Shown here piece by piece: positions 1 to 64,000 of a DNA stretch of 64,000 bases (positions are counted from its first letter, which is position 1; each line of letters opens with the position of its first letter). The DNA is from Chlorokybus atmophyticus (lineage: Eukaryota; Plantae; Mesostigma and Chlorokybus algae): NCBI GenBank assembly GCA_009103225.1, contig RHPI01002411.1, positions 1 to 64,000 of the forward strand, read 5' to 3'. The translations under genes and the position numbers were made by a program. The notes under the pieces are model-generated. The model worked only from the letters and a program-made list of their open reading frames with translations. It was not told the DNA's origin and did no database searches.

Positions 1-1839
1 GTGCGCATACGTAAAGTTGCCCAGAGCTACAAATGCGCGCATGAACACGTGCAGTCTATGCAACCCAACATAGGCTGCACTGAACGGTGAAGCCTATGAG
101 GCGGTTGCCATAAGCCGGCTCATAGGCTGCACAGTGGACAGTGCAGTCTACGAGGAAGTGCTATTGGCAGGCTGATAGACCGCACATACCCTCTCCCTCC
201 GCTCACCTTGAGGTCCAGCAGGTGCACCGACTTGCAGCACCTCTTGGTCCTGCGCCCTGAGCACGGCAGCAGCATCGGGCTCCCCCAACCGACAATGACA
301 CCCGGGGTCACCTGTGCCGCAGTGCAGTGACGGTTTCACATGTGTCGAGTATGATGGATTACGTGCACAAACAACATGCGCACACACGCCCGCAGACAGA
401 AACCTGCACGTGCACACATGCACGCACGCACACGCATGGTTACGCGCACCCGCGGCTACAAGCTTAAGCATTGGGTGGGAGTGTACCTCAGCACATACAT
501 ACACATGTGCTTACTCTCACGGGACCTTGCAGGCGTCGTATATCTATCTTGCCAGCTGCTCGCTGCATGGCACTATCCATGCCTCGTCCGGCAAGCAACT
601 TCTGGTTGGCAGCACTAGGTTTGAGCCTCCGCCTGCTCATGACTTATGAAGTCAGCTTGTGGTGTACGAACCATGCAAAGCAACTTCTTATAAGCCTATG
701 GCTAGCCAATACACAGATGCGAGCACAAGGCAAGCTTGTTGCAGATTTCAACGTGCAGTTGCACTGCAGCGGTTGACAACAAGCAAACACGTGCATTGAC
801 AACATCTTGTCATACATACATGATCAGAACCGCCAGCACTTTCAATCACAGTCACCAGTAACTGCAGGCGAGAGACTGCACCCGTCATAATCTTACTAGT
901 AACACGCTAGCAACCACATCAGCCGCAACATGAATAATTGCGGCAGCAGCAGTCTGGCTGAGCGGCAGCCGCTGCACGTGCTTGCATGAAGCCTACAGCA
1001 GCTGCAATGCTGCGGTATACACATGCTTTGGCTGTCAGCAACAACCTTCAACCACCAAATAATGCTCAAAACTGCTGCCCGCACCACCCACCACCGCCGC
1101 CACCAGCTTGGACCGCAGCACCAGCAACGACAGCTCAATAGATAGAGGCGTTGACACTCCAGCAAGCGCGGATAGCTACAAGCTGCAGGCTGCTTGCGCG
1201 GTCTGCTGACGTACGTTTGAACCAATCCGCTGGGCAGCAGCCGGTCAAAGTATCATGCATGGTGCGGAAGCAATGCTGTGTACAGTACACAGTGTACTAC
1301 CAGTACAGTCTATCCTCGATAAGTCCATACCATCGGGAACACCTCTTTCTATGCACTTAACGCGGATATGCACTTACACTTACACTGCCTTATACTACCA
1401 ACAGAGCGCATTGGTGTTGGGCAAAACCATGCACTTATCGCGGATATGCACTTATCGATTATGCATTTATCAAGGTTAGACTGTACACTGTGTAGGTCCT
1501 GTGGCGATGCACGCGCCCAGCACTGGTTCCTTCGGTCGCAAAGGACGATGTCGGGTGCGCGGTACCGGACCAGTGCTGCTCCGGCTGGTACAGTAGGCCG
1601 CAGGGGTCGCGACCACCCCTGGTTCCAACAATTGAACCACGTGCTGACCAGTGCTCTACCGGTCTACAGGCTGCGGGGCACGCGACCAGCCCTGGTTTGG
1701 TCGATCGGACCATGGCGGGCCGGATCACCGGTGGTCCGGTCACGCCGGACCAGTTGCGGCGCTGGTAACCAATGGTAACCACTGCGTACCAGACGTAGTC
1801 TGCGTGCCTCCGACTGGTCCGCGCGTAAAAAGCCCTGTG
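1..1839. mobile_element. Right end of a CACAG-terminal (CMC/EnSpm-like) DNA transposon; left part outside window
   Basis: 1811-1839 is the exact 29-bp reverse complement of 55715-55743 (CACAGGGCTTTTTACGCGCGGACCAGTCG). Preceded by a GGACC/GGTCC/ACCAG-rich subterminal array (~1480-1810). 50-180 carries the CATAGGC/GTCTATG intron motif also seen at 57005-63660. Confidence 0.65.
1480..1839. repeat. Subterminal palindromic repeat array plus TIR
   Basis: Dense short inverted motifs (ggaccag/ctggtcc, accggt) ending in the 29-bp TIR; mirrors 55715-56080. Confidence 0.7.
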
Positions 1840-2069
1840 CAGCCTGTTCAATGATGCTGCATGCAACCATGCTCAACAAGCATACACAGCACAGTGGTAA
1901 GAGTAAAGCTACACCGCCAACGAAGTGACCAGAAGTGAACTAACTCAATAACCCGCGGCCTGTTGGCTCTGGGTCCTCAGTCTAGGTCCTACCAAAGACC
2001 AGACCGAACTGTACCAGTCCTAACTGCCTGCAGCCTATACATACAGCTGCAGTCTATGAGTGGCTTTTT

Positions 2070-3690
2070 AAGTACCAATGCAATAAGCTACAATAGGGCT
2101 AGTTAAGTTGACTACACAGTAGCACATAAGTGTCATATGCTACACATGTGAAGATCAAATGCAAGTCATGCTATATTCTCCACAAGGTTAAGTGCTTCTT
2201 GGGCATTGTCATTGACAGGGATATGCAATCTAGGACTGCCATGATTAGCCTATAATTTCATTAAGGATCCACATGTAAGCAACATATCGACTTTGCACTT
2301 GTTCCTGCTGTAGCCACAACTAAGTTTGGTATCCAGCTGACATTAAGGGAAAAGTAGTTGATGTGCAATCAGTTTGATTACCGTCTTTCTTTAATTTTAA
2401 TTATGGCCACAATCCGTACTTATTTTTTGTTAAATCATGTATTAAGGGGATCAATTTTAATGCGTGATCTAATCAGACATATGGCCGCAGTTCGCATAAC
2501 CACAAAATCGTATAGCAGGGAAGCTCGCTGCTCCATCGCAGGAGTGCGAACTTTCACGGACGAACTTGCCGGAATCGCAAACATCAACCTACGACCTAAG
2601 CACTGACCGACTAGACTACGGCGACACGAGACACTTCGCACCGCGTTTGTAAAATTATATCCTTTACATCGGCTGCTTCAATTGTCTCACATGCCGCAAC
2701 ACATGCATGCCAGGTGTATTGCATTCATGTATTACCGGTACGTAATGCACGTACCAACACCTGCATACAACAGCATTAGGCTACCCAAATCGGTAAACGA
2801 TACTAACAGGTGTATATTTATATGTGTGTAAATATATTATATATCATAATATTTTATTATTATCTATAACACATAAATATATATATATGTTGTAAGATAC
2901 ATAGTAAGGTATCATTGTCACAATATTAATATACATAATCATGCATCCTAATAGGATGCATGATTATGTATATTAACCAATTTAGACACCTAGATTAACA
3001 GCTAGGCACCGATAGGTGTTTTTTAATAAGTTATCCGCTTGCGGGTGGCCTGGGGACTCAAATCTAGCTTAGCGGCGCCAAATGTCCAATCACATTGTTG
3101 ATTGTCGGGCAAGCTGTTGCCATAAACTCCCTTTGTCACCTACCAAGTCGCGCCGGTGCATCTATATTAATAAAGTGGCTGCGTGATCATCAATAACATT
3201 ATTAAGGTAGGCTGCGGGCACGCGGGGACTTGAACCGGCGATGTATTAATGATCAGGTTGCAGAGATTGAGACAATTGTAATTTTGCGGTGTGACGACCG
3301 ACGTTATAGCTTTATAATGGCTTGATCCATGCGTCATTGACGGAACCAGTCAAGCACGTGACAAAGTTACCAGCTATCTTTCCAACCTTGATGCATTGTA
3401 ATGTAACCACTGTGTCCCCAACGGCGTCATGGAGGTGGTCAACATTTGCATAAACATCCGTACAGGTCTTTGTCATGATCATATTTGTTGATAATCCTCA
3501 CGCCCGATCCCTAACGTTGTTAGAGATCTGATACATAAACTGCGATCGGCCGATGGCCGTTTGTGAGAAGCATCAACTTATATAGGAATCTAGCCATCAT
3601 TTAGTTAGGGATCTTGCGAATCCCTAGCGAAATTCGTGCTAGATTTGTAATAAAGTTAGGGATCCGGCCAGACTTACCGAAACCCATTTC
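2070..3690. other. AT-rich non-coding island of unknown origin
   Basis: Visibly AT-rich relative to its flanks, (TA)n tracts, no recognisable ORF; contains a 25-bp perfect inverted repeat. Confidence 0.55.
2926..2976. repeat. Perfect 25-bp inverted repeat with 1-nt spacer
   Basis: TTAATATACATAATCATGCATCCTA-A-TAGGATGCATGATTATGTATATTAA read directly. Confidence 0.95.
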
Positions 3691-4436
3691 TACCGGTGAA
3701 GTCTGAGAGTGAGGCAGATCTGCTGAACAAGACTCAATACTCCTACAATACTTTGGTGGGGAGACTTTTCTACTAGTTGGTCAGTACCAGGCTTGACATT
3801 TCCCATGCCATGGGAATCTTGGCTAAATACATACATGTCTGCACCTACTGTGGAGCACTGGAGGGCTACAAAGGCGTGCATGCGCTATGTGGCTGGAACC
3901 TTCAATATTGGCACTACATTTGGTGGAGGACCTGCAGGTCTGAAGGGCTACTGCGATGCAGACTACGCAGGAGACTTGGACTCCAAGAGGTCTACCACGG
4001 GCTACACATTCTGGTCAAATGATGGAGTCATCAGCTGGAGCAGCAAGCTTCAGCCCACTGTCGCAGTGTCTACAGCAGAGGCGGAGTACATGGCTGCATC
4101 CAAAGCAATGAAGGAAGGGCTTTGATTGCGCAAGCTGGTTGTTGACTTGGGTCTGGACCGGACTGTGATTCTGATAAACTGCGACAACCAAAGGGCTATC
4201 CGGCTCTTAAAGCACCCCATTGCTTCAGATGGGTCCAAGCACATTGATGTCCGACATCAAGTGATGCATGAGTCGTGCATCACTTTGTGCGGGAGCGCGT
4301 GGCGCGTGGAGAGGTGGAGTTCCTCTATTGCAAGACCGAAGACTTGCTTGCAGACTTCCTAAACAAAGGTTTAACCCTTGTCGAGTTCCAGACCTGCTGC
4401 AAGGGTCTAGGCATCCAACAAGCTGCCTGCGTGGGA
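3690..4436 (+). pseudogene. Ty1/Copia RT C-terminus/RNase H remnant
   Basis: Frameshifted pieces: STRLDISHAMG, SAPTVEHWRATK, GYCDADYAGDLDSKRSTTGY, AEAEYMAA, CDNQRAI, KHIDVRH; followed by PPT-like GCGTGGGAG. Confidence 0.9.
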
Positions 4437-4816
4437 GTGTCGGGGTTTAGGCTTTGGTTTGGTTTAGCCGTCCTTAAACTCGGTCCAGTCATGTTTTGTC
4501 AGGATCTGACGGTTCTGACTTTAACCGTTTAGGGCTATTTTCGGGTCTGATATCTCTTAGACCTGCCTCGTATACTATTCTGAGCTTGTATATCAAGTTC
4601 TTGGAGTTGTGACCGTTATTGGGTATTAGGGGACGCCCACACATGTTTAACATGGTTCACTTTGCTTGTGCTCGAGTCTGGTGGCGGCGGTAGCTTTGCC
4701 CTGAGCGTGGTCTGCTGGTTGGGTCTGGCGTGGTCTAATCTGGTCTTGATTGCTTGCACAGACGGTTTGAGGGTGTTGTGTTGCGTGTCTACGCCTAGGA
4801 AGCTTGCATCTCAACA
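4437..4816 (+). mobile_element. 3' LTR of the Copia remnant
   Basis: Begins TGTCG immediately after GCGTGGGAG and ends TCAACA; sequence unlike the main Copia family LTR. Confidence 0.65.
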
Positions 4817-7800
4817 GGCTGTTGTTAGGCTGTTGTCACGTCATGTGATCATCAACAGTCGCCAATGCCATTGAACATGCCTGGACAGTTGCCAATGGAT
4901 TGTAGGCTATCTTTGCTGACAATCATCAATGCTTTGCATTGTTGAATGTCAGCAGTATTTATATTCGTCAATGCAGTTTATTGACTTTGACATGACAGTC
5001 GCCAACAGCCTGTACTGACCATTCTGTTTCCTATGCAGGCTGTCATGCCTGGTGCCCACACATACCAGCCTTCATCGGGCATGCCTACATCCAAACCGGC
5101 GCCCGGCCTATCGACATACCAACGCGCGCGCGTCCCTGACCAGTAGCTAGGTCATGACTTCAGGGTAGCCCACGACCATAGCCCCCATAGGCACCGCGCG
5201 TAGCTGTTCAGTTGTGAGTTGTTATAAGTTGCGTTTAATATCGAGTGACAATCGCTGTGCAAATAGCCTTGATATGACAGTTAGCTTATGTTTTAAACAG
5301 TCATAGTTTGACTTGTATAAGTAGTCATAGTGTTCACCGGATCAGCTGGTGACACTGTAAGTGAGAAAGCTAAGAGCTTGTGAAACGACTTGAACAACGA
5401 ACACGCCATCCTGGTTACCAAGAACCCCCTTGTGTGAGAGCCTGTGCATGCTCGTGTGTGCATCGTGCTTGTCATCATTGTGGGCTTGGTGTGCGTGGTT
5501 GCAGTGTGCTTGTTGGCATCAGTCAGGGCACAGTATCCATGTGTTGCTTGCTCATTCACCTTACTTAACAGTGTAACACATTTTTCGCTCATGCAAAGAA
5601 TTGTGTAAACAGCACTACCTATAGTAGTGGCTTGTTGACTCACAGTGTCACCCTCTTTGCTCAAGTAAGTGCGTTGCATTCTGCATCAGATAGTGCAGTC
5701 TGTATCTAGGGACACATCCCTGGGCATTCGTTATCACTGTCATTACATAGTGCGCACATAAGCACTAGTGTAGTGAGTGGTAGCGGCATCGAGACAGATG
5801 GTAGAGCACAAACACTCTACCTCGCATACACTTTCACCTTGGGACTATCTGTATGAGCAGGCCCACCCCGTTCTCTGCAATAGACGAGGGAGACCTCAGC
5901 AGCTGGAGGTCAACCCAACCTCCAACCTCACCTATGAGCGGACCAGTGACGGGAGCAACGATTGTAGCAGCAGAGGCCCGCGTGCTATCTCCGACTTCAC
6001 TCCGTTTCTGTCCACTCCACGGCATCGAGCTTCCCCACTCTCGTCCGACAGTGACGACTGCGGGATGGAGTCTTCTAGCTCAACCACGTCCCTGCGCTTC
6101 TTCGGATGCGCTGGCACCTCTTCTTTGGACGAATTCATCATCAAGTTCCATTCCAAGATGCGAGCAGGCACTGAAGAACAAAGACTGGTCAGATGAGATC
6201 TCTTTTCACATTGCTGCTCTGTATCTGAACCATGATGCACATGATGTCTGAAAGTCTATTGCTGAACTGCATCGAGTGGATGGTTACGGCGAGGTCGCCA
6301 GTACCATAGCACCTGCATCACTGCACCAGCCAACAGCCGTCTTTCCATCTGCCACTCCCGCTGCAGTTACTGGGCTGTCCATAGCTGCGGCCATGGACAG
6401 AGCAGAGGAGGAGGAACCAGAGTTGGTGATTGTCAACCTGACCGCTGCAAAGATTGATATCAAGGCGGCCGCGCGACGGGCCCGGATCCTAGACCGTTTG
6501 GCTGCCATCCTTGAAGAACAGCGAACTGCAGCCGTTGAAGTGGGCACGCCCCTACCTAGGGCAACACCTGGCTTGCGTGCGGGGGGCAGTGCTTTCACCC
6601 TCGGGTCAGTTGCACTGCGCGCACCAGCCATCACTGTAGGTGCTGCCATCTCTGACTCTCCACTCAAAGATCTATACGCGGCACTTTGTCGCACCTTCCC
6701 ACCGCAGACCACTAGCAAAATGGAGGAGTTGAGGCGGTTCCGGTGCAAGCCCAATGAGGACCCCCTACGCTTGTACTCCAGACTGGAAGGGCTGTTGAAG
6801 GACACTGACTACAAGATCGTCAGCGATGAAGCGGCAACAGTGGTATATGTCAACGAGTTGGATGCCACCCTTAGCGAGTCGACGCGCCTGTCCCTGAACT
6901 ACAGAAGGCCCCTTAGCTACACACTCAAGGAAGCGTTCGAGACTGCACAAGCCATCCATAAGCGCTTGGTGTATGAGAAGGCAATGCTGGACACCAACCG
7001 CAGCGCCTCACGGCCTGTAGCCAGCACAACTGTCGAGCCTCCGCGCCGCAAGCGTGGCCGCGACGCTCCACCAGCACGCGACAAAGGGAAACAGTCAGCG
7101 CATACTGCTTTGTTTGCCCCTGTGCTGTGTCATCGCTGTGGACGGCATGGGCACTAGTAAAGGGAGTGCACCGAAGAGTACTCAATGCTGGCTTGCGACT
7201 ACTGTCACAAGACAGGCCACTTGGAGTCAGTCTGCTGGCTCAAGTTCCCCGAGTTGAGACCCGTCAACAACCACAACAGCAACAACACTGGAGGCCACGA
7301 CGGCAACAACTCTGGTGGCTACAACGGCAACAACACTGGAGGCCACAACGGCAACAACTCTAGTGGCTACAACAGCAATCACACCGGCGGCCATAACCAC
7401 GCCAGCAACTACGCCAACGCTCGCAAGGAAGAGCAAGGCTACAGGGGGAAGAATCGCCCTCCTCAGCGTAAGGGACTGGAAGGACGTCCGCGCGCTGCTG
7501 CTGTTGCCGCCAAGGCTCCAGCGCAACCGCCAGCTGATGACCATATGGCTGCCTTCATGGCACGTATGGCACGCTTGGAGGAAGACAAAGAGAAGGACTA
7601 CCGCGCCTGTTACTCCGCCCGATGGGCACTGATGGCTCCAAAGCGCACGAGAGACACCAGCACCCCGTCGCGTATTCAACCATCCCAGCGAGCTCGAGGG
7701 GAAGCCACAACATCGTCAGCAGCCACCTCCTTTGAAGCCACTAGTGGTGCTACACCAGCCGCAACGGTCACACCGGCTACGACGGCAACTCCGTCAACGC

Positions 7801-8512
7801 CAGCAGCAGCTGCTCCAATCTCTCCGAAACCTGGTACATCAGTGAGCACAGTCGCGCCCATACTGGTGAGCATGCAAGCCACAGCCACTGCTGTCACCGA
7901 CCCTGCAGCAGTAGGTCGCCCCAGTCCCGCTCCAACCGCAGAACCACCTGTGCCAGCAGGCTTGAAGACCGCTCTTGCGCCATTGAGCGGCACTCTCGCC
8001 ACCACCGACAGTGCCATCGTCAAGCCTGCTGCCGCTGCAGCAACACGCTCAGCTACATTGCCCGCCCTCGACGTCACTCAGTCCGTCTCGCGAGGTCAGC
8101 AAGCTGAGCGTGCATGGGAGACCATCATGCGTGGGGCAAATCCCACTACCATTGCATTTGGGCGCGGAGGGGAGCGCACAACACGTGTTGAACGCAGTGA
8201 TCGAGTTTTCCCACTGCCTGAATATCACACGCTGCCGGAACAGACTCAGCGTCAGCTGGAGGATGAAATCCTCACCGGCACGGCACCTCCCATACGAGAC
8301 CGTGTCTTCGTTGTCAGACCGCCTGTTGTACTGGAGCTGGCACTGCAGCTGTTCTGAACTCTGCATAACAATATGCAGACGGCGCCACGCCAACCCTCAC
8401 CGGTTCGTTGTGAACCCTTTGAGCCCATCCCACTGGACACGTATAGGGACCGGCAACCCAATGTACAGCAGCACATCGCTGATACCGCCGACATGCCTCT
8501 AGGTGACAACGA

Positions 8513-8936
8513 TGTTGAGAGTATTCCTACATACGATCAGCATTGACCCTCCACACAGGAGTAGAAGGTCGTAAGGACGAGCACTTGGTCCGGACTTAGC
8601 AAGATGGCATCGTCGGACCAGACTCCGGACTCCAGACTGGAGCCTTCCTAACTGCTTCGTATCTCCGCGTATACTTACTCATATAAGGCGTGTAAGAGCT
8701 TGTTGGAAAGCTCTGGTTGTAAGAAAGACAACGCAGCTTAGAGCGCGTCAAAAGACTGAGTATAGCTTACGCAGTGCTTGCAAACGTAGACGTGTGTGTA
8801 ACTGGCTGGTATAAGAACCAGCAAACAACTTGTAATAGATGAATGTGATGTGACTTGTGTATGCTCTGGTGGCGGTAGCTCTGTCCGTGTGTATCTATGC
8901 TTGCCTCAACTACATGTGCATGCTAGTCCTTCAACA
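8513..8936 (+). repeat. Copia family A LTR (5')
   Basis: TGTTGAGAG...TTCAACA, near-identical to the other family A LTRs. Confidence 0.95.
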
Positions 8937-8950
8937 GGTTATGGGCCCAC
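8937..8950 (+). promoter_or_regulatory. Primer-binding site GGTTATGGGCCCAC (internal/half tRNA-iMet type)
   Basis: Directly after the LTR; repeated at 13529-13542; resembles the PBS known from Drosophila copia and Volvox Osser. Confidence 0.75.
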
Positions 8951-9884
8951 ACTACGCTTGAGGAGTGTGAGACTAGCTTGTGTGCATTAGTAGTTCTACA
9001 CTACGGTAGCTTGTTAGTAGCAGAGCCTTGGGTGTCAACTGCAAGAAAAGGCAGGCTCGACAAAGATGGAGGCGACCTACAACAAGGGGCAGATTGCAAA
9101 GCTGGACACCGACAACTACAACACATGGTGCGTGGAGATGAAAGCCTTGCTCATCCACAAGAAGGTGTGGAAGTACGTTGATCCGAAGGCACCACCACCA
9201 ACACCAGGAGCGAACACTGTGTGGTCAGAGCATTCAGCAGAAGCACACTCTTTGCTTGTGTTGAACAGCAAACCGCATCACTTTCCCATGCTCACTGCAT
9301 GTGAAGATGGTAGNATGAAGATGAAGCACAGCCGGAGCAACCTGAAACATGTTGAAGGACTAGCATGCACATGTAGTTGAGGCAAGCATGGACACACAGA
9401 GACAGAGCTACCGCCACCAGAGCATACACAAGTCACATCACATTCATCTATTANAACCTCATCAACGTCGGCCACAACATGGGGGAGACGGAGGTAGTGC
9501 TGGCCATTGTTGCAGGGCTACCAGCAGAGTACGAGGTCGTTGCAACCCTGCTGGAGACGTCATCATCGGAGTTGACATTGGACGATGTGCTACCGAAGCT
9601 GCTCACCGTGGAGCAGAGGGTTGTGAGGAAGGACGAGCAAGCGGATGCCGTCGCCTTCTACACCGGCAAGCACGCAAAGAAGAGCAACCATGAAGAGAAG
9701 AACAAGGGCAACAAGCCAGNCAGTATACGCGGAGATACGAAGCAGTTAGTAAGGCTCCAGTCTGGAGTCCGGAGTCTGGTCCGACGATGCCATCTTGCTA
9801 AGTCCGGACCTAGTGCTCGTCCTTACGACCTTCTACTCCTGTGTGGAGGGTCGATGCTGATCGTATGTAGGAATACTCTCAACA

Positions 9885-10383
9885 NNNNNNNNNNNNNNNN
9901 NNNNNNNNNNNNNNNNNNNNNNNNNNNNNNNNNNNNNNNNNNNNNNNNNNNNNNNNNNNNNNNNNNNNNNNNNNNNNNNNNNNNNNNNNNNNNNNNNNNN
10001 NNNNNNNNNNNNNNNNNNNNNNNNNNNNNNNNNNNNNNNNNNNNNNNNNNNNNNNNNNNNNNNNNNNNNNNNNNNNNNNNNNNNNNNNNNNNNNNNNNNN
10101 NNNNNNNNNNNNNNNNNNNNNNNNNNNNNNNNNNNNNNNNNNNNNNNNNNNNNNNNNNNNNNNNNNNNNNNNNNNNNNNNNNNNNNNNNNNNNNNNNNNN
10201 NNNNNNNNNNNNNNNNNNNNNNNNNNNNNNNNNNNNNNNNNNNNNNNNNNNNNNNNNNNNNNNNNNNNNNNNNNNNNNNNNNNNNNNNNNNNNNNNNNNN
10301 NNNNNNNNNNNNNNNNNNNNNNNNNNNNNNNNNNNNNNNNNNNNNNNNNNNNNNNNNNNNNNNNNNNNNNNNNNNNNNNNNNN
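9885..10383. other. Assembly gap (N run)
   Basis: Run of N; single N joins also at 9313, 9453 and 9720. Confidence 1.
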
Positions 10384-10395
10384 GACATTCAAGCC

Positions 10396-13062
10396 ATGGT
10401 GGTGAAGGACAAGGAGTCGCCAACATTGTGGCATCGAAGGTTCGGGCATCTCAGCTACGTCAACCTCACGCGCCTTGTCGCTGAGAAGATGGTCAAGGGC
10501 ATCCATCTCATCACTGAAGAACACAAGAATGCATCAGGTGCACTTTGTGAACCATGCCTGGTTGCAAAGCAGCATGCTATGCCATTCCCATCATCCTCTT
10601 CTAGCAGTCAGCGTCCTTGCGAGCTTGTGCACATGGATGTCTGTGGCCCTATGCGCATTGTGGCGAAGGGAGGGGCCAGGTACTTTGCTACATTCCTCGA
10701 CGACTACAGCAAGCTGTCCATCATCTTTCCATTGACGCTCAAGTCAGAAGTTGCTGGAGCTGTGCGCACAGTTGTGGCCTTGTTGGAGACGCAGTCTAGC
10801 AACAAGATGAAGGCAATGAGGAGTGATCGAGGAGGGGAGTACATCAACAAGGAGTTGAAGGAGTTCTTCGCCAGCAAGGGCATACGCCACGAGACAACGG
10901 CACCCTACACCCCGCAGCAGAATGGAGCAGCTGAACGCCTCAACAGGACACTCTTGGAGCGTGTTCGAGCCATGCTCAACGACACAAAGATGGAAGACAG
11001 TTTGTGGAAGGAGGCGGTACTCACTGCCAACTACATCCGCAACAGGTCTCCGGTGAGCTCAGAGCAGAAGACTCCGTGGGAGCACTTCTATGGAGCCACA
11101 CCAGATGTGAGTGGTATGCGTGTGTTTGGATGCACGGCATATGCACTAGTGCCTAAACAGCTCAGGCACAAGCTGGAGCCGGTCAGCAAGAAGGGCATCT
11201 TCGTTGGCTATGAACCGGGTTCCAAGGCTTACAGGATCTTGCTCGAGGACACTCAGAAGATCATCGTGAGCAGAGAGGTGGTTTTCCACGAGGGATTATC
11301 ACAACCAGAAGCAGGCTTCTTTCCTGAAGATGAAGCACAGCCGGAGCATCCTGAAACAGTGGAGGCTACAGGCAAGGCCATCATCGACGATAAGGGTGAG
11401 CAGGACTCCACTGTAGCAGACAAGCAGTCGCACCTGCAGCAGGAGCACGCAGCTCGGAGATACCCAGTGAGGGAGAGAAAGGCACCTGACTTCTTACACA
11501 AGGCACACGTCGCCAGTGTGCAGAATGAGGAGCCAAGCACCTACGAGGAGGCATTGTTAGCACCAGATGCGGAGCAATGGCAGCGTGCTATGGACGAGGA
11601 GATTGCGTCACTCCATGCCAACAACACTTGGTCACTGGAGCAGTTACCGCAAGGAGTGAAGACCATTCCAGTGAAATGGGTCTTCAAGGTGAAGCGTGAT
11701 GGTCAGGGCAACATTGAGCGCTACAAGGCAAGACTGGTGGCAAAGGGCTTCTTGCAGCAGGAAGGTGTGGACTTCAACGAAGTGTTTGCACCTGCAAGTA
11801 AGCATACCACCTTCCGTGCACTGCTAGCTGTGGTTGCTGCTGAGGACCTCGAGCTGCATCACCTGGATGTGAAGACTGCCTTCCTCTACGGAGAGCTGGA
11901 GGAGGAGATCTTCATCGAGCAACCACCTGGATATGAAGAAGGGGAGAGAGGCACAGCGTGCAAGCTGATCAAGGCACTGTACGGGCTGCGACAGGCACCG
12001 CGTATGTGGCACATCAAGCTCACCAAGGAGCTGGAGGCACTTGGCTTCACCGCATCCTCTGCAGACCCTGGGCTCTTCATCCATGCAGACAACAAGGTCT
12101 GGCTGCTCGTGTATGTTGATGATATCATCATCACCGCCAGGCAGGTGCACCACCTGCAGGAGACGAAACTTGCTCTACAGCAAGCATTCTCAGTTCGTGA
12201 TCTTGGAGAGGCCAAGTGGTTCCTTGGCATGGTGATTGAGCGCGACAGGGCGGCTCGCACAATCAAGATCAGTCAGGAGCAGATGGTGAGAAGACTCGTC
12301 ACCAAGTTTGGGCTCACTGAAGCGAAGACCAAGACCACACCGTTGGCACTTGGCACTGCCCTCATCAAGGCAAAGGATGAGGAGGTACTCGACAAGGCTC
12401 AGTATCCATATGGTGAGCTGGTAGGCAGCATGCTCTATCTGGCAGTGTGCACACGTCCCGATGTTGCACATGCTGTGGGAGTACTTGCTCGCTACATGTC
12501 TGCACCGAGCATGGAGCACTGGAGAGCAGCAAAGGGAGTACTACGCTATGTTGCTGGGAGCGCAACAGTTGGCATCAAGTTTGGGAGCGGGAGCACTGAG
12601 TTGGAGGGCTACTGCGACTCGGACTTTGCTGGTGACCTCAACAGCAGGAGGTCCACTACAGGCTACGTCTTCAAGCTGAACGGAGGCGTGGTGAGCTGGA
12701 ACAGCAGGCTGCAGCCAACAACAGCAGCATCTACATCAGAGGCTGAGTACATGGCAGCGGCAGCAGCAGTGAAGGAGGCACTCTGGCTTCGCAAGCTCAT
12801 GGCAGACTTGGAGCACCCCATGGCGTGCATCGTCATCAACTGTGACAACCAAGGAGCCATCAAGTTGTTGAAGCACCCTATCGCCTCGGCAAGGACGAAG
12901 CACATTGATGTCATGCATCACTTTGTGCGTGACAGAGTCACAAGGAAGGAGGTGGAGTTCCAGTACTGCAACACCGAGGGCATGCTGGCGGACTTCATGA
13001 CAAAGCCATTGTCACCACTCAAGTTCAAGACTTGTTGTGCAGGACTTGGCATCTGTGTTTGA
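10396..13062 (+). CDS. Copia pol (GAG-pre-integrase, integrase, RT, RNase H); 5' part lost in the gap
   Basis: LWHRRFGH, HMDVCGP, RSDRGGEY, NGAAERLNR, YKARLVAKG, LDVKTAFL, YVDDII, DSDFAGD, SEAEY; uninterrupted 888 aa. Confidence 0.95.
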   Translation: MVVKDKESPTLWHRRFGHLSYVNLTRLVAEKMVKGIHLITEEHKNASGALCEPCLVAKQHAMPFPSSSSSSQRPCELVHMDVCGPMRIVAKGGARYFATFLDDYSKLSIIFPLTLKSEVAGAVRTVVALLETQSSNKMKAMRSDRGGEYINKELKEFFASKGIRHETTAPYTPQQNGAAERLNRTLLERVRAMLNDTKMEDSLWKEAVLTANYIRNRSPVSSEQKTPWEHFYGATPDVSGMRVFGCTAYALVPKQLRHKLEPVSKKGIFVGYEPGSKAYRILLEDTQKIIVSREVVFHEGLSQPEAGFFPEDEAQPEHPETVEATGKAIIDDKGEQDSTVADKQSHLQQEHAARRYPVRERKAPDFLHKAHVASVQNEEPSTYEEALLAPDAEQWQRAMDEEIASLHANNTWSLEQLPQGVKTIPVKWVFKVKRDGQGNIERYKARLVAKGFLQQEGVDFNEVFAPASKHTTFRALLAVVAAEDLELHHLDVKTAFLYGELEEEIFIEQPPGYEEGERGTACKLIKALYGLRQAPRMWHIKLTKELEALGFTASSADPGLFIHADNKVWLLVYVDDIIITARQVHHLQETKLALQQAFSVRDLGEAKWFLGMVIERDRAARTIKISQEQMVRRLVTKFGLTEAKTKTTPLALGTALIKAKDEEVLDKAQYPYGELVGSMLYLAVCTRPDVAHAVGVLARYMSAPSMEHWRAAKGVLRYVAGSATVGIKFGSGSTELEGYCDSDFAGDLNSRRSTTGYVFKLNGGVVSWNSRLQPTTAASTSEAEYMAAAAAVKEALWLRKLMADLEHPMACIVINCDNQGAIKLLKHPIASARTKHIDVMHHFVRDRVTRKEVEFQYCNTEGMLADFMTKPLSPLKFKTCCAGLGICV

Positions 13063-13104
13063 CTACAGGAGCAAGCGTTGGAGGTCAAGCTGCTCGCGTG
13101 GGAG

Positions 13105-13528
13105 TGTTGAGAGTATTCCTACATACGATCAGCATCGACCCTCCACACAGGAGTAGAAGGTCGTAAGGACGAGCACTAGGTCCGGACTTAGCAAGATGGC
13201 ATCGTCGGACCAGACTCCGGACTCCAGACTGGAGCCTTACTAACTGCTTCGTATCTCCGCGTATACTTACTCATATTAGGCGTGTAAGAGCTTGTTGGAA
13301 AGCTCTGGTTGTAAGAAAGACAACGCAGCTTAGAGCGCGTCAAAAGGCTGAGTATAGCTTACGCAGTGCTTGCAAACGTAGACGTGTGTGTAACTGGCTG
13401 GTATAAGAACCAGCGGACAACTTGTAATAGATGAATGTGATGTGACTTGTGTATGCTCTGGTGGCGGTAGCTCTGTCTCTGTGTATCTATGCTTGCCTCA
13501 ACTACATGTGCATGCTAGTCCTTCAACA
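13105..13528 (+). repeat. Copia family A LTR (central, shared)
   Basis: 424 bp, preceded by PPT and followed by PBS. Confidence 0.95.
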
Positions 13529-13655
13529 GGTTATGGGCCCACACTACGCTTGAGGAGTGTGAGACTAGCTTGTGTGCATAGTAGTTCTACACTACGGTAG
13601 CTTGTTGGTAGCAGAGCCTTGGGTGTCAACTGCAAGAAAGGCAGGCTCGACAGAA

Positions 13656-16600
13656 ATGGAGGCGACCTACGACAAGGGGCAGATTGCAAAGCTGGACACC
13701 GACAACTACAACACATGGTGCGTGGAGATGAAGGCCTTGCTCATCCACAAGAAGGTGTGGAAGTACGTTGATCCGAAGGCACCACCACCAACACCAGGAG
13801 CGAACACTGTGTGGTCAGAGCATTCAGCAGAAGCACACTCTTTGCTTGTGTTGAACAGCAAACCGCATCACTTTCCCATGCTCACTGCATGTGAAGATGG
13901 TAGACAAGCTTGGGAAAAGCTATCAGCCGTTTTCAGAGCCAAGAACAATGCCAGAAAGTTGCATCTACGCAAGCAGCTCAGCGCACTCAGGAAGGAGGCA
14001 GCAGAACCCATCACAAAGTATGTTGCGCGCGCGAGAGAGCTGTGGGCGGACCTCATCAACGTCGGCCACAACATGGGGGAGACGGAGGTAGTGCTGGCCA
14101 TTGTTGCAGGGCTACCAGCAGAGTACGAGGTCGTCGCAACCCTGCTGGAGACGTCATCATCGGAGTTGACGTTGGACGATGTGCTACCGAAGCTGCTCAC
14201 CGTGGAGCAGAGGGTTGTGAAGAAGGACGAGCAAGCGGATGCCGTCGCCTTCTACACCGGCAAGCACGCAAAGAAGAGCAACCATGAAGAGAAGTACAAG
14301 GGCAACAAGCCAGGCAATCCTCGTCACAAAGACCTCACATGCCACTGGTGTGGTTGGAAGGGGCACATTGTGAAGGACTGTAGGAAGAAACAACAGGGGC
14401 AACCTAGAGCAAGCACCAGCAACAGCGGCAACGAGCACCAACACAAGGAGAAACATGTCGCCTTCACTGCATCCAGTTCGAGGGCGGGCACAGCTTTCTG
14501 GGTGGTGGACTCTGGCTGCGATCGTCATCTCACACCAAACAAGGAGGTGATGGAGGGCTACAGGAAGCTGACGTCCACAATCAAGGTGGCGGGCTTCGGT
14601 GGCGAAGTACTGGTGGCTGAGGGAGTTGGCAACGTACGACTCCAGTGCAAGGTTGGTAACACACTACGCGAGGTGTTGTTACGCAACGTCCTGCATGTTC
14701 CTAAGGCTATTGCGAGTCTATTCTCTGTGAGGGTTGCGGAGCGCTTAGGCGCGGAGATCCTATTTCGGAAGGGTGGCTGCTCAGTCATCCTTGATGGGGT
14801 CGTGCACATGGTTGGAATCGCTGATCCGGGAGGGCTCTACCACGTGGAGCAGCCTCAAGACAGAGACATTCAAGCCATGGTGGTGAAGGACAAGGAGTCG
14901 CCAACATTGTGGCATCGGAGGTTCGGGCATCTCAGCTACGTCAACCTCACTCGCCTTGTCGCTGAGAAGATGGTCAAGGGCATCCATCTCAGCACAGAAG
15001 AACTCAAGACAGCATCAGGTGCACTTTGTGAACCATGCCTGGTTGCAAAGCAGCATGCTATGCCATTCCCATCATCCTCTTCTAGCAGTCAGCATCCTTG
15101 CGAGCTTGTGCACATGGATGTCTGTGGCCCTATGCGCATTGTGGCGAAGGGAGGGGCCAGGTACTTTGCTACGTTCCTCGACGACTACAGCAAGCTGTCC
15201 ATCATCTTTCCATTGACGCTCAAGTCAGAAGTTGCTGGAGCTGTGCGCACAGTTGTGGCCTTGTTGGAGACCCAGTCTGGCAACAAGATGAAGGCAATGA
15301 GGAGTGATCGAGGAGGGGAGTACATCAACAAGGAGTTGAAGGAGTTCTTCGCCAGCAAGGGCATACGCCACGAGACAACGGCACCCTACACCCCGCAGCA
15401 GAATGGAGCAGCTGAACGCCTCAACAGGACACTCTTGGAGCGTGTTCGAGCCATGCTCAACGACACAAAGATGGAAGACAGTTTGTGGAAGGAGGCGGTA
15501 CTCACTGCCAACTACATCCGCAACAGGTCTCCGGTGAGCTCAGAGCAGAAGACTCCGTGGGAGCACTTCTATGGAGCCACACCAGATGTGAGTGGTATGC
15601 GTGTGTTTGGATGCACGGCATATGCACTAGTGCCTAAACAGCTCAGGCACAAGCTGGAGCCGGTCAGCAAGAAGGGCATCTTCGTTGGCTATGAACCGGG
15701 TTCCAAGGCTTACAGGATCTTGCTCGAGGACACTCAGAAGATCATCGTGAGCAGAGAGGTGGTTTTCCACGAGGGATTATCACAACCAGAAGCAGGCTTC
15801 TTTCCTGAAGATGAAGCACAGCCGGAGCATCCTGAAACAGTGGAGGCTACAGGCAAGGCCATCATCGACGATAAGGGTGAGCAGGACTCCACTGTAGCAG
15901 ACAAGCAGTCGCACCTGCAGCAGGAGCACGCAGCTCGGAGATACCCAGTGAGGGAGAGAAAGGCACCTGACTTCCTACACAAGGCACACGTCGCCAGTGT
16001 GCAGCATGAGGAGCCAAGCACCTACGAGGAGGCATTGTTAGCACCAGATGCGGAGCAATGGCAGCGTGCTATGGACGAGGAGATTGCGTCACTCCATGCC
16101 AACAACACTTGGTCACTGGAGCAGTTACCGCAAGGAGTGAAGACCATTCCAGTGAAATGGGTCTTCAAGGTGAAGCGTGATGGTCAGGGCAACATTGAGC
16201 GCTACAAGGCAAGACTGGTGGCAAAGGGCTTCTTGCAGCAGGAAGGTGTGGACTTCAACGAAGTGTTTGCACCTGCAAGTAAGCATACCACCTTCCGTGC
16301 ACTGCTAGCTATGGTTGCTGCTGAAGACCTAGAGCTGCATCACCTGGATGTGAAGACTGCCTTCCTCTACGGAGAGCTGGAGGAGGAGATCTTCATCGAG
16401 CAACCACCTGGATATGAAGAAGGGGAGAGAGGCACAGCGTGCAAGCTGATCAAGGCACTATACGGGCTGCGACATGCACCGCGTATGTGGCACATCAAGC
16501 TCACCAAGGAGCTGGAGGCACTTGGCTACACTGCATCCTCTGCAGACCCTGGGCTCTTCATCCATGCAGACAACAAGGTCTGGCTGCTTGTGTATGTTGA

Positions 16601-17540
16601 TGATATCATCATCACCGCCAGGCAGGTGCACCACCTGCAGGAGAAACTTGCTTTGCAGCAAGCATTCTCAGTTCGTGATCTTGGAGAGGCCAAGTGGTTC
16701 CTTGGCATGGTGATTGAGCGCGACAGGGCGGCTCGCACAATCAAGATCAGTCAGGAGCAGATGGTGAGAAGACTCGTCACCAAGTTTGGGCTCACTGAAG
16801 CGAAGACCAAGACCACACCGTTGGCACTTGGCACTGCCCTCATCAAGGCAAAGGATGAGGAGGTACTCGACAAGGCTCAGTATCCATATGGTGAGCTGGT
16901 AGGCAGCATGCTCTATCTGGCAGTGTGCACACGTCCCGATGTTGCACATGCTGTGGGAGTACTTGCTCGCTACATGTCTGCACCGAGCATGGAGCACTGG
17001 AGAGCAGCAAAGGGAGTACTACGCTATGTTGCTGGGAGCGCAACAGTTGGCATCAAGTTTGGGAGCGGGAGCACTGAGTTGGAGGGCTACTGCGACTCGG
17101 ACTTTGCTGGTGACCTCAACAGCAGGAGGTCCACTACAGGCTACGTCTTCAAGCTGAACGGAGGCGTGGTGAGCTGGAACAGCAGGCTGCAGCCAACAAC
17201 AGCAGCATCTACATCAGAGGCTGAGTACATGGCAGCGGCAGCAGCAGTGAAGGAGGCACTCTGGCTTCGCAAGCTCATGGCAGACTTGGAGCACCCCATG
17301 GCGTGCATCGTCATCAACTGTGACAACCAAGGAGCCATCAAGTTGTTGAAGCACCCTATCGCCTCGGCAAGGACGAAGCACATTGATGTCATGCATCACT
17401 TTGTGCGTGACAGAGTCACAAGGAAGGAGGTGGAGTTCCAGTACTGCAACACCGAGGGCATGCTGGCGGACTTCATGACAAAGCCATTGTCACCACTCAA
17501 GTTCAAGACTTGTTGTGCAGGACTTGGCATCTGTGTTTGA
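13656..17540 (+). CDS. Intact Ty1/Copia gag-pol polyprotein (~1294 aa from ATG 13656)
   Basis: Gag, CCHC knuckle CHWCGWKGHIVKDC, protease WVVDSGC, integrase, RT YVDD and RNase H in Copia order; no stops. Confidence 0.97.
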   Translation: MEATYDKGQIAKLDTDNYNTWCVEMKALLIHKKVWKYVDPKAPPPTPGANTVWSEHSAEAHSLLVLNSKPHHFPMLTACEDGRQAWEKLSAVFRAKNNARKLHLRKQLSALRKEAAEPITKYVARARELWADLINVGHNMGETEVVLAIVAGLPAEYEVVATLLETSSSELTLDDVLPKLLTVEQRVVKKDEQADAVAFYTGKHAKKSNHEEKYKGNKPGNPRHKDLTCHWCGWKGHIVKDCRKKQQGQPRASTSNSGNEHQHKEKHVAFTASSSRAGTAFWVVDSGCDRHLTPNKEVMEGYRKLTSTIKVAGFGGEVLVAEGVGNVRLQCKVGNTLREVLLRNVLHVPKAIASLFSVRVAERLGAEILFRKGGCSVILDGVVHMVGIADPGGLYHVEQPQDRDIQAMVVKDKESPTLWHRRFGHLSYVNLTRLVAEKMVKGIHLSTEELKTASGALCEPCLVAKQHAMPFPSSSSSSQHPCELVHMDVCGPMRIVAKGGARYFATFLDDYSKLSIIFPLTLKSEVAGAVRTVVALLETQSGNKMKAMRSDRGGEYINKELKEFFASKGIRHETTAPYTPQQNGAAERLNRTLLERVRAMLNDTKMEDSLWKEAVLTANYIRNRSPVSSEQKTPWEHFYGATPDVSGMRVFGCTAYALVPKQLRHKLEPVSKKGIFVGYEPGSKAYRILLEDTQKIIVSREVVFHEGLSQPEAGFFPEDEAQPEHPETVEATGKAIIDDKGEQDSTVADKQSHLQQEHAARRYPVRERKAPDFLHKAHVASVQHEEPSTYEEALLAPDAEQWQRAMDEEIASLHANNTWSLEQLPQGVKTIPVKWVFKVKRDGQGNIERYKARLVAKGFLQQEGVDFNEVFAPASKHTTFRALLAMVAAEDLELHHLDVKTAFLYGELEEEIFIEQPPGYEEGERGTACKLIKALYGLRHAPRMWHIKLTKELEALGYTASSADPGLFIHADNKVWLLVYVDDIIITARQVHHLQEKLALQQAFSVRDLGEAKWFLGMVIERDRAARTIKISQEQMVRRLVTKFGLTEAKTKTTPLALGTALIKAKDEEVLDKAQYPYGELVGSMLYLAVCTRPDVAHAVGVLARYMSAPSMEHWRAAKGVLRYVAGSATVGIKFGSGSTELEGYCDSDFAGDLNSRRSTTGYVFKLNGGVVSWNSRLQPTTAASTSEAEYMAAAAAVKEALWLRKLMADLEHPMACIVINCDNQGAIKLLKHPIASARTKHIDVMHHFVRDRVTRKEVEFQYCNTEGMLADFMTKPLSPLKFKTCCAGLGICV

Positions 17541-17582
17541 CTACAGGAGCAAGCGTTGGAGGTCAAGCTGCTCGCGTGGGAG

Positions 17583-18006
17583 TGTTGAGAGTATTCCTAC
17601 ATACGATCAGCATCGACCCTCCACACAGGAGTAGAAGGTCGTAAGGACGAGCACTAGGTCCGGACTTAGCAAGATGGCATCGTCGGACCAGACTCCGGAC
17701 TCCAGACTGGAGCTTTACTAACTGCTTTGTATCTCCACGTATACTGACTCATATAAGGCGTGTAAGAGCTTGTTGGAAAGCTCTGGTTGTAAGAAAGACA
17801 ACGCAGCTTAGAGCGCGTCAAAAGACTGAGTATAGCTTACGCAGTGCTTGCAAACGTAGACGTGTGTGTAACTGGCTGGTATAAGAACCAGCAAACAACT
17901 TGTAATAGATGAATGTGATGTGACTTGTGTATGCTCTGGTGGCGGTAGCTCTGTCCGTGTGTATCTATGCTTGCCTCAACTACATGTGCATGCTAGTCCT
18001 TCAACA
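17583..18006 (+). repeat. Copia family A LTR (3')
   Basis: 424 bp, followed by TSD AACGA. Confidence 0.95.
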
Positions 18007-19781
18007 AACGAAGCACTGAGGCCCCTCAATACCGTCCGCCGTCATCAGCGCTACACCGCGCTGGAACAGGCATTCACCTGGCGACAGGATCAAGCAGCAG
18101 CAATCGATGCAAGAACGCACGCCCTTGCCGAGACTTGCGCTGGCGTTCTTCAGCCGACAGTCGCTGGCCCATCATCAAGCACAACACCTCTCGTCGGTGG
18201 GCCCAATAATGACCAGACGAGGGTGCTGGCCCAATAAACCAGGGGGGTGATCGCCCCGCTGCTACCCGCCTTGTTGGAAGACTTGCCTGAGGATCAACGG
18301 GATCCAGGGAGAGGCTACCTCACACCGTAAGGGTCGACACAACGAGATGGAGCAGGTTCAATCAGGGAACAGCAACTACGGACTGCCCTGTTGCAACAAG
18401 CAACCATGCTGCACCGACAAGAAGGCATCGGCCTGAGACGGATGCTGGGGATGCGAGAAGGTGGCAATGCTCGATCAAGACTAGTAACTTGGTTAGTCAC
18501 CAATCACCCCGCAGTCCCCCTGTTCGCCTTCAGCATCAGATTGGTCTGGTTAGACGCCTTCCTGCGCTCACTACGGCAAGCCTATGACGAGGTTGCCTCG
18601 ACAGCCACTGACACCTTAGATGGAGTACAAGAGGCCATACTGAGGTTGCCAGGGGTGGAAGCAGCGCAACAACGCAGACGCATCGCAGCTGCCTACGAGC
18701 AGCATGTCCAACAGCCAGAGATTTCCCTCACTGTGCGGGCGCGAGCAACAACGGTGTTGGAGGTGGGAGTGGTTAACGGCAGATGGGATGCCTACGTGGC
18801 AGGGATCCTAAGAATCCCCACCATCACTCACGACATAAGAGCGCGGCTTCTGCGCGCAGTGTATCTCTAGCCCATGCCTTAGAAATACCGCTGGAGTGAC
18901 GTGATCAACAATCCAACAGCAACATGGGAAGGTACATTGGTCAGGGAGGCAGCTCATGCAGTACGCTGGACTTATGTGGAAGAACAAGCCGCACGGGAGG
19001 CGGGCCCACAAACACCCGGTCCTCCAGGGCTTCCCCAACAGCCACTGGCCACGCCGCCAGGAATGACCCTGGCCACATGGAGACGCAATCCCCCGACGCC
19101 ACCACCAGGACAGCCGCAGGCAGCACCGCCGGCACCCAGACCACAGCGTGTTTATTAACAGCCAAGGCAAGGACGGTTCGGGCCAGGCCGCGGTCAAGGA
19201 AGTGCGCAAGACCCAGCTGGGCGTGGGGCGCTTGCCGCACTGCGCTTGACACCACCGGAAGAGACTGCAGCAGCAGATACCCCACGCACCCGCTACCGAC
19301 GATGCAAGCGATTGCGCATCCACGCCAATGCGGCCATGATCGCCAACCAAGGCAAGAATGTCACGATCAGGACTTCGCAAAGATTGCGCGACCCCTCAAC
19401 GAGCTCCTGAAGAAGGAGGTGGAGTTTGCGTGGAAGGGGCCACAAAGTTGGGAGCATGCTCTACTTGGCAGTGTGCACAAAATGTCGGGTCGGGCAGGGT
19501 CGTGTGCCTCTCCGGGTCGATCCCAACTGTATTGTCATGACAGGGAATGAGGCCAGCCTGGTGGGCTGTCGATTGTGTAGCTGCACAGTGCGGGAGGCAA
19601 AGGATACCCCCCTGCATGTACCTACTTGTGGGGATAACACATATGATGTTAATGACATGTGATACGATGTGGTGCTGCATGCTCTGAGTAATGCACTGCG
19701 TTGCTGACAATGGTAACAAGAGCAAGTCAACAAGCCACCCCTCCTGTGAACTTGGGAAGCCTCTGTTCCATTGAGCAGCCT

Positions 19782-20030
19782 TCAGCGGGAATGAGGAGGA
19801 CCATGGATACGACAGTCCTCACACCAATATGCCTCCAGGGGCACAGTGTCCTTTGGTGGGTCGAGGCAGTAGCAGTGCATACCGTTGTTGCACCCATCGC
19901 ACAACATCATGAGTGCGTCATTGTCGGCACTACCGCACTTCTCGCAACGCTTGCTGCAATCGGGTCGAGGGTGCTGAACGATGTCGAAGCCTGCAACGTG
20001 TGGCAGGTGGCATGGAGAACAAGTCTCCAT
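19782..20030 (-). pseudogene. PHD finger at the integrase C-terminus
   Basis: CEKC...LMMLCDGCNNGMHCYCLDPP...YWCEDC = C4HC3 pattern. Confidence 0.92.
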
Positions 20031-20075
20031 GTTGTCCTTGAGACGTTTGCCGTCGTTGCCGAGTAAGTCCAGAAC

Positions 20076-21223
20076 TCAAGAAGGGAGCACCTTTAGGACT
20101 TTGTAGACGACGCGTTTGACACTTATGTCAAGGGTGTCTTTGGTCTGGGTCATATGGTAAACGTAGTCGCCCGCCTCGAAGCGGCGGATGCGCTGCTTGT
20201 AGAACCCACTGCGGACGCGTTCGTAGCGCAGAATGTCCCGGTGCTGAGCAATGCGGAGGTTGCCCATGGTCATGGGGATGACGTGCGCGAACAGGTAGGC
20301 GCGCTGCTGCATGTCGTGCAGCATAGCCACATGGTCGTCGAGGTTGTCCAGCACGCGTTCTACTTCCTTTTGAGCGCGGAAGGGGATTAAGGGTTCTCTC
20401 TGCCAAACAGCAGCTGGTATGGGCTGTACATGCGCAAGGAAGCCTGTTTGAAAAGCTGATAGCCTAGTGCAATCCAGGGGAGGTAGTCATCCCAGGTGCG
20501 TTTCTCGTCGTCGATGACGTACTTGCGCAAGGCCTTCCTGATGGTCTGGACAGTACGCTCCGCCAGTCCATCTGCCTGCGGATGGTCACGAGAGGTCCGC
20601 CGGTGGTTGATGTAGGAGCGATCTAGCAAGGTGTCGAATTCGCCGCGGAATTCTGCCCCTTGGTCGGTAATGACTTCAGCACATGAGCCGAAGCGATTGA
20701 GCACATGGTCAAGGAACGCCTGAGCGGTTCCCCTGCTGCTTTTGTCGGGAAGGGGGACCAGCTCAACCCACTTGGACAAGTGTTCGATTATGACGAGGAT
20801 GTACTTGTTGCGACGAGTTGCGGGTGCCAAATCTCCAAGGATGTTCAGTCCCCACCGGTAGAACATGCCGGCTATAGGCAGCGGATGAAGCATGCTAGTA
20901 CGGGTGTTGAGGCTGGCACGCACAAGGTCGCAATGCGCGCAGCTTGCGACAAGAGTGCGAACCTGGGTGTGCATGCCATGCCACCAGTATTGGGCACTCA
21001 CCAAGCTGTCGGTGCGCTTGACACCGAAATGACCCAGCTCCGTGTGGAGTGCAGAGATGATGCCCTCGCGACGGTGCAGCGCCGGAACCTCTTTGTCATG
21101 GATGTGGACACGCCGGAAGACGAGTCCATCCTCCCATCGGTAGTTCTGACAGCGCTGACTGACGCGATCCCGTTCACGCGCGCTCAGTCCTGCTATGTGC
21201 TGTCCATGCTGTAGGTAGGCCAT
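20076..21223 (-). pseudogene. Gypsy integrase (H2C2 zinc-binding, rve core, FEAGDYVY tail)
   Basis: HTELGHFG...YWW...CAHC; IIEHLSKWVE; ITDQGAEF; HPQADGLAER. Confidence 0.93.
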
Positions 21224-21364
21224 AGAATTCTTGTCCAGCCAGATGTCTTGACGTAGATCCGCCGCTGGGAGTTAAGCATTATCGGGTGTGGCCTGCTCAG
21301 ATGTGTCAGTGTCGACAGGGATGAGCGCTGGCATATCGTCCAATACTGGCATCGTCGGAGCTGC

Positions 21365-21930
21365 TCATGTGATGGTGTCTCGTCTAGAGTGTAGTGCAGC
21401 GACGGCAAGCATGGTGGCCACCTGTGGTGGTGCCAACGGACCCAAGTCATGGCGGGCACCGGTGGCGTCGTTGGTGGAGAGGTGGGGTTTGCGGCTAAGG
21501 CCATCCGCGTCCTGGTTGGCCAGGCCTGCCCGATGGGTGATCTCGAAGTCGTACTCCTGTAGCAGCAAGGCCCACCTGGCCAACTTGCCCGTAAGGTGTT
21601 GATTGGTCTTGAGTCAGCGCAGCGGCTGGTGGTCGGTGATCAGCGAGAACTGTCTCCCGAACAGGAAGGGTCTGAAGAAGGAGATGGCCCATACAGCGGC
21701 AAGGGACTCGCCCTCGTAACTGCTGTAGTTGGCTTCAGCACTGTTGTTGCTGCGGCTGGCGTAGGACACCACCCGTTCCTTCTTGTTATCGTCGAGCTGG
21801 ACCAAGACAGCACCCATGCCGAGTTTGCTCCAGTCGGTGTGGAAACAAAGGGCTTGGTGTAGTCTGGTCGCTGCAGAATGGGGGCTGATGTGAGCCTGTG
21901 CTTCAGCTCCTCGAACGCCTGTTGCTGGGC
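21365..21930 (-). pseudogene. Gypsy RNase H
   Basis: HTDWSKLGMGAVL, YASRSNNSAEANYSSYEGE, ITDHQPL, RWALLLQEYDFEITHRAG. Confidence 0.93.
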
Positions 21931-21936
21931 CTCCTT

Positions 21937-22833
21937 CTAGCTCCACTCTGTCTCTTTCTTGAGGAGTTCGTTGAGGGGGCGCGCCACCTTAGCGAAGTCT
22001 TTGACGAACCTCCTGTAGTAGTTGGCGAGGCCAAGGAAGGCACGCAATCGAGTCAGATCTGTCGGGGCTGGAATAGATGCCAGAGCCTCCACCTTGGCCT
22101 GCTGAACGTATACGCCGTTGGGCACGATCATGTGGCCGAGGTAGGGGACCTTGTGGGTGAAGAAAGTGCACTTGTCGGGGTGCACAATCATCCCAACTGC
22201 CTGAACTCTTCTTGGTACCTCCTCGATGTGGAGGAGATGCTCCTCTGCGGTGTGGCTGAAGATCAGGATGTCGTCGATGTAGCACCGCGCGAAGGAGCAC
22301 CCCTTCAACGCCTTGTCCATCACGCGCTGGGACTTTGCTGGCGCGTTCTTCAGCCCGAAAGACATGACCTTCCAGTGGTACAGCTGCCGGTTGCCCCAAA
22401 ATGCCATTTTGTGCTTGTCGTCGGGCTTGATCTCGATCTGGTTGTACCCCTGCCGCATGTCCAGAATGCTGAACACGGTACACGAGCTGACGTCGTCGAA
22501 GATGCCCTCTGCGGTTGGCATTGGGTACCGATCCTGCTTGGTTTTGTTGTTGAGTGGGCGATAATCCCCACACATCCGCCGTTCTGTCCAGTTGCCCTCT
22601 GAGTCCTTCTTGAGGGGCATGACTGTGGCGGCAGCGAAGTCGGATGTGGATTCCTCGACCAGTGCCGCCTCCAGCAATGCCTTGCATCGCTGTTCCACCA
22701 AGTCTTCCTCCAACTTGGACAGCTTGTACTGTCTTCTATATACACCGGTTCTTCGTCGACGAGGTCGATGTCCATCTGGTACACTAAACACTTGCCCAAC
22801 TCCTTGACGTTGAAATTGAACTGAGCTTTCCAT
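21937..22833 (-). pseudogene. Gypsy reverse transcriptase
   Basis: RMCGDYRPLN, LDMRQGYNQI, SFGLKNAP, YIDDILIFS, YLGH, FLGLANYYRRF. Confidence 0.96.
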
Positions 22834-23069
22834 TTGTTGAGGAGCGCCTCCAACTGTTCCTTCACAGGTCCTGTAGCCAAGGGTCCCATGGCGTGGCGGT
22901 TGCCTTCACAGGGATGTCCTCCACTGTAACTGCTGCCTGCTCCTCAATGTGAGCGATCTCCATAGCGGTGTGGGCCACAACAGCGTCGAAGCGATTGACC
23001 CACCCCCCAGACAGGTGTTCGAGATCCTTGAGAAACACCTGTCGGTCTTGAATGGCGAAGTAGATTTCC

Positions 23070-24035
23070 AGTAGCCAAACCATACTGTTTTGGTCCATGG
23101 CGCGACCTAGAAGTTGCCTCTGTTGACTGTCGGTTAGCGCGCAGCTTCTGATGGTGCCCGGAAAGAAACCCATGGCGCGTTCACGCTCACGTGCATTGGG
23201 CTCTTTCAGTCGGTTCGTTGTGCGATCAAAGACCATGCCGTCCCCGCCATTTCGGGGGAAAAAAAAAGAAAAGCATAAGAGCCTGGATATGAGACCAGCG
23301 TGGGGAGTGCTCTGCGTGGTTTGCCCGGTTGATTGCACTGATGGAAGTGGGCGTGGTCGTGACGAGAAACTGGTTGCGATGTTCTGCCAGCGTCGAGGAT
23401 GTCATCCACGAACAAGTTGCTGGGACGTGAAGTGAGTAGATGCTCCGCGGCTGTCAGCTCTTCCACGGCGGCAAGGTTGGTCCACTTGGCACGGACGCAA
23501 TGTGCACGTGACCCATGCCGAGTAGCGCTCATCTTGGTTGGATGTCCAAGGATGGAGCATACCACACGATAGCTGTGCTGCACGTGGTAACGGCGATCAT
23601 CCTGAGAGTGGACGTTCTCGATGATGTACGCCAGGGGGACGCTGAATTTAATGGTGCTGCAGCAAGTGGATGACTCGCAGCAGCTCCCAGAAAAGGGTGG
23701 AGCGTGGGTCGTCTCACCCCTGTCCTGTACCGGCCCTGGAGTGACCTTGGCACTCCCATCCAGCAATCAACAGATCCACATTGCCCAAGGCAATGAGATG
23801 ATCAGCTGAGATGAGGCGGATGTTTTGAGGCAGCGCCTTAAGACTTCCACGCAATGCAGACAATGGTAGGAGGTGTGGATAACGCAAGTGCAACTGACGC
23901 AGATGATGGCGGACAGCAGTCTGAGCATGCGGATCAGGGTCACGGTAGTAATAATGTGTTACCTTGATACCGGTGTTGAGAAGTGTCGCCAAGCCGCTGC
24001 CAATCCCGCCGAACAGTTCCAGCAACGTGACTCCT
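23070..24035 (-). pseudogene. C5 DNA cytosine methyltransferase domain within pol
   Basis: Motif I LELFGGIG; IV LIAGWECQGHS; VI IIENV; VIII AHCVRAKWTNL; IX ERERAMGF; X LLGRAM, in canonical order. Stop at 23714-23716 (GQG*DDPRS) and frameshifts. Confidence 0.88.
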
Positions 24036-24329
24036 TGTTGGCGTCGTGCCGCACTGAAGTCCACGACTCCGGTAGCCACGGTGAATTGCTCCGCAAGTGC
24101 ATGTCCTCGTGGTAATCCGGGAAGCGTGTGGGAAAGGGCTTCTTGTCCAGCAACACGCGCGCATCCACCTCTGCTCTCCAACGCCGTTCTATTGGGTCTT
24201 GCAAGGCTACCTCATGGGTTGCTGTGTCCTGCGTGTCGGAGGAGGGCATGCGGGATGTGGCGACAGCTGTAGTGGTGGCTCCCATGAACCGGCGTGCACG
24301 TGTGGGCAACACCAGGTCGAGGGGGATGA

Positions 24330-24700
24330 ACCCGATGACAGAACCATCTCCGCCGCGCCAGCCGGGCTTGAACCATGCTTGCTCGGTCCAGTTGTCCATG
24401 CCGATGGCTACGAAGTAACTGAAGTCCTGCCCGATCAACAAATCATAGCTGGTGGCGTTGGTAACCACACATTGCTGGGCCAGCTGAGTGGTGTGTGTGG
24501 GGTCCAGCCCAGTCAGGGTGATGGTGAGGACTTCCTTGGTGATGCCAACAGGGCTTTTGCGTCCTCCTGTGGCGGTGTCAATCTAAAAAGGGCAGCTGTC
24601 CAGCGATGCTGCCGTGAGCCCCAAGGCTTTGGCCAAGTGTCTGCCAATGATACATGGTTGTGCCCCTCCGTCCAACATGCGTTCGGGTGCGCGTCCGTTG
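24330..24700 (-). pseudogene. Retroviral-type aspartic protease
   Basis: MLDGGAQPCIIG followed, after a break, by YDLLIGQDF. Confidence 0.8.
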
Positions 24701-25066
24701 ATTTGCGCATGCTTGCCCTGGTTGGCAACCATGACGGCGTTGGCGTCAAGCCGTGCGCGATCGTTGGGACGTCGAGGAACAGCGCTAGCTGTGGGGTGTT
24801 GCGCCAGGGTGCTGGACCTCAAGGCTGCCATGGCTCATCTTCCTGCAGCAAGAGCGGTGCTCTGTCCCTGTGCACTTCCTTGTCCGGTTCCACCCCCCTG
24901 CCCTGGCCCTTGTCCGGGTGATGCTAGAGCCGGTGGTGGATTGCGACGAGGAGTTGGGTCCATACCAGGAGCTGCTGCTGGTGGTGGTGGAGGCACGCGT
25001 TCCATTGTTGTCACTGCCTCTCTGTTGGTCCAGTAGAGTGCATGAGCGGCCTCCCGCATTAGTGCA

Positions 25067-28000
25067 TGTTGAAGGACTAGCATGCATATGTAGTTGAGGC
25101 AAGCATAGACACACAGAGACAGAGCTACCGCCACCAGAGCATACACAGGTCACATCACATTCATCTATTACAAGTTGTCCGCTGGTTCTTATACCAGCCA
25201 GTTACACACACGTCTACGTTTGCAAGCACTGCGTGAGCTATACTCAGCCTTTTGACGCGCTCTAAGCTGTGTTGTCTTCCTTACAATCAGAGCTTTCCAA
25301 CAAGCTCTCACACGCCTAATATGAGTAAGTATACGCGGAGATACGAAGCAGTTAGTAAGGCTCCAGTCTGGAGTCCGGAGTCTGGTCCGACGATGCCATC
25401 TTGCTAAGTCCGGACCTAGTGCTCGTCCTTACGACCTTCTACTCCTGTGTGGAGGGTCGATGCTGATCGTATGTAGGAATGACTCTCAACACTCCCACGC
25501 GAGCAGCTTGACCTCCAACGCTTGCTCCTGTAGTCAAACACAAATGCCAAGTCCTGCGCAACAAGTCTTGAACTTGAGTGGTGACAATGGCTTTGTCATG
25601 AAGTCCGCCAGCATGCCCTCAGTGTTGCAGTACTGGAACTCCACCTCCTTCCTTGTGACTCTGTCACGCACAAAGTGATGCATGACATCAATGTGCTTCG
25701 TCCTTGCCGAGGCGATAGGGTGCTTCAACAACTTGATGGCTCCTTGGTTGTCACAGTTGATGACGATGCACGCCATGGGGTGCTCCAAGTCTGCCATGAG
25801 CTTGCGAAGCCAGAGTGCCTCCTTCACTGCTGCTGCCGCTGCCATGTACTCAGCCTCTGATGTAGATGCTGCTGTTGTTGGCTGCAGCCTGCTGTTCCAG
25901 CTCACCACGCCTCCGTTCAGCTTGAAGACGTAGCCTGTAGTGGACCTCCTGCTGTTGAGGTCACCAGCAAAGTCCGAGTCGCAGTAGCCCTCCAACTCAG
26001 TGCTCCCGCTCCCAAACTTGATGCCAACTGTTGCGCTCCCAGCAACATAGCGTAGTACTCCCTTTGCTGCTCTCCAGTGCTCCATGCTCGGTGCAGACAT
26101 GTAGCGAGCAAGTACTCCCACAGCATGTGCAACATCGGGACGTGTGCACACTGCCAGATAGAGCATGCTGCCTACCAGCTCACCATATGGATACTGAGCC
26201 TTGTCGAGTACCTCCTCATCCTTTGCCTTGATGAGGGCAGTGCCAAGTGCCAACGGTGTGGTCTTGGTCTTCGCTTCAGTGAGCCCAAACTTGGTGACGA
26301 GTCTTCTCACCATCTGCTCCTGACTGATCTTGATTGTGCGAGCCGCCCTGTCGCGCTCAATCACCATGCCAAGGAACCACTTGGCCTCTCCAAGATCACG
26401 AACTGAGAATGCTTGCTGTAGAGCAAGTTTCGTCTCCTGCAGGTGGTGCACCTGCCTGGCGGTGATGATGATATCATCAACATACACGAGCAGCCAGACC
26501 TTGTTGTCTGCATGGATGAAGAGCCCAGGGTCTGCAGAGGATGCGGTGAAGCCAAGTGCCTCCAGCTCCTTGGTGAGCTTGATGTGCCACATACGCGGTG
26601 CCTGTCGCAGCCCGTACAGTGCCTTGATCAGCTTGCACGCTGTGCCTCTCTCCCCTTCTTCATATCCAGGTGGTTGCTCGATGAAGATCTCCTCCTCCAG
26701 CTCTCCGTAGAGGAAGGCAGTCTTCACATCCAGGTGATGCAGCTCTAGGTCTTCAGCAGCAACCATAGCTAGCAGTGCACGGAAGGTGGTATGCTTACTT
26801 GCAGGTGCAAACACTTCGTTGAAGTCCACACCTTCCTGCTGCAAGAAGCCCTTTGCCACCAGTCTTGCCTTGTAGCGCTCAATGTTGCCCTGACCATCAC
26901 GCTTCACCTTGAAGACCCATTTCACTGGAATGGTCTTCACTCCTTGCGGTAACTGCTCCAGTGACCAAGTGTTGTTGGCATGGAGTGACGCAATCTCCTC
27001 GTCCATAGCACGCTGCCATTGCTCCGCATCTGGTGCTAACAATGCCTCCTCGTAGGTGCTTGGCTCCTCATTCTGCACACTGGCGACGTGTGCCTTGTGT
27101 AGGAAGTCAGGTGCCTTTCTCTCCCTCACTGGGTATCTCCGAGCTGCGTGCTCCTGCTGCAGGTGCGACTGCTTGTCTGCTACAGTGGAGTCCTGCTCAC
27201 CCTTATCGTCGATGATGGCCTTGCCTGTAGCCTCCACTGTTTCAGGATGCTCCGGCTGTGCTTCATCTTCAGGAAAGAAGCCTGCTTCTGGTTGTGATAA
27301 TCCCTCGTGGAAAACCACCTCTCTGCTCACGATGATCTTCTGAGTGTCCTCGAGCAAGATCCTGTAAGCCTTGGAACCCGGTTCATAGCCAACGAAGATG
27401 CCCTTCTTGCTGACCGGCTCCAGCTTGTGCCTGAGCTGTTTAGGCACTAGTGCATATGCCGTGCATCCAAACACACGCATACCACTCACATCTGGTGTGG
27501 CTCCATAGAAGTGCTCCCACGGAGTCTTCTGCTCTGAGCTCACCGGAGACCTGTTGCGGATGTAGTTGGCAGTGAGTACCGCCTCCTTCCACAAACTGTC
27601 TTCCATCTTTGTGTCGTTGAGCATGGCTCGAACACGCTCCAAGAGTGTCCTGTTGAGGCGTTCAGCTGCTCCATTCTGCTGCGGGGTGTAGGGTGCCGTT
27701 GTCTCGTGACGTATGCCCTTGCTGGCGAAGAACTCCTTCAACTCCTTGTTGATGTACTCCCCTCCTCGGTCACTCCTCATTGCCTTCATCTTGTTGCTAG
27801 ACTGCGTCTCCAACAAGGCCACGACTGTGCGCACAGCTCCAGCAATTTCTGACTTCAGCGTCAACGGAAAGATGATGGACAGCTTGCTGTAGTCGTCGAT
27901 CAATGTAGCAAAGTACCTGACCCCTCCCTTCGCCACAATGCGCATAGGGCCACAGACATCCATGTGCACAAGCTCGCAAGGACGCTGACTGCTAGAAGAG

Positions 28001-28682
28001 GATGATGGGAATGGCATAGCATGCTGCTTTGCAACCAGGCATGGTTCACAAAGTGCACCTGATGCATTCTTGAGTTCTTCAGTGCTGAGATGGATGCCCT
28101 TGACCATCTTCTCAGCGACAAGGCGAGTGAGGTTGACGTAGCTGAGATGCCCGAACCTTCGATGCCACAATGTTGGCGACGCCTTGTCCTTCACCATCAT
28201 GGCTTGGATGTTAATGTTCTGAGGGTGCTGCTCCACGTGGTAGAGCCCTCCCGGATCAGCGATTCCAACCATGTGCACGACCCCATCAAGGATGACTGTG
28301 CAGCCACCCTTCCGAAATAGGATCTCCGCGTCTAAGCGCTCCGCAACCCTCACAGAGAATAGACTCGCAATAGCCTTAGGAACATGCAGGACGTTGCGTA
28401 ACAACACCTCGCGTAGTGTGGTACCAACCTTGCACTGGAGTCGTACGTTGCCAACTCCCTCAGCCACCAGTACTTCGCCACTGAAGCCCGCCACCTTGAT
28501 TGTGGACGTCAGCTTTCTGTAGCCCTCCATCACCTCCTTGCTTGGTGTGAGATGACGATCGCAGCCAGAGTCCACCACCCAGAAAGCTGTGCCCGCCTTC
28601 GAACTGGATGCAGTGAAGGCGACATGTTTCTCCTTGTGTTGGTGCTCGTTGCCGCTGTTGCTGGTGCTCGCACTAGGTTGCC
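25067..28682 (-). mobile_element. 5'-truncated Copia family A element
   Basis: 3' LTR 25067-25491, PPT and pol; identity to the other copies stops at 28682, just after the gag knuckle region; no 5' LTR or TSD found. Confidence 0.92.
25534..28578 (-). CDS. Copia pol (protease-integrase-RT-RNase H), 1014 aa open
   Basis: Nearly identical to 13656-17540 from VVDSGC onward. Confidence 0.95.
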   Translation of the reverse strand: MVDSGCDRHLTPSKEVMEGYRKLTSTIKVAGFSGEVLVAEGVGNVRLQCKVGTTLREVLLRNVLHVPKAIASLFSVRVAERLDAEILFRKGGCTVILDGVVHMVGIADPGGLYHVEQHPQNINIQAMMVKDKASPTLWHRRFGHLSYVNLTRLVAEKMVKGIHLSTEELKNASGALCEPCLVAKQHAMPFPSSSSSSQRPCELVHMDVCGPMRIVAKGGVRYFATLIDDYSKLSIIFPLTLKSEIAGAVRTVVALLETQSSNKMKAMRSDRGGEYINKELKEFFASKGIRHETTAPYTPQQNGAAERLNRTLLERVRAMLNDTKMEDSLWKEAVLTANYIRNRSPVSSEQKTPWEHFYGATPDVSGMRVFGCTAYALVPKQLRHKLEPVSKKGIFVGYEPGSKAYRILLEDTQKIIVSREVVFHEGLSQPEAGFFPEDEAQPEHPETVEATGKAIIDDKGEQDSTVADKQSHLQQEHAARRYPVRERKAPDFLHKAHVASVQNEEPSTYEEALLAPDAEQWQRAMDEEIASLHANNTWSLEQLPQGVKTIPVKWVFKVKRDGQGNIERYKARLVAKGFLQQEGVDFNEVFAPASKHTTFRALLAMVAAEDLELHHLDVKTAFLYGELEEEIFIEQPPGYEEGERGTACKLIKALYGLRQAPRMWHIKLTKELEALGFTASSADPGLFIHADNKVWLLVYVDDIIITARQVHHLQETKLALQQAFSVRDLGEAKWFLGMVIERDRAARTIKISQEQMVRRLVTKFGLTEAKTKTTPLALGTALIKAKDEEVLDKAQYPYGELVGSMLYLAVCTRPDVAHAVGVLARYMSAPSMEHWRAAKGVLRYVAGSATVGIKFGSGSTELEGYCDSDFAGDLNSRRSTTGYVFKLNGGVVSWNSRLQPTTAASTSEAEYMAAAAAVKEALWLRKLMADLEHPMACIVINCDNQGAIKLLKHPIASARTKHIDVMHHFVRDRVTRKEVEFQYCNTEGMLADFMTKPLSPLKFKTCCAGLGICV

Positions 28683-28944
28683 TTGACTTGGAATGACTTG
28701 GAATGACTTAGATCAGACCTAAGTCAACTCACAACGGATCAGCTAGTTCGGCTATACTAGGTACCTCCGAGGACTGACTCACAACTGCTCAGCGTCGCGC
28801 GGGGACCCATGCTGGTAGCCAGGGTTGATGCCTGGCTGTAGGCATAGCTGATGGGGAAGTGCTGTGATGCCGGTAGCGCAGGAATGATGCTTGGCTGTAG
28901 GCATCTTTGAGGAAGTTGGCCCCTCCTGGACCGCTGGCATGACA

Positions 28945-29985
28945 AAAACCCGACATCGCACATGCAGTTGGAGTGCTTGCGCGCAACATGTCTGCACCAA
29001 GCATGGAGCATTGGCTTGCTGCGAAGGGAGTATTGCGCTACGCGGCTGGAAGCACAAGTGTTGGCATCAAGTTTGGTTGCGGAAGCATAAAGATGGAGGG
29101 CTACTGCAACGCAGACTTTGCAGGTGACCTTGACAGCAGGAGGTCCACTACAGCTTACGTCTTCAAGTTAAATGGAGGCGTGGTGAGCTGGAACAGCAAG
29201 CTGCAACCAACAACAACAGCATCTACTTCGGAGCGGAGTACATGGCAGCATCCGCTGCAGTGAAGGAGGCATTATGGCTTCGCAAGCTGATGGCAGATCT
29301 GGAGCACCCAATGGCGTGTATCACGATCAACTACGACAACCAAGGCGCCATCAAGTTGCTGAAGCACCCCATTGCCTTGACAAGGACAAAGCACATTGAT
29401 GTCATCTATCACTTTGTGCGAGACAGAGTCACACGCAAGGAGGTTGAGTTTCAGTTTTGCAATACAGAAGACATGCTCGCGGACTTCATGACAAAGCCAC
29501 TGTCACCACTGAAGTTCAAGGCATGTTGCACGGGACTCGGCATATGTGCGTAAGCAGGACTAAGTTTAAAGGCCAACCTGCCCGCGTGGGAGTGTTAAAG
29601 ATATTCCTACATCCGGTCAGCCTGCCCTGTATACAAGAGAAGGGACCTCGATGGGAGGACCTTGAAGACTCCGGACATGAAGGTCCTGGCGCGGACTGCA
29701 TAGAAGGGTCCTAGGAGAATCGTCATATCTCCCAAGATACGCAGTCTTATAGGACGTGGCATAGCTTGTTGCAAAGCTTGTCAAGTTAGCTACATGGCAC
29801 ATCTTGCAGCGTAGGATATGGTTAAGCATCGGACGCTGTTGCGTGTAGACCAGCAGTGGGTACAAACTGTGTACTGACTGGCGGGTACATAACCCCGCGG
29901 TCTGTTGGTAATAACATGGGAAGTGTGTTGCCTTCTCCTGTGTGTCATTGCTTGCCCTCTTTGCTTGCATGCTTGCTTCTCAACA
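28945..29985 (+). mobile_element. Copia family B 3' remnant (RT end, RNase H, PPT, LTR 29593-29985); its upstream piece is 19451-19482
   Basis: KPDIAHAVGVLAR...KHIDVIYHF; GCGTGGGAG|TGTTAAAG...TCAACA. The LTR resembles the solo LTR at 51347. Confidence 0.85.
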
Positions 29986-32900
29986 GGCAGGCTACAGTTG
30001 ACGCGCAGACATTCTCTCGTTAAGCTACTCCAAGAACTCCAAGATTATAGGCAAGGTCAGCAACATCGCGTCAAATATTGAAGTGATGTTAACTTCACGG
30101 AGAACTGTAGCCTCGCGCAGAATGCCAGTGTAGTGTGCATCCGCGTTGTGGTAGATATTAAGGAGATTAGCCAGCAAATCCTCCCAGCCTTGAAATCCCT
30201 GTCCACCTGGTCTGCTGCGCTGATGCACATCCCTGAGTTTGATTGAGCGCTGCATGAAGTGATGTTGCCATGCCGCACCCCCTGTAAACCCGATGGTCCA
30301 GCCGGCAAGCATCTGGGACAGACCACCAGCCAGCACGTCGTCACGCTCGCAACTTCACAAGTTTACAAAGTTGTTCGTCACCAGGCGTGCCCATTCTCGA
30401 ATGGTGTTGATGAAGTCATGCGCACGGTGACGTTGAAGCTGCTTGCGTTATTGTTGAAGCTGATCCTGCAGCTGCTTTTGTTGCTGTTGCGCTTGCTGCC
30501 GGTGCTGCTGAAGCTGTAGCTACAGCTCCCACAGATGAGTCCATTGTTGTTGCGGTAGTTGCGGGAGCTGTTGTTTGAGATGGTCTACGTCATCGTGGAG
30601 GGCTTCCTTCTTCGTCTTCGATGATTGTACTTCCCATCTGCGCAATCGTACTGGTCCAGCAGTCTTCTAATGTCGCTTGAAGGCTGTCCAATGCCTCTTG
30701 TCTAGACCGCTCGAGTGCAGCGAAAAACTCCTTAAATAGCATTTGCAACCTGTCAACGTCTCTTTGCGTCTCCCCCAACTGTTGCTGCACCTCTCCCATC
30801 TGCTTCTCTGCTCGCTCTGCTCACACTATCACTTTGTTGACAGCCCCAGTGTCAATTTACGCATGCCCCAGCTGTTGCTCCAACTCTCGCTTGCGGGCTC
30901 GCACCTCGTTCAACTGCTTCTCTGCTCGCTCAGCTCTGTCTGTCATTGCATTGACAATCTAAGTGTTTACAGCCTCTGTAACAGGTTGCGCCGCTTGCTG
31001 CTGCAGCTGGAGTAGCTATTCCCTTGTACGTTGCAGCTCTTCACCACCTTTGGCCTCCTGACTTGAGGAGGATTCAAGCTGCTGCACCCGTTGCAACAGG
31101 CTGGCATTGCGCTGATGGTACTTGTGAAGCACCGCGTCGATGGAGCGCCAAGGGTTCTCTGCCTCTGCCGCTATGGTGGTCATTGTTGCATTTAATGCTG
31201 CAACTTGCAGCTGTGCCTGACGCAACCGCCGGCGCAGACTGTCGACCTCCTCAGCATTTGACTTCGCTGCCAACTCCATTTGCCGCCGCAGCTCCTCAAC
31301 ATTGGATGCCGCTCCCTTTGCTACAGTTCCTGCAGCTGCTGCCGCAGTAGTTTTTCTTCACGAGTGTAGTTGTCAGCCAGCAGCCTACGCTGCCGATGCG
31401 ACTCCTCCACATTGTTGAGAGCACGTTCAAGTTGCTCTTTGCGCATATTATTGAACTTGCGCAAGGACTCCTGCAAGACCGTGTGACTAGTCTGTGCCCG
31501 CTCGTTGGCATCCTGCAGCAGCAAAATAAAAAATGAGTCCACACACAAGCCACTGAAGCATTCCCAACATGCATTAAACTCTGTGATAGTCATCAACGCA
31601 AACCATTGAGGACTGTCATTAGTTTGTGCCAATGCGGGCGCCAACCGTATGCTGCAAGCCCTTGTTGACAGCCCACATAAACCAACAACTACTATCAAGT
31701 GTGTATAAACCGTACCTTTGCTGCAGATGCCACGTTTTGCACGGCTTGCAATACAGAGCCCAGGTCGGCGGCGTGCACGCTATCGGCTTCTTGCATCTTC
31801 ACAAGCGCCTTAGGCTCAGCGCCGGGAGTCAGGTCTTGGGTGACATTTGCAGAGGTAGAGGCGGCTGGCCCTGCGGCGTTCTTGGTGTGGGCGTATTTGC
31901 TGGTGGTGTCGGACCTGCGACAACTTTTCGCAGACGTTCTCCGGACGAAGAGCCTGACAGCTGCAGGGTTGACAGCTGCAAGGTCCCGGTAGGGGTGGAC
32001 TGACCAGTTGATAGCGTGGACAATTGTGGAGTTTCTTGTGTGGCTGCTGGCAGGTTCTGGCGCTGCTTTTTTGATGGTGGTGAAGTAAGAGGAGGGGGAC
32101 CTTCTGTTCTCCTGGCAGGTAGCTTGAGACTGTCAACACGTGGAGGGTCTGGGGCTGGCGTTCTAGTGCCAGCTTGTGTACTGGTACTGGGGGGAGGTGC
32201 CGGTGGGCCATGGGGATTGTGAGGGGGACTGTGAGGGGGACTATCCTTTGGCCTGTTAGAGTGCATGGGCCTTGGACGCATGTTGGCGCGCCCGAGCCAC
32301 GTCCACAGGGGATGCGACTTAATCTCTGTATCACTCATGGGGTTCACAGGTTCAGGCCTAGCAGACACCGCTTGAGCCGCAGTGGAAGGCTCCGTCATGG
32401 CTTCCAATGCACGTGCTGCATCAGCCTCCTCCTTCTTCTCCTCGTACTCAACCTGCTCGTTGACGATGACATGCAGCGCGTCTTGCATCGTCTTGGAGGG
32501 AAACTTCTTCCAGCCTTTGTGAAGAATAGCCGTTATCTTCTTCTCCCAATGCTTTTCCCTTTCCTCCCGCTGAAGTTCAAGCGATACAGCCTGCCGGGTA
32601 AAAGCTTTCTTTGTGGCAGCCAGGCTAAGTGTCCGAGCTTGGTGCGCCTCGACAGTCTTGGTGTAGATGGCGGCCATTTTCTCCTGCAAACACTCGCACC
32701 AAGTTAGGGCTCTGTGTGGAATGTTTGGCGGCCTACATGGCAACGTATACTGGTACGTACACTAAGCAAATTTCTTGTTTAATCTGTAGCTCCAAGTCCC
32801 TTATGACTTGTCTGTGGTCGTCTACTTGTCTGTTTGCTGCCTCTTTCATTTCATGGGCAGCGTCATGCACAGCTTTATAGAAGTGAACAGATATTTGGCG

Positions 32901-33342
32901 CTGAACATGAGCTTTCGGGTCTATCTGTTGATGGACGTGCATACTCTATTGGTTGTTGGCATGCAATGCGCGGTGCAGTTCGATTTGCATGCCAACAGCA
33001 GCCTGTCAGAAGGGACTGACAATGTATATGCACTGCCTCGCTACAAGAGTACATAACTTACCATTGTTTTGGTGCGCTTCAGCTTGACAAGAGGGGGTAA
33101 GCAACCGCCTTAAATACGCCCTGGCACTCTAGCCCGGCTCCCTTAGCGCATTGCTTGTTACAAGCCACATAGCGTCCTCCATGGCCAGCCCCCAGTTATA
33201 TACGAATTTGTGCGCAACATCTTCCGTTCTCCACAGTTGGGTCTGCATCCAAAAGGCCAGTCAGTATTCTGTATCAAATTAACAGTCTGCATTGACAGTC
33301 GAACATGGACAGTTGCCTAACAAGCAAGCTAACAAGCATGCA

Positions 33343-33870
33343 TCAACCACTTACTCTGTCTATCTGCCCATCAGGTGGCCCACGAAAAGGGTCATAGTCC
33401 AGTAGTAGCTCCTCTACTGCCTGTATGTCCTTGATCGCATACACAGTAACAGCTGGCTTGCCGGCGCCATCGAAGTCCGACCAGAGCCTGGCGTTGGGCT
33501 CATGTCGTTGCCCGTGTACGGAATTGATGTAAGCTGCCACATTGCCAGTGCGGGGGTGGCCATCGATGACAACCTGATATTTGTTGGGTGTGTTTTGCAG
33601 GAACAGGTTGACGTGATATCGTCTGTGGTGTTGAAAGCCAGTTGTTAGCTGGCAACTGCGAAAGACATCCCGCTGCTCTTGGTATGTGAACCATTTGCCG
33701 TCGCATGGCATCACGTTCTCCTCTGCAAAGATGTACACAGGTCATCAGTCATAAGCACACAGGTGTACATACAAACACAACGTGCGTATACACGTGCACG
33801 CACCATTTGCTATGTCCTGGCGGGCGAACAGTCCCAATCCAACACCAGTAATTGTGGAGTCCTTGATATC
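33343..33870 (-). pseudogene. SET domain (lysine methyltransferase fold)
   Basis: GxGLFA N-terminal motif, GNxAx[YF]IN, PN and ELLxDY C-terminal motifs. Confidence 0.88.
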
Positions 33871-35480
33871 TCAGTTGTGCAGGTGATACTTGAACTCCTC
33901 TTTGACCGGAATGCTTGTGGATGCTTTTACATCCTTCAAATAGTTCAGCCACCACAGCTGGTGCTTGTCTCCAGCTCCACGATGAATGAGCTTCAGGTTG
34001 GGAATCCCATTGTTAGTCTGTTTGAAGCAGTGGTCAGTTGCAATGCTTTGAGAGCCACACAGATAATAACAGTCTTGCTTGACAGTCCTTTAAGCAAAAA
34101 GCGGGGGGGGGGGGGGGGGGGGGGNGTTGCAATGCTGTGAGAGCCACACAGATGACAGTCTTGCTTGACAGTCCTCTAAGCCAAGGGGGGAGGGGGGGGA
34201 TGCAAGACATATGCTTACCCTCAAGTTGTCGTCCGAAAGGTTGGGTGGCTATGTGGTGCCCGTGGAACTGTAGCAATTCATTTCAAACCTCTGCATCTCT
34301 TGAAAAGCTGCACGGAACTCTTCTTTGGGATCCACCGCAGGACCTTTGCCGTGTTGCTGTGCGGAGGAACTGTGCAATAATGGACTTGTTGAGACATCTG
34401 CAGTCTCCGCCGAGTCTGCCTCCTCCCTTACTTCCAACTCCTGTTGTTGCTGCTGCTGCTGCACCTGCTGCTGCGCCTCTTCCACCTTCAGCTGCGTTTT
34501 GCGAGGCCAAAAGGCACACGGCTTGACGTTGAAGGACCATGCATGGTCCTTTCACGGACTCCGCGGACCATGCATGATCCGTACCCCGCGGGCCAGGACT
34601 GCCTGGTCCGCGGGGGACGGACCGTTCCTGGTCCATTCGGGGCCCCGCGGCCCGTCAATGGCTGGCGCGGCGACGCGCACCACGCATGATCCGTGCCGCA
34701 CCATCCATGGTGCGGCACGGACCATTATGTATCCTGGCCCTTGAATGCGGACCAGGTGCGGTCCCGCAGTCCTGTGGCCCTACAAGGACGCACCGTACAT
34801 GGTGCCGCACGGTCCTCGCCGCACCATGTCCGGTGCCGCACGGACCAGTGACCGCGGCCCTGCCGCTATCATGAGTAGGTACAATAGATTGCCTAAATAC
34901 CTGATTGCACAAGTGCACTTAACGTGTTAATTGACAAGCCGCACCGACTGTCGGCTATACACCCGTGGACAGCCGCAAGTGGATAGCCGCAAATGGTCGG
35001 CGGCTGATTGACAGCCGGCCGGCTGTCAATTAAGCTGTAAGGGGCTGTCTATGCAATCACCATACTTCATAGTACCGTACGTGTATTTGCAAAAATTTGT
35101 GGACATGCACCATTAACATGTTCTTTGCGTTTGTTTAAGTACCTACGTATATATGAACATTATACATGTGTATACGTCAATGCATTATGTCTCATATAAA
35201 AAAATATATATATAATATATAAATGTTAGCGTGTGCACAAATGAATCTAATCTTATACGCATAGATTCGCAGGTTTAAATGGTTATATCAGTAGTATTTA
35301 AGTTGAGCCGTATACAAGGTATGTCTTATGTAAAATTATGTATAAGAAGTATACATAAATGACGTCACTTATTATAATAGCCTCTTATGAGACCGCAGAA
35401 TGCTTGACAGCCCCGACCAAGCATTGTGTACAACCAACTAGTAAATACCTATGTTGGTGCCGCAATGCGGTTTTAATATT

Positions 35481-35520
35481 TATCATGTAAACGTATATAT
35501 ATATATACGTTTACATGATA
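35481..35520. repeat. Perfect 40-bp palindrome in an AT-rich tract
   Basis: TATCATGTAAACGTATATAT|ATATATACGTTTACATGATA. Confidence 0.95.
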
Positions 35521-36979
35521 TAAATACTATATACACGAATGCTTACATATGTACACATGTAGGTGTGTGTATGCGCACGCAAGCAGGATGATATTGACAA
35601 CCCCAAACAAGGTTACATACTCATGAGCAGCCCCCAACAAAGCATTGTAGTTTACACACCTTGGCAGCCGCCGAGTTGCGGCTGCCTGTGTCATCAACAA
35701 TGACGTAAAATAATGTGATACCGTGGATTAATACTGGTACAGCCTATGCACATTGATAGCGCATGCACTGCCTATCAGCCGGTGGGCACAGAGGGGTGCC
35801 TCTGGCAGTTATTAACCTGTGGTGAAGATGTATCCAGTGACGTGTTCAGCTGTGGAGACGTCGATTTGTGTTGTGAGTGGGTGTGACAGTGTGTGTTACT
35901 TTGTGAAAGGCCGTGACGTGAGGTGTGTGAGTTGGTGTGCATCGTAGTGACGACATGTGCGTTATTGTGTGCCGATCTGTGACTCAGCGTGCTTGCAGTG
36001 TCAGAATATCGGTGTGATGGTGTGTGATGTGGTGTGATGTCCTGTGCCTGCGCGTTTAGGGTTTGCGGCTTTCGCGCTCGTGACAGATTTTGAAATGTGT
36101 CGTGCTGGGCAGGGTGTAGCTGGGTGGGGGTGTTTGTTGTTGTTGTTGGTGGCGGCGTAAGCGGCGGCGGGGGCGTTGGCGTGCGGGTGCTTGGGTGGTG
36201 CGGTGGTAAGGTGGCGGTATAGGTTGCCATGGCCATGCGGGGTACGCCCGGTCGGCCCGTCCTGGGGGGGGTAGTTACAGGCAGGTATATCTGGACGGCG
36301 CCAAGAGCGTTGCGTACTTGGATGGCGGGCGACGCCGTGAGTCTGACGATCATGTCGTGGGTGTGGGCGAGGGGGGTGGTGTCACTGCCCGTGGTGTTAG
36401 TTTTCCTGGGGGGTTAGAGGTGATGTTGACGACTTGGGTAGACCATAGACTCTACTTGCCTCGTGATGTCCGAGACTCCCCTGTGAAGGTCATGTCGCCT
36501 GTGCTCGCTGTTGATGTCCTGAGTTCGGGCATGCATCCAGATGTTCGCCTCAAGTTGGCCTTGCGTGAGCGGGCTTGGGGTGTGTCTGGGGTTGATCGCC
36601 GGATGATTGTGCAAGAGTACATGCCAGAGTCATGGCTGGGCCTAGTTCCAGGCATGTGGCAAGTACATGACTCGTATGATGTGCCTATGCGCGAGCATTC
36701 TGAGCATGCCTGGCCTCAGCGAGGCGTCGTCCCCCGTCCGTGTCCCTTCCCCACGTCGTAAAGGTATGCTGGGGCGGCTGTAAAGTTTAAACAGCTGAAT
36801 GTTGCTCAGTTCTGAACGTTGCGTTGTTTCCTTTGCTGCGCAGGCCCTGAGGTTGTGTTGTGACAGTGTCTAGGAGTGAACATTGTTGTCCCATTGTTAC
36901 ATGACTTGTGTGCATGCAGCCTGTGCAGTTGCATTTGTGTGCATGTTTGTATATCTGGCATGCACATGATGGTTGCCAT

Positions 36980-39900
36980 TTAGCAGTCTAGGTCGTCAAT
37001 GTCTAACTGTTCTACTAATTCCACCCAGTCTTGTGCATTGGCTGCATTTGTCTCCCAATCCCCACTACCTGCTCTGTCATCTTCTGCGTCCTCAGCAGCT
37101 TCCATTTCTGGGCTGTGTTCTTCTGCCTCTGCCTCGTCTCCAGAAGTTTCGGCTTCCCCCTCGCTGGAGGAGGAGGACGAATCTAGGTCATACATGCTGT
37201 CATCGTGTTGGGGCTGACCCTGCGTTGTGGGCATGGATGGTGTTGTGGGTTCTGTTGTGTCAGCTGGTGCCTGGGGTTTGTTCCTGTTGTTGCAAGTGGT
37301 GCACTTGCAGCTGTTAGTACACGGAATCCCTGCGCGCTTGCAACGGCATTGCTTGTTGCTGCACGATGACTTCGAACAGCCGCAACCCTTCAATAGAAGA
37401 AGCCGCCGTCCTCGCGCTGCAGTCATGTTTTCAGGTGTGTCCAGGTGTGCAACCCACACATTGTCCTGCTGTCTGAAACCATGATCTGATAACGGTGCTG
37501 TCATCAGGTGCTGCCTAGGAGCTTGAAGCCACATCTTGACCACCCAGCATGCACGCTTGCAATGCAACAGCAGGGCTTCAACTGTTGGCATTCGGTCATC
37601 TTCCTTCCAGATGGTATGCCATGTTGCATCGTGGATTGCGGCCAACCACTGGGTGAGTGTTGGGATATCATGCTTGCTGGCATTGGCACCACAGGTGTCA
37701 TGAAACAATGCTGTTGGGCTGGGACACTGGAAGTGTCTTGCGTGTTTCCTAAAGTAAGCACACCCAAGCAATCGCAGCAGCATTGCCTCTGGTGTCTGCA
37801 GTGCCATGTCTCGGGTGAGGAAGTCTGCGTCAGTACCTGCTACGGTTTGCCATAGCCACACCTTGCCCATGCCAGCAATGTAGCTCGTGTAGTCGCTGCC
37901 AGTGGCAGCAAAAAACAGCATGATGTAATGTCCAATGTCCTGGCTGGGCGTGTGCGTCAATTGTTGTTGATGTGTTAAGTCCGACAGGAGTTGGTTGAGT
38001 TGGATGAAATGTGGACGGGTGGATGATGCTCTTTCACGGCTGGTCTGGACGGTGACTACTTTGGACTGCAGCATACCTTGCTGCATTGCAGCCAACCCGA
38101 TGATGGTGATGTCGGTGTCAGGTGAGTAAATCACCACCCTGTCACAAGTGCTGTTTTCTGCATGAAACCACACCCTACTGTCTGCTTCGCAGTGGTTGCA
38201 CTCCAACGTAGAGTCTTGGCTGATGCTCACTTGATCTCGAAGGCGTTGCAGCACGCGGGCACCATGTCGGTATTGCATGTGGTCGCTGCCTCCAGACAGA
38301 ATGAGCTTCTGGCCGTTGCGCAGCCATGCAGCCGCATAGGTGGGCAAGTGTTCTGTGATGAATGAGCACAGCTCACGTTTGGCACTTCTGTTGTTCAGCA
38401 GCTGGGGCCACCTCGCTGGGAGTGCCTTTTCTAATCCGATCACAATCTTGTCTGTGTCACCAACATGAGCGCCATCTCTTCTGGACTGAAGGCTGGACTT
38501 GACGCCAGTTGCATGGTTGGGGTCGTCAAACACGATATGTACTTCTCGGATACTGTCAGCAGCAAAGCGAGGGCGCAGGTGGTTCCTGACCAGCTGCTGA
38601 AGGTAGTCTCCATAGTTGCTGATAGTGTCTGCGGGTGCTTGTTGTATGATGAACATGCCCTCAGTGATATAACACTCGGTGCCTGCAGGGAAGTGTTCTG
38701 CGCAGGCTTCTGGACTGCACTCAGCAAGCTTCCCAAGGAAAGCAGCCTTGCTACCCTTCCTCATGTTGCCTTCAACGTCAAAGAGCGCTCGAGGCATCTC
38801 CAGGTACCTCGCAGTCAGGTGTTCTCCAGGCATGTCATTGGATGCGAGCTTTCTCATTACTTGTGCATGGTCCTTGGCCACCCTTCTAGCAGTTCTGGCA
38901 CTATTGCCTTTATTGCTTATACTCGCCATCGTTCTAAGGTTGTTGCGCTTGACTTTAACCACGCCTTGGTTGCTGCAATACTTTGCTTGCACGTAACCCC
39001 TAAATGCCTCGACCCCAACTCTGTGATGTCTACCCAAGTCAGCAGCAGCACCAGGTTTGGCTGTGACATCCCGCACCAAGTGTCGCAGCTCCATGTCATG
39101 CTCAACCATCAGGTGAGCGGCGCTGTTGATGGTTTCAGTCATGTGGGTCACCGTGCTTAGTGTCCGCTTGTAATCGAACTCTGGGAGTGGCCTGGGGGGT
39201 GGTAGCACTTGCTGATCAAAGTTCTTCATGCTGGCAGCACGCGTTGTCAGGTGTAGAGTCTTGCGGCGTAGGTACTCCTCGCTGGGTCTGCTGATGCACT
39301 GCTTGAGGTCGCGGTTGATCACGATTTCATGCGCCTCGTCGCAAGCTACGCTCGCAGCCCAGCGCCCATTGATGGACACTGCAAAGTGCCCATCATCAAG
39401 AAGTTGCAGCACACTCAAAGGCCATGTTCTCAGGTCTGTCAGATGACTGCTGAACACCCTTTGATAATGTGGCCTGTCCCAGGCAAATGCAAGTGGAGCG
39501 AGCATCTTAATGGATGCACAACGCAGCTGCCAGTCACTGGTTCTGGTGGCAAAGTACAAAGCCACATAAGGTAAACAGTCACGTTGCGTGAAGTGCCACC
39601 AGAATGCCCATGTGCTGTCCCTCTCTGCTCTTGCAGAACCATATGCCAAAAACTCTGTGTAATAACTGATGGCTGCACTGTCGCTCGTGCTTGGCTGAGT
39701 GTTCAATTGCTGCCTCTCCAAGAATCGCTGGTAGTGGTCAGAGGCCTCAAAAGCGTCAAGCTGTGCACGGAACACAGCTTCAAAGCCCTGCAGGAGGAAG
39801 GAGTTGTTTCGCTTCCAGTTCCTCCCATCCACCAGAGCATTACGGGCTGTTGAATTGGCAAACCCAGCGCTTGGGGCCAGGCCATCCAAGCCAGCGTCAA

Positions 39901-42900
39901 AGAAGATCTTCAACACCACAGGCTGCATGTTGAACAGCACATGCCAGTCACCTATCATTGGGAGAACCCAATCCCAAAAGCCGGGCTCCAAGGCCTTGAT
40001 CTCCAGAATGAGGGCATATGTCTTCTGATCTCCCGCTATCATCATGCAGGTCATGCCAGATGGCTCTAACACTTTGGCTTGTATTTCAGCAAGTGCCAAT
40101 TTCAGATGGTCGCGCTTGTCCGGATTAATTGGCAAGAGGGGTAGGAAGTGAATGGATGAGCGAGGGCGGGCAGCACACAGGCGCAGCGCAGCGTATTCAT
40201 GCTTGAGGGTACGTGACTGCTGGCCTGTTTCTGCACGCCTCCCCTTGATTGCTTGAAATAAGTTTATGTTGAAGAGGTCCAGTGCTGCTTGCTCTGCATC
40301 ACTCAAGTACACCACCAGGTCCGGAGAGGGCAGCGGCACAAATCTTCTTGGGGCACTCACCATTGGCCGCTGAGGGTCCAAGTCCATTCTGACTTGGATG
40401 CCAGCCTCTCTCAAGGTACGCCATCTCACAGGCTGCCAATATCACCCATGTCAATTGCCATTAGGCACTCGTACACACATGCATTCATACTCAGAACCAC
40501 CGTTGCAGTGCTGACCTTGGCAGCGCTGACGTCTGGCTGGAAATCTCGTTGTTCTTGAGGCCATGTAACGACTGCCTGTGTGGTGGTACAGTGCATGCCG
40601 GTGGATGACTCCTTGCCCATGAACATAAGTGTGTGAGATTGCTGAAAGTCCAGATTGTCTATACTGCACATGACCAGTTCGTTGTGGTGCAGGCCAAAGT
40701 GAAGGGGTGCAGTTGCCAAGGACATGGTTCGCGTGGTCACATGCCTATGGGATCCACAGCATGTATGGTAAGTTGCCATTCAGTCAGCGATATGCCCCTA
40801 ATCACATACAAGTTGCATTGCAACAGGCCTGGCTGACCTGTTGAGCGTGTAGCGGCTCACACATAACCCTAGTCGGTTCAGCATGTGAATCAGTTTGGGT
40901 TTGGCACCGCACCCCTCCACATAGTTTGCCAGGACCAGGTGCAACTTGGAGTATGCCTTTGGGTTGCGCGCATAAATTGCATTAGCATACAACACTGCTG
41001 TCTGACTTCTCATGACTTTCAGGCGATCCTTGATGTTTTCATCGTCACATCCAGCTCGCGCAGCCGCTCTTTCCGCAGTCTCTAGTCCAGTGATGGCCTT
41101 CAACACCGTGACGACATCCTCTTGTCCATCATCCAACTCTTGCCTCATGTCCAAAGACCGCCAATCAGGCGTGCCTTCTGCGTTAGTCTTAGTCCTGGCC
41201 ACTGCAGCTTGTTGCACACACTTGCTGAGATGCCGCAGCAGCACGCCATTGACAACCCCTTCGCTTTGCGTGGGGGTTCCACCTGACTCTTTCAGTTTGC
41301 GCAGGACCCAGCCACCATACACAGCCTTCGCCAAGGCACGTCCGTGATCGGTACCCCGCACCAGCAAGACTGTACCTAGCCTTGGAGATCCAGTCAGAAG
41401 CTCCAGAGATGTACCAAAGGCCCGCTGCAGTGCGACAGACAACATCCTGGAGGTGACTCTAGAGCGCGATGCCAATTCTTGCAGCAACACAGCGCCATCT
41501 TCATCTTGCAAGTCTCTCGCCACTACTCTGCAGGCCTCTGCAGTAGGTCCCTCCTCGACTAGCGCATCTGCCACCTCCCTAATCTTTGTGACTGACTCCC
41601 GCCACAACCCAGAGTTGTATGCAGATTGCCCACTACCACTTCGGCGCAGCCTGTTCTGCATATCTAGCAACTCTTTCTTGTATTGATCGATCATTGACCT
41701 GCTAGCTGTGAGCTGTTCACTTGCACGTGTACACTCAAGCCGGCACCTTCCTAATTGACTATGTAGAGCACATACATCCTCCACACTTTTGGCCAACTCA
41801 GCTTTCACATTCTGAGCACGCACATACAAGCATGTAAGCTGCGTGCTTTGCCATATGAAACATCACTTTCACTTGCACTGTATTACCTCTTGTTGGCTGC
41901 ATGCATCAGTCAAGGAGTGCTGCAACTGCTCCACATTGCACGCTTGTTCACACATGATTAAACGCAAACTGCATGACTCCGTAGTAGCCTCGTTGCACAT
42001 GCGTTGCCACTCTGCACACCTATCGCAGACATGCCCATCTGCATTGCCTGCACAGCACATGCAATGTCAAATGAAGCACACAGATTATCAACATCCAGCG
42101 CGTTACAGTGCACACCCTAACACTAACTACACTACATGCCTGATCCCCAATGGCCGCTAGAATGCTGCTGGGAAGACTGCGATTGATGCAAGTTGGTGCG
42201 CTCTCCTAGAGGGGCTCTAGGAGTGAAAGGTGGACCCATGTCGGGTGTGAAGCCAACAGAACCAAGAGGGACAGTTACCTCCACATATTGACCCTGTATG
42301 CAACATAATTATAACATCAGCCACAACACAGTATCACAGCAATAGCAACTACCCAAAATCTACTGCAGTCTCAACACCCTCTCCAACATGCACTTACAGC
42401 GTCATTGCGTATCATCACTTTCTGGAACCCATGTGCCCGCCCTGCCGCACTAGGAACTGGAGTCTGAGGAGTGACTCCACTCATAGTTGGCAGCGCTGCA
42501 GGGACTGATGGACGCTCAACAAAGTCACCCTGCAACATACATTTGCCACATTAATTTCAGTGATCACATCCCACGCCTCCATCAAGCCACAAAGCTCCCA
42601 CAATCATAGCATGACCCACTATCACAATGCAACAACTACACGCACAACATACACACCTCGACTTGTTGGAAAGTGTCGTTACCCTTGTCATACCTCCATT
42701 TCTTGCCACTGGTTATTGCATTAAACACCACATGGTAGGGCAAACAAGTATCATGCAAGCTACAATCACGCCGGAGAGCATGCATCATGTTGTCCTCCTT
42801 CTGCTTGGCGGCCACCCTAACAGCCTTCTGGTTTTCCGCATGCTTCCTCTTCTTCTTGTTCTTCGCCTCAGTCCCAGGAGAGGTACTGGCCTCCGTGCCA

Positions 42901-42989
42901 GCCTCTTCAAGCGGCATCGTGTGCTGTGTACACTGGACCCCACCAGCCCCCTCGCCAGGAGAACTCTGCGCCTGCTCAAACTGATCCAT
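36980..42989 (-). CDS. Academ-type transposase with XPG/PIN nuclease and Cys-rich finger; 7 exons, ~1810 aa, apparently intact
   Basis: Exons 42989-42657, 42529-42398, 42293-42140, 42047-41887, 41811-40838, 40744-40516 and 40432-36980 splice in frame (one GC-AG intron). Motifs LNRLGLCVS, IDNLDF, GDQKTY, GDWH, CDEAHE; VFDD, HCEADSR, DTDI, GSDY; CGCSKSSCSNKQCRCKRAGIPCTNSCKCTTC. Confidence 0.8.
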
Positions 42990-43467
42990 GCCGCCGCCAC
43001 ACTGCCACCGCGGCTCCTCAACAAAATTCAAAAATCATCCCGCGCGCACGTCCAGAGCACGCACAGCTATGCACGCATGATCACAAAACTTCACGTATGC
43101 TCACAACGAGATAGAGCTCAGCATTTCACACAAAGGCACACGATCTCACACCGAATTACGTCCATCCCACACCACATCGAGCACACGAATTCACAAGTCA
43201 TCACAACATAACTCACACTTACTCACAAAGGTTCACAAGCTTATCGCGATCTCACAACGGCCCACGGACCATCGTGGCCATCGATTGCCAAATAAGCAGC
43301 AACGGCCGATGTCTAATCCTTTGAGCAGGACCCCTCTGTGCCCACCGGCTGCTATGGGCCTGTCAATTCACAACGCCGACTTCCTGTGCAATTTCCGCCG
43401 CCGACAGTCGCCAAGCGGCCGTCGGTACAGTCTATTATGCAAGTACTGCACCGTCCCTACCGGTACG

Positions 43468-43541
43468 TGCACATGTAGCTTAGTGGTTAGGGTGTCGTGT
43501 TTGTATTCCAAAGGTCTTGGGTTCGACTCTCGGTGGATGCA
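43468..43541 (+). pseudogene. Degenerate tRNA-like sequence (anticodon position TGT, Thr-like) or SINE head
   Basis: A box TAGCTTAGTGG and B box GGTTCGACTC at tRNA spacing; stems pair poorly. Confidence 0.55.
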
Positions 43542-44779
43542 TGCGTTCTTCACTAATCATGTCTACGACGCCGCGGCCTCGCGCGCTGCAGCCTGCGGCC
43601 CTGCAGGTCGGGCGTGGCCGGTGCTGCCGGCTCAAGATAGAGCACTTTCCGTCATTTGCATTACATCTAATGCTTATGAACAAATATTGCGGTCAATGGT
43701 CCGCTGGCCGGACCAGTAATGATTGTTAAACTAAATGTTTTTGTTAAGTCCCTGGTCCGCTGACTGGCTCGTACCTGGTCCTGACGCGACCGTAAACAGG
43801 CCGGAACAGACATGGTGCGACCCCAAAAAAACATGGGACCGTTCACGTGAGTTTTGGACCATGCATGGTCGGACTGTCAATGACAGTCCAACCAGACATG
43901 GTCCACGGAATTCACTTAGCAGGGGAAAATCCCGGTTCGAGGGTACGGACCATTTATGGTCCTTTGACGTCAATCGGTGTGAGGTATACTGCCTTGACAG
44001 CCGACCCGCTTCATCCCACATTCCTTGCGTCTGTAACCTTGAGTTGCATGATGCGATGATTGATGTAAAACTGCATCCACTCACCCATCCTGTGATGGCC
44101 ATGACTTCTGCCATTTTGTTGTACTTCAGCACCGCGACCCTTTGATGAGGGTGGGCCGGGTATTGATCGTTCTGCAATACGCTGCTGGTGAGTTTCTCGT
44201 GCAATGGAATATATAGCGCAAATGTAAGTTAATAACAAGGTTTGTAGAACAAAATAACACCATGCGTAACAAGTGACATGCACAGGTTCCCAGCAGCGAC
44301 TGTCAATGCGCTGCGCGATGCGCCATACAGCACAGAGCATTGACAACCTGGGCATGTCGTTAACAATTTTGATTTTTGAACGTTTTTACCTTGATGGCTT
44401 TCTAGAGTTCAAGCCCCATAGACTTGCACGCATCCTGGTCCTCCCTACCGCCTCCGTAGTTGATTGTGCGCACGACTCGGCACACCTGCGTGTTGAAGTG
44501 CTGTCCGATTTTGGTGGGCTTGGTCTCTCCCCCAATTGATTGACCCCTTGCATCACGGTGACCAGCTTGCACATTGCACGAACAGAACGGGCAGCCCCAG
44601 ATAAACGGCGACCCTGTGGACGCCCGCCTTCGTTTCAAAATGTCCAACTGCCTGGCAATCCTTTCCAGCGACTGTGTTGTACAACTCCTCACAGCTCCGC
44701 ACACCTCTCGTCGCTTCACCCTGCGCCCTGAGCTACACCCACACCCACACCCACAACCACAACCACAACCACAGCAACA

Positions 44780-47700
44780 TGTTGTAGGACTAGCATGCAC
44801 ATGTAGCTGAGGCAAGCATAGACACACAGAGACAGAGCTACCGCCATCAGAGCATACACAAGTCACATCACATTCATTTGTTACAAGTTGTCCGCTGGTT
44901 CTTATACCAGCCAGTTACACACACGTCTACGTTTGCAAGCATTGCGTAAGCTATACTTAGCTTTTTGACGCGCTCTAAGTTGCGTTGTCTTTCTTACAAC
45001 TAGAGCTTTCCAACAAGGTCTTACACGCCTAATATGAGTAAGTATACGCGGAGATACAAAGCAGTTAGTAAGGCTCTAGTCTGGAGTCCGGAGCCTGGTC
45101 CGACGACGCCATCTTGCTAAGTCCGGACCTAGTGCTCGTCCTTACGACCTTCTACTCCTGTGTGGAGGGTCGATGCTGATCGTATGTAGGAATACTCTCA
45201 ACACTCCCACGCGAGCAGCTTGACCTCCAACGCTTGCTTTTATTGTTAAACACAAATGCCAAGTCCTGCGCAACAAGTCTTGAACTTGAGCGGTGACAAT
45301 GGCTTTGTCAGTAAGTCCGCCAGCATGCCCTCGGTGTTGCAGTACTGGAACTCCACCTCCTTCCTTGTGACTCTGTCACGCACAAAGTGATGCATGACAT
45401 CAATGTGCTTCGTCCTTGCTAAGGCGATAGGGTGCTTCAACAACTTGATGGCTCCTTGGTTGTAACAATTGATGACGATGCACGCCATGGGGTGCTCCAA
45501 GTCTGCCATGAGCTTACGAAGCCAGAGTGCCTCCTTCACTGCTGCTGCCGCTGCCATGTACTCAGCCTCTGATGTAGATACTGCTGTTGTTGGCTGCAGC
45601 CTGCTGTTCCAGCTCACCACGCCTCCGTTCAGCTTGAAGATGCAGCCTGTAGTGGACCTCCTGCTGTTGAGGTCACCAGCAAAGTCCGAGTCGCAGTAGC
45701 CCTTCAACTCAATGCTCCCGCTCCCAAACTTGATGCCAACTGTTGCGCTCCCAGCAACATAGCGTAGTACTCCCTTGGCTGCTCTCCAGTGCTCCATGCT
45801 CGGTGCAGACATGTAGCGAGCAAGTACTCCCACAGCATGTGCAACATCGGGACGTGTGCACACTGCCAGATAGAGCATGCTGCCTACCAGCTCACCATAT
45901 GGATACAGAGCCTTGTCGAGTACGTCCTCATCCTTTGCCTAGATAAGGGCAATGCCAAGTGCCAACGGTGTGGTCTTGGTCTTCGCTTTAGTGAGCCCGA
46001 ACTTGGTGACGAGTCTGCTCACCATCTGCTCATGACTGATCTTGATTGTGCGAGCAGCCCTGTCGCGCTCAATCACCATGCCAAGGAACCACTTGGCCTC
46101 TCCAAGATTACGGACTCAGAATGCTTGCTGTAGAGCAAGTTTCGTCTCCTGCAGGTGGTGCACCTGCCTGGCGGTGATAATGATATCATCAACATACACG
46201 AGCAGCCAGACCTTGTTGTCTGCATGGATGAAGAGCTCAGGGTCTGCAGAGGATGCGGTGAAGCCAAGTGCCTCCAGCTCCTTGGTGAGCTTGATGTGCC
46301 ACATACGCGGTGCCTGTCGCAGCCCGTACAATGCCTTGATCATCTTGCACGCTGTGCCTCTCTCCCCTTCCTCATATCAAGGTGGTTGCTCGATGAAGAT
46401 CTCCTCCTCCAGCCTTCCGTAGAGGAAGGCAGTTTTCACGTCGAGGTGATGCAGCTTGAGGTCCTCAGCAGCAACCACAGCTAGCAGTGCACGGAAGGTG
46501 GTATGCTTACTTGCAGGTGCAAACACTTCGTTGAAGTCCACACCTTCCTGCTGCAAGAAGCCCTTTGCCACCAGTCTTGCCTTGTAGCGCTCAATGTTGC
46601 CCTGACCATCACGCTTCACCTTGAAGACCCATTTCACTGGAATGGTCTTCACTCCTTGCGGTAACTGCTCCAGTGACCAAGTGTTGTTTGCATGGAGTGA
46701 CGCAATTTACTCGTCCATAGCACGCTGCCATTGCTCCGCATTTGGTGCTAACAATGCCTCCTCGTAAGTGCTTGGCTCCTCATTCTGCACACTGGCGACG
46801 TGTGCCCTGTGTAGGAAGTCAGGTGCCTTTCTCTCCCTCACAGGGTATCTTCGAGCTGCGTGCTCCTGCTGCAGGTGCGGCTCCTTCTGGCCTGCTACAA
46901 TCGAGTCTCGCTCACCCTTGTCGTTGATGACTGCCTCGCCCTCAGCCTCCACTGTCTTAGGATGCTCTGTGGCTGTACTTCATCGTCATCTCCCGGAAAG
47001 AAGCCTGCTTTTGGTTGTGATAATCCCTAAAAACCACCTCTCTGCTCACGATGATCTTTTGAGTGTCCTCGAGCAAGATCCTGTAAGCCTTGGAACCCGG
47101 TTCATAGCCAACGAAGATGCCCTTCTTGCTGCCCGGCTTCAGCCTGTGCCTGAGCTGTTTAGGCACTAATGCACATGCCGTGCATCCAAACACACGCATA
47201 CCACTCACATCTGGTGTGGCTCCATAAAAGTGCTCCCACGGAGTCTTCTGCTCTGAGCTCACCGGAGACCTGTTGTGGATGTAGTTGGCAGTGAGTACCG
47301 CCTCCTTCCACAAACTGTCTTCCATCTTTGTGTCGTTGAGCATGGCTCCAACACGCTCCAAGAGTGTCTTGTTGAGGCGTTCAGCTGCTCCATTCTGCTG
47401 CGGGGTGTAGGGTGCCGTTGTCTCGTGGCGTATGCCCTTGCTAGCGAAGAACTCCTTCAACTTCTTGTTGATGTACTCCCCTCCTCGGTCACTCCTCATT
47501 GCCTTCATCTTGTTGCTAGACTGCATCTCCAACAAGGCCACAACTGTGCGCACAGCTCCAGCAACTTCTGACTTGAGCGTCAATGGAAAGATGATGGACA
47601 GCTTGCTGTAGTCGTCAAGAAATGTAGCAAAGTACCTGGCCCCTTCGCCACAATGCGCATAGAGCCACAAACATCAATGTGCACAAGCTCGCAAGGATGC

Positions 47701-49675
47701 TAACTGCTAGAAGAGGATGATGGGAATGGCATAGTATGCTGCTTTGCAACCAGGCATGGTTCACAAAGTGCACCTGATGCATTCTTGAGTTCTTCAGTGC
47801 TGAGATGGATGCCCTTGACCATCTTCTCAGCGACAAGGCGAGTGAGGTTGACGTAGCTGAGATGCCCGAACCTTCGATGCCACAATGTTGGCGACTCCTT
47901 GTCCTTCACCACCATGGCTTGAATGTCAATGTCCTTAGGGTGCTGCTCCATGTGGTAGAGCCCTCCCGGATCAGCGATTCGAACCATGTGCACGACCCCA
48001 TCAAGGATGACTGTGCAGCGACCCTTCCGAAATAGGATCTCCGCGCCTAAGCGCTCCGCAACCCTCACAGAGAATAGACTACCAATAGCTTTAGAAACAT
48101 GCAGGACGTTGCGTAACAACACCTCGCGTAGTGTGTTACCAACCTTGCACTGGAGTCGTACGTTGTCAACTCCCTCAGCCACCAGTACTTCGCCACCTTA
48201 ATTGTGGACGTCAGCTTGCTGTAGCCCTCCATCACCTCCTTGTTTGGTGTGAGATGACGATCGCAGCCAGAGTCCACCATCCAGAAAGCTGTGCCCGCCC
48301 TCGAACTTGATGCAGTGAAGGCGACATGTTTCTCCTTGTGTTGGTGCTCGTTGCCGCTGTTGCTGGTGCTCGCACTAGGTTGCCCCTGTTGTTTCTTCCT
48401 ACAATCCTTCACAATGTGCCCCTTCCAACCACACCAGTGGCATGTGAGGTCTTTGTGACAAGGATTGCCCGGCTTGTTGCCCTTGTTCTTCTCCTCATGG
48501 TTGCTCTTCTTCCCGTGCTTGTTGGTGTGGAAGGCCACGGCATCAGCTTGCTCGTCCTTCTTCATCACCCTCTGCTCTACGGTGAGCAGCTTCGGTAGTA
48601 CATCGTCCAGCATCAGCTCCGATGACAATGTCTCCAGCAGTGTTGCAACGACCTCGTACTCTGCTGGTAGCCCTGCAACAACAGCCAGCACAACCTCCGT
48701 CTCCCCCATGTCGTGGCCGACGTTGATAAGGTCCGCCCACAGCTCTCTCGCGCGTGCAACATACTTTGTGATGGGTTCTGCTGCCTCCTTCCTGAGTGCA
48801 CTCAGCTGCTTGCGTAGCTGCAACTTTCTGGCGTTGTTCGTGGCTCTGAAAACGGCTGATAGCTTTTCCCAAGCTTGTCTACCATCTTCACATGCAGTGA
48901 GCATGGGAAAGTGATGCCGTTTGCAGTTCAACACAAGCAAAGAGTGTGCTTCTGAATGCTCTGACCACACAGTGTTCGCTTCTGGTAGTGGTGGTGGTGC
49001 CTTCGGATCAACGTACTTCCACATCTTCTTGTGGATGAGCAAGGCCTTCATCTCCACACACCATGTGTTGTAGTTGTCAGTGTCCAGCTTTGCAATCTGC
49101 CCCTTGTCGTAGGTCGCCTCCACTTCTGTCGAGCCTGCCTTTCTTGCAGTTGACACCCAAGGCTCTGCTACCAACAAGCTACCGTAGTGTAGAACTACTA
49201 TGCACACAAGCTAGTCTCACACTCCTCAAGCGTAGTGTGGGCCCATAATATGTTGTAGAACTAGCATGCACATGTAGCTGAGGCAAGCATAGACACACAG
49301 CGACAGAGCTACCGCCACCAGAGCATACACAAGTCACATCACATTCATCTGTTACAAGTTGTCCGATGGTTCTTATACCAGCCAGTTACACACACGTTTA
49401 CGTTTGCAAGCACTGCGTAAGGTATACTCAACTTTTTGACGCGCTTTAAGCTGCGTTGTCTTTCTTACAATCAGAGCTTTCCAACAAGGTCTTACACGCC
49501 TAATATGAGTAAGTATACGCGGAGATGCAAAGCAATTAATAAGGCTCCAGTCTAGAGTCCGGAGTCTGGTCCGACGACGCCATCTTGCTAAGTCCGGACC
49601 TAGCTGCTCGTCCTTACGACCTTCTACTCCTGTGCGGAGGGTCGATGCTGATCGTATGTAAAAATACTCTCAACA
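44780..49675 (-). mobile_element. Full-length but decayed Copia family A element
   Basis: LTRs 44780-45203 and 49251-49675; TSD CAACA on both sides; mutated PBS; gag-pol broken into fragments; start ATG reads GTG. Confidence 0.95.
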
Positions 49676-50308
49676 CAACAACAGCAAACTATACCAGCGA
49701 GACCTTGCAGTGGCTATATATGCCGCCAACCTCCCGTCCAATTGATGATGTCCCATACATGACAGCCGCCAAGTTGGTGAGTCCCTAGCCCTAACCCTTG
49801 ACAGCCGCCTTGGTTTTTCAATGCATTTGTTGTTACATAATTGAATTTGTTGTACCAATGCGTTTGACTTCGATTCGCCGTCCAATAAATGACAACCACC
49901 AGTCTAGGGATGGACAGCCGCGTCGCTAGCTTTGTGACTTCTATTGATTGGCGCACTGCACAAGGCACTGCACAAGTACGGCTTGTGCGGCTCGTGCGAC
50001 TGACAATATGGAACATAGTAGCACTTGACAGTCGCAGCAGCAGCTTGGTGATTGAGTCTTGAGTTCACTTGCGACTTTGCATGCGCCATGATTCCGTGTT
50101 GCTTGAACACTTGCACTAGTCGTTTGTGGATTGCTGCTTGAGCTGTCAGCGCTTACCTGAAAGGTGTTTGTTTTGCTTTAAAGCTTGCATGCCTTGTTGC
50201 TTGCGCGCTGAGTCACTGACTGTGCACTAATTTTGGTTGCTTGTTCAGCCTCAGTCTGTGCACCGAGTTCAATTAATGGTTCATGCTGTTTAGCTAACAC
50301 TATGGCTA

Positions 50309-52920
50309 TTGGGGAGGGCAGCCAAATGCCTGCCGCAACAGATCAAACGAGGCCAAGGGCAACAATTTGCTGGGTCAGGTGACAGGTCAGCAGTTCTTGA
50401 TGAAGGAGGAGTACAAGCATATGCCACAACGCTGATTGTCAACCTGGAGAAGCTGAAGAAGAAGATGTCGAGCAAGTGGCCACTACCTCAAGGTATGAAG
50501 GGCAAGGACTTCAAGATGAATGCTGAGCACCGGCAGGAGCTCGACGAAGTATGCCAGGCGGTCTTGCAGCAGTCACTTCCATTGGTCTTTGACACAAACC
50601 ACTCGCTCATGTGGACAAAAGGTGAGCTGCTTTCTTGATGACATGTGATCCTTGAATGGAACCTGAATTCAGTTGTGTTGAAGTGAGTTGTAGCATATCG
50701 TTCAGCTTTCAGTTCACTATGTCTGCTTAGCAGTATTGCCGTTGACAGTCCTTACCCTAGTTGCTGTTGCTGTGTTCGTGTTTATTGCTGTGCAAAGTTG
50801 CTCTCAGTGCCCAGTTGCAGTATGCTGTCTTTTGTTAGCTAGCAGCTTGCAACAGCTGAAAGTGCTGTCTGGGCATTGTTTTGCTGACAGTCCTTGCCCT
50901 GGTTGTTGTTGCTGTGTTTGTGCTTGTTGCTTCAGTGACCAGTTGCGATATGCTGTTTTTAAGGATGTCTTCTGCTAGATGGTAACTTCCAACAGCTGTA
51001 AGTGTGTCCTATATGGAGTTGTCTTGCCATTGACAGTCCTTGCCTTTGGTACTTTGCTGTCTCGTATCTGCTTGTGTTGCAGCACAAATCAAGCAGTATG
51101 TGCTAGTGCTTCGGTACATCGTTGGCGCGAAGCGCGGCAGTGGTACCAGGAACTGCGTCTAACAACACAACGAGGCCAAGAAGCAAAGGCGTGCCAGCGA
51201 CATGGAAGCTGCACAAGGCAGCCGCGCTGCTCAAGCTGAAGCTGGCTGGGGCATGACATTCTGTCTTGGGAAGGACATGAGGGCCAACCAGCAAGTGGTC
51301 ATGCTGGCGCCTTTGACCGCTGAGCCTCTCATAGACGCACGGTACCTGTTGAGGGTATTCCTACATCTAGTCAGCTTGCCCTTTGCATAGGAATACACGA
51401 GAGGACCTCGATGACTCCGCACTGGGTCCGGGCAGGTTGCAAAGCAAGGGCTTACAAAAACCGTTGGATCTTGGTGGATACGGAGCCGAATGACACGTGG
51501 CGTAGCTTGTTGTGTAGATCTTGAAGTAAGCTACGTGGTGCAACGTACAGCGCAAGATTCGGTTAAGTGTATCGTACGGTGTCTCTTGTAGATCAGCAGT
51601 GTGTGTATTTGGTGCAGAATCTGGCGGGTATAAGACCCGCGGACTTGTTGCCTTAATACAAGCTGTAGTGTGATGTAGCATGTCACCCATGTGCATGTGC
51701 TTGTCAACGTGTTTATGTCAACAGTACCGGGCCACTTGGCTAAAAGAGAGGTAAGCAATCATGGTGATGCCGACTGTCGATCATGTTATACTGTTGCCTC
51801 CATACTGGCTTCACACATGGTGCCTGCTACTCTGCATGTCACGACAAGGGTGCGGACGGATATGCTGAAGATCAGGTGTTAGACATTTGCAACAACGCGG
51901 TTGTTGTTGGCGTTGCCACCATTGATTCCGCATGCGAGCCAAACCAATGCGCACGTATCTAGTCTCTGTTAACTATTGGATGGCAGTGAGAAGCGAGGAT
52001 GACAACCTTGCCGTTCAACTACATGTGAAAGAGAGGCATCTTCTCTATGGCATGCTGGCAAGCAGCCGCCATGGTGGGCGTACTTTGAAGGTACATTGCT
52101 TGCTGTGGATATGCACGTGCTCCAACTATGACTGTACGGTGGAGTCCATGAGCATATCTTATGTTAAACACAACAACATGCAGGTTAGGGAAATGGAGTG
52201 GCCCATGATGTTCTTGGCCAACGGAGGCATCTGCCCCTATGAGGTATGCTAACGATGAGCGCATTGCGTTGCCTGGTTGCATCAAGAACCTACTGCCTAC
52301 GCCCGCAGGCAGGCACAGCACGGACACGGAGGTTAATAAGGGCTGTTGTTAGGCTGCTGTCACATGATGGACAGTCGCAAATGCAGTCAATTGATCACGT
52401 CTTAGCAGTCGCAGATTGCAATGCATGTTGCCGTTCTTGACAGACATCAACGCATTGCATTGCGAACTGTTAACAAAATTGACGATCGCCAATGCATTTA
52501 ATTAATTCTGTTATGACAGTCGCCAAGGGACTGCACTGACCACTCTGGGTCCTATGCAGGTTGCTGGGGCGATCTCTGACTGTTAAAATGGAAGAGCCAC
52601 CGCCATGGACTTGCCAATTGCAGCGGGGATTGTGTGCATCATCAAGCCCAAGGCCCCCACCAGAGAGGAGGCAATCGACATGTATGAGTACTACCACCAC
52701 ATCGAGCACACGCTGTTCCACAATGGTCACTAGCTGGCACTTAAGGACCCTGACCGAATGGAGCGTGTGCCAGACGAGCTGATCTTGCGAGCCATTGTCA
52801 GCTTTGCTATCAGGAAAAAATGGTTGGTGTCTAACAAAGATGTTGAAGGAGGGTGCGAGTGGGGATCCAATTGCAAACATTCCACGTATGCATACTTCAC
52901 TGCAAAAAGCTAACGACAGT
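50309..52920 (+). pseudogene. Unidentified multi-exon gene remnant
   Basis: Protein-like exons bounded by GT/AG (e.g. ...HSLMWTK|GTGAGC, CAG|VREMEWPMMFLANGGICPYE|GTATGC) with stops and an LTR insertion; no family recognised. Confidence 0.4.
51347..51723 (+). mobile_element. Solo LTR (Copia family B-like)
   Basis: TGTTG...TCAACA with 5-bp TSD GTACC on both sides. Confidence 0.92.
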
Positions 52921-53126
52921 CCTTTGCTACTTTTCAAGAGTGATGACTTGATACAATGCAGGCCTTTTGAGCAAAGCAAAGAAGAGAAAGCCATTCCGAC
53001 CCACGAGGCAGTGGATGCAACAACCCTTGTCATCCTCCTAGGTGGGTGGTTTCCTATGCTATGGTCAAGTTACTGTTTGTGTAAGCACGTAACAGTACAG
53101 TTGTTATGCAGAGTTCAACAAGCATG

Positions 53127-53620
53127 TGTTAGCATGAGCATGTCCTGCACACTGCTCAGTCCAGTCCGTTTGTGAATCGGCTAAGGCATGAGCCTTAGAG
53201 ATACTGCTACTAGTATGAGCTGATATCGATCAGTCATGAGTCTGTAGCATATATCGAGTCCACTACGCGGAGTATGACCAAGCAGGAGACTCCGGACTTG
53301 CTCATGAGGCTGGCGCAGCCTGACGCAGCCAACGCCTCGGGAGAACGGCGAGAACTCCGCGCATACTTAGCCTTAAGAGACGTGGCTTAGCTTGTTGGAA
53401 AGCTTTAGTTGTAAGCTAAACAACTAAGCTTACAGATTGGCAATCCGCTGAGTATATCTCACGCATTGCTTGGCAAAGTAGACATGTGTCGTATGGCTGG
53501 CATAAAGGCTTACAGAATTAACAAGTTGTTGGTTCGGGTGAAACCCCTTTGCAAGCCTTGTGTGTATGTTTTGGTGCATGTGTATGCTGTAGTTGGCCAG
53601 CGCTAGCTCAGTGTTCAACA
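53127..53620 (+). mobile_element. Solo LTR (third Copia-like family)
   Basis: TGTTAG...TTCAACA with TSD GCATG; shares GCTTGTTGGAAAGCT with family A LTRs. Confidence 0.88.
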
Positions 53621-53946
53621 GCATGCGCTGAGTGTTTGCAAGAGATGCTCTCGAGCAAGGCGGTCGCGGGTGTCTTCACATTGGGGCTGAATTAACCCAG
53701 GAGAGCACAAGTCTGGCTTTCAGGCGAAGGTGCTGGCAACACAACAGACTGATGTTGTTAGCTGCTCATGTTTCCTCCTGTAACCGCAGCGTGAAGTGCA
53801 TGCAGGAGAACTGTAGCTACAGTCTCACTGGCTTGACACTGATAATGGACTGTAATGGACTGTCAAACGACAGCCCATTACGGCATTTTGTGAATTGCAT
53901 GCGTGTCGGATTGTATGCACCAGGCGCGGTGCAGGCACCAGTGCAG

Positions 53947-54400
53947 ACCATGCATGGATTCAATGGCTATGACATCATGACAGACCATGCATGGTGCGAC
54001 TGTCAATCAGTCCATGTATGGTGCGTTGTCTGTTAGGATCAGACATGTTGCTGCTTGTGGACCATGCATGGCTTCAATGGCTGTGACATCATGATAGACC
54101 ATGTATGGTGCGACTATCAATCATACCATGTATGGTGCGTTGTCTGTTATGGCCATACATGGTGCCGCTTGTGGACCATGTATGCACAACAATGCCCGTA
54201 TCTATAGACCGTGCATGGTGCGACTGTCATTCAAACCATGTATAGTGCATTGTATGTTACGACCATACATGGTGCCGCTTGTGGACCATATATGCACAAC
54301 AACGTCCGTATCCACAGCCCGTGCATGGTGCCACTTTTTATTAAACTGGCACCATAAATGGTCCACTGAGCCAGGAGGCAACGCACCATGCATGGTCGAT
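53947..54400. repeat. Tandem array, ~110-114-bp unit x4, built from ACCATGCATGGT-like palindromes
   Basis: Unit starts at 53947, 54061, 54175 and 54285. Confidence 0.85.
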
Positions 54401-54566
54401 ACAATGTTAGTTTAAACAAAGACTTCCGGTCCGTACCCATGGACAGTGCATGGTGCGACTGTCAATCACTAAACATGTGAAAGTAATAAACCATGCCTGG
54501 TCTTCTGCGCCAGGGGGCATTGCACCATACATGATCCTTGCAACCTCAAACAAACAGGTCACCATA

Positions 54567-54737
54567 CATGGTGCGACCCCCAAAAAACATGGGACCGTTC
54601 ACGTGAGGTTTGGACCATGCATGGTATGACTGTTAATGACAGTCCGACTATATATGGTCCACCCATTTTCACTTGGCAGGGGAAAATCCCGGTACAGAGG
54701 TACGGACCATTCATGGTTTCTAACGTCAGTCAATGTG
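54567..54737. mobile_element. Right terminus of a second element of the 34515-43981 family
   Basis: Closely parallels 43811-43981 (CATGGTGCGACCCC..AAAAAACATGGGACCGTTCACGTGAG..GCAGGGGAAAATCCCGG..TACGGACCAT) and ends ...CAATGTG. Confidence 0.8.
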
Positions 54738-56299
54738 CACAACACTGCGTGCGCGCACACACATGTGCCGCGCGCAACAACTAGCGATAGCAACAACAAG
54801 CAAGGAACTCAACTCACCTGTTGCGTGCCGCCGTCTCCCGCCCTGTACGGGATCTGCTGGTACAGCTCCTGCAGCTGAACAAGCAAAGCAAACTCGTCCT
54901 CTATGGGTGTGACGGTACCTTGGCCCAACAGACCAGTAGCCTGCACCTGAAAGTGCTCAGCCCACTTGGGGCCATAGTCGTGATAGATGGCGATCTCGTA
55001 CTATATTTGAGTTACGACAGACATCATAGGAGCCTCAAAAACAACCCCAAAGCGATGATCTCATCAGCACGCGAGCAGCTTGTGCTCGCGTGCTGGGAGC
55101 CTGAAGTCGCGATCGAGCTTGTTCCATAATGCCCATTGCACCGTGGCTGTGGTGAGCTTGCGCAAGGTGCCATCGGCTGCACGAAGCTCACAGTTAGTAC
55201 ACTGACAGCAACGCATTTAAAGGATGCCAACACGTGCAAGATGTGCACATAACTTGAACAACAGATGACATGGTCAACCTGAATGACGCTTACAAGAGCG
55301 CATTCAGGTTTTCAAATAGATCAGCTGATAATCAATTTTATTCTAGCCTTATCCGTCCAGCTGCGCACCTGCTGCAGGCAGCTTGCAGTGCAGTAAAGTG
55401 GAGTGGGGTAGAATCGGGTCCGGCTTTTGTAACCTAATGCGATGGTTACAATAGCAGCACCCGACTGCATAGCGGCCGCTCGAGTATCTGACAGGTTCAG
55501 GGCTGGTCGCGCCCCCTGTGGCCTGCGAATCACACCTGCACTAATACAGCAAGGTCCAGGTGCTGTGCTACAAACCTGGTCCGTATGCAGCCGTGTCATG
55601 GGACCAGGTACATTGCACCACATCGCCTGTCTTTGGTACAATTGTAGCAATGACCGAACCTGTCTGGCATGATTGGGGCGCGGCCTTGCACACGTCAGCA
55701 CAGCGTTAAGTACGCACAGGGCTTTTTACGCGCGGACCAGTCGTACGCGGCCCGTAGACCACGTCTGGTACGTTGTAGCGTACCAGTGCCGCGACTGGTC
55801 CGGCATGATCGGACCACTGGTGGTCCGGCCCCGGAGCCCGCCGATATGGTCCGAATGACCGGACCAGGGCTGGTGGCGTGTCCCGCGGCTTGTAGACCGG
55901 TACAGCACTGGTCAGCACGCGGCCTGAGCAGTAGGACCAAGGCTGGTCGCATGCCCTGCGGCCTATGAGCCAGGGCAGCACTGGTACAGAATGCATGTAC
56001 TGTACGGACCAATTATGTCCTCACAAGCGGGACCAAGCTGCACTGGTACGGTTGCAAGCGGCCCTCATAGACCATGCATGGTTCCGAAACCGAAACAGCA
56101 CTCAACAACTCAACAGCTCTTTTGAATCATTGATATATTATGATAACCAACGGTGAAGAATGACGTCGGAAGCATACGACACATCTCACCAAGGCCGTTG
56201 CTCCCAAGGTCACGTGCGCCAATGCTAAACGAGTAGCAGGCACTGGGCATGCATGGTCCCCTGTCCATTTGCTAGGGTTTTGGGCTTGCGCTGCAGTCT

Positions 56300-56337
<38 letters not shown>

Positions 56338-56389
56338 GCGAAAACCTTTGGAACAGCTGGTTTCGTGGGTACTACGCATGCACCCAGCA

Positions 56390-58930
56390 TGGCGGACCGA
56401 AAAGCAGCTGATATTGCTGAAAGACTCCACCAGTCTATCGAACTCAAGCTACCTGCAGTCAACCTTGCAGCTTTGCGCAAGCGGAAGCAGCGTTCCAAGT
56501 TGGTTGTTAACGCAACGCAAGGTCTCCTACGTCAGAAGGACTTGGAGTTGAGTCAAAGAGAGCAAGCTCTTGCCCGCAGAGAAGCTGAGGTGTCCCAACT
56601 TTTGGCTGATAGCGGCCTCGCTGGTGACAACGCGTCCCCCATGGAGGTGGATGGGCAGGCAGACCCCTCACTCAGGTAACATCCTTGCCCCCACTAGCTA
56701 GCTTTCAAGCCTCATTGCGACACAGCCAGCACAGATTTCTTGACAGCAGTTGTTAAGCGCCTAATATGACTCCCTGCAGGCCAGCTTCAGCAACTCAGCC
56801 TGCTGCTCACCCCCCTGCAACCGCTGGCCAGCCATCCACTTCGCATTCCCCTCTGTCACCGGCTGCTGAAGCTGGAGGTGGCTCATTCGCCGACGAGTCA
56901 TCTGATCATGTGGAGAGCCAGCAGCAGCAGCAGCAGCAGCAGCAGAATCGTCAAGTTATCTGCAACTGCAGTTCCAGTGGATGCCGCGGCATGGTAAGCA
57001 GTGCGGTCTATGAGTTATGCAATCTATTGCTCTGACCGAAAGTCTCATAGGCACTGTCCAGTGTCTACGAGTCATGCACTCCATTGCTCTGACCTAAAGT
57101 CTCATAGGCACTGTCCAGTGTCTACGACTTATGCATTCCTTTGCTGAGACCTAAGGACTCATAGGCACTGGACAGTGCCAGTCTGGTCTATGACACAGCC
57201 ATGCACGCGTGTGTCTTGCTTGTGATTCTTGATAGCGTGGTGATGTGGATTGGTGTTGATCGCTGGCGTGCTAACCAAGATCTGTCATCATAGATGGTAG
57301 ACGAAGCAGTTGCAAGGGCGCACCGTGCACTTGACCTGGCAGTTGCCGCAAGCAAGTGGGCACCACCTATTCCCCATAGTCAACCTCTCGAGCCCAGCCA
57401 ACCACCATTGGAGTCTGCTACGAAGAAGTGGCTGGATATCTACCTAAAGATTGTGACAGCCCTGGAAGATTCTGGTGTCCAGGTTGCTCTCGTCAACGAG
57501 ATTATGAAGCTCATCTTTGGCCAGATAAATTCTGTGGTCAAGCTGGCCTTGGAGGTTCCTTTTGAACAGGAGCAGTGGCGGGATGACATCGCCAGCCTTA
57601 TAGGCGACACAATATCGCACAGCCCTGTCGCGGATGAGCCGCCGACAGACATTGCCGCCGTGGATAAACTGTTGGCCGCGCTCGGCATGCCTGTTCCTCA
57701 GCGCCTGACCGTCGATCCCACATGCAAGTACTTGTTTGATGCACCTTATCCCACACTCAATGAAGATGACGAAGACTCGGACACGAGCGAGACCAAAAAA
57801 TGATTGATCGCCTTCGCAACACACCGTGCGGAGGGGGATGCGGCAGGGTTCGCAAAGAATGATGCGACTTCTTGTACAATCGTATAGGTGCCTGGCTCAG
57901 CGCCAAGTTGGCTGTCCCTTCAATCGCTCACGACTATCTGGAGGAATGGCGCCACAAAGATGAGTGGTTGCACGTCCCTGTGGAACAAGTACCTGCTGCA
58001 AACACTGAGTACTGGCATGGTGCGAAGAAGCAGCATCACTGCAGCTTCTGGGACCCTCGCCACAAAATCAAGCTGCCTGTGTCCTGCGCATTCTGCCACC
58101 ACATCCCGGATGTCGATTTGGAGCATCACAACGCAGGCGATCACGTGACATTTGAATGCTCAGGGTGCCACAAAACCAACCATCAGATGGTACAGCAAGC
58201 TCTTGGCGACCCTCGCAACATAGCCCTGCTAATCCACGCCGACGGCTTCAGCTCAACAACCACTGTGAAGCACAGCTGCACCGTTGTCAGTGCCTCTGTG
58301 CTCAATGGTGGGAAGCGCATTTCCTCACAAGAGTCTTCCGTCATGCCTTTGCTCTTTGTTCCCACTGATCAGATCCCAAACGGTGTGGACAGTCTGGAGC
58401 CCTTTCTGGAACCACTGGTGCGTGACCTGGAGAACCTCTACTTGAACGGCTTCACTGTTCGTTATGGCCTCGATTCCAATCATGTCGACTGTTGTGTGCT
58501 TGATCGACGACCAGGTAATGACTGGGTTATAACATGTTTTGTCACCTATATCACCCAAAGTCTCATAGGCACTGTCCAGAGTCTACAACTTATGCAGTCC
58601 ATTTTTGTGTATGCTAAAGTCTCATAGGCACTGTTCAGTGGCTGCGACTTGGTTATAGCATATCTGCCTTCTTGCGGTCTATGAGACTGTCATAGGCTGC
58701 ACTGCCCAGTGCGGCCTATTACAGTCTCTATCAGACTGGTTGTGAGATACTGATGTTGACTTCATTGCAGGTCAAGAGATAACGCTGCGGGTAGTGCTGT
58801 GGGCATGGACGGGTGACCAGCCAGCGCAATGTGAGATAGGCCAGTTTAAGAGTGGAGGCCTCGTCCCCTGCCGGCGTTGTCTCCTCAAAGCCACTCAGCA
58901 CCAAGTGCCCCGGCGTGTGTCTGCATCATA
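56390..58930 (+). pseudogene. EnSpm/CACTA (Transposase_21/Plavaka-like) transposase, multi-exon, frameshifted and C-terminally truncated
   Basis: NIALLIHADGF, LEPFLEPLVRDLENLYLNGF, intron, RVVLWAWTGDQPAQCEIGQFKSGGLVPCRRC; frameshift near 57800 and a stop near 57860. Confidence 0.75.
57005..57190. repeat. Intronic 57-bp tandem repeat x3
   Basis: AGTCTCATAGGCACTGTCCAGTGTCTACGA units at 57041, 57098 and ~57155; two more copies at ~58560 and ~58618. Confidence 0.88.
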
Positions 58931-59184
58931 GACCAGTTCGGATAACTGCGCCTTGCAGACAACTATGTGCACTGTGCGCGTGTGCATGCGACTGCATGTG
59001 TGATGGCCGAGCAAGCAGGGCAAGCAATGAACATGTAATGGCAATATATTACAATATACACTTATGCACATCTGTTCTGCAGGCTATGTACACTGAATGG
59101 ATGCCTATAAACCCAGCCTGCAGCTGGACTATAAGCAACCTGAAGTAGGTACCTGGGTGCTACTGACTCAGTCTATAGGCCATA

Positions 59185-62100
59185 CTAGGGTGGTGGTGGT
59201 GGCGGTGGTGGTGGTGAGTGTCTGCTCAAGTAGTAGCCGATCAGGTTATGATAAATGGCTTTGGTGTAGTGTGGGCCCAGGTGCATAACTTCCCGTTGTG
59301 CCGCAGTGAGGTGTGTATATGATCTGTTCGCCATGTTCTGATCAAGCAGAAGCAAAAAGTGAGTGAGGCCCGGCTGCAGAGCACCAAACGCCTCCAAAGT
59401 GTTGGCGTACAAAGGGAGCCCATTCTCCGCTCGCCGTTGATTGATGTCACGGAGGTAATGGTGCGCTGTGTTTCGGATCAAAACACACAGTGCAGCAGGA
59501 TCACTGTCCCAAGTGTCTCGTGTCGCTTGATTGTTCCTCTGCGCCCAGGCATTGCGAGCTTGTATGCAGACCGCAAGCTCTGGAGCCATCAGCTGTTGCA
59601 AACCTTGCAAGTACTGTTGTATGCGCTGGGTAGTCTGTGCTCCTCTTTCGCTCAACGAACGTGCCCGCGCGCCGGGACTTTCAGCCAGGAAGTCCTCCAC
59701 CACAACCCGCATCCACTCATCAACCAGCACGCCTTCCATGCGAATTTGCTGTTTTTCAACGAGCTCCAGGTCATCTTCTAAGTTCGTGACCCGCCTATCA
59801 AGTTGATTGTTCTCCCTTTGCTGTTCAATGATTTTCTCTTGCAGTTCAGCTTCTGGCGGTAGTGCGGACGTGGAAGGAATGTCAGCAGCTCCACCACCTG
59901 GCATTACAGTCTGCAGCATCTGAAGCGTTTCCTCGAGCCTCTGCTGGGTATCTTCGAGCAGCTTCTCTGTATGACTGACACGCTGCATGGCTTGAGCAAC
60001 GTTTTCTTCCGATTCTGCCAGGTCCGCCTGCGCCTTCAGGATTTCCGGGTCGTCCATGGTGGCTGGTCGCTTGCCGTCTTTGATAAGCTTCTTATTGGAC
60101 TTCTGGAGTTTGGCATTTTCCTGACGCAGGCGTTTCACCTCCGCATTCAGGGCGTCTGCTTGCCTGCTTGCCTCTGCTTGCAGCTTGCCCCCAGTCTCTT
60201 GCGTTTGAGAGGCCAGCCGCTGGAGTTGTTTGTTGAGAGACTCCACTCTTGCTTCGAGGCGGTTCTTCTCAGCAGTCAAAGATTCAACCTCTGTTTGCAA
60301 CCTCTCTTGCGCCTGTTGAGAGGCCTTCCCGAGTTTTTCATTAAGAGACTGCACTGCTGCACGGAGCTTCCTCCTGGCCTCCTCGCCTGTGCGCAGGCGC
60401 TCGCGCAGGCTCTCATTGTCCTGCCGTAGGCTGCTCGCCTGCAGCTTCTTCCTGGCCTCCTCGGCTTGGCGCAGGCGCTCACTCAGTTGCAAGTTCTCCT
60501 CTCGTAGGCGGTCCGCCTCTTCACGCACCTGCTGAGCGGAGGACTCCTGCTGCTGCTGCTGGCCGCTGCTCTCCTCCAGCTTCTTCCTGGCCTCCTCGCT
60601 TTGGCGCAGCCGCTCAGTCAGGCTTGCATTGTCCTGTCGTAGACGGTCCGCCTCCTCAAGCGCCTTCTGCTGAGTGGACACCTCCTGCTGCTGCTGGCCG
60701 CCGCTCTCCTGCTGCTTCTTCCTGACCTCCTCAGCTTGGCGCAGGCGCTCACTCAGTTCTGCATTTTCCTTTTGTAGGCGGTCCGCCTCCTCACGCGCCT
60801 GCCGCTGGAGGGAGGCCATTTGCTGAAGCTGGATTTGGAGTTGAGAGGCCTCCTCGGCTTTGCGCGCAGCGTCACGCGCTTGTTGCGAGGCCTCCTCGGC
60901 TTTGCGCAGGCGCTCCTGCAGGCTCTGGATCTCCTCCAAGCGTGCTGCTGCTGATCCTTTGAAGCTGCTCCTCGCCTGCCGTAGGCTCACATTCTCTGTT
61001 TCCAAGCGTTGCCTCTCCGCATTGGTCCACCTCAACTGGTGCTGAAGCGTGTCTTCCTGCTGCTTCCGAATGGAGTCTTGGTGTGACTGCTGACGCTGAA
61101 GTCTTGCATTAAGGGCGTCAACCTCTGCTTGGAGCTTTTGTGCTTGCGCGGAGGGCTGCTGCTGAAGCTAGTCAAGAAGGTTCCACTGCTTTTTCCTGGC
61201 CTCCTCGGCTGTCGCCAACTGCTGTCGTAGGCGGTCCCTGTCAGCAGTGGTGGCAACCAACTCTTGCGCTGCATCCTCACGCTGCAAGGCCAGCACCAAC
61301 TCTTCATCCAACTCGCTGATCCTGTTAAAGGCGGCCTTGACGTCATCTTCAATGCGCTTGCAGCGGGTGAGGTGCTCTTTCAAGGCAGGGCGTTCACCGC
61401 ACAGACGTTCAGCTTCTTTCCTCGCCAGCTCTGAACGCCGAGCATTGATTGCTCCCAGCTCTTGCAAAGTTTGTTGTAGCTGTTGTACGCGCTGGCTGTC
61501 TTCTGCTCTGGCCTGATCTTGCTGTTGCAGCCTTTGTCGCTCAGCATTGGCTGCATCGAGAGCGGCCTGCAGCTGTGGTATGCGCCCCACGGCCTCCTCT
61601 CTTTCCTTCTCCTGCTTTGCAAGAGCCACCTCCAGCTTCTGTATGCGCCCCCCGGCCTCCTCTCTGGCCTTCTTCTCCTGTTGCAGCAACTCTGCATGCT
61701 GTTGGCTAGCCTTGGCTGCTGCTTCAGCAGCGGCTGATAACTCCGCTGCATGGATGCGCTTGACATCAGCGCCGGCGGATGCAACGGCCTGGGTGCTTGT
61801 AGACGCCTCTTCTAAGTGTTGCTGCATCGAAACACCAAGTTAGAGCACAAACACAAAACAGCGGGGTCATAGACCGAAATGGACAGTGCGGCCTGTGACG
61901 CACAAGTAGCCATAGACTGACTAATGCTGACTTTGGCCAAGGGTTACCTGAAGTTGGGGCACTTGCTGTTGGAGGTTCTGGACAAAGCCTTCAACCAACT
62001 TGGCTATGTTGCTGGCATTGGCGACTCCTGAACGTGCAGCAGCGATACCGTCTTCCAACTTCTTACGAGCATCGTCGTCGCCGTCACCGTTGCTGTCATC

Positions 62101-63942
62101 ATCGCTGCTTTCATGATCGCTGGGTTCATCACCACTGCCGTCTCCATGATGATCACCTCCAGCAGGTTCATGATGATCACCTCCAGCAGGTTCATCACGA
62201 CCTCCAGCAGGTTTATCACCTCCAGCAGGTTCATTACCGCTGACATGCTGACCCTCAGCAGCACCTCCTGGAGTCCCTCCACCAGTTTGATGGCCTCGGT
62301 CTATGGCATCCTTCTCTGCGCTTCCTTGTGGTGGCCTGTCCGGAAACACTAGAGGAACTGAACGTCGCCCTGAAACCCCTCCCAATGCTGCAAGTGCAGC
62401 AGCAGCAGCAGCAGCAGAGGCAAGAGCAGTATTAACAGCAGCTTGAGAAGGATTGCTAGAGGTAGCCGCAGCACCAGAAGCAGCACTAGAAGGAGTCGGA
62501 CCAGGAGCTGCAGCAGGAATGGATGGCCAAGGATGGTTGCACTCCCACTTGTTGATGAGGTATGCGCGCAAGGACTTGTAATTCTCAGCCCATCCAAGAT
62601 CCTGAAAATGGATGGTCTTCATCTGCTCTTCCAGCCAAACTTCTCGCTTCTGTTTCCTCCGATTAGCAATGGCGTCGATGCGTAGCCGGCGTGTCTCCCA
62701 CTCCGCCTTGTTGCGTTGCTGCAATTGCTTTTGCTCAGCCTGCCACTGTGCAGTCGTATCTTGGGCGTTTTTAACATTGGTGCGCACGGCAGCTATCTGC
62801 TCCTCAGTCAACCAATGTCGCCTGCTTTCATTCAGACCATTGCGCACCATGGACAAAATGGTCTTCTCGATTCTTGACTGATAATCCTGCTCCTTCAGCC
62901 TGTGCTGATTTGCAGCCCGTGTCACCATGGCGCCCTGAGCGGCAATCTCTTGAAGGCCTTTGCGAATTGTAGTCTCTGCCTTACGGAACACTTCCTTGGT
63001 AAGTTTCTGCGAATCATAACCACCAGTTAGAACACGAATTACACACAACTCATTTACGTTTAATAACACAAACATACCCTCTGTTCTTTCTCTTGTTCTA
63101 TTCTGAAGTCTATCTGTCTTAACAGCAGGAATAGTCTATCTAGCACGCGTGTAAGCTCAGCGCACTTGCTTTTAGCTGAGTCAAATATCCCTTTTAAAAG
63201 GCGTACAGACGCCTCTCTGACAGTGTGACTGACTGTGTCGTTCTGGTGACACAAGTGCAGTCTATGAATGCACAATGACATGTACGACCATGCACTGACG
63301 AAGCGTTCTCAACACTTACATTCTGTCTTTGATTTCGGGCGACTTGTGGTCGTTTCAGCACCCTCCATGTGTAGGCGCCTAAAGATTCACCAGCTTGACG
63401 CGGTGCAGTGCAAGCGGCGAGGTACGCGCCGTCTTCGAGCGCGACGCCATGGCGAGCTGCCATCTCTGTTGCCTCCTTGATAAACTTTTCTCTGGCCGCC
63501 TCGAAAAAGTACTCCATGACCTGAGGTAAGATGGTGATCAGCACATTGTTTGCAATGCTGAATGATAAGGTCATAGACCGCACAGCTCTCACAGATGCAG
63601 TCTATAACAGCAGGAGACAGTGTCTGGCAGAGCAAGTGATGTCTATAGGCATGAGCCACAGGCTGCATATACTCACATGGTCTGTAGGTTGCTCGTCTGG
63701 AGGTGGAGGGAAGGGATCGTATTCCATGAGCAGCTCTTCCCCGGCGGCGATGTCACTCTGACTCCTAACCTCAGCTGCCTGCACCGCAGCCTCATCAACG
63801 GAGTCCATGATGTGGCAGTTGGGTTTGTACTGCGTATCGCGGCTGGAGTTGAGGAAGCCAGCTATGTTCCCATATCGAGGGTGGCCATCGATGACAGGGC
63901 TCTGGCGGCGTGGCACGTCCATGATGACCTGCAGGTGGTATC
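59185..63942 (-). pseudogene. Multi-exon SET / coiled-coil / KEN-like gene, paralog 2
   Basis: SET C-half (IDGHPRYGNIAGFLNS..KPN..GEELLMEYD), intron 63521-63676, helical exons, then 61827-59185 continuous except one TAG at 61168-61170; ends with LCVLIRNTAHHY..F...QPGL. SET is cut by the LTR at 63943. Confidence 0.75.
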
Positions 63943-64000
63943 TGTTGAGAGTATTCCTACATACGATCAGCATCGACCCTCCGCACAGGAGTAGAAGGTC
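63943..64000 (+). mobile_element. Start of another Copia family A LTR inserted in the SET exon
   Basis: TGTTGAGAGTATTCCTACATACGATCAGCATCGACCCTCC matches the family A LTR start. Confidence 0.95.

Follow-up and report, generated by a model that had tools for sequence, protein, structure and literature searches.

The minus strand of positions 30025-34514 in a 64,000-nucleotide stretch of Chlorokybus atmophyticus DNA (the whole stretch analysed, hereafter the window) raises the question of whether this genome carries a second, independent gene that combines a SET domain, a coiled coil, and a C-terminal end resembling a KEN ribonuclease. Such a gene had been proposed in a sequence-only reading, in which it was paired with a copy at 59185-64000 (paralog 2). 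The follow-up analysis, in which homology was tested exon by exon with no joined exons as query, confirmed that observation in part and supports its interpretation in part. With a probability of roughly 0.8, the locus is a pseudogene, namely a dead and anciently diverged paralog of a SET/coiled-coil gene borne by the transposons of this genome.

The locus holds the remnant of a multi-exon gene, in which the SET domain is interrupted by a canonical 81-nt intron (Table 1). Position 34514, formerly regarded as the start of the gene, proved to be the edge of an inserted transposon. The length of intron 1 is uncertain, because it includes a run of C and an 81-nt tandem duplication, and position 34125 is a single N. 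Between exon 4 and the open frame at 32945-32736, no in-frame closure with canonical splice sites was found in either copy; exon assignments beyond 33062 are provisional, and some of the apparent stops could fall in unrecognised introns. The last 314 codons of the coiled-coil-like region form one frame with five internal stops, and this region contains an in-frame tandem repeat of 38 codons (30966-30901 and 30852-30787). The C-terminal tail is set apart by TGA 30357-30355 from an open stretch of 30 codons that shares its frame; another possibility is a 74-nt GTGCGC..AG intron (30425-30352), which would link the tail in frame to the Ala/Thr-rich stretch. When intact, the gene product would have had roughly 1,200 residues, beginning with an N-terminus rich in Gln and Glu, followed by a divergent SET lysine-methyltransferase domain (which retains GxG and the catalytic tyrosine of ELxxDY but has N-S for N-H), a linker encoded by two conserved exons, a Pro-rich and coiled-coil rod, and a small helical C-terminal domain of unassigned fold. 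It may have methylated a lysine on a histone or another chromatin protein in the service of its element, and the rod might have contributed to oligomerisation or reach.

Table 1. Features of the SET gene remnant and of the mobile elements around it, in the direction of the minus strand.
Feature	Coordinates	Strand	Remarks
Second Academ-type right end	54552..54737		84% identical to 43794-43981; faces the SET gene
Exon 1, probable 5' part	43985..44227	-	Separated from the 3' part by the Academ-type insertion; candidate ATGs within
Nested Academ-type DNA transposon	34515..43981		9.5 kb; divides exon 1; not part of the gene
Exon 1, 3' part	34219..34514	-	Gln/Glu-rich N-terminal region; in-frame TAG 34251-34249; donor AGG/GTAAGC (exon/intron)
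Intron 1	34018..34218	-	201 nt, GTAAGC..CAG, phase 0
Exon 2	33804..34017	-	Pre-SET region and SET N-half (DIKDSTITGVGLGLFARQDIANG); in-frame TGA 33873-33871
Exon 3	33355..33722	-	SET C-half: IDGHPRTGN, YINSV instead of the usual NHSC, EELLLDY; stop-free
Exon 4	33062..33242	-	Homologous to 63592-63194; in-frame TAG 33131-33129
Open frame after exon 4	32736..32945	-	Homologous to paralog 2 at 63281-63063, p 1.6e-7
310-codon open frame	31832..32761	-	Charged helical stretch, then a Pro/Ser/Thr-rich low-complexity stretch
Coiled-coil-like region	30416..31779	-	Two overlapping frames; ends Ala/Thr-rich
C-terminal tail	30025..30354	-	109 codons and TAG stop; WQHHF, FQGWEDLL, IYHNADAHY
3' LTR of a diverged Copia fragment	29593..29985	+	Not part of the gene; removes whatever lay beyond

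Exon 3 matched the Pfam SET family (PF00856) with an E-value of 1.3e-7 and 32.4 bits (gathering score 22.4), and the catalytic tyrosine motif ELxxDY is present as EELLLDY at 33414-33394. The GxG cofactor motif of the N-terminal half, ITGVGLGLFARQDIANG, lies in the exon at 34017-33804, which is joined in frame to the C-terminal half across the 81-nt intron (GTGCGT..CAG, 33803-33723). The earlier description of a complete SET domain across two exons therefore holds for both halves and the in-frame intron, but the domain is not intact, as TGA 33873-33871 falls 19 codons before GxG. The motif IDGHPRxGN had rightly been recognised as common to both copies (IDGHPRTGN at 33567-33541 and IDGHPRYGN at 63892-63866), and these were the only two matches to IDGHPR in the six-frame translation of the window. 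The NH(S/C)xxPN cofactor/pseudoknot motif is replaced by YINSVHGQRHEPN here and by FLNSSRDTQYKPN in the other copy, with the Asn retained and the His changed to Ser. Because the same change occurs in the nearest relatives outside the window, it is a trait of the subfamily rather than decay; given the change from NH to NS, the enzymatic activity of even intact copies is uncertain. A phmmer search with the SET exon against solved structures returned no SET structure at an E-value of 0.01.

Comparison of the predicted proteins supports genuine and ancient paralogy between the locus and the copy at 59185-64000. Significant homology was found in three collinear blocks, comprising the SET C-half, the next exon, and one further exon. 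The SET C-half is 43-44% identical to 63925-63689 (tblastx E 3e-19). Exon 4 aligned to its counterpart with a score of 60 (shuffle mean 24.9, p 2e-5), which bears out the proposal that the exon following the SET domain is homologous; the stop marked in that proposal is the TAG of exon 4. The further homologous exon, absent from the sequence-only reading, is the frame at 32945-32736, which scored 79 against 63281-63063. A phase-0 intron follows the SET C-half at an identical position in both copies. No similarity between the two copies was found at the DNA level, and synonymous divergence over 193 codons is saturated (dS undefined by NG86, dN 0.57-0.77), so that a dN/dS comparison of the copies yields a dN range and no ratio. 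In spite of the saturated synonymous sites, 31-44% of residues are conserved between the copies, and the family should therefore be old and have been under selection for most of its history. The claim of an old, diversified family with little DNA similarity is thus upheld by the lack of a DNA match, the three protein blocks, the shared intron, and the saturated dS.

Beyond these blocks, the resemblance between the two copies fades. Similarity of the 310-codon frame to paralog 2 was not significant (p 0.2), and the coiled-coil-like region gave compositional matches only (p 0.008-0.025). Hence, the proposed common layout of SET domain, coiled coil, and KEN-like end survives for the SET domain, which is homologous, whereas the coiled coils are alike in composition only and the KEN-like tail is unsupported. 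Paralog 2, which adjoins a transposase-like ORF, likewise has a SET C-half with IDGHPRxGN, N-S for N-H, and EELLxxYDPF, homologous versions of the two next exons with the same phase-0 intron ahead of them, and a charged helical rod followed by a small C-terminal domain. It differs in that the rod of the 30025-34514 copy is much shorter and not alignable with its own, the tail here lacks Arg-Asn and shows no significant similarity, and decay has gone much further in this copy.

The copy is dead, being a badly damaged pseudogene that a transposon has divided in two. Eight or nine in-frame stops were detected (34251, 33873, 33131, 31018, 30961, 30859, 30823, 30592, and possibly 30357), and exon 1 is disrupted by an Academ-type transposon that was inserted with a target duplication. 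When the element and one AGG copy are removed, the frame is open for about 80 codons across the restored junction. Because of the stops and this insertion, the copy cannot now act as a methyltransferase. Neither the pseudogene state nor the split by a transposon appears in the sequence-only reading.

In the C-terminal tail, the motifs WQHHF, FQGWEDLL, and IYHNADAHY are present as described (30354-30028), and the His codon is CAC. Comparison of the two tails gave E-values of 0.13-2.2 by BLASTP, a Smith-Waterman score of 35 (shuffle mean 27-28, p 0.05-0.1), and z-scores of 0.4-1.7 by semi-global alignment, with p-values of 0.05-0.3 across four kinds of alignment test. The W..N...HY alignment put forward earlier scores about 26 (BLOSUM62, summed by hand), which is about the shuffle mean. 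The best local alignment pairs WQHHF..LRDVHQRSRPGG with HHY LRDINQRRAENG, and the two alignments are incompatible because different segments are paired. No relatives of the tail were found by word-index search with either the other copy's tail (residues 440-616) or the tail at 30025..30354. An AlphaFold2 model of the tail, produced without an alignment, was all-helical and too poor for a fold search (mean pLDDT 44.2, pTM 0.28). Among the language-model clusters closest to the tail are HEPN families (Hypoth_Ymh and Csm6) at 0.85-0.88, below the 0.9 line, where recognition is low and a match can be taken as a lead only.

One reading of these results, which is tentative and stands at rather less than even odds, is that the two tails are homologous and belong to a helical end domain specific to this lineage, which may be distantly related to HEPN but is not KEN, and in which similarity has decayed below detection. 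Both tails follow a coiled coil and close paralogous genes, and semi-global alignment places the anchors GL.Q..A, AW, W.., N...HY, and LR..N in collinear order; a pre-tail segment, IREWARLVTNNFV, matches VDEWMRVVVEDFL (p 0.015), and the HEPN-type language-model neighbours point the same way as a lead. Nevertheless, significance was reached in no test of the tails, the anchors require four gaps, and the pre-tail match is possibly intronic. Because the rod that separates the conserved exons from the tail cannot be aligned, an unrelated sequence may just as well have taken the tail's place.

The nested Academ-type element has terminal inverted repeats of about 35 bp that begin with CACAC and are 83% matched, and it is flanked by a 3-bp AGG target duplication (34512-34514 and 43982-43984). 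It encodes a 1149-aa ORF (40429-36980) that matches Pfam DUF6589 and a CXC (TCR) domain. Target duplications of 3-4 bp have been described for AcademX elements (PMC10045372). The second Academ-type end at 54552..54737 is likely the right border of a larger element that holds the gene, and no matching left end was found within the window. The SET gene is therefore probably located inside a larger Academ-ended element (right end 54737) and not inside a CACTA-type one, a cargo assignment made because of this one end and a shared motif, TGACAGYC, which occurs 33 times in the window (8.65 expected), eight of them in this locus and most of the others in Academ-type non-coding DNA. On the other side, the Copia LTR was considered as a possible truncation of the tail exon, and this was rejected since the gene's stop codon is reached 39 nt before the LTR end at 29985. 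The similarity between 29593-29907 and 51347-51650 was also rejected as a pair of element ends, as these sequences are the LTRs of a Copia relative.

An ordinary host gene that lay in a repeat-rich region, received Academ-type and Copia insertions there, and itself (or through its kin) gave rise to the transposon-borne copies is an unlikely explanation of the locus. The normal multi-intron structure would fit such a gene, the window contains no left transposon end beside it, and the nested Academ-type element was demonstrably inserted into the gene and is not its carrier. However, the Academ-type end at 54737 is oriented toward the gene and no other gene intervenes, the element-type motif TGACAGYC is scattered through its introns, its sole clear relative in the window adjoins a transposase-like ORF, and nothing similar was found among 1.84 billion representative proteins beyond the weak SET matches described below. 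A dead paralog of transposon-borne genes is the preferred reading.

In the sequence-only reading, the tail would be a ribonuclease of the KEN (Ire1/RNase L) type that shares ancestry with the RNTAHHY end of the other copy and has lost its Arg through CpG decay (CGC to CAC). HNADAHY is indeed present, in each copy a Trp precedes the Asn by exactly 13 residues, and Ala at +5 and Leu at +7 also match between the tails. In a post hoc count, the six-frame translation of the window (about 128,000 residues) contained N...H[YF] only six times, including once in each tail. The transition from CGC to CAC is chemically possible at a CpG, and the locus is CpG-poor (observed/expected 0.63), as is the whole window (0.67); the HEPN families among the language-model neighbours may be added as a lead. 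On the other hand, the similarity of the tails is at chance level with two incompatible alignments competing, and neither tail matched Pfam KEN, HEPN, or any other Pfam family at E-values up to 10. PDB sequence searches with both tails returned no IRE1 or RNase L chain at E-values up to 10, and the structural model has a pLDDT of 44. The catalytic R-N-x3-H motif is not reproduced, with His (CAC) at the Arg position of HNADAHY, and no Arg is found at the candidate site of the HEPN Rx4-6H motif either, a motif that begins a helix of the four-helix HEPN core. In Ire1 and RNase L, KEN follows a kinase or pseudokinase domain responsible for dimerisation; no kinase or pseudokinase match was obtained on any open frame of the locus, and the pieces identified there are SET and coiled coil. 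Within the reach of the tools, the claim of a KEN-like C-terminus thus fails, and a KEN ribonuclease at this position, which these comparisons do not support, would be very improbable.

These results have modest implications for the family. The SET/rod family of this genome is old, with at least two deeply diverged subtypes, one of which seems to be linked to an Academ-type rather than a CACTA-type element, and its conserved core is the SET domain with the two linker exons, not the tail. The second copy had been taken as evidence for the KEN motif over chance; since the recurrence of the motif cannot be told apart from chance statistically, the KEN ribonuclease idea loses one apparent support. 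A dead copy is uninformative on function. A more far-reaching scenario, which has little chance of being correct, is an ancient family of SET domain, linker, rod, and end domain carried independently by the CACTA and AcademX superfamilies, with the end domain being an RNase very remotely related to the HEPN type that has lost its catalytic Arg by decay in this copy. If true, these elements would deliver a chromatin writer together with an RNA-cutting module in a streptophyte alga. Transposons equipped with chromatin enzymes of their own are a subject of present interest.

Relatives outside the window were few. A profile of both SET C-half exons (HMMER) gave nine weak matches among 1.84 billion representatives (best E 1.8e-5), and no relatives were found in the viral and metagenome contigs scanned with this profile. 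Three small SET proteins (P0007, P0005, and P0001) likewise contain IDG[HR]P..G[NG].(A/G)GY.N, with whole-library E-values of just 1.8e-5 to 3.2e-4. P0007, which is encoded on a 38.9-kb metagenome contig with giant-virus-type genes, shows 32% identity over 114 residues, including DG+WF, IDGxP, GN[IV]AxYINS, and EELLxxYDPF, and P0005 shows 41% identity over 70 residues with VIDGHPRHGG. Unlike the gene studied here, all three are single-domain proteins of 133-227 residues without rod or tail.

In comparison with known systems, the locus resembles SET lysine methyltransferases (PF00856) in scoring above the Pfam cut-off and in having GxG and the ELxxDY tyrosine, whereas its NHxC cofactor motif is NSV and pre- or post-SET cysteine clusters are absent. 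The resemblance to the KEN domain (PF06479, Ire1/RNase L; HEPN superfamily) consists of N-x3-H-Y in a helical C-terminal region, with R-N-x3-H-Y in the other copy; by contrast, the tail at this locus is without a profile or sequence match, without an upstream kinase or pseudokinase, and without the arginine. The chromatin-gene/transposon fusions that Grau-Bove et al. catalogued across eukaryotes (bioRxiv 10.1101/2021.11.30.470311) include SET genes associated with TEs. The SET gene of 30025-34514 is similarly associated with mobile elements, but SET here is a separate gene beside a transposase rather than fused to it.

The SET gene copy at 30025-34514 is dead. Its remnant was assembled from minus-strand open frames running from 34514 to 30025, with four exons set by splice sites, and its features are collected below together with the regions similar to paralog 2, a SET and coiled-coil gene at 59185-64000. 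Exon 3 matches Pfam SET (E 1.3e-7, better than the curated cut-off). The layout of a SET domain over two exons, as originally described, was confirmed, but not its intactness, as the TGA in exon 2 lies 19 codons before the GxG. No canonical splice sites close exon 4 in frame with the homologous frame at 32945. The 314-codon frame with five stops is otherwise coiled coil from end to end. Upstream of the C-terminal tail (30354-30028) the frame changes and one more stop, the ninth, occurs (TGA, 30357), unless both are spanned by a 74-nt GTGCGC..AG intron (30425-30352). Intron 1 contains an 81-nt tandem duplication (34037-34199, copies 85% identical), between whose copies lie a poly-C/G run and a single N (34125), and this site is probably assembly-uncertain. 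An in-frame 114-nt (38-codon) tandem repeat is present in the rod at 30787-30966 (DRAERAEKQLNEV / AERAEKQMGEV). The rod of this copy is lengthened by internal duplication, and that of paralog 2 seems to have been enlarged likewise.

Features of the SET gene copy and its regions of protein similarity to paralog 2
Feature	Position	Strand	Detail
Exon 1	3' end 34219	minus	donor AGG/GTAAGC
Intron 1	between exons 1 and 2	minus	201 nt, phase 0
Exon 2	34017-33804	minus	SET N-half motif ITGVGLGLFARQDIANG
Intron 2	exon 2 to exon 3, in frame	minus	81 nt, GTGCGT..CAG
Exon 3 (SET C-half)	33722-33355	minus	IDGHPRTGN, YINSV, EELLLDY
Intron 3	exon 3 to exon 4	minus	112 nt, GTAAGT..CAG
Exon 4	33242-33062	minus	splice sites
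Stop TAG	34251		exon 1
Stop TGA	33873		exon 2
Stop TAG	33131		exon 4
Stop TAG	31018		coiled-coil frame
Stop TAG	30961		coiled-coil frame
Stop TAA	30859		coiled-coil frame
Stop TGA	30823		coiled-coil frame
Stop TGA	30592		coiled-coil frame
SET C-half, similarity	33600-33364 vs 63925-63689		43% over 79 residues, tblastx E 3e-19
Exon 4, similarity	vs 63592-63194		score 60 vs shuffle mean 24.9, p 2e-5
Next open frame, similarity	32945-32736 vs 63281-63063		score 79 vs shuffle mean 24.6, p 1.6e-7

At the DNA level only simple repeats are common to the two loci, in agreement with the little similarity noted at the outset. Homology searches run exon by exon revealed significant protein similarity to paralog 2 in three collinear blocks: the SET C-half (Smith-Waterman score 192 against a shuffle mean of 26), exon 4, whose suspected homology was borne out by shuffling, and the next open frame, which had escaped the sequence-only reading. 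The intron following the SET C-half occupies the identical aligned residue and phase in both copies (donors AGA/GTAAGT here and CAT/GTGAGT in paralog 2). Over 193 aligned codons, third positions were 22-36% identical, which is the random level, and the dN/dS comparison suggested earlier gave an undefined (saturated) NG86 dS with dN of 0.57-0.77. Together, the blocks, the common intron and these rates indicate that the two copies are old paralogs whose protein sequence was selected for most of their separation, which backs the idea of an old, diversified family. After the third block, a 310-codon frame had no significant similarity to paralog 2 (p 0.2), and the match between the coiled-coil frames and its long rod (p 0.008-0.025) is read as the composition of two charged, repetitive helical sequences.

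The C-terminus of this copy (IYHNADAHY) had been proposed, like that of paralog 2 (RNTAHHY), to resemble the KEN domain of Ire1 and RNase L, a proposal that is not supported: KEN profiles do not match, tail-to-tail similarity is at chance level and the motif here has no arginine. With E values up to 10 allowed, neither tail matched Pfam KEN or a HEPN family, nor did a PDB search with either retrieve a chain of IRE1 or RNase L; no kinase-like domain was found upstream of either. Compared with each other, the tails gave BLASTP E values of 0.13-2.2, a Smith-Waterman score of 35 against 27-28 for shuffles (p 0.05-0.1) and semi-global z scores of 0.4-1.7 (two matrices, two gap settings); lengthening this tail by 30 codons upstream brought no improvement. 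The top local alignment matches WQHHF..LRDVHQRSRPGG to HHY LRDINQRRAENG rather than IYHNADAHY to IRNTAHHY, and the latter pairing scores ~26 by BLOSUM62 hand sum, equal to the shuffle mean; two incompatible chance-level alignments are the pattern of unrelated or undetectably diverged sequences. In ~128,000 six-frame residues N...H[YF] occurs six times, two of these being the two tails, and Trp precedes Asn by 13 residues in both; since the count is post hoc, it is a reason to keep tail homology in play, not evidence, and we regard such homology as less likely than not. CpG decay, invoked as a possible origin of CAC from an arginine codon, is chemically sound, and the locus is poor in CpG (o/e 0.63, with TpG/CpA in excess), though the window as a whole is similarly depleted (0.67). 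Modelled by AF2 from its sequence alone, the tail of this copy came out all-helical but at a pLDDT of only 44, and a search for homologues to deepen its alignment found none. Its ESM Atlas neighbours include several HEPN clusters (Hypoth_Ymh, Csm6 HEPN) at 0.85-0.88 with low recognition, feature scores that by the tool's own ranking are a lead only; those of the paralog 2 tail are unnamed clusters. With this copy, support for the KEN reading falls away.

The supposed gene start at 34514 proved to be the edge of a nested Academ-type transposon at 34515-43981 (9,467 bp), which has 35-bp inverted ends (CACACGGCTTGACG.., starting CACAC, 83% matched) and is flanked on both sides by an AGG duplication, whose length of 3 bp agrees with the target duplications of 3-4 bp reported for AcademX elements (PMC10045372). 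It carries an intact ORF of 1149 codons (40429-36980) with DUF6589 and Tesmin/TSO1 CXC domains (Pfam) and a second of 343 codons (41829-40798) with no family match; its subterminal DNA is packed with the palindrome GGACCATGCATGGTCC, and it looks complete. When it was excised in silico, the exon 1 frame stayed open for ~80 further codons into 43985-44227, and therefore the transposon inserted within the gene.

The window is eukaryotic, with introns, and transposon-dense, Copia copies and fragments covering much of its length. Past the stop codon of the gene, 39 nt downstream, comes the edge of a diverged Copia LTR (29593-29985). Joined to an RNase H fragment (28949-29592), this LTR is ~67% identical to another at 51347-51750, which resembles a solo LTR. 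Upstream past the nested element are a solo LTR and a full minus-strand Copia insertion (44780-49675; 429-bp LTRs 94% identical, clean 5-bp CAACA target duplication), then ~5 kb of non-coding DNA up to a second Academ-type right end (54552-54737), which is oriented toward the gene and shares 84% identity with the end of the nested element. Besides the full insertion, the window has at least five further Copia copies or fragments. The right ends in 53940-54737 and 43794-43981 (84% identical over 189 bp) are both preceded by ACCATGNATGGT palindrome arrays and GGACTGTCA motifs. The window contains 33 copies of the motif TGACAGYC where 8.65 would be expected, concentrated in the ~5-kb non-coding DNA, the subterminal parts of the nested element and the SET gene introns (eight); almost every copy falls in a non-coding part of the SET/Academ-type block (30838-54644), many as TTGACAGTCC. 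The facing right end and this distribution make it likely, with a probability of about two in three, that a larger Academ-ended element carried the SET gene as cargo. The only left end in the window is that of the nested element at 34515, with none matching the second right end. TGACAGYC may be a transposase binding site or a small-repeat relic. Beside paralog 2, an ORF has a sub-threshold Transposase_21 match.

Searching 1.84 billion representative proteins with a profile built from the SET C-half exons of the two copies produced only nine matches (best E 1.8e-5). The unusual IDGHPRxGN motif is indeed common to both copies but not peculiar to them: the nearest outside matches carry IDG[HR]P..G and the N-S change, which are therefore traits of a small, scattered SET subfamily. 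The nearest outside relative, P0007 (165 residues, 32% identical over 114), is encoded on a metagenome contig of 38.9 kb that also has gene families of giant-virus type (EsV_1_7_cys, DUF5901); its neighbours are a gene of the Methyltransf_24 family and one that is TnpB/Cas12f-like (L001:8668-12855), and a weak JmjC match lies 3 kb away. The significance of a dead SET copy is modest and the results are mainly negative or contextual, the useful ones being the loss of KEN support and an old second subtype, probably carried in another transposon superfamily. This copy no longer functions; to judge only from domain content, its intact ancestors would most plausibly have been element-encoded lysine methyltransferases mounted on a rod. 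Transposon capture of chromatin genes, SET among them, has been documented across eukaryotes (bioRxiv 10.1101/2021.11.30.470311).

Follow-up and report, generated by a model that had tools for sequence, protein, structure and literature searches.

A decayed SET-domain gene with a long helical rod, probably cargo of a CACTA/EnSpm-type transposon, in Chlorokybus atmophyticus

Introduction

The last 5 kb of a 64,000-nt stretch of Chlorokybus atmophyticus DNA (contig RHPI01002411.1, positions 1 to 64,000, called the window in the following) carry a minus-strand gene with an unusual combination of domains. A preliminary description had read it as a SET domain fused through a coiled coil to a ribonuclease of the Ire1/RNase L KEN type, with a possible role as an anti-silencing or toxin/addiction module. 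This raises the question of what the gene encodes and whether it belongs to the host or to a mobile element.

Structure of the gene and its diverged paralog

As read from the sequence, a real multi-exon gene occupies positions 63943 to 59188 of the minus strand. Its parts, and those of a second copy in the window, are as follows.

63943 to 59188, minus strand: SET/coiled-coil gene, multi-exon, stop codon at 59185-59187
63677 to 63943, minus strand: exon 1, truncated, 89 aa, C-terminal half of the SET domain with GFLNSS...PNC and GEELLMEYD
63602 to 63676, minus strand: intron 1, 75 nt, GTGAGT...TATAG, phase 0 (sequence and frame analysis)
63320 to 63601, minus strand: exon 2, 94 aa, helical, no known family, weak collinear match to the paralog
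63243 to 63319, minus strand: intron 2, 77 nt, GTAAGT...CACCAG, phase 0 (enumeration of in-frame GT-AG pairs)
63078 to 63242, minus strand: exon 3, 55 aa, collinear match to the paralog
63007 to 63077, minus strand: intron 3, 71 nt, GTATGT...TTCGCAG, phase 0 (enumeration of in-frame GT-AG pairs)
61948 to 63006, minus strand: exon 4, 353 aa, helical N-terminal part followed by a disordered tract rich in Ala, Ser, Pro and Gly with EPAGGD repeats
61822 to 61947, minus strand: intron 4, 126 nt, GTAACC...GATGCAG, phase 0, with two copies of the GTCTATG motif of the element
59188 to 61821, minus strand: exon 5, 878 codons, with the charged helical rod, the C-terminal domain and a poly-proline tail
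30028 to 33741, minus strand: diverged, decayed paralog with a SET exon, segments resembling exons 2 and 3, a shorter helical region and a C-terminal helical ORF

Frame analysis and intron enumeration gave a splice model in which four canonical GT-AG introns, all in phase 0, keep a single frame. The single spliced frame claimed earlier thus exists as a model, but it is not continuous in this copy, as the last exon is interrupted by a TAG in frame at 61168-61170. In the deduced protein, a helical linker of about 300 aa separates the SET half from the disordered tract; the N-terminal part of exon 4 had no homolog in a collection of 5.8e9 proteins.

The SET half, the rod and the end domain probably belong to one gene. 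This is supported by the four in-frame canonical introns, which are similar in size, and by exons 1 to 3, which are collinear with the diverged paralog (E 1e-21, 0.003, and 2.8e-5, respectively). The proposed succession of SET domain, long helical rod and separate helical domain at the C-terminus is therefore plausible, although the transcript structure is itself a model. Two genes on the same element, one for a short SET protein that would terminate within or beyond exon 2 or 3, the other for rod and end domain, appear rather unlikely to us. Such a division would fit the facts that the SET exons and the rod/end-domain exons are joined solely by the sequence model, that a long disordered tract lies between the two parts, and that significant homology to the paralog is confined to exons 1 to 3 and absent from the tail; moreover, retention of intron 2 would lead the frame into a stop at 63197. 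On the other hand, the four best-scoring splice pairs are all in phase 0 and maintain one frame, which is expected by chance in about 1 in 81 cases, no in-frame stop and no obvious start are present between exons 3 and 4, and the order and strand of the parts are the same in the paralog.

The SET domain and the helical rod

Exon 1 matched the SET profile of Pfam (PF00856) at 63677-63943 on the minus strand with an E value of 5.5e-6 and 27.2 bits (cut-off 22.4), covering profile positions 47-104 of 105. The SET assignment was thereby confirmed for the C-terminal half of the domain; the other half lies outside the window, cut off with the rest of the 5′ part of the gene by a copia LTR at 63943. 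The paralog reached 32.4 bits with the same profile, and its SET exon is 43% identical to exon 1. The SET motifs in exon 1 read FLNSS...KPNC and EELLMEY, with retention of the Asn, the Pro-Asn pair and the Tyr. The NHS motif, however, reads NSS, i.e., His is replaced by Ser, and INSV in the paralog. Catalysis by this SET domain is therefore doubtful, as far as can be judged from the motif. A phmmer search of the SET half against the PDB gave no match at E ≤ 0.01. A cysteine motif (CICESC) considered as a post-SET element was rejected because it is out of frame.

The region following the disordered tract is rich in charged residues.

59745 to 62088, minus strand: charged helical, coiled-coil-like region of about 700 aa, spanning intron 4

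Glu, Lys, Arg, Asp and Gln account for 40-60% of its residues and Pro and Gly are scarce; 135-nt (45-aa) units are repeated internally at 60412-60832. Of the heptad-rich coiled coil of roughly 800 aa described previously, a stretch of about 700 aa rich in Glu, Lys, Arg and Gln and poor in Pro and Gly was recovered, but a simple measure of 3.5-residue periodicity gave no decision about heptads. As to composition, a single charged helix fits the rod as well as a coiled coil does.

The end domain and the question of a KEN/HEPN ribonuclease

The supposed nuclease is encoded at the 3′ end of exon 5.

59215 to 59742, minus strand: C-terminal all-helical domain of 176 aa in AF2 models, no family match
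59455 to 59475, minus strand: RNTAHHY, a KEN-like R-N-x2-H-H-Y string matching RNKKHHY of human IRE1

The C-terminal text on which the assignment had been based is present, including IRNTAHHY at 59455-59478. The domain contains the R-N-x3-H spacing of the catalytic type as well as an HEPN-type R-x4-6-H (R90...H95 of the end domain). Translation of the window in all six frames contains the string RN-x2-HHY a single time. The string is rare, but it was chosen after the fact, and with about 12 Arg and 8 His in the domain a generic R-x4-6-H is, by our estimate, likely to arise by chance.

According to the preliminary description, the end domain is a genuine, extremely diverged KEN/HEPN metal-independent endoribonuclease, dimerized by the rod, in a protein that couples lysine methylation to RNA cleavage. 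Besides the spacing shared with the catalytic R-N-x2-H-H-Y of human IRE1, this reading can draw on the position of RNTAHHY, which in the models lies in one of the predicted helices, the domain being all-helical and of HEPN-like size, and on the fact that HEPN domains act as dimers (PMC3710099), so that a coiled coil could provide the dimer. Sequence comparisons nevertheless argued against it. The end domain had no match in Pfam at E ≤ 10, including Ribonuc_2-5A (PF06479) and the HEPN profiles, and none in the PDB at E ≤ 10, either by phmmer or by hmmsearch with a two-sequence profile; PADLOC and NCBIfam returned nothing relevant, only junk at E ≥ 0.02. Neither IRE1 nor RNase L was found by phmmer among 1.84e9 protein representatives, and the only two hits in this library, one with tandem repeats and one with saposin repeats, were dismissed as spurious. 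ESM Atlas features scored below 0.9 and indicated no family, and no match to the end domain was present in JGI metagenome loci. Smith-Waterman alignment to 54 verified KEN residues of human IRE1 comprised eight residues (score 33, shuffle p 0.047), whereas unrelated tiles of the window scored up to 40 in the same comparison.

Fold comparison, with models of at best moderate confidence, gave no KEN or HEPN match either. The single-sequence AF2 model of the 176 aa reached a pLDDT of 47.7 and yielded only noise in Foldseek, while the model of the last 127 aa was of moderate confidence (pLDDT 65.4, pTM 0.48); six to eight helices were predicted across the two runs. For this better model, no IRE1 or RNase L chain appeared in the Foldseek, VIA-wide or VIA second-look rows. 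The top Foldseek rows were HepT-type HEPN toxins, a structural hint in favor of a ribonuclease, but with E values of 1.4-2.7, a TM of about 0.24 and an rmsd of about 12 Å, and these HEPN chains dropped below Z 2 on structural re-alignment with VIA. The VIA-wide search retrieved only generic helical bundles (Z ≤ 6.4), and the TM in the Atlas was below 0.45.

The paralog does not help the ribonuclease assignment either. Its tail showed no significant similarity to the end domain (BLASTP E 0.09, tblastn E 3.3), and the arginine of RNTAHHY is replaced (HNADAH) or deleted depending on the alignment, which is ambiguous in the tail of this pseudogene. Among the 40 listed of 149 differences between the window and independent DNA contigs (X1), none fell at 59455-59475.

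Compared with the KEN domain of Ire1/RNase L (PF06479, HEPN superfamily), the end domain shares the R-N-x2-H-H-Y string and the nature of a small all-helical domain at the C-terminus. In contrast, profile, pairwise and fold comparisons yielded no match, the motif is followed by about 80 residues instead of about 55 in IRE1 chains (4yz9_A), and its retention in the paralog is not demonstrable. The end domain also has no kinase or pseudokinase upstream, where the SET domain and the helical rod are located instead. Since kinase-less KEN domains are already known (PMC3710099), absence of a kinase alone is neither novel nor excluding. Minimal HEPN toxins (HepT/DUF86, e.g., Shewanella SO_3166; PDB 5yep, 6m6u, 7bxo) resemble the end domain in being helical, about 130 aa long and endowed with the R-N-x3-H spacing, but differ in that their Foldseek values lack significance (E ≥ 1.4) and neither PADLOC nor Pfam reports an HEPN match.

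Lack of a profile or structural match and lack of conservation of the motif in homologs had both been named beforehand as grounds for giving up the ribonuclease. No such match was obtained, and the motif is not recognizably kept in the only diverged homolog available, whose tail aligns ambiguously. The KEN/HEPN assignment is therefore not supported; the likeness to the KEN domain is limited to RN-x2-HHY and is probably coincidental, at least by sequence comparison. We consider a diverged KEN/HEPN nuclease quite unlikely, and it is just as improbable that the end domain represents a new, deeply diverged HEPN/KEN branch carried by a transposon on one polypeptide with SET. If this were true, the element would mark chromatin and also cut RNA, e.g., silencing-related transcripts. 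For a toxin/addiction role we found nothing in support.

Association with a CACTA/EnSpm-type transposon

The SET gene has a transposase fragment as its convergent neighbor.

57863 to 58928, plus strand: tnp2 (CACTA/EnSpm-type) transposase fragment, two exons, tail to tail with the SET gene, first ~280 aa only

The fragment scored 24.1 bits with Pfam PF02992 (Transposase_21; E 2.4e-5), which is below the cut-off of 28.6, and is homologous to P0003 (E 1.3e-22) and to P0004, the latter of which has PF02992. The downstream parts of the transposase are absent, as shown by tblastn with L001. Both genes share a set of short motifs (TCTATGA, TCATAGA, CTATAGAC, GTCTATAG): 11 of the 14 matches in the window lie within 56065-63641 and all but one of these are in non-coding DNA, namely on the transposase side and, within the SET gene, in introns and 3′ UTR.

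The tail-to-tail tnp2 transposase, the shared non-coding motif and the presence of other diverged copies suggest that the SET gene is most likely transposon cargo. As the two transposon ends are not both within the window, one of them being expected past the LTR insertion and the window edge, this status rests on adjacency, shared motif and copy number. Besides the paralog, 21 further contigs were 80-99% identical to the gene, with varying repeat numbers.

It is very unlikely that the locus is instead an ordinary host gene in a transposon-rich region that was hit by insertions. The window is indeed a nest of copia and other elements, the neighboring transposase is merely a truncated fragment, and a near-identical version of the gene is present at about unique depth in X1. 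These observations are opposed by the further copies, by the paralog, which adjoins another transposase-like ORF in the window, by the motif common to the SET and transposase genes, and by the lack of a detectable relative for any part but SET among about 15 billion public proteins, which would be unusual for a host chromatin gene. We thus consider it probable that a CACTA/EnSpm-type family of DNA transposons carries this gene as an accessory (cargo) gene and that the locus holds a decayed copy of it.

A classical feature of CACTA elements is a second gene, whose poorly conserved product binds subterminal repeats. By analogy with the TnpA accessory proteins of En/Spm, the end domain could be a DNA-binding or dimerization module which recognizes the short repeat motif of the element and brings SET to its chromatin. 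The concentration of the element-specific motif in non-coding DNA of both genes (repeat families D6, D8, I12, I13, I18, and I20) and the absence of a nuclease-family match would agree with this. However, the proposal is inferential throughout, Pfam shows neither a DNA-binding family nor a plant TnpA-like family, and the end domain is not especially basic; we consider this role unlikely. At the level of the element, the likeness to CACTA/EnSpm transposons with a TnpA-type accessory gene consists in the tnp2-family transposase, a second large gene and a short repeated non-coding motif; a difference is that the present accessory gene encodes a SET domain and does not resemble the plant TnpA families.

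Possible role of the encoded protein

The intact gene would most likely encode a single protein of 1,470 aa or more, in which a divergent SET domain is followed by the helical linker, the disordered low-complexity tract, the charged rod of about 700 aa, the end domain and a poly-proline tail. We infer that this protein might be a chromatin factor encoded by the transposon, with a SET domain that would write lysine methylation, or bind it, on chromatin at the element or in its vicinity. The rod might serve as a spacer or oligomerization device, and the end domain, a small, lineage-specific, all-helical unit, could mediate interactions with protein or nucleic acid.

SETMAR is the classic SET case of a transposon-linked chromatin modifier. 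Associations of transposons with chromatin genes, SET included, have been documented (Grau-Bove et al., 10.1101/2021.11.30.470311), and the present gene resembles them in its physical linkage to a DNA transposon and in a plausible role in element chromatin. It differs in that the SET protein is encoded by a separate, convergent gene rather than as a transposase fusion, and in the very long helical rod and the unclassified end domain; this layout was not found in the literature searched. If intact copies are expressed, the family would add to the examples of transposons that bring along a chromatin factor of their own, with an unusual layout of SET, rod and orphan end domain, and would be relevant to the ways in which mobile elements manipulate or escape silencing by the host.

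Decay of the copy in the window

Two lesions were located within the gene.

63943 to 64000, strand not assigned: copia-type LTR, terminal 58 nt, starting TGTTGAG..., inserted in the SET exon (junction 63942/63943)
61168 to 61170, minus strand: in-frame TAG breaking exon 5, CAG (Gln) in independent DNA contigs (X1)

Seven further sites in the window match the LTR end with 96-98% identity. The LTR insertion cut off the 5′ part of the gene; an X1 contig reads past 63942 into different sequence with the frame open. A 19-nt GT...AG segment around the TAG codon was rejected as an intron because it is too short. Given the SET domain cut by the LTR, the CAG-to-TAG change in the rod and the truncation of the partner transposase, the copy in the window is, judged by its sequence, unable to make the protein. 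With a dead copy and an unsupported ribonuclease, the value of the finding lies in the family rather than in this locus. Between the window and X1, 19 nonsynonymous and 7 synonymous codon differences were counted, and the resulting dN/dS of about 0.8 appears as expected for a drifting transposon copy.

Gene model and composition of the SET gene

Six-frame reading combined with a search over GT-AG introns gave a five-exon gene model on the minus strand, here called the SET gene.

Exons of the SET gene, as obtained by six-frame reading and GT-AG intron search
63943-63677, minus strand, exon 1
63601-63320, minus strand, exon 2
63242-63078, minus strand, exon 3
63006-61948, minus strand, exon 4
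61821-59188, minus strand, exon 5

The four introns (75, 77, 71, and 126 nt) are in phase 0 throughout, with the donors GTGAGT, GTAAGT, GTATGT, and GTAACC and a YAG acceptor in all four cases. A single frame is kept by all best splice pairs, the chance of which is roughly (1/3)^4, and the conceptual product comprises 1,469 residues with an X at the sole break. About 130 nt 3' of the stop codon, a TGTAA is located on the minus strand (59049-59053); chlorophyte green algae typically use this polyadenylation signal, and its presence agrees with an algal source.

The product carries the C-terminal half of a SET domain (Pfam PF00856, E 5.5e-6, exceeding the curated cut-off). In this domain and in that of a diverged, decayed paralog located at 30028-33741 (minus strand), NSS replaces the canonical NHS, which leaves the catalytic competence of the SET domain doubtful. 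The remaining protein includes about 300 aa of helical sequence for which no family is known, followed by a disordered tract in which Ala, Ser, Pro, and Gly are abundant and EPAGGD repeats recur. After this tract, a charged helical stretch of about 700 aa (the rod) leads to a C-terminal domain of 176 aa with six to eight predicted helices (the end domain, 59215-59742), and a poly-proline tail closes the product. In the rod, E, K, R, D, and Q make up 40-60% of the residues and Pro and Gly are scarce, a composition that fits either a dimeric coiled coil or a single charged helix. It also carries 135-nt (45-aa) tandem repeats (60365-60832). The preliminary description had placed a SET domain, a coiled coil, and the end domain in one gene. 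The phase-0 frame and the collinear matches of exons 1-3 in the paralog make this architecture, with a putative single transcript, plausible at the sequence level, but only half of the SET domain is present and exon 5 is interrupted by an in-frame TAG (61168-61170).

The copy in the window is dead

The missing half of the SET domain is accounted for by an LTR terminus (TGTTGAG...) at 63943-64000, which splits the domain mid-way and leaves the 5' part of the gene outside the window. The same terminus occurs at seven further sites in the window, beside copia gag-pol ORFs. With these lesions the SET-gene copy in the window is dead.

For comparison we used contigs of a DNA run, the sole public run containing the locus. 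They cover the SET gene with about 99.3% identity, and at 61170 they have G where the window has A, making TAG a CAG (Gln) codon. The share of 31-mers present in the run (0.77) is the value expected from this variant version alone, so the allele or copy in the sample differs slightly and lacks the nonsense codon. One contig crosses position 63942 into non-LTR sequence with the SET frame remaining open; this version is probably also free of the LTR. A comparison of both versions shows 19 nonsynonymous and 7 synonymous codon differences, which at an N/S site ratio of 3.4 corresponds to a dN/dS of about 0.8, so that purifying selection shows no sign in this comparison.

A further 21 contigs, which match the SET gene at 80-99% and vary in how many 45-aa repeats they carry, show that additional diverged copies are present. 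The other copies show skips or duplications of 60-266 nt in the rod repeats, so the repeat number varies among genomic copies. At 59374-59403, a more diverged copy from the DNA run reads I-L-E-V-F-G-A-L-Q-P where the SET gene reads T-L-E-A-F-G-A-L-Q-P. This pair of conservative replacements, together with one synonymous change, may indicate that other copies retain part of the end domain.

Sequence and structure searches with the end domain

The end domain had been proposed to be a KEN ribonuclease (Ribonuc_2-5A, the nuclease domain of Ire1 and RNase L). Kinase-less KEN domains occur in Oikopleura and monocots, and KEN fusions to ubiquitin and BRCT are on record (PMC3710099). The string IRNTAHHY is present at 59455-59478, and human IRE1 reads ...[20 protein letters not shown]...FTSRFPHLLAHTY, as verified from solved structures. 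Past this string, we found neither a sequence nor a fold match to KEN. At E<=10, Pfam matched the end domain neither to Ribonuc_2-5A nor to another family, PADLOC gave no match, and NCBIfam returned noise alone. PDB sequences searched with phmmer and a two-sequence profile were likewise without a match at E<=10, and phmmer against 1.84 billion cluster representatives retrieved nothing except two spurious repeat proteins. In a Smith-Waterman comparison with 54 verified IRE1 residues, 8 residues were aligned with a score of 33 (shuffle p 0.047), while unrelated ORF tiles from the same window scored up to 40.

The single-sequence structure model of the 176 aa was poor (pLDDT 47.7), and the last 127 aa gave a better one (pLDDT 65.4, pTM 0.48). 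Here the best Foldseek rows were the Shewanella HepT HEPN toxin and one other HEPN protein. These rows had E values of 1.4-4, a TM of 0.24, and an rmsd of about 12 A, and on structural re-alignment the HEPN chains stayed under Z 2. An exhaustive VIA search with the 127-aa model returned generic helical bundles alone (Z <=6.4), the Atlas structure search gave TM <0.45, and no IRE1 or RNase L chain was among the structure-search results. Across Pfam, PDB, Foldseek, VIA, and Atlas, no HEPN or KEN match was significant.

The paralog is the sole diverged homolog in which conservation of the R-N-x3-H motif could be assessed. Its SET exon is 43% identical to that of the SET gene (E 1e-21), and exon 2 (E 0.003; the match contains a stop codon) and exon 3 (E 2.8e-5) also have collinear counterparts. 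The C-terminal ORF of the paralog has no significant similarity to the end domain (E 0.09 to 3.3), and the motif arginine is missing from its tail in either possible alignment. The negative sequence and structure tests and the missing arginine therefore speak largely against the KEN reading, which is not supported; a very diverged HEPN-type domain is improbable. From the preliminary description, the SET half, the charged rod, and IRNTAHHY stand, but the intact frame and the KEN match do not.

Association with a transposase

A transposase gene of the tnp2 family at 57863-58928 (plus strand; Pfam PF02992, E 2.4e-5, under the cut-off) converges on the SET gene, its last recognisable exon lying 260 nt from the end of the latter. 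Databases contain two homologs, P0003 and P0004, of which P0004 has a PF02992 annotation. The transposase gene is truncated: compared with the homolog on contig L001 (L001:397-2897), the window retains about the first 280 aa, and the >500 aa that follow on L001 match nothing in the window. Judged by this comparison, the element copy is a deletion derivative.

Short repeated motifs of the GTCTATGA type (TCTATGA, TCATAGA, CTATAGAC, and GTCTATAG) have 11 of their 14 occurrences in the window inside 56065-63641. Ten of these 11 sites are non-coding and lie on the transposase side and in the introns and 3' UTR of the SET gene; the motifs are also found in 57-nt tandem units (57006-57176). They may be transposase-binding subterminal repeats spread across the element, and their presence in the non-coding DNA of both genes ties the SET gene and the transposase to one element. 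On the same strand upstream of the paralog lies a 1,149-aa ORF (36980-40429, minus strand) in which a Tesmin/TSO1 CXC domain accompanies DUF6589 (E 1.5e-9), so the second SET copy, too, has a transposase-like gene beside it.

Catalogued associations of transposons with chromatin genes include SET (10.1101/2021.11.30.470311). Our literature search yielded no description of a separate gene in a CACTA-type element that joins SET to a very long rod and an orphan end domain. Most likely, the SET gene in the window is the decayed copy of a chromatin-factor gene carried by a transposon.

The rest of the window is crowded with copia elements and further transposon ORFs. Copia-type gag-pol ORFs number at least four (9377-17540, 25534-28578, and 48065-49207), near-identical copia LTR ends occur at 8513, 9827, 13105, 17583, 25433, 45146, 49618, and 63943, and a run of N (assembly gap) follows position 9884.
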